DNA of 63,675 bases from Patescibacteria group bacterium (GTDB lineage: Bacteria; Patescibacteriota; JACPGU01): assembly GCA_028718745.1 (NCBI GenBank), contig JAQULF010000004.1, positions 1 to 63,675 of the forward strand, read 5' to 3'. A model generated the notes under the pieces. That model was not told where the DNA came from and did no database searches. It was given only the letters and a program-made list of their open reading frames with translations. Within the stretch, counting starts at the first letter, position 1; the number at the start of each line of letters is the position of its first letter. The position numbers were made by a program, and so were the translations under genes. Positions 1 through 63,675 of the stretch are shown here, in pieces.

Positions 1-864
1 CATGATTCATCTTTGAAAGACTTGAAAATAAGCAAAGGCGAAATCTACGAATCTTTAAGAGGCGCTGATATGGTTTTTGTAACTTGCGGAATGGGAGGCG
101 GCACCGGTACGGGCGCCGCGCCATCTATCGCCGCTATTGCCAAAGAATTGGGCGCTTTGACTGTTGGAATCGTAACCAAGCCTTTTTCATTTGAGGGAAT
201 TAGACGACAAAAAACTGCCGAATTGGGGATTGAAGAAATTAAGGACAAAGTAGATACTTTGATTGTTATTCCAAATGATAAATTACTCCAGGTAATCGAC
301 AAAAAGACTTCTTTGATTGATGCATTTTCCGTTGTGGACGATGTTTTGCGCCAAGCGGTTCAAGGCATTGCCGACTTAATCACTTACCATGGTATGATCA
401 ATGTTGACTTTGCCGATGTTAAAGCTATTATGGAGGCTTCCGGTTCAGCTTTAATGGGAGTGGGTCGTGGAACAGGCGAATCTCGCGCTATCGAAGCTGC
501 TCGCGCTGCAATAGACAGTCCTTTGCTTGAACTTTCTATCGAAGGGGCAAAAGGTATTTTGTTCAACATTACAGGTTCCCCGGACTTATCCATGTACGAA
601 ATCGATGAAGCTGCCAAGATAATTACCGAAGCTGCTGATAAAGACGCCAATATCATTTTTGGTGCTGTTATAGACGACGCAATGCAATCCGAAGTTAAAA
701 TTACCGTTATCGCTACCGGTTTTGATACCGCCAAGGCTACTAAAAAGAGAAGGATGGAAGAAGAGGAGGAAGAGGGCGAGGATGAAGACGGAGAGGGCAA
801 GAAGAAAAAGCGCGATAGCGATGAGTTGGATGTTCCGGCATTTATACGAAGGAAGATGAAATAG
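1..864 (+). CDS. ftsZ: Cell-division GTPase FtsZ, 5' end cut by window edge
   Basis: Frame open from nt 1; FtsZ/tubulin signature [19 protein letters not shown], acidic linker, C-terminal DVPAFIRRK peptide. Confidence 0.95.
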
Positions 865-948
865 GAAGGATTGTTGCAACGAATTTTGTCAGGCTTCGCC
901 TGATCAAGTGCAGCTTGAAGATAATTGAGATTATTGGGATATTTATAG

Positions 949-972
949 GGAACAGGCACGCCTGTTCCTTTT
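949..972 (+). terminator. Rho-independent terminator downstream of ftsZ
   Basis: GGAACAGG-CACG-CCTGTTCC hairpin followed by TTTT. Confidence 0.6.
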
Positions 973-1000
973 GGTTGTCGCTTTGGCAGTGGCTTTTCTT

Positions 1001-1030
1001 TAGACAGCCTTACGGCTGTCATTCCGAATT
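1001..1030 (-). repeat. Single-hairpin copy of the GGAATGAC-hairpin element family
   Basis: Reverse strand reads TTCGGAATGAC-AGCC-GTAA-GGCT-GTC; same GGAATGAC lead-in as elements at 45923-45975 and 55264-55325. Confidence 0.4.
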
Positions 1031-1048
1031 CGAACCCCAATTTGGATT

Positions 1049-1082
1049 GACACCCGTGAGGGTGTTATCTTTTGGTTTTTTG
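1049..1082 (+). terminator. Second hairpin plus T-tract in the ftsZ-nrdJ spacer
   Basis: GACACCC-GTGA-GGGTGTT followed by ATCTTTTGGTTTTTTG. Confidence 0.45.
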
Positions 1083-1286
1083 TTTTCCTAAAAAACTAAA
1101 ATCCACCAACTAAAAAGCTAGTTCATAAAGCCCCAAAAATCCTTATTGTTTTTTAGGAGTCATTTTTGATAATATGAATACGGATGGAGGTGCATTAAAA
1201 AAACAAAAGTTTTTTCGTGCTTTTGTTTTTTTAGTTGACTACATATAGGTCTTATATGACATATAAAAAATTTAAAATATACTATC

Positions 1287-3686
1287 ATGGCAAAAAACTC
1301 TTCAAACAAAAAGGTTGCGTTACCAAAGAAGCACAGACTTTTCCTATCGGATAACGCAGTAGAGATTTTAGGGAAAAGATACCTCAAGAAAGACGCCGAA
1401 GGCAATCCAATAGAGAAACCGGAAGCCATGTTTGAAAGAGTTGCTCATCATATTGCCGAAGGCGATCTCAATTTTGAAAGCTCAAAGGATAATGTAAAAA
1501 ACACCGAAATCGAGTTTTATAACACCATGGTTGATCTCGATTTTTTGCCAAATTCTCCGACTTTACGCGGCGCGGGAAGATCAATTCACCAGCTTTCCGC
1601 TTGTTTTGTCTTGCCCATTGAAGATGATATGGAAGGAATTTTTAATTCATTAAAGAATATGGCGCTGGTACATAAAGGCGGAGGAGGAACAGGATTTTCT
1701 TTCGGAAGAATCCGTCCCGAAGGCGATACCGTGGGCACTACCGGAGGAGTTGCCGGCGGGCCGCTGGGCTTTATGCAGATATTTAATACTACCGGAGGGG
1801 AGCTCATGCAGGGAGGGACTCGCGTAGGAGCCAATATGGGAATTTTACCCGTTCATCATCCCGATATTCTAAAATTCATTGACGCTAAGCAGGATAATAA
1901 ATCCTTTCAAAATTTTAATTTTTCTGTTGCCATCACCGACGATTTTATGAAAAAAATGGAGAAAGGCGAGAATTATGATTTGATTAATCCCCGCAATAAA
2001 GAAAAATGGGGGTCTTTGAATGCCAAGGATGTTTTTGAAAAAATGGTGAATAATGCTTGGAAGAATGGCGATCCGGGAATAATTTTTATCGACCGAATCA
2101 ACAAAGACAATTTTACGCCTCAACTGGGTGAAATTGAAAGCACCAATCCTTGCGGCGAACAGCCACTCTTACCTCACGAATCTTGCAATCTTGGTTCAAT
2201 TAACTTGGCTAATATGATTAAGGGCAAGAATATCGACTGGGATCATTACAAAAAAACCATTTATACGGCCGTACATTTCCTTGACAATGTCATTGAAATG
2301 AATAAATACAGAGTTCCGGAAATTGAAACAACAACCAAAGGAAATCGAAAAATCGGCCTGGGAGTTATGGGCTGGGCGGATATGTTAATTCGATTGGGAA
2401 TCCCGTACAATAGTGAAGAAGCAACCAAATTGGCCGAAAAAGTAATGAAATTTCTTCAGGAAGAGGGGAGAAAGGTTTCAATCGAATTGGCTAAGACCAG
2501 AGGCGTTTTTCCAAATTGGAAAGGGAGCGTTTGGGAAAAGAAAAAGATCAAGGTTCGCAATGCCGCCGTTACTACTATCGCGCCTACCGGAACGCTTTCT
2601 ATGATTGGCAATTGCTCGGGAGGAATTGAGCCACTCTTCGCCGTAGCTTATAGCAAAAAATCCATCTGGCAAAAAGACGGCACCGCCAAAGTGGAACAAT
2701 TCTTTGTTAATCCATTATTTGAATTTTTTGCAAAAAAAGAAGGTTTCTGGTCAGAAGATTTGGTCAAGAAAGTGGCTAAGAAAAATTCTATCCAGGATAT
2801 TGCTGAAATTCCAGCCAAATGGAAAAAGGTATTTGTTACCTCTCATGATATTGCGCCTGAATGGCATCTGAAAACCCAGGCAGCTTTTCAAAAATATACG
2901 GATAACGCCGTTAGTAAAACGATTAATTTTCCTAATGAGGCGACCGTGGATGATGTTCGGCAGGCTTATCTTCTTTCCTATAAATTGGGCTGCAAAGGCA
3001 CTACTATATATAGAGATGGCAGCAAAGATACCCAGGTATTTACAACGGAGGCAACCTATAAAGATAAAGACAAGAATCCGCCGGCTGGCGGAGAAGAACC
3101 AAAGAGAGAATTAACTCCTCGCAAAAGACCAAAAGTTACTCATGGGATTACCGAGAAAGTAAAAACCGGCTGCGGCAATCTGTATGTCACGATTAATTTT
3201 GACGAATTTGGACCCTTTGAGGTTTTTACCGCAATGGGAAAAGCCGGCGGCTGCGCTTCGTCACAGCTAGAAGCGCTTGGGCGAATTGTATCATTTTCAT
3301 TGCGCGCCGGATTGCCGGTTGCTGAAATTATCGATCAGCTGCGCGGGATTCGTTGTCCTTCGCCAATTTGGCAGGAGGGTGATCTAATTCTTTCTTGTTC
3401 GGATGCTATCGCGAAGGTTCTAACTTCTCATACCGGATCAGCAGAACAGCCAAAACTTTTTGAAAATGGAAAAAGAAAAACCGATGAAATTCCCGTAGCT
3501 AAGCCGGAAGTAGCTAAAGTGGAGCAGGATCAAAATAAATTCCTTCATGAATTAGCCACCAAGCAACCGGGGGAAATTTCTGGTGTAACAAAAACCATGG
3601 CAACCTGCCCAGACTGCGGCTCCAGCCTCGAACACAAGGAAGGTTGTTTGCTTTGCAATGTTTGCGGGTTCTCAAAATGCGGATAG
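1287..3686 (+). CDS. nrdJ: Class II (adenosylcobalamin-dependent) ribonucleotide reductase
   Basis: 799 aa; NPCGEQPLLPHESCNLGSINL active-site block, TIAPTGTLS, YRDGS, C-terminal CxxC...CxxC zinc-ribbon tail. Confidence 0.93.
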   Translation: MAKNSSNKKVALPKKHRLFLSDNAVEILGKRYLKKDAEGNPIEKPEAMFERVAHHIAEGDLNFESSKDNVKNTEIEFYNTMVDLDFLPNSPTLRGAGRSIHQLSACFVLPIEDDMEGIFNSLKNMALVHKGGGGTGFSFGRIRPEGDTVGTTGGVAGGPLGFMQIFNTTGGELMQGGTRVGANMGILPVHHPDILKFIDAKQDNKSFQNFNFSVAITDDFMKKMEKGENYDLINPRNKEKWGSLNAKDVFEKMVNNAWKNGDPGIIFIDRINKDNFTPQLGEIESTNPCGEQPLLPHESCNLGSINLANMIKGKNIDWDHYKKTIYTAVHFLDNVIEMNKYRVPEIETTTKGNRKIGLGVMGWADMLIRLGIPYNSEEATKLAEKVMKFLQEEGRKVSIELAKTRGVFPNWKGSVWEKKKIKVRNAAVTTIAPTGTLSMIGNCSGGIEPLFAVAYSKKSIWQKDGTAKVEQFFVNPLFEFFAKKEGFWSEDLVKKVAKKNSIQDIAEIPAKWKKVFVTSHDIAPEWHLKTQAAFQKYTDNAVSKTINFPNEATVDDVRQAYLLSYKLGCKGTTIYRDGSKDTQVFTTEATYKDKDKNPPAGGEEPKRELTPRKRPKVTHGITEKVKTGCGNLYVTINFDEFGPFEVFTAMGKAGGCASSQLEALGRIVSFSLRAGLPVAEIIDQLRGIRCPSPIWQEGDLILSCSDAIAKVLTSHTGSAEQPKLFENGKRKTDEIPVAKPEVAKVEQDQNKFLHELATKQPGEISGVTKTMATCPDCGSSLEHKEGCLLCNVCGFSKCG

Positions 3687-3721
3687 TAAGTAGTAAGTAG
3701 TAGGTAGTAAGTATTAAGTAG
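3684..3721 (+). repeat. Tandem GTAG-containing word array (GTAGTAA/GTAGTAG)
   Basis: TAGTAAGTAGTAAGTAGTAGGTAGTAAGTATTAAGTA begins at the nrdJ stop codon; 29/30 inverted match to 11631-11660. Confidence 0.8.
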
Positions 3722-3751
3722 GGGTTTGATTTTATCAAACCCTGTTTTTTT
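3716..3751 (+). terminator. nrdJ terminator with REP-like GTAG + palindrome architecture
   Basis: GTAG-GGGTTTGAT-TTT-ATCAAACCC followed by TGTTTTTTT. Confidence 0.7.
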
Positions 3752-3898
3752 GCCTAAGATCACCCAATAATCCTTGACGGCATCTTAAAAATCTGCTATA
3801 ATTAGCCAAAATCAAAACAAAATTTACCCCGTGAAATTTCTGAAAGAAATATTTCACCGGGGGCCTTTTATCTAAAAAGTAAACAACGGGGTAAATTC

Positions 3899-5149
3899 AT
3901 GTTTAGATTCAAAAAGGTTTTTTTTATTTTCGCTCTAACATTAATCGCGCTTTTATCAAGCTGCTCTTTTGCTGTGCCAAAAGCAAAGGGCGCGATAAAT
4001 CGCGCCCCTACAAATTATAATTATGATTTGATTTCTCAATCAGCTTATCCTTCAACCTTAGAACCGGGAGCAACCACCAATGTTTGGATAGAAGTAAAAA
4101 ATACCGGCAACCAGATTTGGCAGAAAAATGGCACTACCGCAGTAAGACTAGGTTCCGGTTCAGCCTATGGCAATCGAAACCAAAAAAGGGACTATGATTC
4201 AGAATTTGCCGGTTCCGACTGGCTTTCTGCCAATAGGCCTTCGGCTATTTCTAATGACACAGTTGCACCCGGAGAAACTACGCGGTTTCAATTTAACATT
4301 AAAGTTCCGAATAATCCCGGCAATTACAAAGCTTATTTTACGCCCGTAGTTGACGGCGTAGCTTGGATGAAAGACATTGGCCTCTATTGGCAGATCACCG
4401 TCAAGGGCAATGGCGCTAATCCGATTGATAAAAATCTTAGCCAAACCGGCACTGTAAATAGTACGGCAACCATTTATCAAACTAGCGATCTAATCAATGA
4501 TTTTGCTCCGGCAGTAGTTAAGATCGTCTGCAAAGCCAGCTCAAGATACTGGAGCCAAGGTTCGGGAACTCTTTTTCACAACTCTGATGGCGATCCGAAT
4601 CTTCCCGAATACTATATCATAACCAATCTGCATGTGGTTCAAACAGATGACGGCTCGGTTTCCAATTGCGATATCAAAATCTTTCCGGATTATAAAAATA
4701 GCGATCGCTACTTAACTTTTACAAGCCAAGGATACAAAGATTACGGCGATAATTTAGACTTCGCTATCTTGGAACCAAAGGTTCACCCCGCCACCGGCGG
4801 GGTAAATTCTAGCAAGGCCTCTGCCGGCACATTTGCCGATCTGGCGCGCTACGCAGAGGAAGATAGTAGAATAGCGGGAGGAGATCTTACTCAAGAAAAC
4901 ATTGGCGAAAGAATGATAGTTTTTGGATACCCGGAAAACGGCGGGCTTTTCGTTAGTGAAGGGAATATCGTGGGCTACGAAACCTATCAAAGTTCAGAGT
5001 ATCTGGACACTTCCGCGCTTTTGCGCCATGGCAACTCTGGGGGATTGGCGGTTAATTCTTACGGCCAAATCCTCGGCATCCCAACCTTTGTCAAAGGAAA
5101 TATTGGGATGGTTTTGGATATGGATTATTTGGCAAGCAAGGTTTTTTAA
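3899..5149 (+). CDS. Secreted lipoprotein, trypsin-like (S1 family) serine protease with N-terminal beta-sandwich-like domain
   Basis: Signal peptide with lipobox LLSSC; catalytic-triad-like TNLHVV, DFAIL, GNSGGLAV. Confidence 0.75.
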   Translation: MFRFKKVFFIFALTLIALLSSCSFAVPKAKGAINRAPTNYNYDLISQSAYPSTLEPGATTNVWIEVKNTGNQIWQKNGTTAVRLGSGSAYGNRNQKRDYDSEFAGSDWLSANRPSAISNDTVAPGETTRFQFNIKVPNNPGNYKAYFTPVVDGVAWMKDIGLYWQITVKGNGANPIDKNLSQTGTVNSTATIYQTSDLINDFAPAVVKIVCKASSRYWSQGSGTLFHNSDGDPNLPEYYIITNLHVVQTDDGSVSNCDIKIFPDYKNSDRYLTFTSQGYKDYGDNLDFAILEPKVHPATGGVNSSKASAGTFADLARYAEEDSRIAGGDLTQENIGERMIVFGYPENGGLFVSEGNIVGYETYQSSEYLDTSALLRHGNSGGLAVNSYGQILGIPTFVKGNIGMVLDMDYLASKVF

Positions 5150-5150
5150 T

Positions 5151-5262
5151 GTTGGTTCAATGCTCCCGCATTGAACCATGAATGTACAATAACGCATTAA
5201 AAAATCTTTTTAGAAACTTCAAGATGTACATATTAGGTTCAAATCAGGAGATTTGAACCAAC
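5151..5262 (+). mobile_element. 112-bp REP-doublet (REPIN/MITE-like) element, copy 1
   Basis: Terminal inverted hairpins GTTG-GTTCAATG-CTCCCG-CATTGAAC-C and GGTTCAAAT-CAGGAG-ATTTGAACC-AAC; 110/112 identical to 6689-6800; lies between the protease stop and its terminator. Confidence 0.7.
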
Positions 5263-5281
5263 GAATGACAAATACGAATTT

Positions 5282-5306
5282 GTTCGGAATTATTCCGAAC
5301 TTTTTT
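5282..5306 (+). terminator. Rho-independent terminator (protease gene), displaced by the 112-bp element
   Basis: GTTCGGAAT-T-ATTCCGAAC followed by TTTTTT. Confidence 0.7.
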
Positions 5307-5322
5307 GTGTCATATGTCTACA

Positions 5323-5350
5323 TTGCAATAAGAATTGTGAAGGGTATAAT
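5323..5350 (+). promoter_or_regulatory. Sigma-70-type promoter for thyX
   Basis: TTGCAA, 16-nt spacer, TATAAT; 27 nt upstream of the ATG. Confidence 0.5.
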
Positions 5351-5377
5351 TAAAATAAATAATACTAAATCTTTCTC

Positions 5378-6670
5378 ATGAAGATTTTCATTTATGATGA
5401 ATTCGGACCGGAAAACACGGCCATGATGCAGGCGCTTTATTCCAGAAGCGCCGAAAGTGTTGAGAAGCATGCCGAGCAGGTAAAATCCACCGGATCCGGC
5501 AAATTTATGGAGAAATTCTATGTCGGTTACGGACATTCCAGCATCGCCGATTGCGGAAGCACGACGGTTTTTATTGAACAAATAAGTATTTTGGCAGACA
5601 AAGCTTTGCAAGATTGGCCACTTTATTCGGGACAAGAAACCAGCACTCGCTATGTCGATATGGCCAAACAAGCCATCATTGACCCGATTGGTAACAAAGA
5701 ATCAAAAGAGATTTTGGACAAATGGATGGCTTTTTATGTGGGAAGCCAGGAGGAAGTCGAAAAGCATTTGATGAAAAAATATCCCAAAAAGCCGGATGAA
5801 GACGAGGCCGTTTATGGGAAAGCGATTAAAGCCAGATGTTTCGACAGTTTGCGCGGTTTTTTGCCGGCCGGAATTACGACGCAATTAAGTTGGCACACCA
5901 ATCTTCGCCAAGCCGCGGACAAATTAGCAACTTTGCGATATCATCCTTTGGCAGAAGTTAGAGAAATGGAAGAAAAAATACTTTCAGCTCTTCAAGAAAA
6001 ATATCCGAGCAGTTTCAGCCACAAGCTTTATGACGAGCAGGAAAAATACAGAAAAATGGTGGGGGAGAATTATACTTATTTCGGCGAGCAAAAGTTGGCC
6101 AAAGATTTTTCTTTCACAACGACAATTGATCCGAAAGAGTTAAGTGAATATAAAACGCTGATTGAGAATCGACCGGAAAAAACCAATCTGCCATATTTTT
6201 TGGCGGACTTGGGATTAAATAATTTTGAGTTCTATCTCGACTACGGATCGTTCCGTGATATTCAAAGGCACCGCAATGGCGTTTGCCGAATGCCACTTTT
6301 GACCACCAAATTTGGTTTTCATCAATGGTATTTGGAGCAATTACCCGATTCAGTTCGTAGCGAAGCGGAGAAATTAATTGAGGAACAAAAAACTGCAATT
6401 GCAAAACTAAAAGCTAGCAAAGAAGATTTGCAGTATTATATTGCAATCGGTTTTAATGTTGTCTGCCAAGTTTCTTACGGATTGCCGGCAACTATTTATA
6501 CAGTTGAATTGCGTTCTGGAAAAATGGTGCATCCAACTTTGCGCGTCATAGCGCATCAGATGTGCGATGCATTGACTGAAAAATTTCCAGATCTTATGCT
6601 TCACGCCGACAAATCTCCGAGCGATTGGGATATTCGAAGGGGATTGCAGGATATCAAGCCAAAAGAGTAA
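5378..6670 (+). CDS. thyX: Flavin-dependent thymidylate synthase ThyX-like, double-length (two Thy1-like halves)
   Basis: GHSSI, SGQETSTRYV (SxxxxSxRY-like) in first half; RHR motif (FRDIQRHRNG) only in second half; sits between nrdJ and tmk-glyA. Confidence 0.65.
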   Translation: MKIFIYDEFGPENTAMMQALYSRSAESVEKHAEQVKSTGSGKFMEKFYVGYGHSSIADCGSTTVFIEQISILADKALQDWPLYSGQETSTRYVDMAKQAIIDPIGNKESKEILDKWMAFYVGSQEEVEKHLMKKYPKKPDEDEAVYGKAIKARCFDSLRGFLPAGITTQLSWHTNLRQAADKLATLRYHPLAEVREMEEKILSALQEKYPSSFSHKLYDEQEKYRKMVGENYTYFGEQKLAKDFSFTTTIDPKELSEYKTLIENRPEKTNLPYFLADLGLNNFEFYLDYGSFRDIQRHRNGVCRMPLLTTKFGFHQWYLEQLPDSVRSEAEKLIEEQKTAIAKLKASKEDLQYYIAIGFNVVCQVSYGLPATIYTVELRSGKMVHPTLRVIAHQMCDALTEKFPDLMLHADKSPSDWDIRRGLQDIKPKE

Positions 6671-6688
6671 TTATAAATCATTTCCAGC

Positions 6689-6800
6689 GTTGGTTCAATG
6701 CTCCCGCATTGAACCGTGAATGTACAATGACGCATTAAAAAATCTTTTTAGAAACTTCAAGATGTACATATTAGGTTCAAATCAGGAGATTTGAACCAAC
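6689..6800 (+). mobile_element. 112-bp REP-doublet (REPIN/MITE-like) element, copy 2
   Basis: Same orientation as copy 1, 2 mismatches (A/G at two positions). Confidence 0.7.
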
Positions 6801-6844
6801 AATTAGATATTCGCAGGGGATTACAAGATATTAAAGAAAAATAA
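6801..6844 (+). pseudogene. Relic of a thyX 3' end
   Basis: 6806-6844 reads DIRRGLQDIKEK*, versus current thyX end DIRRGLQDIKPKE* (6629-6670); 25/30 nt identical in the core; in-frame TAG upstream inside the repeat; ends 2 nt before the tmk ATG. Confidence 0.6.
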
Positions 6845-6846
6845 AC

Positions 6847-7521
6847 ATGCAAAAAGGTAAATTTATTGTTATTGAAGGAACCGATGGTTCCGGTAAGGCG
6901 ACGCAAATTGAATTGTTATCCGAGAGATTAAAAAAAGAAGGTTTAGAAATAGAAACCGCCGATTTTCCTCAATATGATAATTTTTCAAGCGGTTTCGTAG
7001 CCAAATACCTGCGGGGTGAATATGGTACGCTTGATGAAGTTGGGCCATATCGAGGATCAATTTTTTTCTCTGTCGATCGTTATGATAAATCATTTGATAT
7101 TAAAAAATGGTTAGATGAAGGCAAAACAGTTTTTAGCAATCGCTATACTTCCGCCAATATGGGACACCAGACAGCCAAGATTGAAGGTAAAGAAAAAAGA
7201 GACGAATTTCTGGACTGGCTTAATCATTTGGAATTTGATATTTTTGAGATTCCTAAACCGGATTTAACAATTTTGCTTTTTGTGCCTCCGGATATCGGAC
7301 AAAAATTAGTCGATAGAAAAGAAGCGCGAGAATATACGAAAGGCAAGAAAAGAGACATTCACGAAGCTGATATTAATCATTTGAAAAAGGCCTCGGAAGC
7401 ATTTCTTTATGTAGCGGAAAAATATGGCTGGACTGTCATCGATTGCACCGAAAATGGCCAACTTCTTTCTCGCGAAAAAATCCATGAAAAAATATATGAA
7501 GTAGTTAAAAAAATAATTTAA
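6847..7521 (+). CDS. tmk: Thymidylate kinase
   Basis: P-loop IVIEGTDGSGKATQ, DRY-like SVDRYDKS, lid region. Confidence 0.93.
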   Translation: MQKGKFIVIEGTDGSGKATQIELLSERLKKEGLEIETADFPQYDNFSSGFVAKYLRGEYGTLDEVGPYRGSIFFSVDRYDKSFDIKKWLDEGKTVFSNRYTSANMGHQTAKIEGKEKRDEFLDWLNHLEFDIFEIPKPDLTILLFVPPDIGQKLVDRKEAREYTKGKKRDIHEADINHLKKASEAFLYVAEKYGWTVIDCTENGQLLSREKIHEKIYEVVKKII

Positions 7522-7526
7522 AACCC

Positions 7527-8726
7527 ATGAAAGACAAACAAATTGAGAAGCTTATAAAGGCGGAAGAGGAGAGGCAGGAAAAAACTATTTCCCTGATCGC
7601 TTCGGAAAATTATGTTTCCGACGATGTTCTGACTGCGCTTGGATCCAAATTTACCAACAAATACTCCGAAGGTTATCCGGGTAAAAGATATTATAAGGGC
7701 CAAACTTTTACCGATGAAGTGGAAAATCTTTGCCAAGAAAGAGCGCTAAAACTATTTAAGCTTTCACCTGAAAAATGGAGCGTTAATGTTCAGCCACTTT
7801 CCGGTTCACCGGCAAATCTGGCTGTTTATGTGGCGCTCGTACCGCTGGGTGAAAAAGTAATGGGTATGTCGCTCGATCACGGCGGACATTTGACTCACGG
7901 CCACAAAGTTTCGGTTACCGGAAAATTTTGGCATCAGATTCCTTATGGCGTAAATAAAGATACAGAGGTTATCGATTATGATGAAATAAAGAAAATTGCG
8001 CTAGAAGAAAAACCAAAAATGATTATCGCCGGATATACCGCCTATCCTAGAATTGTAGATTTTAAAAAATTCAGAGAGATTGCTGACGACAACAATGCGA
8101 TTCTTATGGTAGATATGTCTCACTTTGCCGGACTCGTCGCGGGAGAAGCTTATCCATCTCCATTTGAATATGCGGATATTGTAACTACTACCACGCATAA
8201 AACTTTGCGAGGTCCGCGAAGTGCTTTAATTTTTGCTCGCAAAGATAAAACTCAAACCAGCGCCAAGGGTAATGAAGTCAGTTTTGCTGATCTGATAGAC
8301 AAAGCCGTATTTCCCGGACTTCAAGGCGGTCCGCACATGAATCAAATCGCAGCAGTTGCCGTGGCGCTAAAAGAAGCAGATACACCGGAGTTTAAAAAGT
8401 ATGCTGAACAAGTTATAAAAAATGCTCACACATTGACAGATGAATTGAAAAAGTTGGGCTGGAAAATTATTTCCGGAGGAACAGATAGTCATCTTATTCT
8501 GGTAGATACATTTATGGGGGGCGAAGGAATGAGTGGGGCCGAAGCTAGTGATAAATTGGAAAAAGAGGGGATTATCGTCAATAAAAATACGATTCCAAAT
8601 GAAACTCGAAGCCCAATGGATCCTTCCGGCATTCGCCTCGGCACCGCCGGCGAAACCACAAGAGGAGCAAAAGAAAAAGATATGGTGAATCTAGCGAAAC
8701 GAATTGATGAGGCGTTAAGAAAATAA
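7527..8726 (+). CDS. glyA: Serine hydroxymethyltransferase
   Basis: SLIASENY, PLP-lysine block TTTTHKTLRGPRSALIF. Confidence 0.95.
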   Translation: MKDKQIEKLIKAEEERQEKTISLIASENYVSDDVLTALGSKFTNKYSEGYPGKRYYKGQTFTDEVENLCQERALKLFKLSPEKWSVNVQPLSGSPANLAVYVALVPLGEKVMGMSLDHGGHLTHGHKVSVTGKFWHQIPYGVNKDTEVIDYDEIKKIALEEKPKMIIAGYTAYPRIVDFKKFREIADDNNAILMVDMSHFAGLVAGEAYPSPFEYADIVTTTTHKTLRGPRSALIFARKDKTQTSAKGNEVSFADLIDKAVFPGLQGGPHMNQIAAVAVALKEADTPEFKKYAEQVIKNAHTLTDELKKLGWKIISGGTDSHLILVDTFMGGEGMSGAEASDKLEKEGIIVNKNTIPNETRSPMDPSGIRLGTAGETTRGAKEKDMVNLAKRIDEALRK

Positions 8727-8806
8727 ACTCGAGCTTTGCATATTTACAATTTGGCTGTTTTAAGCTAGAATTAAACAAAAAATCCAAGAAAGCGGGGCGA
8801 CTACCG

Positions 8807-9751
8807 GTGAAAAAAAACCTAAAGAAAGTAGTGGTAATTGCTGTACACGATAAAACGATTCACGCTGACGAAGTGTTCGCGGTAGCAATCCTGAAAATGT
8901 TGCTTAACATACTATACAAAGACGATCCGAAGAAAATCCGGATCGTGCGCACGCGTGACAAGAAGCTACTCGCCGAAGCAGATTTCCGCATTGATGTTGG
9001 AATGGAATACGATGGCTCAAACAACTGGGATCACCATCAGTTCGATACGGATAAGGGCGAAGGAGTTCGGGAGAATGGCATCCCATTTTCGTCGGCCGGA
9101 CTCCTGTGGCACATATATGGACCGCAAGTCTGTGGCGATGCAGATGTCGCGGAAATCGTCGAGAAAAAGCTGATATGGTCCATCGACATACAGGACCACA
9201 ACAAAGGCATCCCATCATTTCCGCACTACAAAAAAGCCCAGCCATTCACAGTTTCGAGCCTTATCGCGATGTTCAACCCGGTATGGAACGATGGCGGCGC
9301 AGACCCAGATAGAGACTTCGAGCAAGCGGTGCTCGTCGCGGAAACGATTCTCAAAAGAACGATCGCCTATGCCGAAGCGGTCGTCGCAGCAGATTCGGCC
9401 GTTTACATGGCCAGCCTGGAAGCAGATCGCAAGCATAAGCTCTATGTGGTGCTTAAAGACAATGTGCCATGGAGAGAAATCATTCATCGTTATGTCCCAA
9501 AAAGCATGCTCTATGTGATCTGCCGAGTCCCAGGCAAAAAGGATGAGCGCTGGGTCGCATATTGCATCGAAGACAAGGGGAAACATCGCAAGAGCTTCCC
9601 GGCAAAATGGGCCAATCGCGAAGGAGAAGCCCTGGCAAAAGTAACCGGAGTGGTCGACGCTTTATTCTGTCACGCCGGTCTCTTTACCTGCAGTGCGACA
9701 ACGCTTGAAGGTGCTATCGCGCTCGTGGAGCTCGCCATCGCGGCCGAGTGA
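8807..9751 (+). CDS. MYG1/UPF0160-family metal-dependent hydrolase (GC-rich gene)
   Basis: GTG start; HDKTIHADEVFAVAILK, VRTRD, DVGMEYDGSNNWDHHQF; 52% GC in hand-counted 9301-9360. Confidence 0.75.
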   Translation: MKKNLKKVVVIAVHDKTIHADEVFAVAILKMLLNILYKDDPKKIRIVRTRDKKLLAEADFRIDVGMEYDGSNNWDHHQFDTDKGEGVRENGIPFSSAGLLWHIYGPQVCGDADVAEIVEKKLIWSIDIQDHNKGIPSFPHYKKAQPFTVSSLIAMFNPVWNDGGADPDRDFEQAVLVAETILKRTIAYAEAVVAADSAVYMASLEADRKHKLYVVLKDNVPWREIIHRYVPKSMLYVICRVPGKKDERWVAYCIEDKGKHRKSFPAKWANREGEALAKVTGVVDALFCHAGLFTCSATTLEGAIALVELAIAAE

Positions 9752-9789
9752 ACCCGATCGAATCACCAATGAAAAATGAAACAACAAAC

Positions 9790-9816
9790 CCGGGGCCTCA
9801 AAACCCCGGTTTTTTT
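9790..9816 (+). terminator. Rho-independent terminator
   Basis: CCGGGG-cctcaaaa-CCCCGG followed by T7. Confidence 0.75.
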
Positions 9817-9843
9817 ATTTTTTAAAAATGATAAAATGTTTTT

Positions 9844-10380
9844 ATGTTAATTGTTTTCACCGGAAACGGCAAAGGGAAAACTTCTGCGGCGCTGGGAACG
9901 GCGTTACGCTCTTTGGGTTGGAATAGAAAAGTGGCTATTATTCAATTTATAAAAGGTAACAAAGCAACGGGCGAGTGGCAATTCGGGAAATTCGGGACTA
10001 ATTCGGGACAATTCGTGGTAAAACAGTTTTTTGATGACAAACAATATTCAATTTCTGAAAAAAGTATTTTAGAAAATCCGGAATACAAAAAAAGCTGTAA
10101 GCAAGCTTGGAATTTTGCCAAAGAAACAATTTTAAGTAAAAAGTACGATCTCATCATTTTAGACGAAATCAACAACGCAATTCACCTTAAGCTTTTAGAC
10201 GAGAATGAGACCCTGCATTTTGTAGAGACACACGGCCGTGTGTCTGCATTTGATATAATTATGACCGGCCGCAATGCTTCGCAAAAGCTAATCGATATCG
10301 CTGATATGGTTACCGAAATGAAAGAAATAAAGCATCCCTTTCAAAAAGGAGTAAAGGCGAAAGAGGGGATTGATTATTAA
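9844..10380 (+). CDS. cobA: ATP:cob(I)alamin (corrinoid) adenosyltransferase, CobA/BtuR type
   Basis: FTGNGKGKTSAALGTALRSLG...IQFIKG, ILDEINNA; matches the cofactor need of nrdJ. Confidence 0.8.
   Translation: MLIVFTGNGKGKTSAALGTALRSLGWNRKVAIIQFIKGNKATGEWQFGKFGTNSGQFVVKQFFDDKQYSISEKSILENPEYKKSCKQAWNFAKETILSKKYDLIILDEINNAIHLKLLDENETLHFVETHGRVSAFDIIMTGRNASQKLIDIADMVTEMKEIKHPFQKGVKAKEGIDY
9979..10018 (+). repeat. In-frame AATTCGGGA word array inside cobA
   Basis: caATTCGGGAaATTCGGGActaATTCGGGAcaATTCGtgg encodes QFGKFGTNSGQFV; same word as intergenic palindromes 17811-17913 and 41961-42044. Confidence 0.8.
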
Positions 10381-10385
10381 AAAAC

Positions 10386-10411
10386 AAGATGCCCGTTTTA
10401 AGGAGCATCTT
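10386..10411. terminator. Bidirectional hairpin between convergent genes
   Basis: AAGATGC-12 nt-GCATCTT flanked by A-run and T-rich tract. Confidence 0.45.
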
Positions 10412-10442
10412 TGTGTGTCGTCGATCGGGAAATCGTGAAGGG

Positions 10443-10853
10443 CTATGACTTAGTCCTAAACAGACTAACCCTTACAGGCCGCTTCACTTTTTCGGGTTGT
10501 CGAAGATAGACATTGGTCGGTGAAAATTGTCTCACGGATTCTCTGGCCCGTTTTGCTCTCGAATTCTCCCTTGCCCAAATAGCCCTGATGCGAGTTATCT
10601 GCTCCTCCGATAGTTTCGGTTCGAACTCATTCGTCATCATCTTCGAGAGTCCGCCACTTTTGATAGTAGCGATGTGTTTAGCCAAAATCTCCCACTCGCT
10701 TTCCGAATCTACATATTCAATCAGGCTTCTTGCAAGATTCAGAATTTTGACTCTCATGGCATCGGTCTTAACACATGCATTGCGGTACTTTGTCCATTCT
10801 TCAGTTAGGGCCGCGGATGTTTCGGCAAAAACAGTTGCCCTGTCCTTTTCCAT
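10443..10853 (-). CDS. Hypothetical protein (GC-richer islet)
   Basis: 136-aa ORF; GAGGAG 7 nt upstream of the ATG; protein-like composition, unlike the overlapping + strand ORF. Confidence 0.45.
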   Translation of the reverse strand: MEKDRATVFAETSAALTEEWTKYRNACVKTDAMRVKILNLARSLIEYVDSESEWEILAKHIATIKSGGLSKMMTNEFEPKLSEEQITRIRAIWARENSRAKRARESVRQFSPTNVYLRQPEKVKRPVRVSLFRTKS

Positions 10854-10946
10854 GGAATTACTCCTCTGTGTGGATTAAAAAACCAAGTTGTAATATAATA
10901 ATAGCACCATTATGCGATTTTTGTCAATAGAAACTAACATAATTTT

Positions 10947-11180
10947 ATGAAGATAAGTGTGCATCTTACGCCAAACGCCAAAAAATCCGAGATTCTCGGT
11001 GAACAAGACGACCTATTCGGTGGTAAGGTTTTGCGCGTCAAGGTCGCCGCACCTCCGATTGAGGGTAAAGCGAACAAAGAGCTGATAAACATTTTGAGCG
11101 AACATTTTGATGTTCCTAAAAGCAAAATCTCAATTCTTTCCGGCGAAAAATCTAGAAATAAAATCGTAGAGATAAAATAA
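10947..11180 (+). CDS. DUF167/YggU-family protein
   Basis: 77 aa; V.PNAKKSEI...LRVKVAAPPIEGKANKELI..LS..F.V.KS.I.I.SG..SR.K.VEI pattern. Confidence 0.8.
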   Translation: MKISVHLTPNAKKSEILGEQDDLFGGKVLRVKVAAPPIEGKANKELINILSEHFDVPKSKISILSGEKSRNKIVEIK

Positions 11181-11241
11181 AAGAACCCCTGCGGATTCTT
11201 TCAAAAAAAATGAAACTGGTTCGCTAGTTGTAAAAACTAGC

Positions 11242-11508
11242 TTAGAGGGTTGGAAACTTCAAGGGTTCTGCGGTTTTGATCCTTGAAGCCATTTCATCTG
11301 CAAAACTCCTCTCTTCGATGGCTTTTTTGACGCGATTGAACTCATCAAGAGTTTTAATACAAATGAGGGCTGTGCTTAGAACAATCCTTTCAGCAATTCT
11401 TTTTTGTGTTTTATCCACTACCATTGCCTGATCAACCCAATTTAATACTTCCAAAATCCTGTCCACATTGCCAGATGCCTTGCGCAAACAATTTACTAAT
11501 TCTCCCAT
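11242..11508 (-). CDS. Hypothetical protein
   Basis: 88-aa ORF; GGAGG 6 nt upstream of the ATG. Confidence 0.4.
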   Translation of the reverse strand: MGELVNCLRKASGNVDRILEVLNWVDQAMVVDKTQKRIAERIVLSTALICIKTLDEFNRVKKAIEERSFADEMASRIKTAEPLKFPTL

Positions 11509-11630
11509 GAAATGCCTCCGCAGAAGTTGGATTGTGGTTTTGGATTAACGACTTTCTATTCTACACCAAAACTCAATAAAATGCAATTGAAAAAACAGGG
11601 AAAGTGTTATATTGTAATATTGTTGTATTT

Positions 11631-11660
11631 TACTTACTACCTACTACATACTACTTACTA
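11631..11660 (-). repeat. GTAG word array, inverted copy, directly upstream of the ileS start
   Basis: Reverse complement TAGTAAGTAGTATGTAGTAGGTAGTAAGTA matches 3684-3713 at 29/30. Confidence 0.8.
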
Positions 11661-11668
11661 CCACCCCC

Positions 11669-14600
11669 ATGCCCTTCAAACCCGTCAATCCAAAAATCAG
11701 TTTTCCCGAACTTGAAAAAGACATATTAGGCTTTTGGGAAAAGGAAAAAATATTTGAGAAATCCTTGAATAAAGAAAGCCCCAAGGGTTCGTTTGTATTT
11801 TACGAAGGACCTCCAACGGCGAATGGGAAACCGGGCTTGCACCATGTTCTTGCTCGCGCTTTCAAAGATGTTTTACCTCGCTATAAAACAATGCGGGGTT
11901 TTACCGTCCCTCGCAAAGCCGGTTGGGATACGCATGGATTACCGGTAGAAATTGAGGTTGAAAAAAAGCTGGGCATTTCCGGCAAACAAGATATTGAAAA
12001 AATCAAAGCAACTCCCGAAGAAAGCATTATCGAATTTAATAAACTCTGCAAAGAAAGTGTTTTCGCTTATAAAAAGGAATGGGAGGAAATGACAAAGCGC
12101 ATGGGTTTTTGGCTGGATATGGATCATCCCTATATTACTTATGAAAATAATTACATCGAATCGGTTTGGTGGGTCGTATCTCAAGCATTTAAAAAAGGTT
12201 TATTTTTCAAAGGCCACAAAATCGTCCCATATTGCCCTCGTTGCGGGACAGCTCTTTCTTCGCACGAATTAGCCCAAGGGTACAAGGAAGTTGAGGATAA
12301 GTCAATTTATATAAAATTTGAACTTGAAGATGAGCCGGGTACTTTTTTTCTTGTCTGGACAACCACACCATGGACGCTTCCTGGAAATATAGCGTTAGCG
12401 GTAAACAAAGATATCGAGTACATTAAGCTTACTTATACAAAATGGGAGCATGGCGGACCCGAATGGGAAAATAGGGATGTTGCAAAAGGTGAAGCCACTA
12501 TAATTGCTTCTAGACAATTTTTCGAGCAACATAAATCTGATAAAAATCTTCATGACAAATATAATATGGGAGATTATAAAACCATAAAAGGTTCGGAATT
12601 GCTTGGAAAAAAATATAAACAACTTTATCCCTTTATTATCCCAGAAAAAAAAGCTTTTTATGTTATTTCCGGCGACTTCGTTAGTGATTCTGATGGCACA
12701 GGCATCGTTCATATCGCTCCGGCCTATGGCGAAGAAGATTATGTTGTTGGAAAAGAAAATGATCTTCCGGTTTTAATGACTTTGGACAAAGAAGGCAAGA
12801 TGCTTCCCGAGATTACATCTTGGGCTGGCCTTGGGGCAAAAGAAAGCGACCCATTGATCATTGAAGATCTGAAAAAAAGAGATCTGCTTTTTGATACAGA
12901 AATGTATAAACATGACTATCCTTTTTGCTGGCGCTGCGACACGGCCTTGCTTTATTATGCCAAGGATTCTTGGTTCATTGAGATGACGAAGCTCAAAGAC
13001 GAATTGGTAAAAAATAATGAAAATATCAATTGGGTTCCGGACAATATCAAACATGGGCGTTTTGGCGAATGGCTCGAGGGTGTCAAAGATTGGGCGATCT
13101 CTAGGGATAGATATTGGGGAACGCCACTTCCGGTTTGGCAGTGCGAAAAGTGCAGAGAACTAAAATGCATTTCCTCAATTGAAGAGCTAAAAAATTCATC
13201 GGACTTTGATTCGACCTATCCGTCCGATTTGTCCTTAGATCTACACAGACCTTATATAGATAAGATAACCTTTGCTTGTGATTGCGGAGGAGTGATGACT
13301 CGCGTTCCAGAGGTTATGGATGTATGGCTTGATAGTGGCACAATGCCTTATTCACAATTGCATTATCCTTTTGACCCCAGCAGTATATCCTCGCAAAGCT
13401 CGGATAACTACGGGGCAGGAAACAAAGAGATGCCTTTGGCGTTACCAAAATACTTTCCCGCAGACTTCATTTCTGAAGCCGTGGACCAAACCCGCGGTTG
13501 GTTTTATACGCTTCATGCGATTTCAACATTTCTTGGCATGGGAAATTGTTTTAAAAATGTCATTTGTCTCGGTCATATTCTTGATAGCAAAGGACAGAAG
13601 ATGAGTAAATCTAAAGGCAACATGATGGATCCGATGGAAGTTGCCAATGTTCATGGTTTTGACGCGATCCGCTGGTATATGTACACCAATAACCAGCCCG
13701 GCGAACCAAAATTGGTTTCCGATGAAGCGATTAAAGACCAAGTCCGCAGATTCCTACTTATTTTGTGGAATACTTATAGTTTTTTTGTAACATACGCGAA
13801 CATAAAAGATCTCAAAACTCAAATGTCAAATGTCAAAACTACAACTCAAAACTCAAATCTTTTTGATGCTTGGTTGATTTCTAGAAAGAACAAACTAATT
13901 AAAGAAGTTACTAATCACTTAGAGAAGTATGATATTTTTAGTGCCACAAGACGCATAGAAGAATTTGTTGTTGAACTTTCTACTTGGTATCTCCGCCGAA
14001 ATAAGAAGCGAGATGATGCGGAATTTTTACAAGTTTTACATGAAACATTGGTTGATATTGTTAAACTTTTAGCGCCTTTTACGCCTTTTGTTGCTGAAGA
14101 AATTTATAAAAATTTAACAGGCAAAGAATCTGTTCACTTAGATTCATGGCCTGAATTTGACGAGAGCCTGATAAATACTGCTCTAGAACACGAAATGAAA
14201 TTGGCGCGAGAAATTATCGAAGCCGGACACGCTATCAGAAAAGAAAAAGTAATTAAAGTCCGCCAACCTCTATCCGCTATCGAAGTGCTAAATTTCAAAC
14301 CAAAATTTGATTTGAATGATATTATATTAGACGAGCTTAATGTCAAAAAAATTGATTTTGTAGATACATTTTCCGAAGGCGGCGATTGGTTCAAAAAAGA
14401 AAAGATGCTCGGCGACTTATCTGTCCCATTAGTCTCATTGAATCTCTCCATCACCCCCGATCTCAAATCCGAAGGCGATATGCGCGAAATCGTGCGCCTC
14501 ATTCAAGACGCTCGCAAAGAAGCAAGATACGCCTTTTCCGATGAGGTAAAATGCTATTTCCAAACCGATTCACAAGAGCTGAAAGATGTCATTGCTAAAT

Positions 14601-14722
14601 TTAGCGAAGAAATAAAAAAACAAACCATCCTTTCCGATCTAAAAGAGGGGATTGAAAAAGGAGATATTGAAAAAGAAAGCGAAATAGACAGACAAAAAAT
14701 TACGATTTCTTTGAAAAAATAA
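11669..14722 (+). CDS. ileS: Isoleucyl-tRNA synthetase (type 2)
   Basis: 1017 aa; PPTANGKPGLHHV (HIGH-type), KMSKSKGN, editing domain, zinc-binding CxxC pairs. Confidence 0.95.
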   Translation: MPFKPVNPKISFPELEKDILGFWEKEKIFEKSLNKESPKGSFVFYEGPPTANGKPGLHHVLARAFKDVLPRYKTMRGFTVPRKAGWDTHGLPVEIEVEKKLGISGKQDIEKIKATPEESIIEFNKLCKESVFAYKKEWEEMTKRMGFWLDMDHPYITYENNYIESVWWVVSQAFKKGLFFKGHKIVPYCPRCGTALSSHELAQGYKEVEDKSIYIKFELEDEPGTFFLVWTTTPWTLPGNIALAVNKDIEYIKLTYTKWEHGGPEWENRDVAKGEATIIASRQFFEQHKSDKNLHDKYNMGDYKTIKGSELLGKKYKQLYPFIIPEKKAFYVISGDFVSDSDGTGIVHIAPAYGEEDYVVGKENDLPVLMTLDKEGKMLPEITSWAGLGAKESDPLIIEDLKKRDLLFDTEMYKHDYPFCWRCDTALLYYAKDSWFIEMTKLKDELVKNNENINWVPDNIKHGRFGEWLEGVKDWAISRDRYWGTPLPVWQCEKCRELKCISSIEELKNSSDFDSTYPSDLSLDLHRPYIDKITFACDCGGVMTRVPEVMDVWLDSGTMPYSQLHYPFDPSSISSQSSDNYGAGNKEMPLALPKYFPADFISEAVDQTRGWFYTLHAISTFLGMGNCFKNVICLGHILDSKGQKMSKSKGNMMDPMEVANVHGFDAIRWYMYTNNQPGEPKLVSDEAIKDQVRRFLLILWNTYSFFVTYANIKDLKTQMSNVKTTTQNSNLFDAWLISRKNKLIKEVTNHLEKYDIFSATRRIEEFVVELSTWYLRRNKKRDDAEFLQVLHETLVDIVKLLAPFTPFVAEEIYKNLTGKESVHLDSWPEFDESLINTALEHEMKLAREIIEAGHAIRKEKVIKVRQPLSAIEVLNFKPKFDLNDIILDELNVKKIDFVDTFSEGGDWFKKEKMLGDLSVPLVSLNLSITPDLKSEGDMREIVRLIQDARKEARYAFSDEVKCYFQTDSQELKDVIAKFSEEIKKQTILSDLKEGIEKGDIEKESEIDRQKITISLKK
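13811..13860 (+). repeat. In-frame word array (CTCAAAA / CAAATGT) inside ileS
   Basis: ctcaaaactcaaatgtcaaatgtcaaaactacaactcaaaactcaaatct encodes LKTQMSNVKTTTQNSNL; same words as the palindrome at 44428-44530. Confidence 0.7.
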
Positions 14723-14737
14723 TTAGATTTTTTTGTG

Positions 14738-14766
14738 TTGATATTGCCATTAAATTCTGATAAGAT
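14738..14766 (+). promoter_or_regulatory. Sigma-70-type promoter of a GC-rich islet
   Basis: TTGATA, 17-nt spacer, TAAGAT. Confidence 0.45.
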
Positions 14767-14839
14767 ATAAGCAACATAAGGTCGGCATCAGACTTTACTA
14801 CCTTAAAAATAAGCCCATTGGGCGAAAGGAGGCCACATC

Positions 14840-15565
14840 ATGTGGCCTTACATCATTGGTTTTCTGCTTCTTGTCGGCGGAATCTTCGGTTTGCGCAAAT
14901 ATCGCGAATACAAAAAAATGAAAAAGGCGATTGAGGATGAGAGGCAGGAAGTTATCAAAGAAAGAAAGATCGTGCTGGAAAACCTGGAAAACCCATCAAG
15001 GGAGGTAGTTTTATCTTCCTCTTCCAATCTGTATTCCCTTATCGGAGTTTATGATGATCCTTGCACTCCCGAATGGCACTGCTATCCCTCGTGGGTAGAC
15101 GAACTCGAAAGACGCCCATTCCGGCTCGAGTGGATTGGCACCACCCAGGAAAAACTCGTGGAATTAATAGATCGCTGGACCCGCATAAAAAACATATTCA
15201 TGAGCCTGGAAATAATGCGAAGACCGGAGGAAAGCGACGAGTGGGAAGTAGCCGAGAAATTGTTCAGGCGCGAATTGGAGATCCTCGGTTTCCCGCTCAC
15301 CTTCTTCGAAACCAGCGAAGAAGAAATTGCCAAGCTTGGCAAGAAATACAACGAATGTGAGGCCAAGAGAAATCTTGCATCCATTCGAAGATATGAGAAA
15401 AAAATTCTCGAACTCTTCGATAAAATGAGCGATGCACTGGGAAAAAGTGGCCTTGAAGAACAAGACATTGGAGTTAACCAGGTTGATATACACCTCATCA
15501 GTGCATTATCTGCAATCCAGAAGTTTCGGAAAACATACGATGAGATCAATTTGATGTTTCCTTAG
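14840..15565 (+). CDS. Hypothetical N-terminally membrane-anchored protein (GC-rich islet)
   Basis: 241 aa; AGGAGG 7 nt upstream; N-terminal TM helix WPYIIGFLLLVGGIFGL. Confidence 0.5.
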   Translation: MWPYIIGFLLLVGGIFGLRKYREYKKMKKAIEDERQEVIKERKIVLENLENPSREVVLSSSSNLYSLIGVYDDPCTPEWHCYPSWVDELERRPFRLEWIGTTQEKLVELIDRWTRIKNIFMSLEIMRRPEESDEWEVAEKLFRRELEILGFPLTFFETSEEEIAKLGKKYNECEAKRNLASIRRYEKKILELFDKMSDALGKSGLEEQDIGVNQVDIHLISALSAIQKFRKTYDEINLMFP

Positions 15566-15594
15566 GACAAAACCACCACGGAGGAGGTGATTGA

Positions 15595-15774
15595 ATGGAA
15601 CAAATGGTTTTTTGCCTTATGTTGCTCAAGGCATGGTTCTGTAATAATGCCATGGGCAATCCGGCCTTCTGGTGGATCGCCTTATGTTTGACAGCAATCA
15701 TGATCAGCGAGATCATACCGATCCGCACGAGAAGGCCACACTATTACCGAAGAAATCGGAGAAGGGTTTTTTAA
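15595..15774 (+). CDS. Small (59 aa) membrane protein with basic tail (below ORF-track cutoff)
   Basis: GGAGGAGGTG then ATG; hydrophobic AFWWIALCLTAIMISEII followed by RTRRPHYYRRNRRR. Confidence 0.4.
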   Translation: MEQMVFCLMLLKAWFCNNAMGNPAFWWIALCLTAIMISEIIPIRTRRPHYYRRNRRRVF

Positions 15775-15804
15775 CGCTTTTCTCCTGAACATTATTATAA
15801 TGAG

Positions 15805-15835
15805 AGGCTCGGTCTAAACCCCCGGAGCCTTTTTT
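15805..15835 (+). terminator. Rho-independent terminator of the islet
   Basis: AGGCTCGG...CC(G)GAGCCT followed by TTTTT. Confidence 0.6.
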
Positions 15836-15836
15836 C

Positions 15837-15865
15837 TTGACCAAAAACGGCCCATCTGATATAAT
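15837..15865 (+). promoter_or_regulatory. Sigma-70-type promoter for rplU
   Basis: TTGACC, exactly 17 nt, TATAAT. Confidence 0.65.
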
Positions 15866-15908
15866 GGTTCCAAAGAGGGCTTTTATTAATTCTTCAGGAG
15901 GAAGAAAA

Positions 15909-16220
15909 ATGTTTGCTGTTGTAAAAACAGGAGGGAAACAATATATCGTCAGAGAAGGAGATACGCTTGATATTGAGAAAATAGAGGGCAAGAAAGGCGA
16001 AAAAGCCTCTCTTGACCAGATTCTTCTGTTATCCACAGGGGATAGTATTAAGGTTGGCACCCCAACCGTAACAGGAATAAGGGTGGAAATAGAGATAGTT
16101 GACCAGTTCAAGGCCAAAAAGGTTGAGATGATCAAATATAAGAAAAAGACCGGTTACAGGAGAAAAAAGGGACATAGACAGAATAAGACTAAGGTAAAGA
16201 TACTAAAAATAAATGCTTAA
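15909..16220 (+). CDS. rplU: Ribosomal protein L21
   Basis: MFAVVKTGGKQYIVREGD start preceded by AGGAGG; 103 aa. The ORF-track start at 15837 overlaps the promoter. Confidence 0.9.
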   Translation: MFAVVKTGGKQYIVREGDTLDIEKIEGKKGEKASLDQILLLSTGDSIKVGTPTVTGIRVEIEIVDQFKAKKVEMIKYKKKTGYRRKKGHRQNKTKVKILKINA

Positions 16221-16350
16221 AATTCCTAAGTCCTAAATTATAATTTCTAATAAAATGTCAAATGATTAAAGGACTAAATGAATAAAGGATTGTTTTGATA
16301 TTTGAAATTTGGATTTTTATTAGATATTAGAGCTTAGAACTTAGAAATTC
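16221..16350. repeat. Nested intergenic word palindrome (CCTAAG/CTTAGAA, AAATG words)
   Basis: Left arm attcctaagtcctaaattataatttctaat pairs with attagatattagagcttagaacttagaaat. Confidence 0.7.
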
Positions 16351-16369
16351 ACATTATAAAACACGATTT

Positions 16370-16564
16370 ATGAAAAGAAATCCCATAACTAGTTTTCTAA
16401 AAGAATCTTTTGGTGAGCTGAAAAAAGTCGTTTGGCCAAAAAGATCAGAGGTTATCAAAAAAACCTTGATTGTGATTATTTCCATGATTGTTATCGCCGC
16501 CCTAATAGGCGCGCTGGATTATGGTTTATCAGCAGGCATAGAAGTTTTAATTAATTTAAAATAA
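16370..16564 (+). CDS. secE: Preprotein translocase subunit SecE
   Basis: 64 aa; ELKKVVWPKRSEV then a single TM helix; upstream of nusG. Confidence 0.85.
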   Translation: MKRNPITSFLKESFGELKKVVWPKRSEVIKKTLIVIISMIVIAALIGALDYGLSAGIEVLINLK

Positions 16565-16590
16565 ATCCCGCCTTGGCGGGATAAAAAACT

Positions 16591-17247
16591 ATGACGAATA
16601 GTGAACAAGACATATTAGAAACCTCTGCGGTTACAGATGCCGAAGAGGAAACCAAACCGGAAGAACAAGAACACAAAAAAGCTTCTTTGGGTAAGGTTTT
16701 GTCAGAAGATAAGGAAAGAGACGCCAATCCCCAGTGGTATGTTATTCATACCTATTCCGGTTATGAAGATCAGGTGGCGGAATCTTTGAAGCAAAGAATC
16801 GAAACCTTGGATATGAAAGATAAGATTTTTGATATTGTCGTGCCAAAAGAAAAGCAAATTGAAATCAAGGGCGGCAAGAGAAAGAAAGTGGAGAAAAAAA
16901 TCTTTCCGGGCTATATTCTGGTAAAAATGGTCATGACCAAAAACAGCTGGTATGTTGTTCGAAATACGCCCAATGTAACCGGATTTATTGGAACAGGAAC
17001 CGATCCTGTGCCGATTAATGAAGACGAGGTAGAATTAATTTTGAAGAGAATGGGAGTAGAGGAGCCGAAGTATAAGATTGATCTTTCTGCCGGCGATCCG
17101 GTCAGAATCAATGATGGACCATTCAAAGATATGGACGCGGTAGTTTCCGACATCGATCAGGAAAAGGGCAAAATCAAAGTTTTGGTCAGCATTTTCGGCC
17201 GTGAAACACCGGTAGAAGTAGATTTCTTACAAGTAAAAAAAATATAA
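16591..17247 (+). CDS. nusG: Transcription antitermination factor NusG with acidic N-terminal extension
   Basis: WYVIHTYSGYE, FPGYILVKM, KOW motif GDPVRINDGPFKDMDAVV. Confidence 0.93.
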   Translation: MTNSEQDILETSAVTDAEEETKPEEQEHKKASLGKVLSEDKERDANPQWYVIHTYSGYEDQVAESLKQRIETLDMKDKIFDIVVPKEKQIEIKGGKRKKVEKKIFPGYILVKMVMTKNSWYVVRNTPNVTGFIGTGTDPVPINEDEVELILKRMGVEEPKYKIDLSAGDPVRINDGPFKDMDAVVSDIDQEKGKIKVLVSIFGRETPVEVDFLQVKKI

Positions 17248-17347
17248 GGGTCTACAAATTACGAATTTATTACGAATGTACGAATTTTTTTCCTAATAAT
17301 TTTCTCTTATCTTATTCGTATATTCGTACCTATTCGTAATTCGTAGA
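17248..17347 (+). repeat. ~97-bp TACGAAT palindromic element, copy 1
   Basis: GGGTCTACaAATTACGAAT...ATTCGTAATTCGTAGA; outer 16 nt form near-perfect inverted termini (one mismatch in this copy). Confidence 0.8.
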
Positions 17348-17383
17348 ATATAAAATATTTAGAAAAAATTAAACATTTCAACT

Positions 17384-17809
17384 ATGGCTAAGAAGGTAAA
17401 GACGATAATTAAATTACAGATTCCTGCCGGCAAAGCTAATCCTGCGCCACCGGTTGGTTCCGCATTAGGACAACATGGTGTTAATATCATGGAATTCTGT
17501 AAGGCTTTCAATGAAAAAACCGCTCAACTGGGAGATAGTGTCATTCCGGCTGTTATTACCGTTTATGAAGATAGAACATTTTCGTTTATTACCAAACAGC
17601 CACCCATGACCGATTTGATCAAAAAGGCTTTGAAACTGGAAAAAGGTTCCGGTACGCCCAATAAAACCAAGGTGGGCAAATTGACCAAGGCGCAGATGGA
17701 AGATATCGCAAAAGCAAAAATGCCCGATTTAAATACGGAAGACTTGGCTCAAGCGGTAAAAATTGTCGCAGGGTCTGCAAGGCAAATGGGAGTGGAAGTA
17801 GAAAAATAA
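17384..17809 (+). CDS. rplK: Ribosomal protein L11
   Basis: [34 protein letters not shown]. Confidence 0.97.
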
Positions 17810-17810
17810 A

Positions 17811-17913
17811 CTCCCTAATTATCCCAAATTAAACCCGAATATCCCGAATTTTCGGAAAAATATTTTGTACTATTAGGGAAAATTAGGGATAAATTAGGGA
17901 ACATTCGGGAAAA
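17811..17913. repeat. Intergenic word palindrome (CCCTAATT / CCCGAAT words)
   Basis: ctccctaattatcccaaattaaacccgaatatcccgaatt ... attagggaaaattagggataaattagggaacattcggga. Confidence 0.75.
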
Positions 17914-17932
17914 ATACTATAAAAATAACTAT

Positions 17933-17962
17933 GTGGGAGGTTGCGAAAACCGTTAAGACCAC
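17933..17962 (+). promoter_or_regulatory. Hairpin with GNRA-type loop upstream of rplA (possible L1 autoregulatory site)
   Basis: GTGG-GA-GGTT-GCGAA-AACC-GTTAAGA-CCAC, 14 nt before the rplA ATG. Confidence 0.25.
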
Positions 17963-17975
17963 AAGGAAACATTTT

Positions 17976-18671
17976 ATGTCAAAGAAGCATGGTAAAAAGT
18001 ACCGCGAAGCAATCAAGGAATTAGATCTTAAAAAAACTTATACGCCCGAAGAGGCGATAGGGGTTCTAAAAAAAATTCAAGTTACCAAATTTGACCCCAG
18101 CGTTGAAATTCATCTCAAATTAGGAATTGACCTAGCCAAACCGGAGCAAAATGTTCGCTCCACTGTTGTTTTACCCAAAGGAACAGGCAAAGTCTTAAAG
18201 ATTTTAGCTTTTGTCAGCGATAAAGATGAAAAAGCAGCGAAAGAAGCGGGCGCTGATTTTGTCGGACTGGATAATATGGTAGAAAAAGTTCTGAAAGGCT
18301 GGCTGGGTTTTGATATTGCCATTGCCACTACCGAAGTAATGCCCAAAATTGCCAAAGTAGCCAAAGTTTTGGGAAGCAGGGGATTGATGCCAAATCCAAA
18401 AGTCGGCACCGTAACCAACGACATTGCCAAAACCATCGCAGAATTCAAAAAAGGGAAAATAGAATTTCGCTCTGATTCACTCGGTGGAATTCATGTTGCG
18501 ATCGGAAAACTATCTTTTTCCCAAGAAGATTTACTGGAAAATTTCTTAAAATTTTATAAAGCGCTAACAGCTATTAAACCATCTACTCTTAAAGGCATCT
18601 ACATCAAATCCGCCCACATGAGTTCTACAATGGGACCGGGAGTGAAACTGGACTTATCTAAAGTTAAGTAG
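17976..18671 (+). CDS. rplA: Ribosomal protein L1
   Basis: Starts MSKKHGKKYREA (typical L1 N-terminus); the ORF-track start at 17931 is upstream. Confidence 0.93.
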   Translation: MSKKHGKKYREAIKELDLKKTYTPEEAIGVLKKIQVTKFDPSVEIHLKLGIDLAKPEQNVRSTVVLPKGTGKVLKILAFVSDKDEKAAKEAGADFVGLDNMVEKVLKGWLGFDIAIATTEVMPKIAKVAKVLGSRGLMPNPKVGTVTNDIAKTIAEFKKGKIEFRSDSLGGIHVAIGKLSFSQEDLLENFLKFYKALTAIKPSTLKGIYIKSAHMSSTMGPGVKLDLSKVK

Positions 18672-18679
18672 TTTTCTAA

Positions 18680-18800
18680 TTTTAAAATTAAAAATAAAAT
18701 ATCAAAAATAAAAAACACAAAGTAAAAACTTAAAAATATCTTTGTTTTTATATATCTAAGTATTTATTTTTTATCTTTTATTTTTCATTTTTTATATTGT
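18680..18800. repeat. A-run/T-run intergenic palindrome
   Basis: aaaattaaaaataaaatatcaaaaataaaaaacacaaag ... ctttgtttttatatatctaagtatttattttttatcttttattttt. Confidence 0.6.
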
Positions 18801-18837
18801 TTTAGATTGCATCTTACCAAAAGGAGCGTGATGAACC

Positions 18838-20463
18838 GTGAGAAAAATCATCTTAGCGACGGTTTTGTTTTTGTTTGTCTTTACATCTGTCTCTCTGGCG
18901 ATCGAGGGGATTCCCATCGCCGTCCACGCGCATGTAAATTTCGCGGATGACGGCTGGAACTCGCCGCGAAAAACAATTCAGTATTTGAGATTGCACTACA
19001 AAGGAACGATTTTTACTCCGCACAATGACCTTGTCATGGAGAAGGGAAGTGTTGCTGATTGTCAAAAAGTTCTCGAATCTCTGGGCGATGATAAATTCAT
19101 CGTCATCGGCGGAATGGAGATTGCTGTGGCGAAATTAAATCCCGAAACAGGGAAGCCGTTTTCAACGCTCTGCCACATCGGCAATTTTGGAATTACTTCG
19201 CCCAATCCCTACACTTACGACCCCAAGAAGGATTGGAATCAAGGCTGGTCAGTGGCCGGAACTCTGCGGTATGAGGGATCAATCAGTGTCATAAATCACA
19301 TCAAAGACTGCCGAGACTGGGAACAGTTTGTAACATATTTCGATGGGTTTGAGCTCTTCAATGATTTCTCCATCAAAGGAGAATACCATCGAAACTATGT
19401 TTATCAAAGAGATGTTTACCTCAATTCTCTCAAAAGCGGAGTGAGGCTCTTCGTAACAGCCGGAATCGACCTGCATTTGCTGGCGCAAGCCTTCGTCGGT
19501 CAAGTAACTACCTTTGTGTTCGCGGATTGCTTTTCCAGAGATTGCATCCTTGATGCGATTCGGCGCGGCAGAACTGTTGCGGCCAGCAACATTGAAAAGC
19601 TGTCTCTCAACATTTCTCCGTCAATTGAAACCAATCGGCTGACAAGCGAGAAATTCAAAATAGATGGATTCGTCAAAACCGTGCAAGGACACGCGCCGCC
19701 AAAAGAAGTGATTATTTACAAAGACGGCGTGAAATACGGGTCCGTGCCACTGAAAAGCAAGGAAGCGTTGCGCGGGTTTTTTCGAGATTTCTCTTTCTCT
19801 TTCGAGGATGTCGCTGAAGATTCGGCGGCTTGCTACACATTCGAAATTGAAGAGTTCATGGTTTCGTCTCCTTTTTGCTTTATGAAGGAGATTGAGGGCA
19901 TAAAATCTTTTCCGAAAAAAACTTTTCCGGTTGTCGGAGTGAAGGAAAATGCATACGGCTATCTGGTTAATAAAGGCGGCGTCAGCAAACCATTGCCCGA
20001 CTCGTTCGAATACTGCTTTGAGAATTTCCTCACAAACTCCGACGGGTTCGTCATCGGCTGCCGGGACCCGATCTTGGTAACCGATACATACCAAGGAAAA
20101 GAAGCCGGAACGATTTATCTGCCCCCGGAATGGGGAAATAAAAAAGAAAAGCAGAATCTCTTGGCAAAGCTCTACCGAAGCATCGCCTTTGCCAATGCGG
20201 AAGGGGAGTACCGGTGCGTGAAAAATAGCATCCCGCAACCATCTTTCTGCACAATCATTTCCAGCCAAGAGATTGGCTTCGGAGATAGGTTCGCGCTCTG
20301 CGATCCGAATCAACCGCTGAAAACGGATGCGACAGGCGCAGTTGTTAATTGCACAACCGTCTGCGAGGGCACAGCCGATTTGCCGTATGCAAACGGCCAC
20401 CCAAGCTTTGTGCCCGGCTCCGCGTGCCCAAAGTTCCCATCAACCTGGCTTCTGCGCAATTAA
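18838..20463 (+). CDS. Secreted protein, N-terminal PHP/CehA-like metal-dependent phosphoesterase fold (tentative), Cys-rich C-terminal half; GC-rich islet
   Basis: GTG start after AAGGAG; signal peptide ILATVLFLFVFTSVSLA; HAH, TPHND, GGMEI, CHIG, IDLH, ILDAIRRGRTVAS. Confidence 0.5.
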   Translation: MRKIILATVLFLFVFTSVSLAIEGIPIAVHAHVNFADDGWNSPRKTIQYLRLHYKGTIFTPHNDLVMEKGSVADCQKVLESLGDDKFIVIGGMEIAVAKLNPETGKPFSTLCHIGNFGITSPNPYTYDPKKDWNQGWSVAGTLRYEGSISVINHIKDCRDWEQFVTYFDGFELFNDFSIKGEYHRNYVYQRDVYLNSLKSGVRLFVTAGIDLHLLAQAFVGQVTTFVFADCFSRDCILDAIRRGRTVAASNIEKLSLNISPSIETNRLTSEKFKIDGFVKTVQGHAPPKEVIIYKDGVKYGSVPLKSKEALRGFFRDFSFSFEDVAEDSAACYTFEIEEFMVSSPFCFMKEIEGIKSFPKKTFPVVGVKENAYGYLVNKGGVSKPLPDSFEYCFENFLTNSDGFVIGCRDPILVTDTYQGKEAGTIYLPPEWGNKKEKQNLLAKLYRSIAFANAEGEYRCVKNSIPQPSFCTIISSQEIGFGDRFALCDPNQPLKTDATGAVVNCTTVCEGTADLPYANGHPSFVPGSACPKFPSTWLLRN

Positions 20464-20489
20464 GAAGCCTTGGAGAAGATTAACGAACG

Positions 20490-20520
20490 CCGCTCCACGC
20501 AATAGGAGCGGTGTTTTTTT
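20490..20520 (+). terminator. Rho-independent terminator
   Basis: CCGCTCC-acgcaata-GGAGCGG followed by TGTTTTTTT. Confidence 0.75.
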
Positions 20521-20529
20521 AAGCGAAGC

Positions 20530-20559
20530 TTGACAAAAAAAGGCTTAACATGCTAGAAT
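20530..20559 (+). promoter_or_regulatory. Sigma-70-type promoter
   Basis: TTGACA, 18-nt spacer, TAGAAT. Confidence 0.6.
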
Positions 20560-20627
20560 AATAGGGTCTAACAGACGCCTCTCTTCGGAGAGCGCAACTT
20601 AAAAAAATCCAACCCGGAGGTGGTTGC

Positions 20628-21167
20628 ATGAGATATAGCTGTTTTTGTGTGAAAGAAGGATCGGTTCCAGATTCAACCGCAACAAGAATTTCCCTGAAAA
20701 AAATTCAGCGAGAAATAGTCGAGCGCTACTCCGCTGACAAAATAAAAAAAGAATCGCAATCTTTCTCATCATCCTGGTGGTACATGTCTATCAAAGAGAT
20801 TTGTCACCGCCTTGATCTTAATAAAAATGATTTAATCATGACAATTGACGGAAAGAAAGATGGCATTGGTCATTACCGAATCCTCGGCATCCATGTAAAC
20901 TCCATCAATGACGAACTCCTAATGATCTTTGAGATGGAGTTCGAGATGGGTGAGACAAAGATCAAAAACACCACAGAAAAAGGCGCATTCTATGCCGCCA
21001 CTTATTTCATCAGAACGGGGAAATTGTTGAGTTTTCTGGGAAGGGTTCTGGGAATAGACGGGAGGTTCTCAAAAATGACCTTTCCGATTTACTGCCCGAC
21101 AAAACTCGACTTTCTGGTTCCCACCAAAACTGCACTACCAACCATTCACATCGGAAGGGGGCTCTAG
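20628..21167 (+). CDS. Hypothetical protein (GC-rich islet)
   Basis: 179 aa; GGAGG 7 nt upstream of the ATG. Confidence 0.5.
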   Translation: MRYSCFCVKEGSVPDSTATRISLKKIQREIVERYSADKIKKESQSFSSSWWYMSIKEICHRLDLNKNDLIMTIDGKKDGIGHYRILGIHVNSINDELLMIFEMEFEMGETKIKNTTEKGAFYAATYFIRTGKLLSFLGRVLGIDGRFSKMTFPIYCPTKLDFLVPTKTALPTIHIGRGL

Positions 21168-21170
21168 CCC

Positions 21171-21410
21171 ATGAAGCCCATGTGGTTCGTCAGATATTAC
21201 GATGACACGATGGTAGAGGAATCGCTCAAGGAAAAGATGGGCGAGAAGGTGAATGACTGCCGCGAAGAAGCGCTTGCGGTCGAGATGGCGCGAACCTTCA
21301 TCGAAGAGCACAATCTGAAGCTTACCGACGAGGAAAAAAGGAACGGCATGGAAGTTCGTCGGTACTTCGTCATTTTCAAATTAAGCTTTACGCTTCAAAA
21401 TCGGACATGA
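21171..21410 (+). CDS. Hypothetical protein (GC-rich islet)
   Basis: 79 aa; starts 3 nt after the previous stop; followed by a strong terminator. Confidence 0.45.
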   Translation: MKPMWFVRYYDDTMVEESLKEKMGEKVNDCREEALAVEMARTFIEEHNLKLTDEEKRNGMEVRRYFVIFKLSFTLQNRT

Positions 21411-21426
21411 ACCCGATATTATCCAT

Positions 21427-21464
21427 CAGCCGCCGCGGCTCACCGCGGCGGCTGAACTGTTTTT
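21427..21464 (+). terminator. Strong GC-rich terminator
   Basis: CAGCCGCCGCGG-CTCA-CCGCGGCGGCTG (12-bp stem) then AACTGTTTTT. Confidence 0.8.
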
Positions 21465-21479
21465 AAGAGCTTTTTAGAA

Positions 21480-22028
21480 CTATAAAATCTTCTTAATTAC
21501 TTCGTCTATTTGAGAAAATAATTCCGGTTTTTCGCCTTCATTTATAACTGTGAAGTCCGACATGGCAATCGGCCCGGCTTGGTGGATGTTTTCAATCTGT
21601 GCATAGTCGCGGCTTTGCGCCTCTTCTTCGGTCAAGGGCCTCACAGCGCGATTAGACAGTCTAGCATAGCGCGTTTTTGGTGATGAATAAATCGCGATGG
21701 TTATAAAATCCTTACCAAACTTCTCTTTAAAACGAAGAAATTCCTCCCACGAATAGAGACTTTCGACTAGAATAAAATCTGAATTGATCTTGTCAATTTT
21801 TTTGATAACTTGATTAGCGTAATGCAAATTGCCGTGTTGCGCCCGCAGGTCTTCTCGACAAACTCTTTCGTTTTTCTCGCTAACTTCCAAACCGCGTTTT
21901 TTTAATTCATCAAAAGTAACCTCGCCAAAATATACTTTTGGCCAAGAATGTTTTTCCATCAGATATTCGATGACTTCGGTCTTTCCCGACCCAGCAAGCC
22001 CGGGGAAGGCGATTATTTTCTTACTCAT
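21480..22028 (-). CDS. P-loop nucleotide kinase (dNMP-kinase / dephospho-CoA-kinase-like)
   Basis: IAFPGLAGSGKTE Walker A; tightly coupled downstream of the dCMP deaminase gene. Confidence 0.6.
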   Translation of the reverse strand: MSKKIIAFPGLAGSGKTEVIEYLMEKHSWPKVYFGEVTFDELKKRGLEVSEKNERVCREDLRAQHGNLHYANQVIKKIDKINSDFILVESLYSWEEFLRFKEKFGKDFITIAIYSSPKTRYARLSNRAVRPLTEEEAQSRDYAQIENIHQAGPIAMSDFTVINEGEKPELFSQIDEVIKKIL

Positions 22029-22034
22029 AATTGT

Positions 22035-22511
22035 TTATTTCATATCTTCATATTTTTGCAATTCGCTATTTAATAAAACAAACTCGACCCCGGCTTCTTT
22101 GAAAATTTCTTTGCTTCGACCGCCGCCGTGATAATCGAGATTCGCCACCACTCTTTTTATCCCGGCATTAATTAACATCTTGGCGCAAGTATAGCAGGGC
22201 GTCATGTGAACATAGATGGTTGCGCCATCAGTAGAAACACCCGACCTGGCCGCGTTTGCCAAAGCATTTTGTTCCGCATGCGATGTGCGAATGCAATGAC
22301 GAGATTGCGTGCCATCTTCCTGAACAACCGTATGCATTTCATGGCCGGCATCATCACAATGAGCAGTGCCGGCCGGGGATCCGACATATCCGGTAGATAA
22401 AATTCTTTTATCCTTTGCAATAATACATCCGGATCTCCCTCGATCGCAAGTAGCTCTACCTCCAACCACTTCCATGATTGTGACAAAATACTCATCCCAG
22501 GTATATCTCAT
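22035..22511 (-). CDS. Deoxycytidylate (dCMP) deaminase
   Basis: HAEQNAL and PCYTCAKMLINAGI zinc motifs; start set at MRYTWDEYF (AAGGAG 5 nt upstream) instead of the ORF-track start at 22538. Confidence 0.88.
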   Translation of the reverse strand: MRYTWDEYFVTIMEVVGGRATCDRGRSGCIIAKDKRILSTGYVGSPAGTAHCDDAGHEMHTVVQEDGTQSRHCIRTSHAEQNALANAARSGVSTDGATIYVHMTPCYTCAKMLINAGIKRVVANLDYHGGGRSKEIFKEAGVEFVLLNSELQKYEDMK

Positions 22512-22699
22512 ATAATCTCCTTGTTTGGTTTTTTTCATAGATTGGTTTTATTGCTCTTGATTGAATTTTATCAATTTCAAGCCTTTTTGCAATCTTGCAT
22601 ATTGGAAGAAAGATGGTGAAATATGTAGCTCTCTTTTCCTCTTGCATAAATACTATTAAAACTGTAAATTGTTTTTATAATAACAAGCAATAAGAATTT

Positions 22700-23050
22700 A
22701 TGAGTTTTTTTATTCAGGATAAAACATCGTTGATGGTCGGAATTGTTACTTTGACTTTAATTTTATTGCAGTTAGCTTTTGGCTTTCTGATGAAAAAGCG
22801 CAAAGAAGATTTTAAAAAATATCACCAGACACTGGGAGTTTTTATTTTTATTGTTATCTTAATAAATATCCTCGTTTTCCCCGTCAATTTCATAATCAGT
22901 ATTTTGGTTCTTCTGGCGGTTTTGGCGCAAATTATCATCGGCTATTTTGTCGCGAAAGGGAACCGAAAACTTCTCAAATATCATCGTCCTTTGGGAGTAT
23001 TCATCTTCATCTTAGCCATCGCCAATCTAATCCTAATTTTCCCGAGATAA
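22700..23050 (+). CDS. Small integral membrane protein with internal duplication
   Basis: KKYHQTLGVFIFIVILINILVFP and LKYHRPLGVFIFILAIANLILIFP repeats; 4 predicted TM segments. Confidence 0.5.
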   Translation: MSFFIQDKTSLMVGIVTLTLILLQLAFGFLMKKRKEDFKKYHQTLGVFIFIVILINILVFPVNFIISILVLLAVLAQIIIGYFVAKGNRKLLKYHRPLGVFIFILAIANLILIFPR

Positions 23051-23056
23051 AAATCC

Positions 23057-23085
23057 TTGACGCATTTTATTTTTTAATATAAAAT
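23057..23085 (+). promoter_or_regulatory. Sigma-70-type promoter for rplJL
   Basis: TTGACG, 17-nt spacer, TAAAAT. Confidence 0.55.
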
Positions 23086-23092
23086 AGTTACA

Positions 23093-23170
23093 GTTTCCAA
23101 AGACCATTGGTAGCGTAAGCGTAAAACCAGTGCAGGAGATAAAACGAAAGTTTTATTTTGGTCTGGAAAC
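23093..23170 (+). promoter_or_regulatory. Structured rplJ 5' leader (L10-leader-like)
   Basis: GTTTCC-AA-AGACC ... GGTCT-GGAAAC closing stem encloses CATTGGT/ACCAGTG and ATAAAAC-GAAA-GTTTTAT hairpins. Confidence 0.45.
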
Positions 23171-23196
23171 AGATCATTTTTTATTAAAAAAACGAC

Positions 23197-23709
23197 ATGC
23201 CTAAAAGCAAACTTCAAAAACAAGATACTTTAGAAAAAATTAAGCAAAAGGTTGCGAACGCCAAAGCGATTGTTTTTGCCGATTATAAAGGAATGAAAAT
23301 GATCGACTTGCAGGCTTTGCGAAAGGGGATTAAGGCAAAAGGCGGAAGCTTTGAAATTGCAAAAATCACTTTGGTAACCCGCGCTTTTGATAACCCAAAG
23401 GTAAAAGAAATTGCCAACAAAGCTTCTCTGGCTATTGGTTATTCAAATGAAGACGAGGTTGGCGTGCCAAAAGAAATCAAAACCTTCGGCAAGAAAAATC
23501 CAAACATCAAGATATTGGGCGGATTTTACGAAGGAAATTTTATCAGCGCCGAGGAGATGGAAAGGCTTGCCGACATTCCTTCAAAAGAAGAATTGATTGT
23601 GAAATTGCTGGGAACGCTAAATGCGCCACTTTCTAAGATGATGAATATATTGGGCGGACAAGCGCCGAAATTAGTTAGAACATTACAGGCGATAGTGGAG
23701 AAGGGATAG
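23197..23709 (+). CDS. rplJ: Ribosomal protein L10
   Basis: 170 aa; position upstream of rplL; AKAIVFADYKGMKM, LRK...GG.F.I.K.TL. Confidence 0.93.
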   Translation: MPKSKLQKQDTLEKIKQKVANAKAIVFADYKGMKMIDLQALRKGIKAKGGSFEIAKITLVTRAFDNPKVKEIANKASLAIGYSNEDEVGVPKEIKTFGKKNPNIKILGGFYEGNFISAEEMERLADIPSKEELIVKLLGTLNAPLSKMMNILGGQAPKLVRTLQAIVEKG

Positions 23710-23710
23710 A

Positions 23711-23792
23711 GGGTAGTAGGTAGCATGTATTATGTAGTAGGGGAAATACAGAAATAAAAATTCCATGCTACCTGCTACTAACTACATGCTAC
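23711..23792. repeat. GTAG-word palindrome between rplJ and rplL
   Basis: gggtagtaggtagcatgtattatgtagtagggg ... catgctacctgctactaactacatgctac. Confidence 0.75.
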
Positions 23793-23854
23793 AAAAACAT
23801 TTTAAAAACTATAAATAATAAATCTAAAATAATCATTTAGAAAAGGAGAAAACA

Positions 23855-24259
23855 ATGTCAGACGAAAAAAAGGAAGTTAGCAAAGAAGTTGAGAAATTGG
23901 TTGAAGAAATCAAAAAGCTAAAATTGACCGAAGTTGCGGAACTGGTTTCTGCGCTTGAGGAAGAATTTGGCGTATCCGCTGCTATGCCTATGATGGCTGC
24001 GGGAGCTGCACCAGCTGCAGGAGCAGGGGAGCCAGTCGAAGAAAAAACATCTTTCAATGTTGAATTAACCGCTTCCGGAGACAACAAGATTGGTGTTATT
24101 AAAGCTGTCAGAGAAGTAGTGCCGGAATTGGGATTAAAAGAAGCAAAAGACCTGGTTGATGGCGCCCCAAAGATGGTTAAAGAAAATGTAAAGAAAGAAG
24201 AAGCCGAAAATATGAAGAAGAAATTAGAGGAAGCAGGAGCAAAGGTTAGTTTGAAATAA
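23855..24259 (+). CDS. rplL: Ribosomal protein L7/L12
   Basis: Ala/Pro hinge [11 protein letters not shown]; C-terminal domain [25 protein letters not shown]; AAGGAG RBS. Confidence 0.97.
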
Positions 24260-24376
24260 TAACCATTATTACAGGTTTCTCTGAATTATTCATGAATTTT
24301 TATTCGTAATTATTTGTGAAAAATTTGTAGCGATTTGTAAATTAGTTATCGCACCTTGTTTCATTAAACAAAAAAT

Positions 24377-24400
24377 TCCGGGCAACCGGGTTTTTTGTTT
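24377..24400 (+). terminator. Weak hairpin plus T-tract after rplL
   Basis: TCCGG-GCAA-CCGGG followed by TTTTTTG. Confidence 0.45.
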
Positions 24401-24437
24401 ATTTCAAATTTTAAATTTAAGTTTTAAAATTTAAAAT

Positions 24438-25637
24438 ATGTCATTCAAAATACTAAAGCGCGACAAACAATCTAGTGCCCGCACCGGTATTCTAAAAACC
24501 ATACATGGCGACATCCGCACTCCCGTCTTTATGCCTGTGGGAACCCTTGGTACCGTAAAAACAACCACGCCCAACGAACTGAAAGAATTAGGCGCTGATA
24601 TTATATTGGGAAATACTTATCATCTCTATTTACGACCGGGGGATAAGGAAATCAAAAAACTGGGCGGATTGCATAATTTTATTAACTGGGATCGACCGAT
24701 ACTTACAGACTCGGGAGGCTATCAAGTGTTCTCATTGGCAAAAAATATTCGTCCTATTATATGTTCTACCGGTCATATTCGTCCTAAAAATTTAGTCAAA
24801 ATCACCCCCGATGGTGTTCACTTTCAATCCCATTTGGATGGGTCGCGACATTTCTTCACTCCCGAAAAAGTTGTCGATATTCAGCGCAATCTTGGTAGCG
24901 ATATCATGATGGTTTTGGATGAATGCACGTCATATCCTTGTTCAAAGAAATACGCAATAGAGGCCATGAATAGAACACACAATTGGGCGGAAAAAGCGAT
25001 AGAGCATTTTCATAAAACCGTAGGGGCACGGCGTGCCGTGCCCAAAAAGAGCCTGTTATTCGGTATAGTCCAGGGTTCCACCTTCAAAGATCTTCGCCAA
25101 AAATCTGCAAAATTTATTTCTTCACTCCCATTCGACGGCATCGCCATTGGTGGCGTTTCGGTAGGGGAGGGGAAAAAAGAAATGTACAAAGTCCTCGATT
25201 GGACAATCCCGCATATTCGTCCTACCGGTCCTATCCGTCCTATATATCTCATGGGTGTCGGCACCCCCGAAGATCTTCTCGAAGCTGTTGAGCGCGGCGT
25301 CGATATGTTTGATTGCGTCCTACCAACCAGACTCGCTCGCCACGGAACAGTTTGGTACTACGAAAAAACTGGAGGAAAATTAAATCTTTTAAATTCGTCC
25401 AATAAGTCCTATTCCGGTCCTATTATGAAAGATTGCCAATGTTACGCCTGCAAAAATGGTTTCTCCCGCGCTTACATTCATCATTTATTAAAAGAAAACG
25501 AAGTGCTTGGCATACGACTAACTACTTTGCACAATTTACACTTTTTACTTGATTTAATGCGACAAATAAGGGATAATATAGATAAAGGGACTTTTTTGAA
25601 ATTCAAAAAAGAGTTCCTTAAAAACTGGAAAATCTAG
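24438..25637 (+). CDS. tgt: Queuine tRNA-ribosyltransferase
   Basis: TPVFMPVGT, LTDSGGYQVFSL, YLMGVGTPEDL, zinc site CQCYAC...HHL. Confidence 0.95.
   Translation: MSFKILKRDKQSSARTGILKTIHGDIRTPVFMPVGTLGTVKTTTPNELKELGADIILGNTYHLYLRPGDKEIKKLGGLHNFINWDRPILTDSGGYQVFSLAKNIRPIICSTGHIRPKNLVKITPDGVHFQSHLDGSRHFFTPEKVVDIQRNLGSDIMMVLDECTSYPCSKKYAIEAMNRTHNWAEKAIEHFHKTVGARRAVPKKSLLFGIVQGSTFKDLRQKSAKFISSLPFDGIAIGGVSVGEGKKEMYKVLDWTIPHIRPTGPIRPIYLMGVGTPEDLLEAVERGVDMFDCVLPTRLARHGTVWYYEKTGGKLNLLNSSNKSYSGPIMKDCQCYACKNGFSRAYIHHLLKENEVLGIRLTTLHNLHFLLDLMRQIRDNIDKGTFLKFKKEFLKNWKI
24743..24790 (+). repeat. In-frame ATATTCGTCCTA word pair inside tgt
   Basis: aATATTCGTCCTAttatatgttctaccggtcATATTCGTCCTAaaaat encodes NIRPIICSTGHIRPKN, between the conserved FSL and GVHF blocks. 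Confidence 0.65.
25020..25043 (+). repeat. 24-nt REP-like GTAG + GC palindrome in frame inside tgt
   Basis: GTAG-GGGCACGGC-GT-GCCGTGCCC, codon-aligned, translated VGARRAVP. Confidence 0.8.
25212..25247 (+). repeat. In-frame (C/G)GTCCTA word run inside tgt
   Basis: catATTCGTCCTAccGGTCCTAtcCGTCCTAtatat encodes HIRPTGPIRPIY just before YLMGVG. Confidence 0.55.
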
Positions 25638-25652
25638 TCCCGGGAGGACAAA

Positions 25653-25781
25653 ATGAAAATGGCACTCTTGGTGCTTTTTACAATTGTCGGAATTATATTA
25701 TATTTCCGGATCGTGCTGGGCTCTCAAGGCAGGAAACAGAAAGAAATCGAAGCGCAATCAACCAACCCGCGAAAGAGGTGA
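25653..25781 (+). CDS. Small (42 aa) single-pass membrane protein (not in ORF track)
   Basis: GGGAGG 5 nt upstream; MKMALLVLFTIVGIILYFRIVLG then a basic/polar tail. Confidence 0.4.
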   Translation: MKMALLVLFTIVGIILYFRIVLGSQGRKQKEIEAQSTNPRKR

Positions 25782-25784
25782 GAA

Positions 25785-26132
25785 ATGGGAACCTACATAA
25801 TAGGTAAGAATCTCCATGTTGAGGTCGGGATTCATGAAAAAAAGCGTTCCTTTTATCTCTTCCTTGTGCCCCACAATAAAGAGGGGCAGGAAAAGGTGAG
25901 ATACATCCTCACAGCCCCTTCCTTCAAGGAAGAAGTGGCAAGAGCCGGTCGGTGGATTAAGATAACCACCACCATCAACAGTTACTGCCGTATGAAAAGT
26001 AATAGAGTTAAAATTCGGGTCCAGCTCAAAAATGACAAGTTCCGCGAATCTATCCTCAAAGAACTGCTGAAAACCATCACGACATGGCTCGACTTCTGGG
26101 ATGAAAAAATCGAGCTGGAGGAAGCCTCATGA
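25785..26132 (+). CDS. Hypothetical protein (GC-rich islet)
   Basis: 115 aa; GAGGTG upstream; stop overlaps the next ATG (ATGA). Confidence 0.45.
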   Translation: MGTYIIGKNLHVEVGIHEKKRSFYLFLVPHNKEGQEKVRYILTAPSFKEEVARAGRWIKITTTINSYCRMKSNRVKIRVQLKNDKFRESILKELLKTITTWLDFWDEKIELEEAS

Positions 26133-26290
26133 ACCACATCATCGGCATCGGTCTTCTGGTCTTGCGTACGATTGTCGCCGTGGGAAGATATGTCTGGCGG
26201 CGATACACACGAAACCAAAGCCCCGCTCCCGAGAAAAAGGGTAAAACGATCACACTCGGACCCGCAAGCGGTCCGCACCTAAGAAGATGA
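26129..26290 (+). CDS. Small (53 aa) single-pass membrane protein (not in ORF track)
   Basis: ATGA overlap with the previous gene; MNHIIGIGLLVLRTIVAVG then RYVWRRYTR basic tail. Confidence 0.35.
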   Translation: MNHIIGIGLLVLRTIVAVGRYVWRRYTRNQSPAPEKKGKTITLGPASGPHLRR

Positions 26291-26318
26291 AAGCAATAAA
26301 AGTTGTTCTCTTTTTTTG

Positions 26319-26402
26319 CCCCAGTCAAATTTGAAAACTATTTGACAGGGTTTACCCTAGTCAAATCCCAATGCAGTTGGGAGCGAAGCTATTTGACAGG
26401 GT
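26319..26402. repeat. Alternating AGTCAAAT / ATTTGACAGGG word palindrome, overlapping the U32 stop
   Basis: cccAGTCAAAT..ATTTGACaggg-ttt-accctAGTCAAAT..ATTTGACaggg. Confidence 0.7.
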
Positions 26403-27894
26403 GAATTTTCTTTCTCAAAATAGATCGCTCCGGGATTTCTTTTTTCCTTGTCCCGGGTATTCCCGAGGGAGCATCAAATGTAACCCAAACTTTTTCTTGT
26501 GGTTTTAAAATTTCTTCTAATTCAGGTCCGGGTGAAAAATTTTGCGCCCCTATGTTTTTTCTAATTTCTTTAATCTTTGTTTTTATAATCTCATCCGGCG
26601 TTATAATTTCAACTTTATCGCCAACTTTAAATTTATTTTTTACTTCAACTAAATACAAATATGTTGGTTCCGAGTTCAACTCGGAACCTTGATGCGAACT
26701 AACAACCGAGATAATTTGTCCAATTGGAATTACCGGCGGCCTGAAAGCCGCTACATTATATTCCTGTTCGTAATCGTGGCGGCCAAGTAGAAATCCATGA
26801 CTGTAACCTCTATGCTGAATCATATTTAATTCTTTATAAAGATCTTTGATTAATTTTTGATATTTTTCTCTGTTCTTATCAAAGATCCTTGATTTTCTGT
26901 TGGGTACAACAGAAGCTCGAGGATGACAATATACATAATATGCATTGATTGCCTTGCGATAAATGCGGGTTACAACTGCTAAATAATAAATGCTCTTTGC
27001 TCGTCCTTCAATTTTTAAAGAATCAATTCCCGATTCGATAAATTTATCTAATATGTCGAGCGAACAAATCTCTTTTGAATTCATAAAATATGTACCATTC
27101 TCATCTTCTTGTACCTCAACCAAATCTCTCGGACGAGTTTCTTCTTCAAGAAAACATTCTTGAAGTCCGACATCAAGATTAATCTTGATGTCGGACTTCG
27201 GAACCATCTTGACTTTGTATTTCCAGCGACAGCTTTGCGCGCAATCACCAAGATTCGCTTCTCGGCCGGTAAAATATTTTGACAATAAACATCTCCCCGA
27301 ATATGCCATACACATCGCGCCATGGCCGAAAACCTCTAATTCAGGTATGGTCCCGATGTTCAACTTAGGGGAATCCCCTAAGTTGAACATCGGGGATTTG
27401 GCCATTCTCTTTTTAATTTCCTTAATTTCTTCCAGCGTTGTTTCTCTCGCTAAAACCACCCTCTGCGCACCCAGCTTACCCCACATCATAACCCCTTCAG
27501 AATTTAAGGTATTCGCTTGCGTAGAAATATGAATCTCAACTTTGGGTAGATATTTTTTAACTAATGAAAACATTCCTAAGTCTGAAACGATAACCCCATC
27601 AGGAGAGGCCTGTAATTTTATTTTAATTTCTTTTAGCGCTCTTTCAATTTCCTTGAGTTGATTTTCATGCGGAAAAACATTAAAAGTTAGATAAACCTTC
27701 ACCCCTCGCTCATGCGCAAACTTAATTCCTTCCTTCAAAGTTTTCAAAGTGAAAGTAATTTCACGGGGATTTCGCAAACTCCAAGAGGGGAGTCCGCAAT
27801 AAACCGCATCCGCGCCAAAAACAACGGCTGTTTTTAGCCGTTCTAAGTCTCCGGCTGGACAAAGAAGTTCAATTTTTTTAATAGCTTTTTTCAT
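26389..27894 (-). CDS. Peptidase U32 family protein
   Basis: ELLCPAGDLERLKTAVVFGADAVYCG, EVFGHGAMCMAYSGRCLLS; carries three in-frame repeat insertions. Confidence 0.88.
   Translation of the reverse strand: MKKAIKKIELLCPAGDLERLKTAVVFGADAVYCGLPSWSLRNPREITFTLKTLKEGIKFAHERGVKVYLTFNVFPHENQLKEIERALKEIKIKLQASPDGVIVSDLGMFSLVKKYLPKVEIHISTQANTLNSEGVMMWGKLGAQRVVLARETTLEEIKEIKKRMAKSPMFNLGDSPKLNIGTIPELEVFGHGAMCMAYSGRCLLSKYFTGREANLGDCAQSCRWKYKVKMVPKSDIKINLDVGLQECFLEEETRPRDLVEVQEDENGTYFMNSKEICSLDILDKFIESGIDSLKIEGRAKSIYYLAVVTRIYRKAINAYYVYCHPRASVVPNRKSRIFDKNREKYQKLIKDLYKELNMIQHRGYSHGFLLGRHDYEQEYNVAAFRPPVIPIGQIISVVSSHQGSELNSEPTYLYLVEVKNKFKVGDKVEIITPDEIIKTKIKEIRKNIGAQNFSPGPELEEILKPQEKVWVTFDAPSGIPGTRKKEIPERSILRKKIHPVK
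26530..26553 (-). repeat. Degenerate 24-nt REP-like palindrome in frame in the U32 gene
   Basis: Gene strand ATAG-GGGCGCAAAATTTTTCACCC translated IGAQNFSP; compare VGAQNFAP at 36474-36497. Confidence 0.6.
26881..26929. repeat. 49-nt hairpin element in frame in the U32 gene
   Basis: aaagatccttgattTTCTGTTGggtaCAACAGAAgctcgaggatgacaa; 46/49 match to intergenic 35126-35174; translated CHPRASVVPNRKSRIF. Confidence 0.8.
27352..27394. repeat. 43-nt perfect palindrome inside the U32 CDS
   Basis: CCCGATGTTCAACTTAGGGGA-A-TCCCCTAAGTTGAACATCGGG (21-nt arms), translated within SPMFNLGDSPKLNIGT. Confidence 0.85.
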
Positions 27895-27905
27895 AAAATT
27901 ATAGA

Positions 27906-28000
27906 GGGTCTACGAATTACGAATTTATTACGAATGTACGAATCCTTTTCTAATAGTTTTCTCTTATTCGTATATTCGTACCTATTCGTAATTCGTAGAC
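27906..28000 (+). repeat. ~97-bp TACGAAT palindromic element, copy 2
   Basis: Near-identical to 17248-17347, same orientation; in the divergent U32 / VirD4-like spacer. Confidence 0.8.
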
Positions 28001-28023
28001 TTATTATACCAGAATTCTTTCCC

Positions 28024-28052
28024 TTGCTCAAAGAGGAAGAGTGTGATAAATT
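28024..28052 (+). promoter_or_regulatory. Candidate extended -10 promoter for the VirD4-like gene
   Basis: TTGCTC, 17-nt spacer ending TGTGA, TAAATT. Confidence 0.4.
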
Positions 28053-28077
28053 TAACATAACAAAATAAACATAAAAA

Positions 28078-30591
28078 ATGAACCCATACGGCGGTAATTT
28101 AACTACAACCGGTACTGATACTTTTGGTGGGTTTATGTTGGCCATTTATTTGATCCTGGTAGCAATAGTCATTATCTCGGTGGCTATTTTATTTTACCGA
28201 TTTTATAAGGAAATGGCGTATGAAAAATCTAAAATTCCCAGATCTTTAAATATGGTTTTGCTCAAAGTTTTAATTACCAAGGGCAGTATGAAAGAAGGGG
28301 AGGAGAGCAAAAAAGGCGTTAAGGAATTTGCCGCTCGAGCCTCCCAAATGTTTTCTTCGCTTTATGCAATTCGCGATAATAAAATCTCGGTTTTTAATTA
28401 CGCTAAGGGAGGATTTCTTTCTTTTGAAATAGTTTCTCACGACGAAAAAATCGTTTTTTATGTCGGCATCCCGCGCCAACTTTTGACACTGGTTGAAAAA
28501 CAAATTTATGGTTTTTATCCTGATGCATCACTAGAACTGGTTGACCGCTATAATATCTTTGAAAAAAATAATAATTATGCCGCCGCGGAATTAAAATTGA
28601 CTGAAACACCTTCGCTGCCTCTAAAAATATATAAGGAGTTTGAGGAAGATACTCTTAACGCTATCACCTCGGCTCTGTCAAAATTAGCCAAAGAAGATGG
28701 TGCGGCGATACAAGTCCTAATTCGTCCGGCCAGCAACAAGTGGCAAAAAAATAGCGAATTTTATATCAAGCAATTACAGGAGGGAAAAAGCTTGAAGGGA
28801 ATAGATTTGTCCTGGAAAAAAGTAGGGGAGGAGGCCTTGAAATTTGGCGGGGAGTTAGCCCGCGCTCCTTTTCAAACTGACAAGGAAAAAAGACCGGAAG
28901 AAAAACCCAAGGGACCAAAGCCTTTGGGAGAACAGCAGATTAAATTGATTAATGAAAAACTGGCTTTTGTCGGGTTTGAAACTATAGTTCGCATAATTGT
29001 CAGCGCGCCCGAAAAAGCGACTGCCAAAATGCATCTTTCCAACATTTTGAGCACCTTCACCGTCTTTGGCCACGCTGTCGGCAACAAACTCATTACAAAT
29101 AAAAATAAAAGTGAGGACAAAGTTGTCGAAGATTTTATTTTTCGCCATTTTCCTTATGATGCCCGAAACAACATTTTGAATTCCGAAGAATTGGCTTCCG
29201 TATTTCATTTTCCTAATCGAACCATTGAGACGCCAAACATACTTTGGCTGCTCGGCAAACATGCGCCAGCACCCCCAGAGGTGCCAAAAGAAGGGCTTTT
29301 TCTGGGAATTAATACTTACCGAGGTGTTAAAACTCCGATTTATCTTAAACCTGAAGACCGCCTCCGCCACACTTATGTCATCGGTAAAACTGGTTCCGGT
29401 AAATCAACACTCCTCAAAGAAATGATTTTGCAGGATATTAAAAATGGAGAGGGGGTTTGCTTTATCGATCCTCATGGTTCGGATCTGGAAGATATTTTGA
29501 AAAGAATGCCCAAGGATCGAATTGAGGATGTGATTTATTTTAATCCGATTGATATGGAGCGCCCCATGGCTATTAACATGCTGGAAAATGATCCCAAAAA
29601 TCCATTGCAAAAAACGCTGGCGGTAAATGAACTTTTAAACATATTTGACAAACTTTATGATTTGAAAACTACCGGCGGGCCGATGTTTGAACAATATTTT
29701 CGTAATGCCGCGCTCCTTGTTATGGAGGATCCCGAAAGCGGTTCGACAATGCTAGAAATTCCTAAGGTTTTGACGGATGAAGATTTTCGCGCTTTTAAAC
29801 TCTCAAGATGCAATAATCCGATTATAAAAAATTACTGGCTCAAAGAAGCCGAGAAAGCCGGAGGGGACGCCGCGCTGCAAAATGTCGTTCCTTATATTAC
29901 CTCGAAGATGACGCAATTTCTAGCTAACGATCTGATGCGACCGATTATTGCCCAGCAAAAAAGTTCTTTTAATTTTCGAGAGATAATGGACAATAAAAAG
30001 ATTTTGCTGGTGAATTTGTCCAAGGGGCAAATAGGGGAGATGAATATGAGCCTTTTGGGACTGCTCATTGTCAGCAAAATTTATCTGGGCGCTATGAGCC
30101 GATCGGACGCGCCGAATATCCGCGATCTGCCGCCTTTTTACCTATATATAGATGAGTTTCAAAACTTTGCGTCCGAATCGATTGCCGGAATACTGGCCGA
30201 GGCTAGAAAATATAAATTGTCTTTGAATATCGCGCATCAATTCATCGGACAATTGGATAAAATTGAACTTGTAAAAAAAGCTATTTTTGGTAATGTGGGG
30301 ACAAGGGTTATTTTCCGCGTGGATGTGGAAGACGCCGAATTCCTGCAAAAAGGCTTTGAACCGGTTTTTAGTGCCAACGATATTGTTAATCTTAGCGAAT
30401 TTTCTTCTTATGTTTCATTACTGGCTAACGGAATAAATGTTAAACCTTTTTCGATGTATTCACGGCCCGATTTTGATAAAATAAATGCGGAGAAGAGCGA
30501 AAAAACATTCCAGGCCGTAAAAGAATTGTCCCGCATTAAATATGGCCGAGACAGAGAGACGGTAGAGAGGGAAATTAGGGAAAGAGCATAG
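28078..30591 (+). CDS. VirD4/TraD-like coupling-type ATPase (FtsK/HerA superfamily), membrane-anchored, paralog 1
   Basis: N-terminal TM; Walker A GKTGSGKST, IDPHGS, Walker B FYLYIDEFQNF, RKYKLSLNIAHQ. Confidence 0.8.
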   Translation: MNPYGGNLTTTGTDTFGGFMLAIYLILVAIVIISVAILFYRFYKEMAYEKSKIPRSLNMVLLKVLITKGSMKEGEESKKGVKEFAARASQMFSSLYAIRDNKISVFNYAKGGFLSFEIVSHDEKIVFYVGIPRQLLTLVEKQIYGFYPDASLELVDRYNIFEKNNNYAAAELKLTETPSLPLKIYKEFEEDTLNAITSALSKLAKEDGAAIQVLIRPASNKWQKNSEFYIKQLQEGKSLKGIDLSWKKVGEEALKFGGELARAPFQTDKEKRPEEKPKGPKPLGEQQIKLINEKLAFVGFETIVRIIVSAPEKATAKMHLSNILSTFTVFGHAVGNKLITNKNKSEDKVVEDFIFRHFPYDARNNILNSEELASVFHFPNRTIETPNILWLLGKHAPAPPEVPKEGLFLGINTYRGVKTPIYLKPEDRLRHTYVIGKTGSGKSTLLKEMILQDIKNGEGVCFIDPHGSDLEDILKRMPKDRIEDVIYFNPIDMERPMAINMLENDPKNPLQKTLAVNELLNIFDKLYDLKTTGGPMFEQYFRNAALLVMEDPESGSTMLEIPKVLTDEDFRAFKLSRCNNPIIKNYWLKEAEKAGGDAALQNVVPYITSKMTQFLANDLMRPIIAQQKSSFNFREIMDNKKILLVNLSKGQIGEMNMSLLGLLIVSKIYLGAMSRSDAPNIRDLPPFYLYIDEFQNFASESIAGILAEARKYKLSLNIAHQFIGQLDKIELVKKAIFGNVGTRVIFRVDVEDAEFLQKGFEPVFSANDIVNLSEFSSYVSLLANGINVKPFSMYSRPDFDKINAEKSEKTFQAVKELSRIKYGRDRETVEREIRERA

Positions 30592-30595
30592 TAAG

Positions 30596-30711
30596 TTGAA
30601 AATTGAAAAATCAAAATGTAAAATGACAGATTAAAGTCTTAAAATGTTTTTAACTAATAATTTTTACATTTTACATTGACATTTTGATTTTTGATATTTG
30701 ATTTTTACATT
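30596..30711. repeat. Intergenic word palindrome (AAAATGTAAAATG / CATTTTACATT)
   Basis: ttgaaaattgaaaaatcaaaatgtaaaatgaca ... tttttacattttacattgacattttgatttttgatatttgatttttacat. Confidence 0.75.
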
Positions 30712-30723
30712 AAAATAAAAGAT

Positions 30724-32790
30724 ATGAAAAACATCAAAAAACTAGTTTATATTTATTTGGCCTTAATTCTTCTGGTTTATCTTTTTGTTCCTTTAACCGC
30801 AAGAGCCGCGAATTTCGGCAGTGTTAATTTGGTCGGTGCAACTTCAGCAGGAATAAATGTAGGGCAAAGCTACAGTTTTCAATTAGCAGTGAATGATGGT
30901 TCTCCGGCTGATTTTAAAATTGATAATATAACCGAAATTGATTTATATAAAAAAGAAGGATTAAGCACACAATCAGGGTTTGGCGGCCAGCAATTAATCA
31001 CCAGCGTTACGGGTTTATCCAGCGCAGATAAGGATGTCAAGGCGCGATTCGAAAATTTTTCAGCTGTTGTCGTGTCGGGATCCCAAGTCAGTAGTGTTCA
31101 AATTTATGCCGTAATAAATTATCTTACTCTCGCTTTTCAACCGGCCAGTTTCACCACCAACTCAACTACTTACCAAGTCGGTAGTGTTCAAACTCCAACT
31201 ACCGGAGGCAGCACTTTAACGCCGCCACCGGCGACAACCGGCGGAAACACCGTTGTTAACCCCAATCTAAATTCAACCCAGCCAACAATCTCTCTCGGTA
31301 ATTTTTCCAGTTATATTATAGGAGGTTCTTGCAGTGCAGGTATAATTGCCTGCTTATCAGATAGGGCTATTAGATTATTTATAGCCGTTGCCTCAATCGG
31401 TTCTATTTTTATGATTATCTGGGGCGGTATTTTACTCATCACTTCAGCTGGAGACACAAAGAAAGTTGCCACCGGCCGATTGGCCATAACCGGAGCGATT
31501 ATTGGCTTGATAATAGTTTTGCTTTCCTATTCTATTGAACAGTTCGTAGAAAAAACTTTCACCGGGCAATCCACCGGAATTACTTCCATAGGAACGGGGT
31601 CAGGTGAGACAACTATGGCTAAATCATTATCCAATACGGCCACAGTACCGGGCAATGTTAATTATGATGTTATTTATACAAGAACCGGAACGCTCATATC
31701 AGCCGCGCAGGCAAAAGATAATGGCAGCACTTGCAACACTGTTACGATCGAAGGAAAAACCCTGCCTTGCGGGGGTATTAGAAGCGGAATAAAAGACTAT
31801 TATCCTGATGTGCGTGGGATAAATTTGAATTCAGACGGCAAAATGGAAGTCTACTATATAAAAACAGCCGGCTCCGCGCAGATATTCTACGATACTTGGA
31901 CACCCGCCTTATCAGCGCCAATCATTGCGCCACCACCTTCGACAGCAGGCGGAACTGGTCAGGAAGGCTCTTCCGGTTCCGGCGGAGGGACAACAGCATT
32001 GCCAAACATCCAAACCATTTCTTATAAAAGCGGAACTTATATAGGACAATTATCCGGTGGTGTTCCAAATGGGCAAGGGAAATATGAATTCGCCGGGCAA
32101 TTGATTTATGATGGACAATGGAGAAACGGGGTGATCAGCGGACAAGGGATTTACTATGGAAAAGGAACAAATACCAAACTTCAAAATTTTGTACAGGCTG
32201 CCTCAAATAATTCCTATGGGACGAGTGTAGCCTTTGAAAATCCTATTTGCGAAGCCCGAGGAGGTGGAACTTATGAATCAGATCCAGATGCTTGGGGAAT
32301 ACCAAGGGATCTTAAAAATATAATAGCTAACCCAGCCATAGGAAGCGCTTATTCTATTTTTTCTCAATGTTATTTAAAAAAAATAGACGGACTTCAATTA
32401 TTATACGGAGCTGGAACGGGATTTACGCCTTTTTCAAAAATTATACAGGCACATCGTACTTGCGGAGTTTTAAAAGGAATTATAGAAAGTGATTTTGAAC
32501 AAACTGGCAACTTTAACGAAGGAGGTATTTTTCAAGGAGGGCAACAAATTGGCACTTGGGAGCCATTGGGTTATGACATACAACCTCAATACATAAAAAC
32601 CTATTATTCTATGCCAAATAAGAAGCCTGACGGCTCATTCCAATATATATTATTAGAGAAGGATTGGAGTTATAATAATGATTGCTGTGGCTCTTATTTC
32701 CTTAGCAAGTGGGCTTATGTAAAAATATTTTCCAATGATAATGAAAAAAATGCTTATAGAATGACAAATTGCTCGGGTCTACCATATTAA
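30724..32790 (+). CDS. Large secreted/membrane protein: N-terminal domain + T4SS-pilin (TrbC/VirB2-like) two-TM module + C-terminal MORN-repeat region
   Basis: Signal peptide; IFMIIWGGILLITSAGDTKKVATGRLAITGAIIGLIIVLLSY; YIGQLSGGVPNGQGKYEF..YDGQWRNGVISGQGIYY. Start moved to ATG 30724 because 30691-30723 is repeat-encoded. Confidence 0.7.
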   Translation: MKNIKKLVYIYLALILLVYLFVPLTARAANFGSVNLVGATSAGINVGQSYSFQLAVNDGSPADFKIDNITEIDLYKKEGLSTQSGFGGQQLITSVTGLSSADKDVKARFENFSAVVVSGSQVSSVQIYAVINYLTLAFQPASFTTNSTTYQVGSVQTPTTGGSTLTPPPATTGGNTVVNPNLNSTQPTISLGNFSSYIIGGSCSAGIIACLSDRAIRLFIAVASIGSIFMIIWGGILLITSAGDTKKVATGRLAITGAIIGLIIVLLSYSIEQFVEKTFTGQSTGITSIGTGSGETTMAKSLSNTATVPGNVNYDVIYTRTGTLISAAQAKDNGSTCNTVTIEGKTLPCGGIRSGIKDYYPDVRGINLNSDGKMEVYYIKTAGSAQIFYDTWTPALSAPIIAPPPSTAGGTGQEGSSGSGGGTTALPNIQTISYKSGTYIGQLSGGVPNGQGKYEFAGQLIYDGQWRNGVISGQGIYYGKGTNTKLQNFVQAASNNSYGTSVAFENPICEARGGGTYESDPDAWGIPRDLKNIIANPAIGSAYSIFSQCYLKKIDGLQLLYGAGTGFTPFSKIIQAHRTCGVLKGIIESDFEQTGNFNEGGIFQGGQQIGTWEPLGYDIQPQYIKTYYSMPNKKPDGSFQYILLEKDWSYNNDCCGSYFLSKWAYVKIFSNDNEKNAYRMTNCSGLPY

Positions 32791-32825
32791 GCGAAAGATC
32801 TAAAAATCACTCTAAAAATCTATAT

Positions 32826-32869
32826 TAAACCTCTTTATAAATAAAAACTATTGCGCTATTATTATTTTT
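32826..32869 (+). repeat. 44-bp direct repeat, left copy (flanks the RAYT unit)
   Basis: TAAACCTCTTTATAAATAAAAACTATTGCGCTATTATTATTTTT, identical to 33652-33695. Confidence 0.85.
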
Positions 32870-32930
32870 ATTGCAAGCAATCCTAAAAACAAACAATATG
32901 CCAAGAAATACAAAAATTATTGTAAACTGT

Positions 32931-32957
32931 GTTGGCTCCATGCTCCTGCGTGGAGCC
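32931..32957 (+). repeat. REP hairpin, left flank of RAYT
   Basis: GTTG-GCTCCATG-CTCCTG-CGTGGAGC-C; exact reverse complement at 33559-33585. Confidence 0.85.
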
Positions 32958-33001
32958 TAAATGTTCAATAAAGCATTAAAAACATTTTAGACAAAAATAA
33001 A

Positions 33002-33541
33002 ATGCCCACACCAAGAGTAAATAAAGAAAATGAAAGTTTCCCTCATTTTGTAACTATAACTACCATTGAGTGGTTGGATATTTTTACCAAAAAAGAATAC
33101 TTTGAGATTATGATAGATTGTCTGAAATACTGCCGAGACAAATTAGGTCTTTTGCTTTATGAGTATGTCTTTATGACCAATCACATTCACTTAATAATCC
33201 AATCTAAAGAAGGATATAAACTATCTCAAATAATAAGCAGTTTCAAACAATTCACCAGTAAGAGAATATTAGACGAATTAGAGAAAGATCATAGAAAATA
33301 TATTTTAAAAATAATAGAAAATAGCTTTAGCAAAAAGGAAGGAACACAAATTCAAATCTGGCAGAGAGAAAACTACCCGGAGGTTTTAGAAACGGAAAAA
33401 TTTATGGATCAAAAGATTGACTATATTTATAATAATCCAGTTAAAAAAGGTTATGTAGAAAAACCGGAAGATTGGACTTATTCTTCGGCAAGAAATAAAT
33501 TTTTAGACGACAACAGCGTTATTACTCTAGATGATTTTTAA
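33002..33541 (+). CDS. REP-associated tyrosine transposase (RAYT; IS200/IS605 Y1 HUH family)
   Basis: HUH motif FMTNHIHLII; catalytic-Tyr block IDYIYNNPVKKGYV; 179 aa; flanked by inverted REPs. Confidence 0.85.
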   Translation: MPTPRVNKENESFPHFVTITTIEWLDIFTKKEYFEIMIDCLKYCRDKLGLLLYEYVFMTNHIHLIIQSKEGYKLSQIISSFKQFTSKRILDELEKDHRKYILKIIENSFSKKEGTQIQIWQRENYPEVLETEKFMDQKIDYIYNNPVKKGYVEKPEDWTYSSARNKFLDDNSVITLDDF

Positions 33542-33558
33542 TACCCATGGTGCATTTT

Positions 33559-33585
33559 GGCTCCACGCAGGAGCATGGAGCCAAC
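33559..33585 (-). repeat. REP hairpin, right flank of RAYT
   Basis: GGCTCCACGCAGGAGCATGGAGCCAAC is the perfect 27-nt inverted copy of 32931-32957. Confidence 0.85.
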
Positions 33586-33651
33586 ATCCGGAAAATTAAA
33601 AAGGGAGGATTGTTAGTAGGTATTTTAATTAAAATGATTTTAATTCAGTCC

Positions 33652-33695
33652 TAAACCTCTTTATAAATAAAAACTATTGCGCTATTATTATTTTT
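33652..33695 (+). repeat. 44-bp direct repeat, right copy
   Basis: Identical to 32826-32869; here it continues into a TATAAT box. Confidence 0.85.
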
Positions 33696-33705
33696 GTGTT
33701 ATAAT
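33677..33705 (+). promoter_or_regulatory. Sigma-70-type promoter partly contained in the duplicated 44-mer
   Basis: TTGCGC, 17-nt spacer, TATAAT; the left copy of the 44-mer has the -35 but no -10. Confidence 0.55.
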
Positions 33706-33742
33706 CATTACTACGAATGGGCAGGGGAGGGGACATGCTGAT

Positions 33743-33780
33743 TTATTCGTATATTCGTACCAATTCGTAATTTGTAGACC
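33743..33780 (+). repeat. Right-arm-only remnant of the TACGAAT element
   Basis: tttattcgtatattcgtaccaattcgtaatttgtagacc matches the right arm of the 17248/27906/54846 elements. Confidence 0.6.
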
Positions 33781-33863
33781 TTTTGTAATTTGTGAACCTA
33801 TAAAATATTTTAGCTAAAACAACACAAGAATAACAATAAAATATAAAGTAAAAGGAAATAAAA

Positions 33864-34418
33864 ATGATAACAAACAACAAAACAGCGGGGGACTCAAACC
33901 TCGATATTGTGCGACATTTACTGGAATCGGCTGAAGCGCAAATCAGAAGCGCAAAACAGCTTTTGGATGGCGGAGCGACAAAAGGAAAAAGATTAAAGAA
34001 AGCTGATCTGGAACATAAAATTTCGGAATTAAATATAATCTCTGAAGGCAGAATCATCGAAGGTATTTTTGATGGTGAAATGATGATTGGGCCGGAAAAA
34101 AAGAAATATCCGGTACCGGCAAACTACGCTTCAAAATCCAAATTTGTAGCTGGAGATGTTTTGAAATTAACCATTGAAGAAGACGGTTCTTTCGTTTATA
34201 AACAAATCAAACCAATTGACCGCAAACGCCTTGTAGGCTCATTATTGTACGAAGATGGCCAATATAAGGTCCTAGCCGGCGGAAAGGCCTATAAAGTGCT
34301 ATTAGCGTCGGTTACATACTTTAAGTTAAAGCCCGGCGACGGCGTTACTGTAGCCGTACCGTCCGAAGAAGATTCCGACTGGGCAGCAATAGAGTCCGCA
34401 GCGATAAATGAGGAATAA
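33864..34418 (+). CDS. Hypothetical protein
   Basis: 184-aa ORF with core-genome (AT-rich) composition, downstream of the promoter at 33677. Confidence 0.55.
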   Translation: MITNNKTAGDSNLDIVRHLLESAEAQIRSAKQLLDGGATKGKRLKKADLEHKISELNIISEGRIIEGIFDGEMMIGPEKKKYPVPANYASKSKFVAGDVLKLTIEEDGSFVYKQIKPIDRKRLVGSLLYEDGQYKVLAGGKAYKVLLASVTYFKLKPGDGVTVAVPSEEDSDWAAIESAAINEE

Positions 34419-34424
34419 ATAAAA

Positions 34425-34476
34425 GTAGTAAGTAGTAAGCATGTAAGTAGTATGTAGGGGCGCATTGCATGCGCCC
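34425..34476 (+). repeat. GTAG word array ending in a REP-like GTAG + palindrome
   Basis: gtagtaagtagtaagcatgtaagtagtat-GTAG-GGGCGCAT-TGC-ATGCGCCC. Confidence 0.8.
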
Positions 34477-34538
34477 AGAAAGTTTGTTCTTTGAAATAAA
34501 AGAAATATACTCATCAACGGATGAAAGAGGTGAAAAAA

Positions 34539-34817
34539 ATGGCAAAAAAGAAGGAGAAGGAGGGGGAAGATGCGAAAAGTATACATCTACTACATCCGGA
34601 AATTGTAGTATTTTCGGAAACACCACGGGAGACACTGCTTCAATCATTTCAAAGGGTTCGTTATACCCCGCCAGAATTAAGAAATATTTCGACAGTCGGC
34701 GGTGGTATGCCGAGATCAAAAAGTCTCCATGTAGGTGTTGGGAATGAAGAATTCTTAAATGCAATAAAAGAACTCTCCGCGGCAGGATATACAAGAAAAC
34801 CGAATAAACGCCGCTAA
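34539..34817 (+). CDS. Hypothetical basic protein (GC-richer islet)
   Basis: AGAGGTG 6 nt upstream of the ATG (MAKKKEKEGE...); ends 30 nt before the terminator. Confidence 0.45.
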   Translation: MAKKKEKEGEDAKSIHLLHPEIVVFSETPRETLLQSFQRVRYTPPELRNISTVGGGMPRSKSLHVGVGNEEFLNAIKELSAAGYTRKPNKRR

Positions 34818-34847
34818 CTTCAAAGACGCCTACAAAATATATGGCGG

Positions 34848-34882
34848 CTCGACTGACAACAAAGGTCGAGTTTTTGTTTTTT
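34848..34882 (+). terminator. Rho-independent terminator
   Basis: CTCGAC-11 nt-GTCGAG followed by TTTTTGTTTTTTG. Confidence 0.65.
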
Positions 34883-35006
34883 GAACATTTTTCCGCGCTC
34901 AAAATACAATCTCAATGATCAAATACTCATCAAAATATAAAAAATTGATTGTGGCGCATTTAAATGCGAAATAGCTATTTTACAGGTTCAAAACCACTTT
35001 TAACTG

Positions 35007-35174
35007 TCATCCTCGAACTCTATTTCGTCTTTACTTTAATTATATATATAAAAAAGACGAAAAGAATATCAAGGATCTATTATTAGTTTGCTATAAGTTA
35101 TTTTGAAACCTTTTCGCATCCTGCCAAAGATCCTTGATTTCCTGTTGAGTACAACAGGAGCTCGAGGATGACAA
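35007..35174. repeat. Nested inverted-repeat complex built from GGATGACA and AGATCCTTGAT boxes
   Basis: TGTCATCCTCGA...(TTTCGTCTTT/AAAGACGAAA hairpin)...ATCAAGGATCT ... AGATCCTTGAT...TCGAGGATGACA; right half is the 49-nt element also present in the U32 CDS. Confidence 0.65.
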
Positions 35175-35203
35175 CTTCTAGAACGCTCGAGCACAGGAAT
35201 GAC

Positions 35204-35243
35204 AAGGGAGGAGGAAAAGAGGGGAGGCGAGAGAATAGAAAAA
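35204..35243 (+). repeat. Polypurine tract
   Basis: AAGGGAGGAGGAAAAGAGGGGAGG (24 uninterrupted purines), then CGAGAGAATAGAAAAA. Confidence 0.7.
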
Positions 35244-35427
35244 CACAAAATAGCATACAAACCTAACGGAAACGGAAAAACCAGTTTTAAAAAGAGCCCA
35301 TCTTGTTGAGTCGCATAACATACATTGTGCGACGCAGTAAATCTTATACCCTATCTCCAAATATCCTTGTTTTTTTGCTTTCTTGTTTTGTTGCTTTTTT
35401 GTCTTCTCCCCCACTTTCACTAGTCCC

Positions 35428-35459
35428 CTAAAACCAAAAAATCAGCCTTTTGCTGATTT
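35428..35459 (-). terminator. Rho-independent terminator (minus strand)
   Basis: Minus strand: AAATCAGC-AAAAG-GCTGATTT followed by TTTTGGTTTT. Confidence 0.7.
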
Positions 35460-35728
35460 ATATATTACAACATATTATAAAATATGTGTCAAGCTAGCCA
35501 AATGGAAAGGGAGGAGATGCCAAAAAACGACACTCTCCTCCCTGGAAATGCTTTCCCATGCAGTCCGTAGCTCGCCCTTGAGGACCTATTTGTTGCCCCA
35601 AGAACCGGAGTAACTTTCTTTTTCGCCCTTTTGGGGCTAGAAGAAAAATCGGGAAGATAGATTATACCGTTCCCGAGACTGCATCCGCCCGTGCTGCTCG
35701 CCGCTTTTGGCGGTTGCGGCACGAGAAA

Positions 35729-35812
35729 TCACGGACCGGCGCGCGACTGAAACAGCGTGGCGATGTTACCGGTATTACCCAGATAATGCTCGCTTAGCGT
35801 GTGCTGCTGCAT
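35729..35812 (-). CDS. 27-aa small ORF MQQHTLSEHYLGNTGNIATLFQSRAGP
   Basis: GGAGG 9 nt upstream of the ATG; no homology recognised. Confidence 0.3.
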   Translation of the reverse strand: MQQHTLSEHYLGNTGNIATLFQSRAGP

Positions 35813-35861
35813 TCGTCTTCACCTCCTTTGTTGGTGGGATGGGATTGGAATTTGTTTACCT

Positions 35862-35890
35862 ATTTTAATAAAAAAATAGCTAATAGTCAA
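35862..35890 (-). promoter_or_regulatory. Sigma-70-type promoter (minus strand)
   Basis: Minus strand TTGACT, 17-nt spacer, TAAAAT; begins 10 nt after the stop of the upstream gene. Confidence 0.55.
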
Positions 35891-35899
35891 TGATTTTGG

Positions 35900-36226
35900 C
35901 TATTTATTTTTGAATAAGTCCAAAACAATATAAGCATCACTGGATATTTGTGCCTCAAGATTACCACCAAAATAAGTTGCGGCTCCATGTTCTTTTAATG
36001 CATCACGAATCGCTCTCTTCGCCCTAAGATAATCATATTCTTTACCTCTCGAATCCGGGAACTGATGGTCATTATGTAAAATCATTGCGGCTTCTTGCAA
36101 TACATCATCCCGGCTAAGCTTGATCTCACGAAATTTATCATCCTTAACAATATAATAATTTTTCATTTTTTCATCAGTTTTCATTTCTATCGATTCTGGT
36201 TGCTGATTTATTCTTCCTTCATTCAT
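35900..36226 (-). CDS. Hypothetical protein downstream of VirD4-like paralog 2
   Basis: 108-aa ORF with AT-rich core composition, same strand, 52 nt after the ATPase gene. Confidence 0.5.
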   Translation of the reverse strand: MNEGRINQQPESIEMKTDEKMKNYYIVKDDKFREIKLSRDDVLQEAAMILHNDHQFPDSRGKEYDYLRAKRAIRDALKEHGAATYFGGNLEAQISSDAYIVLDLFKNK

Positions 36227-36278
36227 ATATTTTAGTTATTTATAATTATTCGTCCTAAATTAGTGGCGATTCGGATAT

Positions 36279-39185
36279 TTACAGTTCCACACTCTCCCCC
36301 GGTTTGATGACATTATCATCCTCTTCGCCAACAGGGAAAACAAGATCTTCGGCCACCCCTTCACCGATTGGGATATCTTTAATCGTTTCCTGATCGGGCG
36401 CGATGAATCGCGCCCCTACATTCTCTTCGATAGGGCTAATACTTTCACTAGAAACATTTTCCGCAACATTCTCGGGCGCAAAATTTTGCGCCCCTACGGG
36501 TTCTTCTTCATTTTTAATTTTTACCCCGTCAAATTGCGAAGCAACATTTGACTGGGGTGACTTTTGACTTTTTCTAATGTACCACACTCCCCCTTCTTTC
36601 CCTTTTACCTCTCGATAACCTTCACCGGATTTTTTAACTGGAATAAATTCTTGCGCTTGCCCTGGCGTATCAGGAGAAAAACTGCCCCTCTCTCCTCCTC
36701 TGACGGGGTTGAGCGAGTTTTGCGCGATAGATTCGCTCCAGGTGAGAATAGCTTGCTCGACATCCGCTCTTGGAATGGCGTATTTCATTCTTGATTCATC
36801 AATAATTTTTTGTCCCAGATTATATTTTTCTTTAAAATACTCCCAAAACTTTATTGTAGTAGCCGAAAATGCCGGATAAACGGTATTGTCGATCATCATT
36901 TTTACATAAATCTGAAATGTGCTTAAATTTAATAAGTCGTTCTCATCAAACACCGGTTCGAAAATCTTTTTTAGAGTTGGCGGATCGTCCGGACCAACGC
37001 GAAAAGCGATGATATTTCCGGCATTACCCAAAACGGAATCTCGAATATCAGGATCCAATTGAGCAATATATTGATGCGCAATAATCAGGTTTAATTTATA
37101 TTTGCGAGATTCTGACAAAATGCTGGCGAATGAAGAAGTGGCAAAATTCTGAAACTCATCCACATATAGGTAGAATGGCTTCATCTCCTCATCGCGCCTT
37201 CCCGCTCTCTCCATGATTGTAAGGTAAATTTTAGTAATAATCATGGCTCCCAAAAGCCTCATATTATCCTCTCCAACCTCACCTTTGGAAATTTTTACCA
37301 ATAAAATTTTTCCATTGTCAGTGATGTCTTTAAAATCAATCGTTGATTTCGGCTGGCCAACCATATTGCGAATTGATGGAACGGAAAGAAATTGTCCGAT
37401 TTTATTTTGAATTGGAGCAATCGCCTCAACAAGAAATTTCGGACTGGCTTTTACCTGCGCTTCAAATTCCTCAATCCAAAATTCGCGAACCGAAACATCT
37501 TTCACATTATCGATAATCATCTTGCGATATTCTTTGTTAACCAACATTTTTGAAGCTGAAAGCAAGGTAGTCCCCGGAGTTTCGAGCAGTGCCAGAATCG
37601 TATTTTTTAAAATATGCTCCATGCGAGCGCTCCAAACACCCGGCCAGATTTTGGTAAAAATGCTCATGAGAGATGAGGCAATCAAGTCTCTTTTATTCTC
37701 ATCGACATTTTCCAGCAAATTAAATCCCGGACAAAATTCCCTATCCCCCGGATTGAGAATAACCACATCTTTAATCCTATTTTCCGGAATATAATCCAGA
37801 ATGGTATCGATAAATTCTCCGTGCGGATCGATAATTGCCAGTCCCCTGCCCTCTCGAATATCGTCCAGAGCTTGGATTTTCATCACGGTTGATTTACCGG
37901 TACCGGTTTGTCCGATGATATACATATGCTGAACACGGTCTTTCATTTTAATACCAAAGTTGGTGATCTTATCGCGGAAATTGGTTTGGCCAAAAACAGT
38001 CAGTTCCTCTGCGGGAACTTCACCTTCTATCGGCAATGTTGCCGGCGGCTCGCCTTTTTTACTGCCCGACCAATCAATGGTTGGAGTTTCAACCGTTATG
38101 GTTGGTAAGTGATAAAGCGAAGCTAATTCTTCAATGTTTAAAATATAACCGTCCTCCTCAAAATTTCTGGTCTGAAAAGCGTTCAAAAATTCATAATCAT
38201 CGTGATAATATCCTCTGTTTATAAAGCCATTAAGATTGGAAGCATTATATTGTTTGAAAGCACCCACGATTGACTGCACTTTTATTTTCATGGCTTCATT
38301 GCTTTTGGAAGACAAGAACATCAAGCGAATTTTGGCTTCATAGCCAAGCTTGGTAGATTTTTCTTCGATGGCTTTAACCGCCTGCTCCATAGGCCCGGAA
38401 AGCTTTACCGCTGTCGCACCCTTCGATCCGACAGAGGGTTCGGGAGCAAAAACCAGTTTTAAAAATAAGAATATATAGTAGAAGATTTTAAAAATGCCAA
38501 TCGCAGCATCAGGTACTCTCTTGCCGCTTTTGATATTATTTATGTAATGAATGGCTTTATTTTGCCATTTGTCGCTGACGGGACGAGCCAACATTTGAAT
38601 CCAAATTTGTTCTCCTTCATCTAACTGCGACAAAACTCCGGTAATGCTGGCCAAGGGATCCACTTCGAAGTTTAAAAATGTTTTAATAGGGAAAAAGTCG
38701 CGCCTAATCAAGGAAAGCTCGGTACCAACAAAGTGACTCCCCTCTTTTCTTTTTTCCAGCGTATAGTCGCCCGCTTCGGAAATATCCACATTGGGATATT
38801 GCGCGTAGACCTGTCCGGTAACAAAATCTTTTAGATGAACCGGCGCGAAGATATAGAAACGAATGTATTTATCAGTAGAGACAATCTCAAAGCTCAAATG
38901 CTCTTGGAAAGAACCTTCTTCCAATTTCTCACGGGCTGATTTATAAATGCCATGCAGTGAAGCAAACATCAATTGAGCGGATAAAGGTCCTTTTTCATTA
39001 TTTCTCGGCACGCGAACCAGAATGGTGGTATATTTCTGCTTGGTAATCCAGAGCCTTTTGCGTCTTTTACTGTAAGCTTTGAGCACCAGATAGATACCAA
39101 AAATCCAACCTGATAAAATCAGGATGTAAATCAGATAGCGCACTACTTCATAGGCAATCGTGGCAAAATCGATGGGGGTGTTCAT
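36279..39185 (-). CDS. VirD4/TraD-like coupling-type ATPase, membrane-anchored, paralog 2, with long low-complexity C-terminal tail
   Basis: Walker A GQTGTGKST, IDPHGE, Walker B FYLYVDEFQNF, RKYKLNLIIAHQ; N-terminal domain alignable to paralog 1. Confidence 0.8.
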   Translation of the reverse strand: MNTPIDFATIAYEVVRYLIYILILSGWIFGIYLVLKAYSKRRKRLWITKQKYTTILVRVPRNNEKGPLSAQLMFASLHGIYKSAREKLEEGSFQEHLSFEIVSTDKYIRFYIFAPVHLKDFVTGQVYAQYPNVDISEAGDYTLEKRKEGSHFVGTELSLIRRDFFPIKTFLNFEVDPLASITGVLSQLDEGEQIWIQMLARPVSDKWQNKAIHYINNIKSGKRVPDAAIGIFKIFYYIFLFLKLVFAPEPSVGSKGATAVKLSGPMEQAVKAIEEKSTKLGYEAKIRLMFLSSKSNEAMKIKVQSIVGAFKQYNASNLNGFINRGYYHDDYEFLNAFQTRNFEEDGYILNIEELASLYHLPTITVETPTIDWSGSKKGEPPATLPIEGEVPAEELTVFGQTNFRDKITNFGIKMKDRVQHMYIIGQTGTGKSTVMKIQALDDIREGRGLAIIDPHGEFIDTILDYIPENRIKDVVILNPGDREFCPGFNLLENVDENKRDLIASSLMSIFTKIWPGVWSARMEHILKNTILALLETPGTTLLSASKMLVNKEYRKMIIDNVKDVSVREFWIEEFEAQVKASPKFLVEAIAPIQNKIGQFLSVPSIRNMVGQPKSTIDFKDITDNGKILLVKISKGEVGEDNMRLLGAMIITKIYLTIMERAGRRDEEMKPFYLYVDEFQNFATSSFASILSESRKYKLNLIIAHQYIAQLDPDIRDSVLGNAGNIIAFRVGPDDPPTLKKIFEPVFDENDLLNLSTFQIYVKMMIDNTVYPAFSATTIKFWEYFKEKYNLGQKIIDESRMKYAIPRADVEQAILTWSESIAQNSLNPVRGGERGSFSPDTPGQAQEFIPVKKSGEGYREVKGKEGGVWYIRKSQKSPQSNVASQFDGVKIKNEEEPVGAQNFAPENVAENVSSESISPIEENVGARFIAPDQETIKDIPIGEGVAEDLVFPVGEEDDNVIKPGESVEL
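36396..36419 (-). repeat. 24-nt REP-like GTAG + palindrome in frame in the VirD4-like tail
   Basis: Gene strand GTAG-GGGCGCGAT-TC-ATCGCGCCC translated VGARFIAP. Confidence 0.8.
36474..36497 (-). repeat. 24-nt REP-like GTAG + palindrome in frame in the VirD4-like tail
   Basis: Gene strand GTAG-GGGCGCAAAATTTTGCGCCC translated VGAQNFAP. Confidence 0.8.
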
Positions 39186-39228
39186 AATTACTGTTTTTTA
39201 TCTTTGTCTTATTATAGAACAAAATTTT

Positions 39229-39294
39229 AAATGAATAAAGGAATAAATGATTAAATGACTACAAACCCAATCCTTTATTCATTTATTCCTTATT
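39229..39294. repeat. Intergenic word palindrome (AATGAATAAA / TTTATTCATT)
   Basis: aaatgaataaaggaataaatgattaaatg ... cctttattcatttattccttatt. Confidence 0.75.
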
Positions 39295-39339
39295 AAATTT
39301 TTAGAAAGAGATCAAAACCCCTCCTTAAAAATAATTTTT

Positions 39340-40482
39340 TTAGTTTGCTAATATATATCCTTCCGAGGTCTTTTTAAACTTCGGTGAATTTTGCAGATTG
39401 ATTAAAATTGTAGCTTTCTTAACTTTCTTCTTTTTCATTACTTCCTCAACAACACTGTTCTGATCCAGTGGTGCTTTGTCTTTTAATACTTTTTCGATAA
39501 CGCCCTCGACTGTTCCGCCTTCAAATCCCCAGTTATTTAGAGCATAAAGACCTCTTCCGACCAGAACAAAACGGTTGTCGGAAATCAATTCATTGTGGAT
39601 AGTTTGAATGGTAGCTTTTTTATTATCAAAACTTGACTGCTCAATCGCAGTGGCAATTTCGGAAAAGTGCATCGGTTCATTTTTCTTGGACAGTACAAAA
39701 AATATCTTGTCGCGAATAGTTCTGGGTTTTACCCAAGACCAGGAGGTAAGTCCCCTCTTGCCATCTTCAGTTCTATGCAATTTCTTAGTCATATCAATAG
39801 AAGATTTCAAAAATTCCGGGGTAGCCTTGCCCTTATATTTTTCAACAATTTCATGTTTGGCTGATTCTAAAAGAATAGCTTCGTCCTCCAAAACCTCTCC
39901 TTTGGATTCCAAAATTTGTGAGAACATCTTAACAATATCTTCGATCATTTTCTTGTCGAGACTGGTCAGATGCCAACCGGCATTGATGTTTTCGCTCTCT
40001 TCAATCCCCGCGATATCTTCATTTAAAAGTAAAATAAATTTTAAAATCTTGGTAATTTCTTCTTTTCTACTTTGGTCCAGATCTATAATTAATTCTTCAA
40101 CAAGAGCGTCTTCATTGATAATTCCACCTCGTTCCCCTAAAATAGCTTTGATTTTTTCAAATACCGGCTTATTGTGGTCAAGAACCGATAATTTTCTAAG
40201 ACGATTTAACGAAGCAGCCTCAATCTGACGAACTCTCTCGCGAGTTACTCCAAATTCCTTACCGATGGCGTCCAGAGTCAATCTCTTTCTACCGGACAAA
40301 CCAAAACGATGCAAAATCACTTTTTGCTGTTTTTCCTTGAGATTTGAGATAAGATCTCTGGCAAACTGGGAAAAATGAGCATCTTTGATCTTGTTGCTTT
40401 CAATCTTATCGATAATTTTTGCGGCCTTTTCACTTGTCATATTTTTGGTTAAAAAAATAAGCTTGTTTAGCCCCTTTTTCAT
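39340..40482 (-). CDS. Sigma-70 region-4 HTH protein with C-terminal HARE-HTH-like domain
   Basis: LHRFGLSGRKRLTLDAIGKEFGVTRERVRQIEAASLNRLRK; C-terminal MHFSEIATAIEQ...LVGRGLYAL. Confidence 0.65.
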   Translation of the reverse strand: MKKGLNKLIFLTKNMTSEKAAKIIDKIESNKIKDAHFSQFARDLISNLKEKQQKVILHRFGLSGRKRLTLDAIGKEFGVTRERVRQIEAASLNRLRKLSVLDHNKPVFEKIKAILGERGGIINEDALVEELIIDLDQSRKEEITKILKFILLLNEDIAGIEESENINAGWHLTSLDKKMIEDIVKMFSQILESKGEVLEDEAILLESAKHEIVEKYKGKATPEFLKSSIDMTKKLHRTEDGKRGLTSWSWVKPRTIRDKIFFVLSKKNEPMHFSEIATAIEQSSFDNKKATIQTIHNELISDNRFVLVGRGLYALNNWGFEGGTVEGVIEKVLKDKAPLDQNSVVEEVMKKKKVKKATILINLQNSPKFKKTSEGYILAN

Positions 40483-40564
40483 TACCCCTATATTATACTA
40501 TGCATTTGAAATACTGTCAACAGTTTTTATATTTTAACACGAATCCCCACGAATTTAGGACAAA

Positions 40565-40620
40565 CCCTCCAAAATCGGAGGGTAAATATAAACAAAAGAG
40601 AGCTTCGGGAGATGCTCTCT
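40565..40620 (-). terminator. Tandem hairpin terminators after the GC-rich islet
   Basis: Minus strand AGAGAGC-10 nt-GCTCTCT + TTTGTTTAT, then CCCTCC-gatttt-GGAGGG + TTTG. Confidence 0.55.
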
Positions 40621-40654
40621 TTATGGATACTAATTTATGTGAGGTTTCTTAAGA

Positions 40655-41077
40655 TTAGCCCATTCTTTTTGGGCCCAGAACGGAGCGAGTCAATTCCCTG
40701 CCGGCAATCTCAAGCTCTGCCCATTTTTTGTTCAGCAGGAAATTGAGCCACAAATCGAAGCCATCGTGGCCAGCAAGGGTATTCATGCCCGGGACAAGAG
40801 TGAAACCCAAGCTGAATAGTGGCTTTGAGGTGTCGTGGCGATATTTTTCATCTTCACCCGGCATTATTATTCCTCTTGAAACATCGGTGGCCACCGCAAT
40901 GAGACCGAGTTGTTTGATGGTTTCCGAAGTTTTATCGCATACTTCAATCTGGTTGAAGTCAATGAAATTTAACATCGGCAGGCTCGGCACCATTTGCTTT
41001 AGCATCAGATGGGTCATGAGATTTTCGAGGTGCGCTGTTTTAGATACTGCAGAGCCACAAAAACGCCCGCAGAGCAC
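40655..41077 (-). CDS. Hypothetical protein, possibly the 3' part of a frameshifted gene (GC-rich islet)
   Basis: 140-aa ORF; its frame is open from 41131 and overlaps the upstream same-strand ORF by 64 nt. Confidence 0.4.
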   Translation of the reverse strand: MLCGRFCGSAVSKTAHLENLMTHLMLKQMVPSLPMLNFIDFNQIEVCDKTSETIKQLGLIAVATDVSRGIIMPGEDEKYRHDTSKPLFSLGFTLVPGMNTLAGHDGFDLWLNFLLNKKWAELEIAGRELTRSVLGPKRMG

Positions 41078-41415
41078 ACCTTTGCAAAAAGAGCTGCGGG
41101 GCAGCCAAGTCGCATGCCATTGCAGGAATTCGACTCACCGTAAAAATGAATGTACTTGCCACAACGATAGAGCATGATGCTGGTCGTGTCGATCATTCCT
41201 TTGGGTGATTTGTAGATCAGAGATCCCCAATGTTTCAGATTGAAACTGCGGATGTCTGTGTGCATTTGCTCAAACTGGCCACCGAAAGTGGCCCGCACTT
41301 TCTGAAAATCACCGGTCATTCCTGGCTCGTCGGTCTGGTAAGGCTGTAAGATTACGATTCGCTCTTCTTCCCTGCCGGCTGGTAAATCTGTGTACCTTGT
41401 TTCTCTCTTAGACAT
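41014..41415 (-). CDS. Hypothetical protein, possibly the 5' part of a frameshifted gene (GC-rich islet)
   Basis: Start set at MSKRETRY (AAAGGGG upstream); overlap region contains two T5 runs. Confidence 0.4.
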   Translation of the reverse strand: MSKRETRYTDLPAGREEERIVILQPYQTDEPGMTGDFQKVRATFGGQFEQMHTDIRSFNLKHWGSLIYKSPKGMIDTTSIMLYRCGKYIHFYGESNSCNGMRLGCPAALFAKVCSAGVFVALQYLKQRTSKIS

Positions 41416-41595
41416 AATAAACCCCTTTGCCCATGCAGCCGTCAAGTGACCTGCACCCGGGCATTTTTTATATTTGCCATGCAGCCATTCTCTAAAAATT
41501 CAGAGAATCCGCATCCAGCAGCTTTGTGAAAGAACATTTGGCTTTATAATGAATTGTCAGTTTCACGAAGTATAGGGTTCTAAAAAATAATAGTT

Positions 41596-41955
41596 TTATT
41601 CCTTAATCTTAACTTCTTTATCAAAAAATCTTTTAAAATAAAAATCTCTTAGAACCGCTACTTTCTGAATGATTCTAAACATAAAAACTACCGTAACGCC
41701 GAGATATAAATCCAGGTTAAGTTTATCGCCGAGATAGACAAAAAAAGCTGCGATGAAAACATAAAAAAGCAGGCCGGTTATAAAATTAGCCACATTAAAT
41801 TCCTTCTTTGTTTGAGCGCCAATGGCGCCAATCAAAGAATCCAAGATAGCTAAAATCGCCACCGCTGTATAGCGGGAATATTCTGGAGCTATATTGAATG
41901 GAAGAAAAGCCCCTAAAATAGTTCCTAAAAAAATACCAAGAATTGCGTAAAGCAT
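41596..41955 (-). CDS. Small basic membrane protein, DUF1290/Sbp-like
   Basis: MLYAILGIFLGTILGAF...YSRYTAVAILAILDSLIGA...; the ORF-track N-terminus (41956-41982) is encoded by the repeat. Confidence 0.55.
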   Translation of the reverse strand: MLYAILGIFLGTILGAFLPFNIAPEYSRYTAVAILAILDSLIGAIGAQTKKEFNVANFITGLLFYVFIAAFFVYLGDKLNLDLYLGVTVVFMFRIIQKVAVLRDFYFKRFFDKEVKIKE

Positions 41956-41960
41956 AATTT

Positions 41961-42044
41961 CTCCCGAATTATCCCAAATCATTCCCTAATTTTCCCCAAT
42001 TCCCATTCGGGATATTCGGGTGTAATTCGGGATAATTAGGGATT
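41961..42044. repeat. Intergenic word palindrome (CCCGAATT / CCCTAATT), second family member
   Basis: ctcccgaattatcccaaatcattccctaattttcccc ... attcgggatattcgggtgtaattcgggataattagggat. Confidence 0.75.
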
Positions 42045-42045
42045 C

Positions 42046-42936
42046 TTATATCTTGACTTTCCTATGCCATAGAACCATTACAACTGATGCGACAAAGATT
42101 GATGAATAAGTACCAATGATTATACCGACAACTAGAGCAAAAACGAACCAGAAAATTGAAGCTCCTCCAAATAGCAATAGGGCTAAAAGCGTGAACAATA
42201 CTGTAGCCGAAGTAGTAATCGATCGACTCATGGTTTCATTAATACTTTTATTGGCAATGTAAGTGAGATCGCCGGAAGTGGTTTTTAGATTTTCCCTGAT
42301 TCTGTCAAATACCACGATGGTATCGTGAACTGAAAATCCAAGTACGGTTAAAAGCGCTGTGATAAATAGTGTGTCAATTTCAACATGCAAGAAGTGGCCA
42401 AGAATTGAGAATATACCGATAACTGTTAAAAGATCGTGAGCTAGAGCGATAACGGCTGAAACACCAAACTTCCAAGAAGAAAGCGGCTTGGGAACGGAAC
42501 GAAATGCCCAAGCGATATAAAGAATAATCATGATGGACGCCAGAATCAAGGCTTCGATAGCTTTGGTTGTCAAATCGCGGCTAACAGTCGGACCAACTGT
42601 TTCAAAACGAAGTTCTTTGCTCTCCCCTATCTTGGAATTAAAATCAGCTCGAAGCTGTTTATACTTTTCGTTGTCGATAAAATGTGTTCGAGCTAAAAAT
42701 GAATTGGCAGAAGTCATTGACACTTGGATATTCTTTAAGCCTTCTGAATCAAAAACTTCCCTAATTTTTTCAACCTGAACCTGCTGTTGAGCCGGAAATT
42801 GCATCTCAATCAGTGTCCCACCGGCAAAGTCGATACCGAAGTTTAGTTTAAATAAAAACAAAGAGATAATGCCGGGAATGAGGATCAGCCCTGAAATAAT
42901 GAACCACACCTTCCATTTTTCTATTATACGAATCAT
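42046..42936 (-). CDS. secF: Protein translocase subunit SecF
   Basis: FGIDFAGGTLIEMQF; 6-TM layout; follows secD. Confidence 0.93.
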   Translation of the reverse strand: MIRIIEKWKVWFIISGLILIPGIISLFLFKLNFGIDFAGGTLIEMQFPAQQQVQVEKIREVFDSEGLKNIQVSMTSANSFLARTHFIDNEKYKQLRADFNSKIGESKELRFETVGPTVSRDLTTKAIEALILASIMIILYIAWAFRSVPKPLSSWKFGVSAVIALAHDLLTVIGIFSILGHFLHVEIDTLFITALLTVLGFSVHDTIVVFDRIRENLKTTSGDLTYIANKSINETMSRSITTSATVLFTLLALLLFGGASIFWFVFALVVGIIIGTYSSIFVASVVMVLWHRKVKI

Positions 42937-42970
42937 AATGTTCTAAAATTATTTATAATTGATAGAAGTC

Positions 42971-43053
42971 AATGAATAAATGATTATATGAATAAATGAA
43001 TAAAAAAGTTTAAGCTATTTCTAATCATTTAATCCTTTATTTATTTATTCATT
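42971..43053. repeat. Intergenic word palindrome (AATGAATAAA family), between secD and secF
   Basis: aatgaataaatgattatatgaataaatgaataaaa ... atcatttaatcctttatttatttattcatt. Confidence 0.75.
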
Positions 43054-43062
43054 TTGATCTAT

Positions 43063-44346
43063 TTATTTCCTCACTTTCTTTCCTAAAAATAAGAAAAGTA
43101 GGTTTCGTGTTACTGTTATTGCTGTAAATAAGCTAACCAATATACCAACTGCCAGCGTTAAGGCAAATCCTTTTACTAGGCCTGTGCCAAGGAAAAACAG
43201 GATTGCGCAAGTGATGAGCGAAGAAGCATTTGAGTCGCGAATAGAAGTCCAAGCGCGATTAAATCCGGCCTTAATAGCGGAACTATAAGCTTTCCCGCGC
43301 CGTAATTCCTCTTTCATTCTTTCAAAAATAAGGATATTGGCATCCACAGCCATACCTACCGAAAGGATAAATCCGGCGATACCGGCCAAAGTCATAGTAA
43401 CCGGAATTAATTTGAATAAGGCAATTACAATCAATGCGTAAACCGCTAAAGCGATTGAAGCGATCAAACCGGCAAATCGGTATCGGAAAATCATGAAAAG
43501 CACTACAAATAAAATTCCGATTAATCCGGCAATAAAGCTTTTGTGAACAGAATCTTGTCCCAAAGTCGCGCCGACATTTCTTTGTTCTACCAGATTAATC
43601 GGCACGGGAAGCGCTCCGGCATTAAGTTGCAAAGCTAATTTCTTGGCCGCGTCCATAGTAAATTGTCCGGTAATCACAGCGTTCCCGCCATCAATCGCTT
43701 GATTGACCCGGGGAGCTGAAAGCAATTCTTTATCCAAAAATATAGCCAGAGGCTTGCCTACATTTCTTCCCGTTACTTCAGAAAAAATCTTGGCGCCTTC
43801 ATCATTGAAAGTGATTGAGATCTCCGGCTCATAATTACTTTGACTGACTTGAGCGGTAGCTTTTTTAAATAATGATCCATTAAGTCCCACATCTTGCCAG
43901 TCATCGATTAGAATAGATTTAAGCTGACCATTTTCTAATGATTTTCCCTCTATTCCCTCTCGAAATTCCAGTTGAGCCGTTTGCCCAATCATGGCAATCG
44001 CTTCATCAATGTTTGTAATACCGGGAAGCTCTACGAGAATCTTGTAGTTATTCAAACCTGAAGTGGTTTGAATTACCGGTTCAGAAACTCCAAGCGCGTT
44101 AATTCGGCGATCAAGGACGGTTTGAACTCCTTCCAAAGCGCTATCGCGATCCTTTGCGGCAACTTTGCTCATATCAGCTTCATAAACCAAATGAGCTCCG
44201 CCAAGAAGATCGAGACCTTGTTGGATCTTTAATTCTTTATAATAGCTCCCTATTTTCAAATTGGGACCCTTTGGCCAGTCAACAATCCCTGCTAAAACAG
44301 AGATAACGATGATGACAAAAAACATTATCCAGATTTTCTTTCGCAT
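43063..44346 (-). CDS. secD: Protein translocase subunit SecD
   Basis: GLDLLGGAHLVYEAD, GVSEPVIQ, C-terminal 6-TM domain. Confidence 0.93.
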   Translation of the reverse strand: MRKKIWIMFFVIIVISVLAGIVDWPKGPNLKIGSYYKELKIQQGLDLLGGAHLVYEADMSKVAAKDRDSALEGVQTVLDRRINALGVSEPVIQTTSGLNNYKILVELPGITNIDEAIAMIGQTAQLEFREGIEGKSLENGQLKSILIDDWQDVGLNGSLFKKATAQVSQSNYEPEISITFNDEGAKIFSEVTGRNVGKPLAIFLDKELLSAPRVNQAIDGGNAVITGQFTMDAAKKLALQLNAGALPVPINLVEQRNVGATLGQDSVHKSFIAGLIGILFVVLFMIFRYRFAGLIASIALAVYALIVIALFKLIPVTMTLAGIAGFILSVGMAVDANILIFERMKEELRRGKAYSSAIKAGFNRAWTSIRDSNASSLITCAILFFLGTGLVKGFALTLAVGILVSLFTAITVTRNLLFLFLGKKVRK

Positions 44347-44427
44347 GGTAAATGAGTTAGTTTAATAGTCTATAAAAATCATTTTAAACTAAAAAAATCA
44401 TTTCTGCAACTAGAAAATTTTATATTA

Positions 44428-44530
44428 TCTCAAATGTAATATGTTAAATGTTAAAGCCATATGTCAAATGTCGAAGCTGTCTTTAGCTAAATAGTTTTAA
44501 GATTTGGTTCTAACATTTAACATTTGAGAT
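44428..44530. repeat. Intergenic word palindrome (CTCAAATG / GTTAAATGTTA)
   Basis: ATCTCAAATG pairs with CATTTGAGAT and GTTAAATGTTA with TAACATTTAAC (perfect). Confidence 0.8.
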
Positions 44531-44730
44531 TTAAGATATTATTTTTTAAGCTTTGACATAACCATCTATTATTTATCAAAAAACCCTTGACAGTATCTAC
44601 AAAATATGCTATATTTAATGTGTAATCTAACAGGTATTTAATCCTCTCCCAGTTTATGATAAAATTGAGAGAGTGGACTTTGACAATAAAATCACGGATA
44701 CCAATCCGTATGTCGAGGAGAAAAGATGTT

Positions 44731-44907
44731 ATGAAAAAACATCAAGTGGTGGTATCGGCAGTAATCTTAGGCATCATAATGGGATTGGCAGGAAGATTAA
44801 CCCACAAGGATATAGCGTGGGCGGCCGAGATGGCAACACTTTCAACCGTTCTTATCGGCGTATGGAGAGTTGTTGATCTCCTGAAGCAAATCAAAGAGAA
44901 ACTGTAA
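44731..44907 (+). CDS. Small (58 aa) two-helix membrane protein (GC-rich islet)
   Basis: MKKHQVVVSAVILGIIMGLAG...LSTVLIGVWRVV; GAGGAG upstream. Confidence 0.4.
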   Translation: MKKHQVVVSAVILGIIMGLAGRLTHKDIAWAAEMATLSTVLIGVWRVVDLLKQIKEKL

Positions 44908-44961
44908 AACCCCGCCAATCACGCCAAGCGTGAGCGGGAATTGCCAAAGGAGGCAAAAATC

Positions 44962-45849
44962 ATGAAACGGATACTCGTAATCGCGATCCTCGCGATCGTG
45001 GCAACATTCGTCAGCTTCATCGGCATCGCGCAGGCAGAGACAATGTATCTGAAAGAAGTGGCCTGCACGACATTCATCAAAGAGATGAAAACGAATGTCT
45101 GCTTCGCCTATCTGGCGAATCAGCCGAATTCCGCCGGCATTTACGACTCGGCACTCGAGTTCAATGAAGGCGGATGCGCCGATCCCCAAAGAACATCGGC
45201 CATGAGTAAGTCGTTCGTCGCCAATGGTGAAAAAGTACAAAGACTCGCTCTGTATGTGCCGAGACTGGATAAGTGCTTTTCCCAGACATTCGACGGCACA
45301 CCGATTCAAACGGTGAACGACAATGTCCGACTGGGAAATCAGTACGCCGCAGACACAAACGCAACTGCTCATGAAATTCAGGACAGCGCGACTCTCGTCG
45401 CGGCTTGCAAGAGCCGAGTCAACGCGAAATACCGGAAAACATTTAACTCCGGTACGACCTACGACTTTGCTCACGCGATCGCCGCCGCAACCTGCAAAAG
45501 CAGCAGCTGGTGCCCATATGTCGTTGCCGGCAGCGAGTTCAAAGCCGACATGCAGGACAGGAAATGGGCCATGGCAATTGTGGATTGCGAGAGTAATCCC
45601 GGTCCCATGACAGGCAACGAGCAAATGTACGCCGGCGCTCCGACAACACCGCCACCTTACTACTCGGCGCCCGCCGCGCCCATCTACTACCCGCCGGCAC
45701 CGAACTACGGCAGCGGATATGGCTACGAATATCCGCCGTACCCGCAAACACAGCGCGCGCCCGGCTCACGCCATATCTTCATGAACAACTGCATGCAGAG
45801 ATTCAACGACAGTGACTACTGTCATTACGCATACGAATACAACAGGTAG
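44962..45849 (+). CDS. Secreted hypothetical protein with Pro/Tyr-rich C-terminal region (GC-rich islet)
   Basis: AAGGAGG 8 nt upstream of the ATG; signal peptide ILVIAILAIVATFVSFIGIAQA; 50% GC in hand-counted 45001-45060. Confidence 0.55.
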   Translation: MKRILVIAILAIVATFVSFIGIAQAETMYLKEVACTTFIKEMKTNVCFAYLANQPNSAGIYDSALEFNEGGCADPQRTSAMSKSFVANGEKVQRLALYVPRLDKCFSQTFDGTPIQTVNDNVRLGNQYAADTNATAHEIQDSATLVAACKSRVNAKYRKTFNSGTTYDFAHAIAAATCKSSSWCPYVVAGSEFKADMQDRKWAMAIVDCESNPGPMTGNEQMYAGAPTTPPPYYSAPAAPIYYPPAPNYGSGYGYEYPPYPQTQRAPGSRHIFMNNCMQRFNDSDYCHYAYEYNR

Positions 45850-45882
45850 AACCAGACCTGCTGTGCAACAACGCAACAACTG

Positions 45883-45911
45883 GGGCGGACTCGAAAGAGC
45901 CGCCCTATTTT
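45883..45911 (+). terminator. GC-rich terminator of the islet
   Basis: GGGCGG(A)CTC-GAAA-GAGCCGCCC followed by TATTTTC. Confidence 0.65.
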
Positions 45912-45922
45912 CATGTCTTGCA

Positions 45923-45975
45923 TTTGGAATGGGACGATAGTCCGTTACTTTTGACACACTATCGTGTGTCACTCC
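45923..45975 (+). repeat. GGAATG...GTCACTCC double-hairpin element, copy A
   Basis: TTTGGAATG-[GGAC-GATA-GTCC]-gttacttt-T[GACACAC-TATC-GTGTGTC]ACTCC; overlaps the rluD-like stop codon. Confidence 0.75.
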
Positions 45976-46682
45976 AGGAGCATTTTCAAATCACTTGGTA
46001 ATTTTGATTTAAAATCCAACATCTCGCCGGTTTTAGGATGTTTAAATGATAGTTCAGATGCATGTAGGAACTGACGACGAAGTCCTATTTTTTTTGAGAA
46101 AATTTCCGAATCGCGGCTTTTATAAACCGGATCCCCCACCACCGGAAATCCAATCGCAAAAAAATGCGCGCGAATTTGGTGAGTGCGGCCGGTCTCGATG
46201 ATTACATCAATATAAGACAAATCGGGCATATGGGACGAATGTAAATACTTTTTAACTTCGTAATGCGTGATAGCTTCTCTCCCAAGGGCGTTATGTATAA
46301 CGCCCCTACAACTCACAAAACGGGTCCGATTTTTTGGGTCTCTTTTCAAGGCGATATTGATCGTCCCTTTTTTTGGTTCCAGTTTACCAAAAACCAAGGC
46401 TTCATAAATCTTTTTAACTTGGTGAGAGGCGAACTGGTTTTGAAGGTTAACCAGCGCCTTTTCATTTTTTGCCACAACCATCAGCCCCGAGGTATCGCGA
46501 TCCAAACGATGAACAATCCCTCCGCGGGGCAGATTGATTTTGTATTCATTAATTAAAATTTTTTCCAATGTAGAGACGCTACTCCTCGCGTCTTTTTTAT
46601 CAGATTCAACGACTAAACCTGAAGGCTTGTTTATTACCAACAAATCATCGTCTTCAAATATGATCTCGAAATATTTAGACAT
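45969..46682 (-). CDS. RluA/RluD-family pseudouridine synthase (no S4 domain)
   Basis: LLVINKPSGLVV, HRLDRDTSGLMVVAKN, GRTHQIRAH; start set at MSKYFEI because upstream codons are repeat-encoded. Confidence 0.88.
   Translation of the reverse strand: MSKYFEIIFEDDDLLVINKPSGLVVESDKKDARSSVSTLEKILINEYKINLPRGGIVHRLDRDTSGLMVVAKNEKALVNLQNQFASHQVKKIYEALVFGKLEPKKGTINIALKRDPKNRTRFVSCRGVIHNALGREAITHYEVKKYLHSSHMPDLSYIDVIIETGRTHQIRAHFFAIGFPVVGDPVYKSRDSEIFSKKIGLRRQFLHASELSFKHPKTGEMLDFKSKLPSDLKMLLE
46286..46309 (-). repeat. 24-nt REP-like GTAG + palindrome in frame in the rluD-like gene (different frame)
   Basis: Gene strand GTAG-GGGCGTTAT-AC-ATAACGCCC, read as (C)RGVIHNAL. Confidence 0.8.
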
Positions 46683-46815
46683 AAAAATATCCAATGTCCA
46701 ATACTCAATACTCAATCAATTCTCAATAACCAATATCCAATGGGAAATAATACTAATTGGGTATTAAAAATTGGATATTGATTGGATATTGAATATTGGT
46801 TATTGGGTATTATGT
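46683..46815. repeat. Intergenic word palindrome (CCAATA / CTCAATA versus TATTGG / TATTGA)
   Basis: atatccaatgtccaatactcaatactcaatcaattctcaataaccaatatccaat ... attggatattgattggatattgaatattggttattgggtatt. Confidence 0.8.
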
Positions 46816-46816
46816 A

Positions 46817-47476
46817 TTATTTCCTCTTTCTCAACTTCTTATGCAAAAACTTATACGCGTCTTCCGCATTATTAAAAACCGCCATGAGATCCAAGTCCTT
46901 TTTTTCCAAAGTTTTATATTCTTTAACCAGTTTTTGTTTCAAAAAGACCAAAAAAGGAACCCAGAAATCTTTACCGATTAAAACAATCGGAACTTTTTCA
47001 ATTTTTTTCGTTTGAACCAAAGTTACAATTTCGAAAAGTTCATCGAGCGTTCCAAATCCACCCGGGAAATAAACAAAGGCATTGGCCGAAAAACTCATGC
47101 AGACTTTGCGCGTAAAAAAGTAATGAAAAGCCATCGAGCGCTCAACATAAGGATTAACTCTTTGCTCTTTGGGAAGTTGAATATTTAATCCTACACTATC
47201 CCCCGGTGTTCCGCCAAAAGCGCCTCGATTAGCCGCTTCCATTATGCCCGGACCGCCTCCGGTAACTACATGATGTCCGGATTTTGACAGCAAATGAGCT
47301 AATTTTTGCGATTCTTTATACCATTTATTGTCCTCATCGAATCGTGCCGAACCGAAGATTGTAACGGAATTTTTCAGTTTGGAAATAAATTCAAATCCTT
47401 CCGTGAACTCCCCCATTATTCGAAACATCCTCCACGCCGGGTTATCAGAGTAATTAAATTTTTGTGGTGAGCGCAT
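46817..47476 (-). CDS. LOG-family (TIGR00730-type) nucleotide phosphoribohydrolase
   Basis: VTIFGSARF, GGGPGIMEAANRGA, PGGFGTLDELFE. Confidence 0.88.
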   Translation of the reverse strand: MRSPQKFNYSDNPAWRMFRIMGEFTEGFEFISKLKNSVTIFGSARFDEDNKWYKESQKLAHLLSKSGHHVVTGGGPGIMEAANRGAFGGTPGDSVGLNIQLPKEQRVNPYVERSMAFHYFFTRKVCMSFSANAFVYFPGGFGTLDELFEIVTLVQTKKIEKVPIVLIGKDFWVPFLVFLKQKLVKEYKTLEKKDLDLMAVFNNAEDAYKFLHKKLRKRK

Positions 47477-47499
47477 TTTTGTTTTTTTAATTGTATTTT

Positions 47500-48924
47500 T
47501 TATTTTCTAGCGTCATTATTAGGATTATAGAATACTGCCGTGCTAGATGAAAGGATATAATTATTATTTTGAACATCTATTATCTTAACTCCTTGTTTCT
47601 GAATCTTTGTCCTAAGTTCATCTGATTTAGAATAGTTATTAGTTTCTTTTGCCCGCTTTCTTTCCTCGGCATCTTTTTTAGCTTCTTCCGGAACCATGCT
47701 CTTTTTTTCTACAAATTCTTTTATTTGCAAACCTAAAACTTTATCAAAATCAAATATTGTTTCGAGCATATCTGGTATAGAAATTAATCCTGCCGATTCT
47801 GTTTCAAGCAGTTCAAAAATAATTGAAAGTGCTCCTGATAAATTTAGATCCTCATTAATTTTTTCAAGGAACTTTTCTTGATAATCTTTTAATATACTTC
47901 CTTTGGGCTTACCCTTACTTTGATCCTTCGCGATTACTAAGATATCAACTAAACTCTCAATTGTATTCGCAGCAAATTTCAGTGCTTCCCAAGTAAAATT
48001 TTGTTTTTGCTTATAATGAGTTTGAAGGCATAGATATCGAAATGCCATTGGGTTAAAACCTTTGTTAATAATATCTTGCAAAGTATAAACATTGTTCAAC
48101 GACTTACTCATCTTCTGACTGTCTACCATTAGCATTTCGTTGTGCAGCCAATAATTAACAAATTTTTTATCATTAGCCGCTTCGGATTGAGCAATTTCAT
48201 TTTCATGATGCGGAAAGATTAAATCAATTCCACCGGTATGAATGTCAAAAGTTTCGCCGAGATTTGCCGATGACATTACGGAACATTCTATATGCCAGCC
48301 GGGTCTCCCTTTTCCTAATTCCGTCTCCCAAAACACATCTCCATCTTTTTCATCCCAGGCTTTCCAAAGCGCAAAATCATGCGCTTCTTCTTTGGCATAT
48401 TCATCATTATCAACACGAGATTTGGAGTCTCTCTCAAAATCAACTCCGGATAATTTCCCATAATCTTTGAATTTGGAAATAGCAAAATATATAGATCCGT
48501 CTTCTGCTTTGTAGGCAAAACCTTTATCCAAGAGCTTTTTTATAAGCGCTACCATGCCCTGGATATTTTCTGTGGCGCGCGGGAAAATATATTCATCTTT
48601 GTTTATATTTATCTTTTCCAAATCCTCAAAAAAACTGGCCGTGTATTTGTCAGTAAAATCTTTTAGACTTATTCCCGCAGCTTGTGAATCGCGAATAGTT
48701 TTGTCATCGACATCGGTTATATTCATTACATGCTTTACTTTGTAGCCATTATAAGCAAGAACTCGATGAAGAGTGTCGGCAAAAATATATGAACGCAAAT
48801 TTCCTATATGAACAAAATTATAAACTGTCGGGCCGCAGGAATAAATGCCAACCTCCCCTTCTTTAATGGGTTTGAACTCTTCTTTCTTTTTTGTAAGCGT
48901 ATTGTGGAGAAAAATCTTTTGCAT
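47500..48924 (-). CDS. cysS: Cysteinyl-tRNA synthetase
   Basis: YSCGPTVYNFVHIGNLRSY (HIGH), CSVMS zinc site, KMSKSLNN. Confidence 0.95.
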   Translation of the reverse strand: MQKIFLHNTLTKKKEEFKPIKEGEVGIYSCGPTVYNFVHIGNLRSYIFADTLHRVLAYNGYKVKHVMNITDVDDKTIRDSQAAGISLKDFTDKYTASFFEDLEKININKDEYIFPRATENIQGMVALIKKLLDKGFAYKAEDGSIYFAISKFKDYGKLSGVDFERDSKSRVDNDEYAKEEAHDFALWKAWDEKDGDVFWETELGKGRPGWHIECSVMSSANLGETFDIHTGGIDLIFPHHENEIAQSEAANDKKFVNYWLHNEMLMVDSQKMSKSLNNVYTLQDIINKGFNPMAFRYLCLQTHYKQKQNFTWEALKFAANTIESLVDILVIAKDQSKGKPKGSILKDYQEKFLEKINEDLNLSGALSIIFELLETESAGLISIPDMLETIFDFDKVLGLQIKEFVEKKSMVPEEAKKDAEERKRAKETNNYSKSDELRTKIQKQGVKIIDVQNNNYILSSSTAVFYNPNNDARK

Positions 48925-48950
48925 AAAATTATTATAACCTTTTTTAAAAT

Positions 48951-49005
48951 AAAAAAAAGAGGGGTACCTGTTGCAAGAGCTTTTGACTCTAAAGTACCCT
49001 CTCTC
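48951..49005 (-). terminator. Terminator of a GC-rich islet gene (minus strand)
   Basis: Minus strand GAGAGGGTAC...GTACCCCTC (imperfect) followed by T8. Confidence 0.5.
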
Positions 49006-49038
49006 ATTGATTCATGTTAGTGGGACAACTTTCACGGG

Positions 49039-49425
49039 TTACCGCCATTTACTGTAGATTGAAACAACCTTGCGGCCTTCCTTCTTCGACCCCCAGTAGT
49101 TGATGCCTCCGCCTTTGATGACTGTCAGCCGAGGTGAATCCTTGTGGTAGCGAAAATAGTATCCGCCGGCTGAAATCATTGCGCGAAGCGCGAAAACAAC
49201 CGCAAGTACAGATACGACGCCCGCGGCAAGAAAACACCACGCGAACATTCCCTGCCAGCCGACCATGCGCAGGCAGAACAGCACGAAGAACACATCGAAG
49301 ACGGCGAGACAAAAAAGCCGCTTCTGATCCGGTGAAGAAGTCCGCCAGAGGAATGTTAATTCAAACTGAATGACATCTTTCCGCTGACGCATTGCGTTTA
49401 CCAACTTACTTAACCGATTTTTCAA
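49039..49425 (-). CDS. Hypothetical membrane protein (GC-rich islet)
   Basis: TTG start after AAAGGGGA; two TM helices (LFCLAVFDVFFVLFCL, FAWCFLAAGVVSVLAVVFAL). Confidence 0.45.
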   Translation of the reverse strand: MKNRLSKLVNAMRQRKDVIQFELTFLWRTSSPDQKRLFCLAVFDVFFVLFCLRMVGWQGMFAWCFLAAGVVSVLAVVFALRAMISAGGYYFRYHKDSPRLTVIKGGGINYWGSKKEGRKVVSIYSKWR

Positions 49426-49488
49426 AGGCCGAAGTCCCCTTTCCTTGTTTTGTTTCTTGGCTTATTATACTATTATTTTACAAAATTG

Positions 49489-50091
49489 TCAAAAGCTTTT
49501 TCGTCCTTCCAGCGCTTTGGATAAGGTTACATCGTCCGCGTATTCTATGTCTCCTCCAAAAGGAATTCCGCGAGCAATGCGAGTAACTGAAATCCCCAGC
49601 GGTGAAATTAGTCTTTGAATGTACATAGCCGTCGCTTCACCTTCGGTAGTCGGATTGGTCGCTAAAATTATTTCCTTAACTTCATTGCCAGCCCCTAGAC
49701 GAGCAAGTAATTCTTTTATTTTTAAATCATCCGGACCGATGCCATCAACCGGAGAAACAGCTCCATGCAAAACATGATAAAGGCCTTTGTAAAAACCGGA
49801 GCGTTCTAATGCTAAAATATCCAGCGGTTCCTCAACCACACAAATTGTAGATTGATCACGACTGGCATCATCGCAAACCAAACATTTCTCCCCTTCTGAA
49901 ATGTTTTGGCATTCCGGACAAATGGAAATCTCTTGTTTCAAACCGGTTATTGCCGCGCCAATATCTTCACTGAATTTTTTATCCTTTCGGAGCAAATAGA
50001 AGGCCAGTCTCTGGGCGCTTTTTGGCCCAATGCCGGGAAGCGATGCAAATGCATCGACAGCTTTTTGAATTGATGAGGGAAGTTTGTTCAT
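49489..50091 (-). CDS. recR: Recombination protein RecR
   Basis: LPGIGPKSAQRLAFYLL, C4 zinc finger CPECQ...CLVC, Toprim domain. Confidence 0.95.
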   Translation of the reverse strand: MNKLPSSIQKAVDAFASLPGIGPKSAQRLAFYLLRKDKKFSEDIGAAITGLKQEISICPECQNISEGEKCLVCDDASRDQSTICVVEEPLDILALERSGFYKGLYHVLHGAVSPVDGIGPDDLKIKELLARLGAGNEVKEIILATNPTTEGEATAMYIQRLISPLGISVTRIARGIPFGGDIEYADDVTLSKALEGRKSF

Positions 50092-50110
50092 AATTTTTAC
50101 ATTATAGAAT

Positions 50111-50157
50111 AAAAAAAGGCAAATTAAAAGGGCATCTCGAGTGTTTCAAGACGCCCT
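50111..50157 (-). terminator. Terminator of a GC-rich islet gene (minus strand)
   Basis: Minus strand AGGGCGTCT-11 nt-AGATGCCCT, then TTTTAATTTGCCTTTTTTT. Confidence 0.55.
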
Positions 50158-50159
50158 GT

Positions 50160-50774
50160 TCATTTTTTCCTGCGGAGAATGCGTTCAGTGCGGTAGACAC
50201 CGGAAGGAAGTTTTTCCTCTTCTTCGGGATCAGGATTACCCGGGTCTTCGTCTTCACCCGGATCTTCATCTGTGAACATAAGCCCGGTTTCAATGCCCTC
50301 ACTATCTTCCGACAACTGTCGCATGATGTCTGCCTTGCCATGGATAGGCTCCACCCAAACCCTGATGTTGCCCATAGGTTCGAGACCTTTCGCATAGGTT
50401 GGATGGCGGACATTCTCCTGGATCCAATGCCGAAAGGATGGGGTACGGCTTTGGACAAAAATCTCTTTGCCATAAAGAGAACATGCCGGCCCTACCATCA
50501 TCCTTAAAAAAGAAACGAGTCCCACTAGAACTTCTTCAGGATGCCCACCGGCCTCATCAAGAGCTTGAATGTCGATTCTGACAATCCCTTCCTGACTGAA
50601 TCCTTTGTTATGAGCATTCAGTGCCGCGCCAAGAGCAGCGAGGTACTTGCTCGTAGATTCCAGACTTGGAACAACAGAGGTCCCCGACCTCATTTGGAGA
50701 TAAAGAATATTGACTTCTTTTCTCTGAACATTCCAGTAAGTCTTGTATGACTCCGTGAAATGCAAGGTCGACAC
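50160..50774 (-). CDS. Hypothetical protein with acidic C-terminal region (GC-rich islet)
   Basis: 204-aa ORF; AAGGAGG abuts the GTG at 50774, so a TTG at 50765 (8-nt spacing) may be the true start. Confidence 0.45.
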   Translation of the reverse strand: MSTLHFTESYKTYWNVQRKEVNILYLQMRSGTSVVPSLESTSKYLAALGAALNAHNKGFSQEGIVRIDIQALDEAGGHPEEVLVGLVSFLRMMVGPACSLYGKEIFVQSRTPSFRHWIQENVRHPTYAKGLEPMGNIRVWVEPIHGKADIMRQLSEDSEGIETGLMFTDEDPGEDEDPGNPDPEEEEKLPSGVYRTERILRRKK

Positions 50775-50858
50775 CTCCTTATGTAAACGAGCGATTTCAC
50801 ACCCTTGATTAAGGCGTGATTTAGTATATCTTAGAATAAAAATTAATAAATGTCAACA

Positions 50859-52160
50859 CTATTTTAGAAATTTGAAGGTTTGCCGACCAAGATATCTAGC
50901 CTTTTCGCCTAGTTCCTCATTAATTTCCAAAAGTCGATTATATTTTGCAATTCTTTCACTTCGACTCATTGAACCGGTTTTGATCTGCCCGCAGTTAAGC
51001 GCTACGACCAAATCCGCAATAAAAGTATCCTCGGTTTCCCCGCTTCGATGTGAAACTACAGTAGTGTATCCGGCGCGTTGCGCCATCAGAATGGCCTCAA
51101 CCGTTTCAGACAGCGAACCGATTTGGTTGAGCTTAATCAAAACTGAATTGGCTACTCCTTTCTCAATCCCCTCTTTGATTCTATTCACATTAGTTACAAA
51201 AAGATCATCTCCAACTATTTGAATCTTATCTTTAAACTCATTGGTAAATTCCTGCCAACTGATCCAATCATCTTCTGCCAATCCATCCTCAATAGAGATA
51301 ATCGGATAGTTTTTTATCATTTCACTATAAAGATCTGTCAATTCTTTTGAGCTTAACTTTTTACCTTCTAGTGTTAAATTGTAAACCCCATCCTCAAAAA
51401 ATGAGCTGGCCGCCACATCCATTCCCATAAATCCATCGACTCCCGGAATATAGCCGGCGTCCTTGATCGCTTGAGAAATTAATTGTAAAACATGGTCATG
51501 GCTTTTAAAATTTCCGGCATATCCGCCTTCGTTGCCAACATTAGTCGAGATGCCAATTTGTTTTAAAATTTTTCCCAGTTTGTGAAAAACTTCGCTTCCC
51601 ATTCTGATAGCCTCGGGAAAATTTGGCGCTCCGGCCGGAAAAAACATAAATTCCTGAAAATCAAGATTGCCATCAGCATGTTGGCCACCGTTGATAATAT
51701 TCATCATCGGAACTGGCATCAGATATTTTTCGCCTAATCCGGGATGAAAAACATTTCTTAAATACTGATACAAAGGAAGTTTGTGTGATTCCGCCGCGGC
51801 TTTCGCCAATGCCATACTCGTACCCAAAATCGCATTGGCTCCCAATCGACTTTTGTTTGCCGTGCCATCCAGCTCAATCATTTTCTTATCGATCTCGCCT
51901 TGATCGTCAGCTTCTAGGCCAACTAAAAGTTTTTTAATTTCAGTGTTAACATTATTAACCGCTTTGATAACACCAAGACCATTGTATCTTTTAGGATCGT
52001 TATCGCGCAGCTCTAAAGCTTCATGTACCCCGGTTGAAGCGCCGGATGGAACTGATGCAATGCCTTTTGAACCATCTTCTAAAAATACTTTTACTTCAAC
52101 AGTTGGATTGCCGCGAGAATCCAGAATTTCGCGAGCATGGATGTCTACAATTTTACTCAT
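50859..52160 (-). CDS. eno: Enolase
   Basis: [39 protein letters not shown]. Confidence 0.97.
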
Positions 52161-52176
52161 ATTATTCTAATTTTAA

Positions 52177-53184
52177 TTATAATTTATATTGCATTAATAT
52201 CTCATGTTCTTCGCAAGTCGGACAAAGTCCATAAACCTCAACATTGGCATCGCATATTTTTTGCAATCTTTTGATAACCGCTTTTCCTTCTTCTGATTTA
52301 AAAAGATGCTTGTATCGATCTTGCAACTTCAAATATTCTTCAATTTTTGGTTTTTGATCAGGAGTTTTTAAAACTTTGGTAACGACACCATTAATAATTT
52401 CCAAAACCGGATAAAAACCGGTGGTAGCAGCCAAGCGCGCTACTTCAACGGTTTTATTTGTTTCAATCCCCCATCCCGGAATGCAAGGAACTAAAATCTG
52501 AATATATTTCGGGCCTTGAAACTCTAGCGCTTTTTTTATCTTTTCCTCAACATCTTTCGGATAAGCGGCTGTCGAGGTAGCAACATACGGCACTCCTTGA
52601 CTAACCGCAAAAGCAATCATGTTTTTCTTCATTTTATCATCGCCGGTAGAATCTTTGCCTGACGGTGTAGTAGTAGTGTCCGCACCCAAGGTTGATGATC
52701 CTGAAGCTTGCGCGCCGGTATTTTGATAGCCTTCGTTATCAAAACAAACATAGAGAATATTGTCTCCCCTTTCAAACATTCCGGCTAGCAACCCAAAACC
52801 GATGTCGAATGTGGCGCCATCACCGGCAAGAACGACGACATTAGGTAGCGACGCCCGAGGTCCGACCTGGGGGTACTCCCGCTGGTCATACCTCGAGACT
52901 TTTGATAAAGTCGCGCCTAAATTTTTATTTTTGAAACTCAATCCCGCTAAAATGCCTGTTGCTACTGCCGCCGAATTCTCGAAGAGTGAATGTATATAAG
53001 GTACTCCCCAAGCGCTTTCCCCAAACTTGGTCGTAGTAACCTCTAAACAACCGGTTGCTCCCACTACAATCGTATTCGGCCCCAAAGTATTAATGACATG
53101 TCGAGCCGTCAAATTTTGTCCGCAACCCGAACAAGCGTTATGGCCGGGATAAAATAAAGTTGGTTTTTTATACTTTTGTAGCAT
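52177..53184 (-). CDS. porB: Pyruvate/2-oxoacid:ferredoxin oxidoreductase beta (TPP-binding) subunit
   Basis: GHNACSGCG, GDGATFDIGFG TPP motif. Confidence 0.88.
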   Translation of the reverse strand: MLQKYKKPTLFYPGHNACSGCGQNLTARHVINTLGPNTIVVGATGCLEVTTTKFGESAWGVPYIHSLFENSAAVATGILAGLSFKNKNLGATLSKVSRYDQREYPQVGPRASLPNVVVLAGDGATFDIGFGLLAGMFERGDNILYVCFDNEGYQNTGAQASGSSTLGADTTTTPSGKDSTGDDKMKKNMIAFAVSQGVPYVATSTAAYPKDVEEKIKKALEFQGPKYIQILVPCIPGWGIETNKTVEVARLAATTGFYPVLEIINGVVTKVLKTPDQKPKIEEYLKLQDRYKHLFKSEEGKAVIKRLQKICDANVEVYGLCPTCEEHEILMQYKL

Positions 53185-53710
53185 TTCTTTTTGCTTTTAT
53201 TTTTTCGAGAATTTCATGTAATTTTTTTGTATCTAAAAGAAGACCGCAAAGACTAATTATGCCATCGATTTTCCTAAGATTTATATCCAAATCCGTAAGC
53301 TTCATATCAGCTCCTGCTTTTAGCATGTCTAAACACATTTGATCGCTATCAGAAAAAACGCAGATAATCGGTCTATCTTTATCGGGAACCATTTCGATTA
53401 ATTTTTCAACTAATTCCGGTCCATCGATAGAGCATCCTTTTTGAGGATTTCTTAAATCACCGTCCGCAAAAAGAATGTCGGGAGTTTCCTTGTCTTTCCC
53501 TATCGCTTCAAGAACACTTTCACCAGAAGGAAAAAACCTTACACTTAGGTCTTCTGACTCTCCAAGACAATCGTCAAGAAGATGTGGTATATCCCGATCA
53601 TCTTCTGCAAACCAAATTTTTGTTTTAGGAAGCCACTCCTTTTTTTCAACATTCCCTCCATCGTGATTTGAGTGCATGCCCTCCATGCCGTTCCCCATAT
53701 TCATGTTCAT
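53168..53710 (-). CDS. Stand-alone CheY-like receiver-domain protein embedded in the por operon
   Basis: FAEDDRD acidic pocket, ILFADGDL candidate phospho-Asp, VFSDS, GADMKL; overlaps the porB start by 17 nt. Confidence 0.55.
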   Translation of the reverse strand: MNMNMGNGMEGMHSNHDGGNVEKKEWLPKTKIWFAEDDRDIPHLLDDCLGESEDLSVRFFPSGESVLEAIGKDKETPDILFADGDLRNPQKGCSIDGPELVEKLIEMVPDKDRPIICVFSDSDQMCLDMLKAGADMKLTDLDINLRKIDGIISLCGLLLDTKKLHEILEKIKAKRNATKV

Positions 53711-53730
53711 AAGTTTAATATTACTTGTAT

Positions 53731-54831
53731 CTATACTAAATTTACTAATTCTTCTACCCTAATATCTCTCCCTCCCAATCCAATAATCTCATCTTGAATT
53801 TCTATTTTATGTTTTCCGTATAAGGCTTTTTTAATTTCGGTGGTTAAAATGCCTTCGGTTCCCAGAGAAATAGCGCGATTCAAAACTATGATTTTTTTGG
53901 TGCCTTTTAATTTTTTAACAATCTCATCGTCCGGAAATGGACGCAAAAGATTGAGATTACAAATCCCCACTTTCTTACCTTTCAATCTTAACAGATCAAC
54001 TGCCTCGCGGGTAGTGCCAAATATCGAGCCGGTGGAAACAAAAACGGTTTTGGCATCTTTCAATTTGTATTCGCGAGTTAAACTTAATTTTCTGCCAAAA
54101 ACTTTTTCAAATTCTTGCATTGCTTTTTTGATTTCTTGGTTTTTTGCTTTTTTGATTTTTGCATCCAGCTGCATGCGCATGTCTTGATATTCTTTTGGCG
54201 TTGCCAGATATCCGAATGTTTTGGGATTCTTAACATCTAGGAATGACCCGAGGTCTCGGGATTGCTTTTTTAAAAATTTATCTACCAATTTCTGATCCGG
54301 AATATCTACTTCTCCAACCGTATGAGTCAAATAAAATCCATCCATATTTACCATAACCGGTAGTCCAACTGATTCAGCAACTTTGAAAGCAAGAATGTGA
54401 AGATCGACCGCTTCTTGAATATCATTGGCAAAAAACATAATCCAGCCGGCATCGCGAACGCTGTAAGCGTCCTGCTGATCATTCCATATATTTATTGGAG
54501 CGGAAACTGCGCGATTGGCGCAAGTTAAAACCACCGGCAGATTCATTCCGGCGATATTATAGATAACTTCCGTCATTAGGAGTAGTCCTTGAGAAGTGGT
54601 CGCGGAATATGCGCGAACGCCAGTTGCGGATGCGCCAAGAATCACGGAAGCCGCCGCGAATTCACTTTCGGTCCGCACAAATTCAAAACTCGCCTCTCCA
54701 TCAGCAGCGATCTTCGCCAAATCCTCGACGATGTGAGTTTGGGGCGTAATCGGATAGGCAGAAATAACTCCCGGCCGACAGAGATTTACAACTTGCGCGA
54801 TAGCTTGTGAACCCTCAAGTAATTTTTTCAT
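53731..54831 (-). CDS. porA: Pyruvate/2-oxoacid:ferredoxin oxidoreductase alpha subunit
   Basis: LEGSQAIAQVV...ISAYPITPQT. Confidence 0.88.
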   Translation of the reverse strand: MKKLLEGSQAIAQVVNLCRPGVISAYPITPQTHIVEDLAKIAADGEASFEFVRTESEFAAASVILGASATGVRAYSATTSQGLLLMTEVIYNIAGMNLPVVLTCANRAVSAPINIWNDQQDAYSVRDAGWIMFFANDIQEAVDLHILAFKVAESVGLPVMVNMDGFYLTHTVGEVDIPDQKLVDKFLKKQSRDLGSFLDVKNPKTFGYLATPKEYQDMRMQLDAKIKKAKNQEIKKAMQEFEKVFGRKLSLTREYKLKDAKTVFVSTGSIFGTTREAVDLLRLKGKKVGICNLNLLRPFPDDEIVKKLKGTKKIIVLNRAISLGTEGILTTEIKKALYGKHKIEIQDEIIGLGGRDIRVEELVNLV

Positions 54832-54845
54832 TTTGATAATCTTAT

Positions 54846-54942
54846 GGTCTACGAATTACGAATTTAATACGAATATACGAATTCTTTTCTAATATATTTT
54901 TTTTCTTATTCGTAAATTCGTACCCATTCGTATTTCGTAGAA
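54846..54942 (+). repeat. ~97-bp TACGAAT palindromic element, copy 3 (inside the por operon)
   Basis: GGTCTACGAATTACGAAT...ATTCGTATTTCGTAGA between the porD stop and the porA start. Confidence 0.8.
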
Positions 54943-54945
54943 TTT

Positions 54946-55245
54946 TTATTTCTCTAACCGCATAAATATACACTTAACCGGACACACTTCTGCGCAAAGT
55001 CCGCAGCCTTTACAATAATCAAGGTCAGCCTCATACCACTCTCCTTTTAGGCTTTCTTGCTTTCTTGCTTTCTTGCTTTCTTGCCTCTGCAAAATGCAAC
55101 CTTCGGGACAAGCTCCCTCGCAAATGGCACAATTAATGCACCGGCTCTTATCCACAACCGGACGCATGGTTCGCCAGTCACCGGTTTTGTTTTTTAGCGA
55201 ACCCCCCGGCTCATCGTAATTTTGATATTTATAATTCGTTTTCAT
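54946..55245 (-). CDS. porD: 2-oxoacid:ferredoxin oxidoreductase delta subunit (2x[4Fe-4S] ferredoxin)
   Basis: CINCAICEGACP and CKGCGLCAEVCP cluster motifs. Confidence 0.85.
   Translation of the reverse strand: MKTNYKYQNYDEPGGSLKNKTGDWRTMRPVVDKSRCINCAICEGACPEGCILQRQESKKARKQESLKGEWYEADLDYCKGCGLCAEVCPVKCIFMRLEK
55051..55084. repeat. (GCTTTCTT)x4 octamer tandem repeat in frame between the two Fe-S motifs of porD
   Basis: gctttcttgctttcttgctttcttgctttcttgc encodes part of QRQESKKARKQESLKG. Confidence 0.85.
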
Positions 55246-55263
55246 CTTTTTTGATTGATTGTA

Positions 55264-55325
55264 TTTTGGAATGACGAACGACAGTTCGTCGCTTTTATTG
55301 ACGGACTATCGTCCGTCACTCCAAA
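55264..55325 (+). repeat. GGAATG...GTCACTCC double-hairpin element, copy B (between porG and porD)
   Basis: TTTTGGAATGAC-[GAAC-GACA-GTTC]GTC-gcttttatt-[GACGGAC-TATC-GTCCGTC]ACTCCAAA. Confidence 0.75.
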
Positions 55326-55338
55326 TTCATTTTTTAAA

Positions 55339-55920
55339 TTAGTTTTTTATTTCCTTATCCCCAAAATGGTCATAAGCTTTTTGGGCTAATTCAATGTTCT
55401 TCATCACTGTCTCGCTCCCCTTCTCTGCTAATTTCTCTTTGATCGCCCTCGCAACATCTTTCATTGTAAAAAGTTTTGTTCCATAAGCAAAAGCTCCCAG
55501 CATAGCCGTATTCACGATTGGCCTACCTAATACTTCAACTGCTAATGCGGCCGCATCAAAAGCCATTATTTTAATGTCCGGATAAATTGAAAGGTATTTT
55601 CCTAAATTATCGCCGCCTTTGGCTGAATTTACAAATACAATGTCTCCTTTGTCTAATCCATTGACCACATCGCTAGCTCCAAGCAGCGTTGAATCAAGCA
55701 CTACCAAATAGTCCGGATTCCGAATATGATCACGGCGTGTAATTTCTTTGTCTGAAATTCGGATATATGATTCGGCCGGAGCACCGCGTCTTTCCACGCC
55801 AAAAGATGGAAAAGCCTGGACTTTTTTACCACTATAATAAGCCGATAAAGCAATCAGCTCTCCCAGTGTCACCGCCCCCTGCCCTCCTCGGCCATGAATA
55901 CGAATTTGTTTTAATAACAT
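55339..55920 (-). CDS. porG: Pyruvate/2-oxoacid:ferredoxin oxidoreductase gamma subunit
   Basis: IRIHGRGGQGAVTLGELIA. Confidence 0.88.
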   Translation of the reverse strand: MLLKQIRIHGRGGQGAVTLGELIALSAYYSGKKVQAFPSFGVERRGAPAESYIRISDKEITRRDHIRNPDYLVVLDSTLLGASDVVNGLDKGDIVFVNSAKGGDNLGKYLSIYPDIKIMAFDAAALAVEVLGRPIVNTAMLGAFAYGTKLFTMKDVARAIKEKLAEKGSETVMKNIELAQKAYDHFGDKEIKN

Positions 55921-55966
55921 ATATATAAAATTATAACACAGAAAAAATAAATAAAACCAAGATATT

Positions 55967-58900
55967 TTAGTAAGTTACCGCTGTTATAGTCATATCTATC
56001 GAATAGTTTCCAATTGACTGTTCTACCGGTATTTTTTGTGTTAGACCGGCTCCCGTTAAATCCCAATAACACCCCGTTGCCGCAGAGCTGTCTGATTGAA
56101 GAAGGGTAATACTATCAACAGAACCCTGAACAAAGGAGGCTAAACCGCCCTTATTGATTCCCGTAGTAGTACATCCGCTTTTTGCTGTTACGGTCGCGGT
56201 CGTTGGATTAATAGCTAATTGTCCATTTGTACATCCTGATCCTAACGAGTCATTGAAGTCAAAAGTAGTGCTGCCTGTATCCCATAAAGCTGAACTGCCG
56301 CTTGTCGCCGCAATAGAAAGCGTCCATGTTTTGGTAGCGGAATCATTATTTACTCTTATCTTTTGGCTGCTATCGCCAAGTGTTCCGGTACTTGATTGGC
56401 AATCAAACCCTAATGATGCGCTTTGTAAAGGATAAACAGGACTGACAACATGAATCCCGCTACTGTCTACTACATCAGAAAAAAGATCTCCAAAATTCCA
56501 ACTGAAATTATTCCCGCCATTTAAATTGGAGGTATCAGTTGCATTAATTGTGCTTCCACTTGAAGCATCAGAATCTTTTGCATTGGTGCTATACACAACC
56601 GGACTGCCGGAAGCGACCAGTATCCACTGCGTCGGAGTAGATGAGGAGCGCAATTGAACTCTTGTGCTGGATGATTGCCCATTAACATTAAAGTTTGTAA
56701 AGGCATAGGTAGAACCGGCATTGAAACGAATTTTTGTAGAAGCTGTTAAAGCGTTAAATGTGGTTGCGGTGGCAGATGCGGAAAATATCACTGAAGGATC
56801 GGTATCCGGATCGGTCCCTGTGTTATTTGTTATGGTTAAGGTTTCGAAAGCAGAAGCCGAAGTCATTGTCCCAGACAATGTCTGTCCCGAAGAAATTCCT
56901 TTAATAACAACTATTCCATTATTATGCGTAAATGTTCCATTATTTGTCCAATTCCCTTCTAGATTTATTGTACTGCCTCCTGCGTCTGGCGCAGCAAGAG
57001 TAGCGCTGGCGTTTATCAATATATTGCCTGCGACGGTAATAACAGGATCATTTGTTGTACCGCTGACAACTACAGCATTGGTACCGTTGCCTATAGTTAA
57101 ATCCCCTTGCATTAGAAATGAACCTCCGGAAGCGCCCAGTTGATATGTAGGAGCTCCTGCCGGATTAAGCGTTAAGTTCCCATAACCGGGGGTAGTTATG
57201 GCGGTAATAGTCTGCGCGCCGGTTTGGTTATAAATAGTTGTGCTGGTAGCGCCAAAAGTATATGTGCCAAAACCGGTCGGAAATGTTTGTGTTGTACCAC
57301 TCATACTAAATGTAGCGCTATTTTTTACAATGAATGAAGCTGTGCCGGCACCGGCAATATTTACTCCATTATTTTTAAAAATAGCAGCCGTATCAGAATC
57401 ATCACCAACTGTTATGTTGCCAGTAACATTGGTTGAGGTAATAGCCGCGGCAGGATAGGCGCCAGATACATTAGTGTTCAAAATTTGTAGATTAGCATAA
57501 GCTGCCGCTGTCCCCCACGCTACCGGAATAGATTGTCCCGCCGTCGTGCTATTAAAAGCCCATGTACTGGTTGCACCCGGAGACGAGGTGGCATTAGTTG
57601 GATTCGTAATGATACCGGAAATTTTTGCTGTTCCTGCGCCAGAAATACTTATAACTTTATTTGCGGCGCCACCAGCAGCAAAGGTGATGCCACCCATTGT
57701 TAATGCCCCGGTAGTGATATTAATAGCGCTGACAAACCCTGCCGTAGCATCTGTACCAGCCATAGTTATTGTTCCGGCCACAATTGCGCTGCCATTATTT
57801 ATATTCCAAGCCGATGTCACAGCCGCTGTCGGTTGATTTAGAGTCACAGCGCCAGACATAGTTAGAGCAATACCGCTAGCTTGAGTAAAGGTGGTAGCAT
57901 AAGCGCCCGGTGTTATAACAAGCCTTCCAGCTCCAATAGAACAGGCGGTGTTTAAAGTAATGTTTGCAACAGCTGAAGCGGAAGAAGTGATTAGTAATCC
58001 ATAAAATGGCGTTGAATAAGTCCCATCAATGACATTTGATGCGCCATTCATAGTTACAACATAGTTTCCCGTCAAAGCCGAGTCGCTGGAATTATTTGTC
58101 CAGTCGCCGGCAACAGTAAACCCGGCCGTCATAGTAATAGTACCGCTGGTTATTTTGAAATTGCCAAAAGTAATGCTACCGGTAAATGGTCTGGGATAAG
58201 AATTACCAATAAATTCAGCCGTGCTGCCGGGATCAAACACTAGATTATCTCTAACTGTAAAATCATTACCAAATTTTATGGTTTCTCCGGACATTGTGGT
58301 AAAAATCGGATCATAACCGGCTGTCACACTTCCATAATCAAGAACATTATTAAAAATAATGGTACCTGCACTAGTGATATTTTGAATCGTACCGGCTTGA
58401 AATGTTTGAAGACCATTAATAGTAATAGTGCCGGAAGTGAAACTAACAACTTGGTTGGCTTCGGTGATATCATTGGCAAAATTAATATCATTAGCAACAG
58501 TCAAAGATCCACTGGTCACAATAATCTGGGATACGCGGGCATTCGTACTTGTACCAACAAAACTGATGTAATCAGTATCTATGGTAGCTGTACCAGCATT
58601 AATATAAAAGGATGATATGAGATTATCACCTGTAGGCTGGTTCATAGTTACAATAGCGCCAGAACCGGTTATCAATAAATCAACCGTTGCATCATTAAGA
58701 GTTAAAGATTGATTACCGGCAGTGGTAGCACTAAAAATCAAATCGCCCAGACCAATGGTAGTATCCAAATTAATAGTTATATTGGCGCCATCACCAATAG
58801 TTAAACCATAAAATGTTGTTGAATAATTACCCTTGATAACCTTACTGTTACCGCTCATTACTACTGTAAAATTTCCTGCTAGAGCCGAAGCGCCGGAATT

Positions 58901-61864
58901 ATTTTCCCAGTCGCCGGCAACAGTAATTGATTTATTCAAAGTAAGAGTTCCGCTTGTGATTTTGAGATTGCCAAAAGTATTTGCCCCTGTACCACCCGTA
59001 GCGCAACTAGCGGTAAATTCTTCTGTACTACCAGCATTATATATCAAAGCGTCAGCATTTGCTGTTAAATTACCGCCATGTTTTACCAATGTCCCCGACA
59101 TGGTTGTAAAAATTGGATCATAGCCGGCTGTTGCGCTTCCGTATGCCAAAGTACTGCCAAAAATTATAGTGCCGGCGCTGGTGATATTTTGAATTGTACC
59201 GGCTTGAAATGTTTCGGCGCCATTCATAGTTATAGTGCCCGAAGTAACACTGACAACTTGGTCTGCTTCCGTTGTATTATTTGCAAATACAATACTACCT
59301 GTTGTAGTCAGCGATCCGGTAGTCACGACTACTTGAGATACGCGGGCATTGATGTTTGTACCAACAAAACTAACATTTCCACCAACGCTAGCCGAACCAT
59401 CATTTATATTCCAAGAGTTAACGATACCATCCGTAGTAGGTTGATTAATAGTAACATTACCGGTAATAGATAATGAATTAGTTCCTGAAAAAGTAAGACT
59501 GGTATTAATACTTGTTCCGGTTATGGTTAAACTTTTTATTGTAGTTCCACTCACATCAAGAGTAACAACATGTCCATTGGCGATAGTAACATCATCGGAA
59601 GATGTGGGAACATGACCGCAGGTCCAGTTCCCGGCCGTGTTCCAATTCATAGGAGTAGTATTGGATTGACACGCCGCATCTGAAGCTATTTGCCATGAAC
59701 GGGTTTCAGTAAAAATTGAACCGGCGCTAGCTGGGCCAAGAAGATAGAGCTGCGGAGAAACTTTGGGAGCAGCATAAGTATAGGTAAGAGCCATTTCTTC
59801 GCCGCTGCTAAGATTGAGATCCCAAGAAATTATTTTTTTGCCTCCAAAATCATTTAAAGATATATAGGGTGTGTCATTATTAATAGTTGGATCAACTATT
59901 TCAAAAGTACTCGGGACCTGTTCTTCAAATGTTCCTGAAAAATCCTCGCTGGCTGTAATTTTAAAAGTCATTTTGTAATTAGCTTCAAAAGGGTTGATTC
60001 TTGTAGCGCCCGCCCTTTCAACAGTTATTGGCATACTGCCTCCAACCCTAAAACTATCACTAATGGAATAATTATTATTTAGATTGGTTAATTCCATTTG
60101 GTAGACACCTACAGATCCTGTCGTAAAATAAGCATAGTAGTCCGGGTTATCGGTAACATTATCTTTGCCACACTCGGTACTGTAAAAAATACTTCCATCA
60201 GCAGTTGTTAATGTAGATACAATGCCATCAGGATCAGTTATTTCCAATTGAAGATTGGCATCACAAACCGTTGAACCATTATCATCCAAAACACCCATTT
60301 GGATATAAGAAGTTTCGTCTGAAAGATAAATCGTTTTATCTAAATTGACAGCCAAAACTCCCCAAACAAAGCTCTGGTTGGAAATTAAAAGATTTCCGGT
60401 CCCATCAGCAATTTCTATGTGAAGCATGTATTTTCCTGGTCTGAAGGATTCAGTTGGTTTGGGAAGCACAATCTTTGTTGCGCCATTAACCACATCTATA
60501 ACGGGACTTACCATCTTAACATCACCAATCATATCCGTAGTATAAGCCGTTACCACTTGAGGTGATAGATCTTGGGCATAAGCGCTGATACTTCTTAAAA
60601 AACTTAATACTTGGTCTTTTATGCTTTCACTTTCTGCCGGCTGTTCCTCTCCTGATTGATTTGCATCACTAGGAGTTATTTGTAAATCTGGAGTTGGCGG
60701 AGGAGTTTCTTCGGTTGGCATTAGACTCTCAATTGTTGGTGTTTCAGTTGCTGGCGCAGGCGCTAAATCGGGTGTGGGAGTTGGAGCGGTAGTATCTTCT
60801 TCCGCCGGTAGGCTGACTGATTCTTGATCGGGTTGTTCCTGACTAACCGAAGGTGCTGGCGATATTTGATCAATATTATCAGAAGAATTATCTTCGCTTG
60901 TTGGCGTCAAATTATTAGGCGTCAAATTATTAGAAGAATCCGTTGGGATTTGGGGATTTGTCTGGTTTGTATTTTCTGAAGAAATATCCTGTTCCGTAGT
61001 TTCAATTTTTTCATTTTTTTCATTCAAAATCGGCGCTTCAACTACAGGTTTCTCCTCTAAAATATCTTTGGGGATTATATTTTCTTTTATCACAAACTCT
61101 ATATTTTCTCCCGCCTGAAAACTGCTGCGCGGATTTTCAAAAACCTTATCTTTGCTTACTTTTATTTTTTTAAAGGAATTAAGCATTTCTGTAGTTAAAA
61201 CATCTTCCAAAACGGCTTCTAAAGAAAAACTATCAATACCAATATCCGGTGAGTCAGAAGAATTATTTATTACTGGTTCTAAAGCAATTTGCAGCTGATC
61301 TATTTCATAAGCAAATTTCAAGGGAATATTCAAACTTTCCGCGATGTCTCCGGCAAAAATATCTCCGGCTTTATACCAAATTTTTCCATCCAGAGAATAT
61401 TTTAAAATAAAAATCGGATTAGGATCACCCGGATAAATGCTCGGTTGAGCCGGAGAAGTATCGTTATTGTTTTCTAAAACAAATTTTAGTTTGGCGCTTT
61501 TTATTTTTCTCTGATCTTGCTTCTCATTTATATTAGCCTCGTCTTTTTTAAAAGCTTTACAGGCAAGCGCTGGCGAGGAATTATTTAATAAAATCACCTG
61601 ACCGTCTGAAACTCCTTGCGCTTTATCAGCATTTTCTGACCCGAAACAATCCGTTGGAAAAAAACTTTCCGATTGCGCCTTGCTGCCAAGCCTCCCCCAT
61701 GGCCCTATAACTATAACAAATAAAAAAACTATGGCTAAAGAAAATAAAATAGCATGCCAATTTTTATTCAAACAATTCCGGCAACTACAAAAACAGCTGG
61801 TATTTTTTTGTTTCGTCTTCTCGGTGGATTTCCGATGAGACAATTTTCTTTTCTTCTTTACCAT
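55967..61864 (-). CDS. Giant (1965 aa) membrane-anchored repetitive surface protein with WxL-like C-terminal domain
   Basis: Basic N-terminus + TM anchor; P/T/E-rich linker; 269-aa tandem repeats rich in G/T/N/S; C-terminus homologous to the 63189-63675 product (FDC...TWTLSIAAT...). Confidence 0.8.
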   Translation of the reverse strand: MVKKKRKLSHRKSTEKTKQKNTSCFCSCRNCLNKNWHAILFSLAIVFLFVIVIGPWGRLGSKAQSESFFPTDCFGSENADKAQGVSDGQVILLNNSSPALACKAFKKDEANINEKQDQRKIKSAKLKFVLENNNDTSPAQPSIYPGDPNPIFILKYSLDGKIWYKAGDIFAGDIAESLNIPLKFAYEIDQLQIALEPVINNSSDSPDIGIDSFSLEAVLEDVLTTEMLNSFKKIKVSKDKVFENPRSSFQAGENIEFVIKENIIPKDILEEKPVVEAPILNEKNEKIETTEQDISSENTNQTNPQIPTDSSNNLTPNNLTPTSEDNSSDNIDQISPAPSVSQEQPDQESVSLPAEEDTTAPTPTPDLAPAPATETPTIESLMPTEETPPPTPDLQITPSDANQSGEEQPAESESIKDQVLSFLRSISAYAQDLSPQVVTAYTTDMIGDVKMVSPVIDVVNGATKIVLPKPTESFRPGKYMLHIEIADGTGNLLISNQSFVWGVLAVNLDKTIYLSDETSYIQMGVLDDNGSTVCDANLQLEITDPDGIVSTLTTADGSIFYSTECGKDNVTDNPDYYAYFTTGSVGVYQMELTNLNNNYSISDSFRVGGSMPITVERAGATRINPFEANYKMTFKITASEDFSGTFEEQVPSTFEIVDPTINNDTPYISLNDFGGKKIISWDLNLSSGEEMALTYTYAAPKVSPQLYLLGPASAGSIFTETRSWQIASDAACQSNTTPMNWNTAGNWTCGHVPTSSDDVTIANGHVVTLDVSGTTIKSLTITGTSINTSLTFSGTNSLSITGNVTINQPTTDGIVNSWNINDGSASVGGNVSFVGTNINARVSQVVVTTGSLTTTGSIVFANNTTEADQVVSVTSGTITMNGAETFQAGTIQNITSAGTIIFGSTLAYGSATAGYDPIFTTMSGTLVKHGGNLTANADALIYNAGSTEEFTASCATGGTGANTFGNLKITSGTLTLNKSITVAGDWENNSGASALAGNFTVVMSGNSKVIKGNYSTTFYGLTIGDGANITINLDTTIGLGDLIFSATTAGNQSLTLNDATVDLLITGSGAIVTMNQPTGDNLISSFYINAGTATIDTDYISFVGTSTNARVSQIIVTSGSLTVANDINFANDITEANQVVSFTSGTITINGLQTFQAGTIQNITSAGTIIFNNVLDYGSVTAGYDPIFTTMSGETIKFGNDFTVRDNLVFDPGSTAEFIGNSYPRPFTGSITFGNFKITSGTITMTAGFTVAGDWTNNSSDSALTGNYVVTMNGASNVIDGTYSTPFYGLLITSSASAVANITLNTACSIGAGRLVITPGAYATTFTQASGIALTMSGAVTLNQPTAAVTSAWNINNGSAIVAGTITMAGTDATAGFVSAINITTGALTMGGITFAAGGAANKVISISGAGTAKISGIITNPTNATSSPGATSTWAFNSTTAGQSIPVAWGTAAAYANLQILNTNVSGAYPAAAITSTNVTGNITVGDDSDTAAIFKNNGVNIAGAGTASFIVKNSATFSMSGTTQTFPTGFGTYTFGATSTTIYNQTGAQTITAITTPGYGNLTLNPAGAPTYQLGASGGSFLMQGDLTIGNGTNAVVVSGTTNDPVITVAGNILINASATLAAPDAGGSTINLEGNWTNNGTFTHNNGIVVIKGISSGQTLSGTMTSASAFETLTITNNTGTDPDTDPSVIFSASATATTFNALTASTKIRFNAGSTYAFTNFNVNGQSSSTRVQLRSSSTPTQWILVASGSPVVYSTNAKDSDASSGSTINATDTSNLNGGNNFSWNFGDLFSDVVDSSGIHVVSPVYPLQSASLGFDCQSSTGTLGDSSQKIRVNNDSATKTWTLSIAATSGSSALWDTGSTTFDFNDSLGSGCTNGQLAINPTTATVTAKSGCTTTGINKGGLASFVQGSVDSITLLQSDSSAATGCYWDLTGAGLTQKIPVEQSIGNYSIDMTITAVTY
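57600..59500 (-). repeat. Tandem ~807-nt (269-aa) coding repeats inside the giant gene (approximate bounds)
   Basis: Landmarks ACCGGCTTGAAATGTTT at 58391 and 59198, and GATACGCGGGCATT at 58530 and 59337, are each 807 nt apart; a third degenerate unit lies downstream. Confidence 0.7.
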
Positions 61865-61955
61865 AATCTTATTCTACACAAAATTTTTCTACAAAAGAAG
61901 AGCAAAAAAAATTCGCCTGTTGGCGAATTTTTTATTTTTAAAAATCCTAAAGACC

Positions 61956-63146
61956 CTATCTCTTTATCTTTGGTGGAACCAATATCTCTGTTCCCGATTT
62001 CAACATGTAGGGCGGTTTCAATTTATTTATTTTTGCTAACAATTTCCAAGAAACGGTGAACTCGTTAGCTAATTTATCAATCTCATCCCCATGTTTTACT
62101 TTGTAACCCTTCCAATGTTTGACAATCCATTTCCTCTTCTTCTTTTTCAAAATGATTAATATTATCAAAAGAATAATTAAAAACGAAACAACAATTTCAA
62201 TGATTAATTCTGTAAGACATGGCATCACAAAGAAAGACACCGTGGGTCCATCTAGGTGTGTCATTGGTATATCGCCGGTAACGATGTTTTCATCTACATT
62301 CGGATCGGAGTTATAATCCACTGTCATCTTAGCTTTATAAAAACCTCCCCAGGGAAAATCTGTATTGGAAACTTCAAAACTCCAATCCGAGGCTTGTCCT
62401 CTTAGGGTTAAATATTTTCCTCCGTAATAAAAACTTTTGCCGTCTTTTAATAATGGTAAAAAACCAAATAGCGAAGGGGTTATTCTAACATTAGCATTGA
62501 TTGAGGTATTGCCCGTATTTTTTATTTTTGGTTTTAAAAACCTTTTGCCATCCGGGTTTTTTATAAAATCCAGACTAACTATTTCTATTTTTTTAATTAG
62601 ATCCCCCGGTATAGTTATGGAAACCCTAAGAGCGGAACGAAATGAAAGCGTCATTCCACTGTTTTTGGTATCTGCTTTGGGAGCAGTATTTTCTTGAATA
62701 ACTATGCAAGCCGAATGTTCTCCGACAGATGCATCCTGCGGCACATTTATGGTGAAGGGCACTATTTCCGAAGTCATTGAATCCAGGGTCAGGTTCGTTT
62801 TGGAAAGATTTATCCAATTGCCGGTTTCTTTTATAGAATCGGCTTTTTGAGCGCAGGCAAAAGCCCCGCCGGATGAAACCACTGAATCCACCGCATAGAC
62901 TAAAATGTCTTTATTGTCAGCAGTATTATTGATTACTTTAACGCCATCATTGATCGTCTGCCCGGCAGGAGATGTCCAAATAAAAATATCCGCGCTTCTT
63001 GGATTATCTGTCCTCGGATACGCTGGTTTCCCGCCTAAACCGCCGTATTCAACAGCAAAAGCTGGGGTAGAAGAAAATAAAAAAATAAAAAAATAAAAAA
63101 ATAAAAAAATCAGGGTTAGGATGTTTTTAGATCTTTGTTTAAGCAT
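61956..63146 (-). CDS. DUF916/DUF3324-like (WxL-interacting-protein-like) surface protein with C-terminal TM and LysM domain
   Basis: Signal peptide; ...ADIFIWTSPAGQTINDGVKVINNT..LVYAVDS...NWINL...VPFTINVPQDASVGEHSACIVIQ; TM; LysM YKVKHGDEIDKLANEF...GTEILVP. Confidence 0.6.
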   Translation of the reverse strand: MLKQRSKNILTLIFLFFYFFIFLFSSTPAFAVEYGGLGGKPAYPRTDNPRSADIFIWTSPAGQTINDGVKVINNTADNKDILVYAVDSVVSSGGAFACAQKADSIKETGNWINLSKTNLTLDSMTSEIVPFTINVPQDASVGEHSACIVIQENTAPKADTKNSGMTLSFRSALRVSITIPGDLIKKIEIVSLDFIKNPDGKRFLKPKIKNTGNTSINANVRITPSLFGFLPLLKDGKSFYYGGKYLTLRGQASDWSFEVSNTDFPWGGFYKAKMTVDYNSDPNVDENIVTGDIPMTHLDGPTVSFFVMPCLTELIIEIVVSFLIILLIILIILKKKKRKWIVKHWKGYKVKHGDEIDKLANEFTVSWKLLAKINKLKPPYMLKSGTEILVPPKIKR

Positions 63147-63188
63147 AATATTGGTTTTTTATTTTTTAGTTTTTTATTTTCTTATCCC

Positions 63189-63675
63189 CTATAATGCTGT
63201 CGCGGTCAAAGTAAAGCTTAAAGTATAAACTGCCGGCGCTTGCTCTGCGGGAATGGTATTTTTTATATCTATTCCCTTAAAATAGCCTCTCCAGATATCG
63301 GCGGAGCCCGCAGTTGCAGCTACTAATGTGATACTATCTTTTACCCCCTCCGCAAAAGCATCAGCTGATTGCAAAGAAATGCCGGTAACATCGCTTCCTG
63401 AATAATCCGTTGTAATTGACCCGACTGTCGGGTCAACGGTCATCTGTCCGGCAACCAAATCTGCATCTGCGCTATCTGTGCACCCCGAACCGGTCGGGTC
63501 GTTAAAATCATACGAATTGCTCCCGCCATCCGTCCAGACAGCCGTTGAAGTAGCCGCCATAGTAAGATTCCAGGCGCCGCTTACCGCATTTGGATTATCA
63601 ACATAAACTCTCTGCGTATTTGTCCCCAATGTACCATCTGACCTATTGGCGCCCGTCAAACAATCAAAAGAAAAG
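63189..63675 (-). CDS. WxL-like surface protein, 5' end beyond window edge
   Basis: Frame stays open to nt 63675; (F)DC..SDGTLG...AWNLTMAAT...YDFND..GSGC aligns with the C-terminal domain of the giant protein. Confidence 0.6.
   Translation of the reverse strand, partial: FSFDCLTGANRSDGTLGTNTQRVYVDNPNAVSGAWNLTMAATSTAVWTDGGSNSYDFNDPTGSGCTDSADADLVAGQMTVDPTVGSITTDYSGSDVTGISLQSADAFAEGVKDSITLVAATAGSADIWRGYFKGIDIKNTIPAEQAPAVYTLSFTLTATAL

Follow-up and report, generated by a model that had tools for sequence, protein, structure and literature searches.

The window, a stretch of 63,675 nt from an uncultured, ultra-small Patescibacteria group bacterium, contains a RAYT transposase gene between inverted REP hairpins, and this cassette lies between two identical 44-bp direct repeats that derive from the target. 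The repeats include part of a conserved promoter, and the insertion is recent, postdating the split from the sequenced relatives. The element is of a known kind; its insertion scar is unusual. On balance, the cassette was probably inserted together with filler DNA and with a 44-bp target duplication, either by capture of a fragment at a staggered break or by a template switch.

RAYTs are usually regarded as domesticated, immobile genes that spread only REP hairpins, and nearly all work on them has been done in Proteobacteria. The cassette described here acts like a recent insertion. It belongs to a large RAYT clade in ultra-small, streamlined Patescibacteria that has its own GTTG foot and matching changes in the residues that contact the foot.

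The RAYT gene and the extent of its cassette

The RAYT (TnpA_REP) gene at 33002-33541 on the forward strand encodes a protein of 179 aa with a conserved H61-x-H63 motif and conserved Y141 and N145. The protein scored 104.9 bits against the NCBIfam model NF047646 (REP_Tyr_transpos), above the family cut-off of 80, and 36.9 bits against Pfam Y1_Tnp (PF01797; cut-off 23). The score against the IS200 model NF033573, 30.3 bits, was under the cut-off of 55 and did not place the protein in the IS200 family. H61-I-H63, Y141 and N145 showed no variation in 35 RAYT homologs, and the last two line up with Y115 and N119 in E. coli TnpA_REP (PDB 4ER8); the HUH motif and the conserved asparagine four residues past the catalytic tyrosine are thus both present. 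There were 294 homologs with E ≤ 1e-5. Among 120 of the 294 listed, identities ranged from 52 to 73% and nearly all those with a named source came from Patescibacteria. The cassette is a RAYT, encoding a Y1 HUH enzyme of the TnpA_REP type, and its clade is widespread in Patescibacteria (candidate phyla radiation). The GC content of the gene, 29.4% compared with a window mean of 40.3%, is in the lowest 0.6% of 540-nt windows. Exact sequence look-ups with the RAYT protein and with P0026 gave no match, a literature search on RAYT and Patescibacteria returned only irrelevant matches, and an Rfam scan of 32000-35500 (E ≤ 1) found no family.

The left REP (32931-32957, forward strand) has a GTTG foot, a 10-bp stem that includes one T.G pair, and a TCCT loop. 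The right REP (33559-33585, reverse strand) is its exact inverted copy. The REP sequence, GTTGGCTCCATGCTCCTGCGTGGAGCC, occurs exactly twice in the window, at these two positions, with 0 matches in 100 shuffles, and the inverted repeat around the RAYT gene reaches 34 nt at 97%. Folding z-scores of the hairpins were -6. A preliminary description had identified a RAYT with inverted REP flanks, and this identification is upheld by the NF047646 score and the exact inverted 27-nt hairpins. A third perfect GTTGG hairpin, at 26663-26688, lies inside a U32 peptidase gene and was excluded as a REP. The same inverted arrangement surrounds the RAYT genes of loci L002, L004 and L093. In 55 distinct REP variants, the four stem positions that vary remain paired; the covariation of the stem is real and the hairpin is under selection. 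The canonical 5' tetranucleotide of REPs is GT[AG]G (PMC8266576, PMC6006769), and the foot in the window is GTTG instead; the foot GYTG across the family set is within the constraint of the GYTG pattern used to retrieve that set. Only about 2 further copies of this GGCTCCA-type REP were found in the source sequencing run, a landfill metagenome (X1); the part of the genome covered was 63.7 kb.

Between the left REP and the gene, the left subterminal region (32958-33001, forward strand) contains the family-conserved motif ATGTWCAATAA at 32961-32971. The motif is also present in L002, L093 and the 112-bp REPIN described below, the linker of which matches 32960-32982 at 91% (E = 0.002). The region may serve as the RAYT promoter or as a recognition region.

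All of the 29 REPIN-size and approximately 12 RAYT-size elements start with GTTGG, end with CCAAC and have unrelated flanks. At L093/L113, the RAYT is 67% identical to that of the window and the REPs are 27/27 identical, and there is no filler. The two hairpins mark the limits of the cassette (32931-33585), with GTTGG and CCAAC as its exact ends. The earlier delimitation of the whole unit as 32870-33651 was refuted by this related RAYT with its 27/27 REPs, where host DNA directly adjoins GTTGG and CCAAC. For the same reason the two spacers between the repeats and the REPs, 61 nt on the left (32870-32930) and 66 nt on the right (33586-33651), are extra DNA outside the conserved element. Within the right spacer are an AT-rich hairpin and GGGAGGA, which resembles a Shine-Dalgarno sequence. 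Neither filler had a BLAST match in 212 loci or elsewhere in the window, and among the sequencing runs searched only the source run contains them. The searches gave no donor locus for the filler, so the description of the 782 bp as a foreign fragment rests on composition and absence.

The 44-bp repeat and the promoter of the downstream gene

The left copy of the repeat (32826-32869, forward strand) and the right copy (33652-33695, forward strand) are 100% identical (44/44). The flanks of the RAYT unit gave an alignment score of 44, compared with a maximum of 16.5 in 2000 shuffles; the identical direct repeats initially reported are confirmed. The possibility was considered that the 44-mer is what remains of a larger, decayed tandem duplication, and was rejected since there is no residual similarity beside either copy.

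In the left copy, a -35-like TTGCGC (32851-32856) is not followed by a -10. The right copy supplies the -35 of the promoter TTGCGC-17-TATAAT, which has an extended -10 (TGT) and lies at 33677-33705 on the forward strand, upstream of a conserved Patescibacteria gene of 184 aa (33864-34418, forward strand). A Pfam search with the 184-aa protein gave no match; it has 3505 homologs, the closest of which is 92% identical. A consensus promoter scan did not list TTGCGC-17-TATAAT because its -35 fits TTGACA at only 3/6 positions, and the window shows no enrichment of the pattern TTGC-N18-20-TATAAT (2 found vs. 0.96 expected). The promoter call therefore rests on conservation in the orthologous loci.

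In four related Patescibacteria lineages the RAYT is missing from the orthologous locus and the conserved promoter, TTGCnn-17-TGTTATAAT, is present once. The 44-mer is therefore duplicated target DNA. The preliminary description had proposed a search for such empty sites, and related genomes provided them: L087 (which has the 92% ortholog), L088-L090 and L091 share the order VirB4-like ATPase, pilin-like gene and 184-aa gene with the window, and TTGC-N19-TATAAT, with GTGTTATAAT/ATGTTATAAT, is found at the same place in L087, L088 and L091. The last 27 nt of the left 44-mer copy match the single-copy promoter region of L087 at 93%. Moreover, a related contig of 714 nt in run X1 appears to have the promoter once, with non-RAYT sequence directly upstream. 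Among the relatives, the intergenic stretch preceding the promoter varies strongly (50-140 nt).

The absence of the cassette at L087, L088-L090 and L091 is not what is seen with a stable, single-copy, vertically inherited locus of the domesticated type. The insertion is recent because the repeat copies are identical at 44/44 positions and the GC content is 29% vs. 40%. It had been proposed that the insertion splits a promoter. The right edge of the duplication does fall between the -35 and the -10, but there is no functional split, as the right copy is intact. Preservation of the promoter would explain why the insertion was tolerated, and suggests that insertions in essential regulatory regions or coding ends can be tolerated if the target is duplicated. 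With filled and empty orthologous sites, the 44-bp duplication offers a concrete locus for the study of REP/RAYT integration.

REPINs around thyX and flanking repeats in the family

Two 112-bp elements flank thyX, each an inverted pair of GTTGG...CCAAC hairpins. REPIN1 (5151-5262, forward strand), an inverted doublet of GGTTCAA-type REPs, lies 1 nt past the stop codon of the upstream protease gene. The second copy, REPIN2 (6689-6800, forward strand), is 98% identical and is inserted in the thyX 3' end. The view that these hairpins are REP doublets homologous to those of the RAYT was sustained, and the stems covary in the 55 REP variants. The hairpin comparison was also reproduced from the sequences, with a 21/27 match, two compensatory pair swaps, a T.G-to-T-A change and the same CTCCTG loop.

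The summed word depth over REPIN1 in run X1 was 100-130, compared with 4-10 in its flanks, with several different flanks, and the GGTTCAA-type subtype is approximately 10-fold multi-copy in this run. In contigs of the run, the left end of the REPIN continues into a RAYT start (MSSLR...) and the right end into a RAYT C-terminus (...IELDNQKEE). Of a RAYT element, the REPIN retains about 60 nt on the left and about 49 nt on the right. With inverted REPs, a short spacer, multiple copies and ends in common with a RAYT element, the 112-bp elements are REPINs, internal-deletion derivatives of a RAYT element with a sister REP subtype. The preliminary description had regarded them as cognate to the RAYT of the window, which is probably incorrect. 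Because the run contigs show a RAYT bounded by exactly the GGTTCAA-type REP, their master is probably a second RAYT gene elsewhere in the same community.

REPIN2 is flanked by an imperfect direct repeat. The left copy (6629-6657, forward strand) is within the live thyX 3' end (DIRRGLQDIK), and the right copy (6806-6844, forward strand) is a remnant of the thyX 3' end (DIRRGLQDIKEK*) that ends 2 nt before the tmk start codon. Positions 6629-6657 and 6806-6834 are identical at 25/29 (~86%), with a score of 19 vs. a maximum of 15 in 2000 shuffles. The right remnant is nearer than the live copy to the ortholog C-termini (...DIRRGLQDIKKK*) and to the DNA of L212. No flanking repeat was found at REPIN1, and no empty allele of REPIN2 was seen in runs X1-X3.

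A survey of 42 RAYT/REPIN elements found no significant flanking repeat in 34. A long duplication was accordingly rejected as a general property of the family, and the preliminary judgment that the 44-bp duplication is atypical for Y1 elements held. The absence of a target duplication is a feature of IS200/IS605 elements that most relatives of the window RAYT show and its own insertion does not. Flanking repeats that were neither REP nor low-complexity sequence occurred in only 3 of the 42 elements, compared with 2 of 129 shifted controls at z > 4; four further apparent repeats were dismissed as REP copies or low-complexity sequence. The exceptions are the window RAYT cassette (44 bp), REPIN2 (imperfect, with the 3' end of thyX restored) and the related RAYT of L002 (18 bp). 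Two of these three are in this one window, with repeats of similar length (44 bp and ~30-42 bp), and filler is present in all three. The clustering, the similar lengths and the filler hint at a recurrent, perhaps element-specific process and not a one-off repair accident. Were the duplication a one-off repair scar, the result would amount to no more than another ordinary member of a family already known.

Origin of the duplication and comparison with known systems

The most likely mechanism of the 44-bp duplication appears to be a non-canonical capture. A 782-bp fragment, consisting of the cassette and the unrelated 61-bp and 66-bp fillers, would have entered the intergenic region upstream of the 184-aa gene at a point between the -35 and the extended -10 of its promoter. 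The 44 bp to the left of the entry point would have been duplicated, leaving a complete promoter beside the gene and an orphan -35 copy upstream of the cassette. The duplication most probably arose when a staggered break captured a foreign (horizontally acquired) fragment, or else through a replication template switch and subsequent fill-in. Canonical single-strand 'peel-and-paste' transposition is disfavoured because most elements of the family have no duplication, the filler is outside the element and the fragment is compositionally foreign. Template-switch models predict microhomology, and none is visible at the two junctions.

A long duplication could instead be an intrinsic, infrequent product of RAYT-catalysed integration, in which the inverted REP ends join opposite strands at offset positions, fill-in generates duplications of 18-44 bp and imprecise distal cleavage brings in the filler. 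This is unlikely, although the anatomy of repeat, filler, element, filler and repeat recurs in three independent cases (window RAYT, REPIN2 and L002) and the repeats are enriched over the shifted controls (3-4 of 42 vs. 2 of 129). Furthermore, TnpA_REP is reported to cut at a dinucleotide on either the 5' or the 3' side of the REP, with no fixed end (PMC8266576). However, the 34 elements without a flanking repeat are difficult to reconcile with such a product, no motif is common to the two outer junctions when each is read on its own strand, and the copies of the REPIN2 repeat are only ~86% identical, yet REPIN1 and REPIN2 are 98% identical. Y1 HUH enzymes, as in IS200/IS605, work on single strands and are not known to form staggered double-strand joints.

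Slightly less probable still is a two-step origin, in which the cassette and filler were first inserted upstream of the 44-mer in a conspecific strain, and recombination with an empty allele, an illegitimate or unequal exchange anchored by homology, then gave rise to the duplication. The variability of the DNA upstream of the promoter among relatives would accommodate such a history. The sequencing depth was 6.0 in the left flank vs. 10.8 in the unit and right flank, a difference that weighs against the capture reading and would fit strain heterogeneity on the left side of the 44-mer. However, no alternative branch into or out of the 44-mer node was found in the run, two rare events are needed and joint transfer of filler and cassette still has to be assumed.

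An independent k=31 assembly of the source run contained the four adjacencies of the order L-44-U-44-R (left flank, 44-mer, unit, 44-mer, right flank), which cannot alone order them; the order rests on the assembler of the window. The 44-mer node had about twice the depth (18 vs. 10.8), and the 782-bp fragment formed one unbranched unitig of 842 nt with the 44-mer at both ends and no second context in the run. It is very improbable that the repeat reflects an assembly artefact or mixed population in which the RAYT unit and one 44-mer, as a circle or tandem array, were threaded into an L-44-R chromosome, for although the graph (two in-edges, two out-edges) fits both paths and the depths do not discriminate, the repeat is shorter than typical reads and large assembler k-mers, so that L-44-U reads should exist, an 826-bp circle without a replication function is not expected at chromosomal depth (10.8 vs. 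10.8), and L002 has an analogous structure in an independent assembly.

A broader proposal, which we consider speculative and rather doubtful, is that GTTG-foot RAYT cassettes of Patescibacteria are still horizontally mobile as whole units. Cassettes and REPINs would integrate by a pathway undescribed for Y1 HUH enzymes that copies 18-44 bp of the target and co-inserts filler, and would persist preferentially where a promoter or gene 3' end is regenerated in these gene-dense minimal genomes.

The cassette resembles the E. coli TnpA_REP/REPtron (PDB 4ER8; RAYT group 2, subclass 2.2) in that it encodes a Y1 HUH enzyme of similar size, conserves HxH and the DYIYxNPVKxG tyrosine motif with N at +4, and lies between inverted REP hairpins with a 4-nt foot directly 5' of the stem. 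However, sequence similarity to E. coli TnpA_REP covers no more than 46 residues at the C-terminus (E = 4e-5). The foot, GTTG or in some relatives GCTG, is not GT[AG]G, and three of the five GTAG-contacting residues differ, E100/H101/R104 being replaced by P126/E127/E130 (PMC6006769). The stem is short and bulge-free. Whereas REPtrons are described as not moving as a unit (PMC6006769), the window cassette is missing at orthologous sites and looks recently inserted.

As in the REPIN-RAYT systems of Pseudomonas fluorescens (group 3; Bertels & Rainey 2011, PMC3116915), inverted REP doublets form multi-copy, non-autonomous elements, every REP subtype is tied to its own RAYT, and the palindromes are short and near-perfect. 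The differences are that the host is a Patescibacterium with a reduced genome, that the REPIN is demonstrably an internal-deletion derivative, and that copy numbers are low (~10 in the sample), the REP of the window RAYT itself being hardly amplified.

The Y1 HUH transposase and subterminal hairpins are shared with IS200/IS605 elements (IS608, ISDra2) and palindrome-associated MITEs, and most insertions of the window family likewise have no target duplication. Deletion derivatives mobilised in trans are a further common feature. Unlike in IS200/IS605, where the left and right hairpins are distinct and lie on one strand, the two ends here are inverted copies of a single hairpin. The protein does not reach the cut-off of the IS200 model, and the element lacks tnpB and is flanked by the 44-bp direct repeat.

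The RAYT and its REP hairpins

The ORF at 33002-33541 on the forward strand encodes a protein of 179 residues that was matched by the NCBIfam model NF047646, 'REP-associated tyrosine transposase', with 104.9 bits (cut-off 80), bearing out the Y1/RAYT identity assigned in the preliminary description. Pfam Y1_Tnp scored 36.9 bits, and the score against the IS200 model, 30.3 bits, was under the cut-off of 55. A search of 5.8 billion proteins returned 294 homologs at E ≤ 1e-5. Among the 120 listed, identity was 52-73% and nearly all of those with a named source were from Patescibacteria; the groups represented were Parcubacteria, Paceibacterota, Moraniibacteriota and Doudnabacteria. The homolog P0059 (62% identical) carries the label Promethearchaeota; a binning error is one possible reason, transfer between domains another. 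Many homologs lie on contigs of just 0.7-1.5 kb, approximately one cassette in size, the expected assembly outcome where flanking REPs are repeated.

Alignment of 35 homologs showed that H61, H63, Y141, N145 and P146 are invariant. The C-terminal 46 residues aligned with E. coli TnpA_REP (PDB 4ER8, E = 4e-5), Y141 and N145 corresponding to Y115 and N119 of the E. coli protein. The residues of TnpA_REP reported to contact the GTAG foot are W94, Q95, E100, H101 and R104 (PMC6006769). The tryptophan and glutamine are retained as W120 and Q121, whereas E100, H101 and R104 are replaced by P126, E127 and E130. The canonical REP foot is GT[AG]G (PMC8266576), whereas here it is GTTG (GCTG in the related loci L002 and L003), and the three changed residues fit a GTTG rather than a GT[AG]G foot.

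The 27-nt REP, GTTGGCTCCATGCTCCTGCGTGGAGCC, occurs exactly twice in the window, at 32931-32957 (+) and 33559-33585 (-), and in none of 100 shuffles; the perfect inverted pair described earlier is thus present, and the inverted repeat extends to 34 nt. Both copies fold as hairpins, with 10 bp in the stem and 4 nt in the loop (z about -6). Matches to a degenerate REP pattern were present in at least 120 contig stretches from public metagenomes, and further copies in the collected loci. The matches listed comprised 167 copies, which fall into 55 variants. Stem pairs 6-25, 9-22, 11-20 and 12-19 vary, with several pair types at every one of these positions, and are paired in 50, 47, 51 and 49 of the 55 variants, respectively. 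Because pairing is kept, the hairpin is selected as a structure, which gives a wider basis to the two compensatory swaps noted previously. The U32 peptidase gene (26389-27894, minus strand) contains another perfect hairpin that resembles a REP and has a GTTGG foot, GTTGGTTCCGAGTTCAACTCGGAACC at 26663-26688; either chance or insertion of a REP in frame could account for it.

When REPs were paired with inverted partners, 29 REPIN-size doublets (76-199 bp) and about 12 RAYT-size units were obtained. All start with GTTGG (rarely GCTGG or GTTAG) and finish with CCAAC, with unrelated DNA directly outside. The RAYT of related loci L093/L113, 67% identical in protein (about 70% in DNA), has REPs 27/27 identical to those of the window, and host DNA directly abuts GTTGG and CCAAC. 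The preliminary description had taken 32870-33651 as the whole unit. However, these boundaries show that the conserved element runs from hairpin to hairpin, 32931-33585, leaving outside it 61 nt (32870-32930) between the left 44-bp repeat and left REP and 66 nt (33586-33651) between the right REP and right repeat. Neither filler had a match in the window, the 212 loci or the sequencing runs other than the source run.

The duplicated target upstream of the 184-aa gene

The two copies of the 44-mer TAAACCTCTTTATAAATAAAAACTATTGCGCTATTATTATTTTT, at 32826-32869 and 33652-33695, are identical at 44/44 positions, as originally claimed. The 184-aa gene downstream is conserved in Patescibacteria (3505 homologs). 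Orthologs 92% (locus L087), 83% and 82% identical (L088-L090, L091) lie in the same order as in the window, following genes for a U32 peptidase, a VirB4/TrwB-like ATPase and a pilin-like protein. The RAYT is absent from the orthologous site in all of these loci, where intergenic regions of 200-250 nt carry one promoter copy at the same position, supplying the empty sites that the preliminary description had sought. The promoters are AAAAACTATTGCACTATTATTGTTTTTGTGTTATAAT in L087, TTGCAT-17-TATAAT in L088 and TTGCCA-17-TATAAT in L091, each with TGT preceding the -10 element. A consensus scan missed the TTGCGC-17-TATAAT promoter of the window, so its assignment rests on this conservation. Additionally, a related low-depth source-run contig has a 38-bp match spanning the promoter with non-RAYT DNA directly upstream. 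The comparison indicates that the 44-bp repeat is a duplicated target, and by parsimony the RAYT was inserted in the lineage of the window.

On its right side the duplication ends at 33695|33696, inside the -35/-10 spacer and 4 nt before the -10 hexamer. The promoter had been described as split; the edge does fall between its two elements, but the gene-proximal copy is a complete promoter. That the duplication leaves the promoter of the conserved gene intact probably explains why the insertion is tolerated. The repeat identity, together with a RAYT GC content of 29.4% (window mean 40.3%; lowest 0.6% of 540-nt windows), suggests that the RAYT arrived recently and probably from a foreign source.

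The 5' UTR of the 184-aa gene also contains a G-rich motif, GGCAGGGGAGGGGA, at 33720-33733. Its consensus, TAGGGGAGnGG, is conserved about 15-55 nt past the -10 in 4/4 lineages (window, L087, L088 and L091); Rfam has no family for it, and a role as leader or regulatory element is possible. The same UTR holds, at 33738-33778, a half copy of an unrelated repeat family of imperfect palindromes of about 93 bp, built of TACGAAT/ATTCGTA words (GGTCTACGAATTACGAAT...ATTCGTAATTCGTAGAC), at 17249-17347, 27907-27999 (this one, at least, between divergently oriented genes) and 54846-54941. The half copy has a word depth of 138 in X1, the source run from a landfill metagenome, and many contigs in 3/3 runs; the family may consist of MITEs or of shared operators. 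A third dispersed family, the GC-rich hairpins GGGCGCnnnnnnnnGCGCCCCTAC(A/G) at 3988-4012, 26529-26553, 36396-36420, 36474-36498 and 46286-46310, looks terminator-like. A direct duplication at 58048-59371 (807-bp period, several blocks of 74-86% identity) suggests tandem paralogous gene segments.

The thyX-flanking REPINs and a second RAYT

The 112-bp elements at 5151-5262 (REPIN1) and 6689-6800 (REPIN2) are 98% identical, and each is an inverted pair of GTTGG...CCAAC hairpins. The earlier hairpin comparison was reproduced in full: 21/27 identity with the window REP, the differences comprising two compensatory swaps, a wobble pair turned Watson-Crick and a change in the loop, and a CTCCTG common to the 3' hairpin and the window REP. 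Furthermore, homology to the ends of the window RAYT reaches past the hairpin (91% over 23 nt, E = 0.002), with ATGTWCAATAA and ...GCATTAAAAA in common. REPIN1 lies between the stop codon of a protease gene and a terminator-like hairpin (5281-5305, TTCGGAA..TTCCGAA then TTTTTT) upstream of the thyX promoter; this hairpin is kept in the related locus L212 (68-92).

In source-run contigs, the summed word depth of REPIN1 was 100-130 as compared with 4-10 in its flanks, and 18 contigs with several different flanks fell on it, indicating that this subtype is about 10-fold multi-copy in the sample. The GGCTCCA-type REP of the window RAYT was found in only two other source-run contigs (depths 8.2 and 2.7). 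One contig carried the left 60 nt of the REPIN followed by AAATAAAAATAAAATGTCTTCATTAAGAAT, the RAYT start MSSLR, which is the N-terminus of the homolog P0026. Two contigs entered the right 49 nt from ...ATTGAACTTGATAACCAAAAAGAAGAAA, reading IELDNQKEE in agreement with the family C-terminal IELDN consensus, with the stop codon just before the hairpin. The source metagenome thus contains, outside the window, a second RAYT bounded by thyX-type REPs, starting MSSLR... and ending ...IELDNQKEERCTY before its stop codon. Because its ends are continuous with a RAYT start and a RAYT C-terminus, the 112-bp REPIN is an internal-deletion derivative of this second element, which is bounded by the GGTTCAA-type REP. 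The preliminary description was correct that the 112-bp elements are REP doublets homologous to the RAYT ends, but their most likely partner is the second RAYT gene and not the window RAYT, in accord with the described pairing of each REP family with a single RAYT (PMC6006769).

Origin of the duplication and comparison with known elements

A RAYT cassette bounded by hairpins, with filler, is shown to stand where relatives have a single promoter, within an exact 44-bp target duplication. In canonical Y1 transposition only the element moves and the target is not duplicated. Capture of a foreign 782-bp fragment (cassette and fillers) at a staggered break or by template switching is for this reason tentatively favoured; fill-in of about 44 nt would then give the direct repeat. 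No second context for the fragment was found in the source-run sample. The perfect repeats would permit precise loss of the cassette by recombination.

Local alignment of the 150-nt flanks of 42 elements against shuffles gave repeats with z > 4 in 8, as compared with 2/129 shifted controls. Three of the eight were REP copies in the flanks, one was low-complexity sequence and one was weak (z 4.3), imperfect and far from the element, leaving the window RAYT (44 nt), REPIN2 (25/29; z 8.7) and L002 (18 nt exact; RAYT 73% identical). A long duplication as a typical family trait was rejected with only three real cases; most members conform to the Y1 pattern, and the repeat is unexpected, as first remarked. 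In all three cases filler lies between repeat and REP at one end or both, and the duplicated stretch has a function: the promoter -35 in the window, the last ten or so thyX codons at REPIN2, and the radical-SAM gene stop codon with 3' flank in L002. This common anatomy is suggestive, although the sample is small. Staggered integration encoded by the element itself is considered unlikely, and two-step allelic recombination, which ranks after it, improbable.

At REPIN2, the repeat copy after the element encodes DIRRGLQDIKEK and a stop codon. Its end and the tmk start codon are 2 nt apart, and it is closer than the other copy to the ortholog termini ...DIRRGLQDIKKK. This thyX remnant directly abuts tmk, which shows that the thyX-tmk adjacency is older than REPIN2. 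In L212, a thyX locus of 88% identity, REPINs are absent both after thyX and from the 169 bp that the contig includes upstream. The gene order is thyX-REPIN2-tmk-glyA in the window (5378-8726), thyX-glyA in L212 and tmk-thyX-glyA in the related locus L213.

The junctions were checked in the source-run assembly from Logan (k=31 contigs). It resolves the region into exactly four unitigs and shows no further branches: the left flank at depth 6.0, the 44-mer at 18, the right flank at 10.8 and, likewise at 10.8, an 842-nt unit whose two ends each reach 30 nt into the 44-mer. Every one of the four junctions was confirmed, as was a dose of the 44-mer about twice that of its surroundings, in a graph compatible with more than one path order. 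The same graph formally admits an assembly or population artefact, such as an 826-bp circle beside an empty site, but this is implausible and very improbable.

The kind of element, a RAYT with inverted REPs accompanied by REPINs, is already known. A literature search found no paper on RAYTs in Patescibacteria, and this host group is new, as is the GTTG foot with matching residue changes. A further novelty is the evidence for recent insertion of a complete cassette, whereas REPtrons have been described as not transposing as units (PMC6006769). Also new are REPINs that are demonstrably deletion derivatives and long target duplications with filler.

What the first reader, a model, noticed from the sequence alone, without database searches (positions are those of the whole stretch)
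35428..35890. Stand-alone transcription unit with strong promoter, SD-led 27-codon ORF, ~270-nt multi-helix tail and terminator
On the minus strand there is a TTGACT-17-TAAAAT promoter (35862-35890). It is followed by AAAGGAGGTG and an ATG at 35812 opening MQQHTLSEHYLGNTGNIATLFQSRAGP (stop 35729). A GC-rich tail follows with several mutually consistent helices. A long-range 8-bp pairing ATGCAGTC/GACTGCAT (35677-84 with 35558-65) encloses TCGGGAA/TTCCCGA (7 bp) and CCCCAA/TTGGGG (6 bp). Next comes GGAAAG-GGGAGGAGA / TCTCCTCCC-..-CTTTCC (9 bp plus outer stem). The unit ends at an intrinsic terminator (AAATCAGC-AAAAG-GCTGATTT + TTTTGGTTTT, 35428-35459). The signals delimit the unit unusually cleanly. 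The tail is too structured for a simple 3' UTR, and I could not match it to tmRNA, RNase P, SRP or 6S signatures. Candidates are a dual-function sRNA, a peptide precursor with a regulatory RNA, or a toxin/antitoxin-type RNA locus.
Basis: partly seen in the sequence, partly recalled or inferred. Interest (0 to 1): 0.65.

Follow-up and report, generated by a model that had tools for sequence, protein, structure and literature searches.

The report
Orphan mini-ORF plus structured RNA unit
A well-formed little expression unit (promoter, perfect ribosome-binding site, 27-codon ORF, then a stably folded RNA tail) sits next to a secretion-system gene in an uncultured Patescibacteria genome. It occurs in this one genome only and matches no known RNA or protein family, so it stays a plausible but unproven candidate for a small bifunctional RNA.

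Summary
The sequence features are real. They are a TTGACT-17-TAAAAT promoter, the only AAGGAGGTGA in 63.7 kb placed 6 nt before an ATG, a 27-codon ORF, a GC-rich tail (52-58% against 40%) and a hairpin with a U-run. The excess fold stability comes from the 3' part. This holds a 127-nt four-way junction (z -5.0) and a -23 kcal/mol hairpin (z -5.7). The ORF region is not unusually structured.

No Rfam, Pfam or NCBIfam family matches, and no tRNA or tmRNA is found. Protein searches found no homologue. No DNA match was found in plasmid or phage records, and two exact patterns were absent from viral contigs.

The host is a Patescibacteria chromosome from a landfill metagenome. Its closest relative (L010) keeps the whole gene order, but carries a HAD hydrolase gene where the window has the 108-aa gene plus this unit. 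Homology resumes at about 35496.

A covariance model of the core finds nothing in about 370 kb of related loci. No homologues means no covariation, and no RNA data exist.

Best reading (about 0.4): a lineage-specific bifunctional RNA or mini-mRNA. Main rival (about 0.3): a decaying remnant of acquired DNA. Interest is modest.

The parts
35862..35890 (-). Sigma-70-type promoter-like site TTGACT-17-TAAAAT. The inferred start is near 35855.
   Evidence: 10/12 match. Other genes of this genome have the same style of promoter, TTGACA-17-TATAAT. Transcription has not been shown.
35832..35848 (-). C-rich leader CCAAUCCCAUCCCACCA with two UCCC motifs. It is about half unpaired.
   Evidence: mean unpaired probability 0.46. 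No complementary site exists elsewhere in the window.
35819..35829 (-). Shine-Dalgarno AAAGGAGGTGA. GGAGG lies 9 nt before the ATG.
   Evidence: the only AAGGAGGTGA in 63.7 kb. About three quarters of the genes checked show no SD-like motif upstream.
35729..35812 (-). 27-codon ORF MQQHTLSEHYLGNTGNIATLFQSRAGP with a TGA stop. It is in frame with a further 79 open codons running to 35489.
   Evidence: Codon score is -0.27 bits per codon and GC3 is 0.68, against 0.39 for genes. No family or homologue was found. The ORF region has z of only -2.0.
35687..35740 (-). Predicted hairpin domain directly after the stop codon. It is poorly defined.
   Evidence: pair probabilities 0.2-0.5. (z -0.9, not significant).
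35558..35684 (-). 127-nt four-way junction: a 9-bp closing helix and three hairpins, one of them with three G-U pairs.
   Evidence: MFE -48.6, z -5.0, 0 of 200 shuffles. The minus strand folds better than the plus strand.
35508..35543 (-). Strong hairpin AGGGAGGAGA-G-UGUCG...UGGCA-UCUCCUCCCU, followed by UUCCAUUU. It is a possible intrinsic terminator that would end the RNA near 35500.
   Evidence: -23 kcal/mol, z -5.7. (pair probabilities about 1.0). The terminator role is my inference from the sequence.
35497..36278 (-). Lineage-specific segment holding the 108-aa gene (35900-36226) and the RNA unit. In the closest relative a 199-aa HAD hydrolase gene takes its place.
35462..35492 (-). Nearly invariant motif TTGACAnATATTTTATAATATGTTGTAATAT, which holds the palindrome CATATT-TTAT-AATATG. 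It is the first part of the conserved non-coding block and not part of the RNA body.
   Evidence: Similar pieces occur in other contigs of runs X1-X3.
35428..35459 (-). It lies in the conserved block and is weakened in L010.
   Evidence: -8.1 kcal/mol here. The L010 version is -2.6 kcal/mol and no better than shuffles.

Best explanation
This is a lineage-specific, self-contained expression unit. It sits in the variable slot just downstream of a chromosomal type IV secretion coupling-protein gene of a Patescibacteria (Paceibacteria-like) bacterium.

Proposed mechanism:
- RNA polymerase starts near 35855 from TTGACT-17-TAAAAT.
- The first ~130 nt behave like an mRNA. They carry a 43-nt leader with a perfect 10-nt Shine-Dalgarno, an AUG and 27 codons, with little excess structure.
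- The following ~230 nt form a stable RNA domain, made of a 127-nt four-way junction and a -23 kcal/mol hairpin.
- The transcript ends either at that hairpin plus UUCCAUUU (about 35500, giving an RNA of about 355 nt) or at the next hairpin and U-run (about 35430, giving about 425 nt).

I read it as a bifunctional small RNA or mini-mRNA with the architecture of RNAIII, SR1 or SgrS. The mini-ORF would be translated. The structured 3' domain would protect the transcript and perhaps act as a regulatory or protein-binding RNA.

Shown: the sequence signals, the thermodynamic excess and its strand asymmetry, the absence from all known families, and the absence from the closest relative.

Inferred and untested: transcription, both transcript ends, translation, and any function of the 3' domain.
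For: - The promoter, SD, ATG and hairpin signals are all present.
- The 10-nt SD is unique in 63.7 kb and correctly spaced, in a genome where about three quarters of the genes checked show no SD-like motif.
- GC is 52-58% against 40% for the window. High GC relative to the genome is typical of structured RNA genes in AT-rich genomes (my own knowledge).
- Fold z is -6.1 for the whole unit, -5.4 for the core, -5.0 for the junction and -5.7 for the hairpin.
- The minus strand folds 12.5 kcal/mol better than the plus strand, and one junction arm has three G-U pairs that would be mismatches on the other strand.
- The excess structure lies downstream of the ORF, whose own region has z -2.0.
- No gene was called over the 754 nt after the 108-aa gene on the independent Logan contig.
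- No protein family or homologue exists for any frame tested.
- The body is single-copy in the metagenome, unlike the neighbouring palindromic repeats. It is therefore not one of this genome's mobile palindromes.
Against: - There are no homologues anywhere, so there is no covariation. Searches: plasmid and phage records, two exact patterns in viral contigs, 25 related T4SS loci, loci of the 108-aa family, and near-identical sequence in one landfill run only.
- The closest syntenic relative lacks the unit.
- The structure signal is not extreme for this genome, ranking 23rd of 635 windows.
- No GNRA or UNCG loops or other recognisable tertiary motifs are present (read by eye).
- The ORF has the worst codon score of any in-frame stretch tested.
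- No RNA-seq exists.
- Read depth is low at about 6x, so a sequencing error at the stop codon cannot be excluded.
Confidence: 0.4

Rival explanations
1. Non-functional remnant. A piece of horizontally acquired, GC-richer DNA has kept the donor gene's promoter-proximal region, SD and start codon. The gene has since been cut by a nonsense mutation and is decaying. The predicted helices would have no role.
For: - The segment is absent from the closest relative and lies in a slot where cargo differs between species.
- Its composition and codon usage are foreign to the host.
- The ATG frame has one TGA and then 79 further open codons.
- The surrounding region carries other debris and mobile palindromes.
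- No conservation is seen anywhere.
Against: - A z of -5 for the junction and -5.7 for the hairpin would be unusual for random or ex-coding DNA. Only about 3.6% of windows in this genome reach z -4.1, and several of those I inspected are palindromic repeats.
- The read-through protein has no homologue among 5.8 billion protein clusters, and its 77-aa second half has none among 1.84 billion cluster representatives.
- Neutral DNA in a 40% GC genome should lose GC over time, so the acquisition would have to be recent.
Confidence: 0.3
2. An ordinary small-protein gene. The 27-aa peptide is the only product, and the tail is just a long, stable 3' UTR with a terminator.
For: - The SD is unique, perfect and correctly spaced before an ATG.
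- The ORF region is not unusually structured.
- Other SD-led genes of this window also have poor codon scores, from -0.08 to +0.11.
Against: - The codon score of -0.27 is below every in-frame 28-codon stretch of the real genes tested.
- A ~230-nt, GC-rich, highly stable 3' UTR is costly in what is probably a small, streamlined genome (typical of Patescibacteria; my knowledge).
- The peptide matches no NCBIfam model.
- The peptide itself could not be searched against the large protein databases because it is under 30 aa.
Confidence: 0.15
3. A cis-acting element rather than a gene. It could be a leader-peptide attenuator for a downstream gene, or the structured 3' UTR of the coupling-protein and 108-aa operon.
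For: - The layout of a short SD-led ORF, hairpins and then a terminator resembles erm-type or trp-type attenuators.
- A second SD-like GGGAGGAGA is locked in the 3' hairpin against UCUCCUCCC.
- No terminator separates the 108-aa gene from the unit.
Against: - No gene follows on this strand. The next ~600 nt are non-coding and are conserved without the unit in L010.
- The 80-codon GTG ORF downstream has no intact counterpart in L010.
- The unit has its own promoter.
- Homologues of the 108-aa gene elsewhere have no such tail.
Confidence: 0.08
4. A DNA-level element of the secretion locus that acts as folded single-stranded DNA, such as an origin of transfer or a single-strand origin.
For: It lies next to a VirD4-like gene and forms a multi-hairpin fold.
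Against: - It is absent from the syntenic locus of the closest relative and from 25 other related loci.
- No relaxase was identified among the neighbouring ORFs scanned.
- The G-U pairs favour RNA on one strand.
- The locus is a conserved chromosomal region and not a recently integrated element.
Confidence: 0.04

Closest known systems
Dual-function small RNAs: Staphylococcus aureus RNAIII/hld, Bacillus subtilis SR1/SR1P, Escherichia coli SgrS/SgrT and AzuCR (from my own knowledge)
   Same: A stand-alone transcript of a few hundred nucleotides with its own promoter and terminator. It has a short SD-led ORF (26-43 codons in the known cases) and a multi-hairpin RNA part. Like the Staphylococcus regulatory RNAs, it has UCCC motifs in an exposed region.
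   Different: - No sequence or structure match to any of these Rfam families.
- The peptide is not amphipathic or haemolysin-like.
- No target complementarity was found in the window.
- No transcript, target or conservation data exist.
- The host is a Patescibacteria genome, where I know of no described regulatory RNAs.
Type I toxin-antitoxin mRNAs (hok/sok, tisB/istR, fst; from my own knowledge)
   Same: A small ORF within a highly structured, stable mRNA, often on mobile or accessory DNA.
   Different: The peptide is polar, with no hydrophobic helix of 15 or more residues. No promoter-like site on the opposite strand lies within the ORF or RNA body. No Rfam toxin or antitoxin RNA matched.
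Leader-peptide attenuators (trp, his, ermC; from my own knowledge)
   Same: An SD-led short ORF followed by hairpins, an SD-like sequence hidden in a hairpin, and a terminator.
   Different: There is no regulated gene downstream. The peptide has no run of a regulatory amino acid.
GC-rich intergenic structured-RNA candidates found by the Breaker laboratory's GC content and intergenic length screens (for example PMC8632094, listed and not read in full)
   Same: A long, GC-rich intergenic stretch in an AT-rich genome. That is the signature these screens use to nominate novel structured RNAs.
   Different: Those candidates are accepted only after covariation in many homologues. This one has a single representative.

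Membership tests
Any Rfam 15 family (tmRNA, RNase P, SRP, 6S, riboswitches, RNAIII, OLE, GOLLD, ROOL, HEARO, raiA, group I and II introns and others) | Score at or above the family's gathering threshold against its covariance model | tested here: not met
   No hit in the whole window at gathering. With E up to 10 over 35200-36100, only junk appears at 13-21 bits against thresholds of 40-140. The better E-values lie on the AT-rich promoter region of the other strand.
tRNA / tmRNA | tRNA-like acceptor and T arm, with a tag ORF for tmRNA | tested here: not met
   ARAGORN finds no gene in the window.
Dual-function small RNA (a functional class, not a homology family) | Independent transcript with defined 5' and 3' ends | not testable with these tools
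   Only promoter-like and terminator-like signals are available. No RNA run holds the sequence.
Dual-function small RNA (a functional class, not a homology family) | A translated small ORF | tested here: inconclusive
   For: a unique, perfect, correctly spaced SD. Against: very atypical codon usage. No ribosome profiling or proteomics data exist.
Dual-function small RNA (a functional class, not a homology family) | An RNA part with a base-pairing or protein-binding function of its own | tested here: inconclusive
   The 3' domain has significant excess stability. No target was found in the window, and covariation cannot be assessed.
Type I toxin-antitoxin | A hydrophobic membrane-active peptide and an overlapping or adjacent antisense RNA | tested here: not met
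   The peptide is polar. The only plus-strand promoter-like sites lie at 34881-34910, about 600 nt outside the RNA body.
Leader-peptide attenuator | A regulated gene directly downstream on the same strand | tested here: not met
   The downstream ~600 nt are non-coding and are conserved in L010 without the unit.
   nhmmer, blastn and covariance model R1 find nothing in 25 related loci totalling 342 kb. The syntenic slot in L010 holds a HAD gene.
This genome's palindromic repeat elements (MITE- or RPE-like) | Multi-copy, near-perfect long palindromes | tested here: not met
   The body is single-copy in the window and has single-contig depth of 6.4 in the metagenome, while the neighbouring element reaches 134-190. 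Its helices are short and imperfect, with G-U pairs.

The most novel reading that the evidence does not exclude
This is a genuine, previously undescribed bifunctional RNA of a Patescibacteria bacterium, encoded beside its type IV secretion locus. A 27-aa peptide and a four-way-junction RNA domain would be made from one transcript and act together, for example in controlling the secretion apparatus or the episymbiotic lifestyle. To my knowledge it would be among the first regulatory RNAs proposed for this radiation.
Probability: 0.15. Interest if true: 0.6.

Novelty: new member of a known kind. Interest (0 to 1): 0.3.

Why it matters
As far as I know, regulatory RNAs and small proteins of the Candidate Phyla Radiation are almost unexplored, and type IV secretion loci are thought to be central to how these bacteria live on their hosts. 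A real bifunctional RNA next to such a locus would be a useful entry point. As it stands, the unit is a single copy in one low-coverage metagenomic genome, with no relatives and no expression data. It does not yet make any open question testable. Its main value is as a flagged candidate to revisit when related genomes or metatranscriptomes appear.

Tried and rejected
- Known RNA families: Rfam at gathering and at E up to 10 and ARAGORN. Nothing found.
- Coding hypotheses: Pfam and NCBIfam on the ORFs tested, including the TGA read-through. A word-indexed search of 5.8 billion protein clusters with the 107-aa read-through. A full HMMER search of 1.84 billion cluster representatives with the 77-aa ORF. 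The last gave only one 5347-aa protein with no matched stretch, which I treat as a compositional artefact. An alternative genetic code was rejected because TGA ends 4 of 45 genes and long genes have no internal TGA.
- Pseudogene of neighbouring genes: tblastn with U32, with the L010 HAD protein, and with the neighbours of 108-aa homologues. Nothing falls in the RNA body.
- Homologue hunting: blastn against plasmid and phage records. Two exact patterns in viral contigs. Sequencing-run index. Contigs of three landfill runs at 80% likeness or better. Synteny through the coupling protein in GTDB genomes and JGI metagenomes. Synteny through the 108-aa protein family. nhmmer, blastn and covariance model R1 over all loci. 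Only the identical Logan contig was found.
- Target-site duplication or tandem duplication at the borders of the segment: a few 12-nt repeats, at about the number I estimate by hand for chance.
- Other GC-rich, SD-led loci of the window (49039-49425 and 44941-45849) were checked as possible sister RNAs. They look like membrane or secreted proteins.
- The first sliding z-score scan timed out. It was rerun with fewer shuffles.

Full report
**What is in the sequence**

Read on the minus strand, the region holds these features:
- TTGACT (35890-35885), a 17-nt spacer, then TAAAAT (35867-35862).
- A C-rich leader.
- AAAGGAGGTGA, then an ATG at 35812.
- A 27-codon ORF ending in TGA at 35729.
- A GC-rich body.
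- The hairpin AAATCAGC-AAAAG-GCTGATTT with a T-run at 35459-35428.

GC is 0.52-0.58 over 35550-35849. The flanks are 0.28-0.41 and the whole window is 0.40.

**Is it more than chance?**

Promoter-like sites are common in this AT-rich DNA, with 8 found against 4.3 expected in 1.6 kb. One terminator-like site is what shuffles give. Neither signal is significant alone. The promoter does have the same TTGACA-17-TATAAT style as other promoters in this genome.

The Shine-Dalgarno is a different matter. AAGGAGGTGA occurs once in 63.7 kb on both strands, against 0.15 expected for the whole window. It lies 6 nt before the ATG. About three quarters of the genes checked show no SD-like motif, and several have a TATAAT directly before the start codon.

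For structure, the numbers are:
- The 428-nt unit has MFE -151.5 kcal/mol and z = -6.1.
- The 184-nt core has z = -5.4 on the minus strand and -4.1 on the plus strand, with a 12.5 kcal/mol difference in MFE.
- One junction arm uses three G-U pairs that would be mismatches on the other strand.

I then measured this genome's own background with 635 windows of 200 nt on the minus strand. The mean z is -0.70 and the sd is 1.59. Window 35501-35700 ranks 23rd. Several of the higher-ranking windows that I inspected overlap palindromic repeats.

Folded domain by domain, the ORF hairpin (z -2.0) and the next domain (z -0.9) are unremarkable. The whole signal comes from two elements:
- A 127-nt four-way junction at 35684-35558 (z -5.0).
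- A -23 kcal/mol hairpin at 35543-35508 (z -5.7).

CCCCAA/TTGGGG has probability 0 and costs 7.8 kcal/mol if forced. The outer GGAAA/TTTCC stem has probability 0.01 and costs 2.7 kcal/mol.

**What it is not**

- No Rfam family matches at gathering in the whole window. Nothing credible appears at E up to 10 locally.
- No tRNA or tmRNA is found.
- No Pfam or NCBIfam hit exists for any ORF tested in the region, including the read-through of the TGA.
- The read-through frame has no relative among 5.8 billion protein clusters. The 77-aa ORF has none in a full HMMER pass over 1.84 billion representatives. The single listed protein has no matched stretch.
- TGA is a real stop codon here.
- The ORF's codon score is -0.27 bits per codon with GC3 of 0.68. 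That is below every in-frame 28-codon stretch of the real genes tested. A few other SD-led genes of this genome also score poorly, so this weakens the case for translation without excluding it.
- The gene caller behind the independent Logan contig called nothing in the 754 nt after the 108-aa gene.

**Where it sits**

The window is a chromosome, not a plasmid. It carries ribonucleotide reductase, ThyX, SHMT, IleRS, TGT, CysRS and SecD. It also carries two VirD4-like coupling proteins and a T4SS pilin-like gene.

Relatives of the 968-aa coupling protein are all Patescibacteria/Paceibacteria-type MAGs. An identical copy of the region exists only on a contig from one landfill metagenome run, at about 6x depth.

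The closest relative is L010, a 429-kb JGI contig. It keeps the whole gene order: SecD, two small genes, a sigma-70-region-4 plus HARE-HTH domain protein, the coupling protein (75% identity), a 184-aa gene (92%), the pilin-like gene, the second coupling protein (86%), U32 and TGT.

Between the coupling-protein gene and the next conserved sequence, L010 has a 199-aa HAD hydrolase gene. The window has the 108-aa gene plus the RNA unit in that place.

Homology resumes at window position ~35496. It begins with an almost invariant stretch, TTGACAnATATTTTATAATATGTTGTAATATAnAAATCAGCAAAAnGCT. It then runs for about 600 nt of non-coding DNA at 79% identity.

Three consequences follow:
1. The RNA body (35497-35890) is specific to this lineage.
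2. In L010 that hairpin is weakened to -2.6 kcal/mol.
3. The body carries its own plausible terminator, the -23 kcal/mol hairpin followed by UUCCAUUU. This would end the RNA at about 35500, which is exactly the edge of the lineage-specific segment. This last point is my inference from the sequence.

**Tests of linkage**

- nhmmer, blastn and a covariance model of the core (R1) find nothing in 25 related coupling-protein loci totalling 342 kb. The proposed co-localisation with VirD4-like genes is therefore not seen.
- The 108-aa protein belongs to a small family of six clusters at 49-60% identity; every member whose source is labelled or whose locus was inspected looks Patescibacteria-like.
- In two other genomes that gene follows a RhuM-plus-Fic domain gene. 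Nowhere is it followed by anything like this RNA.
- No RNA sequencing run contains the region.

**Interpretation**

The layout is an mRNA-like 5' third with an exceptionally good ribosome-binding site, followed by a 3' two-thirds that carries all the excess structure. This fits best a small bifunctional RNA or mini-mRNA of the RNAIII, SR1 or SgrS kind. I give this about 0.4.

The rivals are:
- A recently acquired, decaying piece of GC-richer DNA that kept a donor gene's start region (about 0.3). This fits the variable slot, the foreign composition, and the single in-frame TGA followed by 79 open codons. It does not explain the stability of the junction and hairpin.
- A plain small-protein gene with a long 3' UTR (about 0.15).
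- A cis-acting leader or operon 3' UTR (about 0.08). This is disfavoured because no gene follows on this strand.
- A single-stranded-DNA element of the secretion system (about 0.04).

Without homologues there is no covariation. Without RNA data there is no transcript. None of these readings can be settled with public data.

**Verdict**

It is an orphan candidate, at most a new member of a known kind, and of modest interest.

The neighbouring palindromic elements that insert in frame into the U32 gene, and the 600-nt conserved non-coding block, are arguably more tractable leads than the finding itself.

Noticed in passing
window 26389-27894 (U32 peptidase gene, minus strand), especially 27100-27420; also 35005-35178: The U32 gene carries lineage-specific in-frame insertions that are near-perfect long palindromes. 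One encodes 'KSPMFNLGDSPKLNIGT'. Region 27100-27420 has MFE -127.4 and z -8.7. The L010 orthologue lacks them and has different insertions at or near the same sites. Another copy of one element lies at 35075-35173, inside a 16-bp-closed multi-hairpin structure (z -7.3). In the landfill run that element reaches contig depth 134-190, against 6-11 for its flanks. This looks like a family of mobile palindromic elements that can insert in frame into genes, reminiscent of Rickettsia palindromic elements.
   Followed up: partly
window 34900-35496 (minus strand); L010 13538-14040: About 600 nt of non-coding DNA is conserved at 79% with the closest relative. It starts with a 48-nt, nearly invariant stretch (45/48) that holds the palindrome CATATT-TTAT-AATATG. 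Pieces of this stretch also occur in other contigs of the landfill runs. RNAalifold pairs a G-rich 5' segment with a CU-rich tract about 200 nt downstream in both genomes, but two sequences give almost no covariation. It could be an operator region, a small RNA gene or a long UTR.
   Followed up: partly
window 35900-36226 (minus strand); L027 5001-5309, L031 4123-4428, L009 345-641: The 108-aa protein belongs to a small family of six clusters at 49-60% identity; the members with a labelled source or inspected locus look Patescibacteria-like. In two other genomes its gene lies directly downstream of a RhuM-plus-Fic domain gene. It may be a Fic partner or antitoxin-like protein. It has no Pfam match.
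   Followed up: partly
window 32826-33695: An IS200-like Y1 transposase gene (33002-33541) is flanked by 34-nt palindromic inverted repeats (32930-32963 and 33553-33586) and by perfect 44-nt direct repeats (32826-32869 and 33652-33695). It looks like a REP-associated tyrosine transposase (RAYT) with REP-like flanks. It is absent from L010.
   Followed up: no
window 17249-17347, 27907-27999, 33738-33778, 54846-54941; 17811-17915 and 41957-42042: Intergenic arrays of 7-8-nt units (ATTCGTA-type, and AATTCGGG/ATTAGGGA-type) recur at several places and in some related loci. They may be binding-site arrays.
   Followed up: no
window 5151-5262 and 6689-6800: Two 112-nt direct repeats, 98% identical, flank the ThyX gene. 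Both lie in windows with very negative fold z-scores, down to -7.6.
   Followed up: no
whole window: About three quarters of the genes checked have no Shine-Dalgarno-like motif, and several have TATAAT a few bases before the start codon, which suggests leaderless mRNAs. The few SD-led genes tend to have GC-richer upstream regions and poorer codon scores. Stop codons are TAA 28, TAG 13 and TGA 4.
   Followed up: partly
L005 6001-9125 (the same contig as L016): The coupling-protein homologue is split into two adjacent ORFs (6001-7410 and 7416-9125).
   Followed up: no
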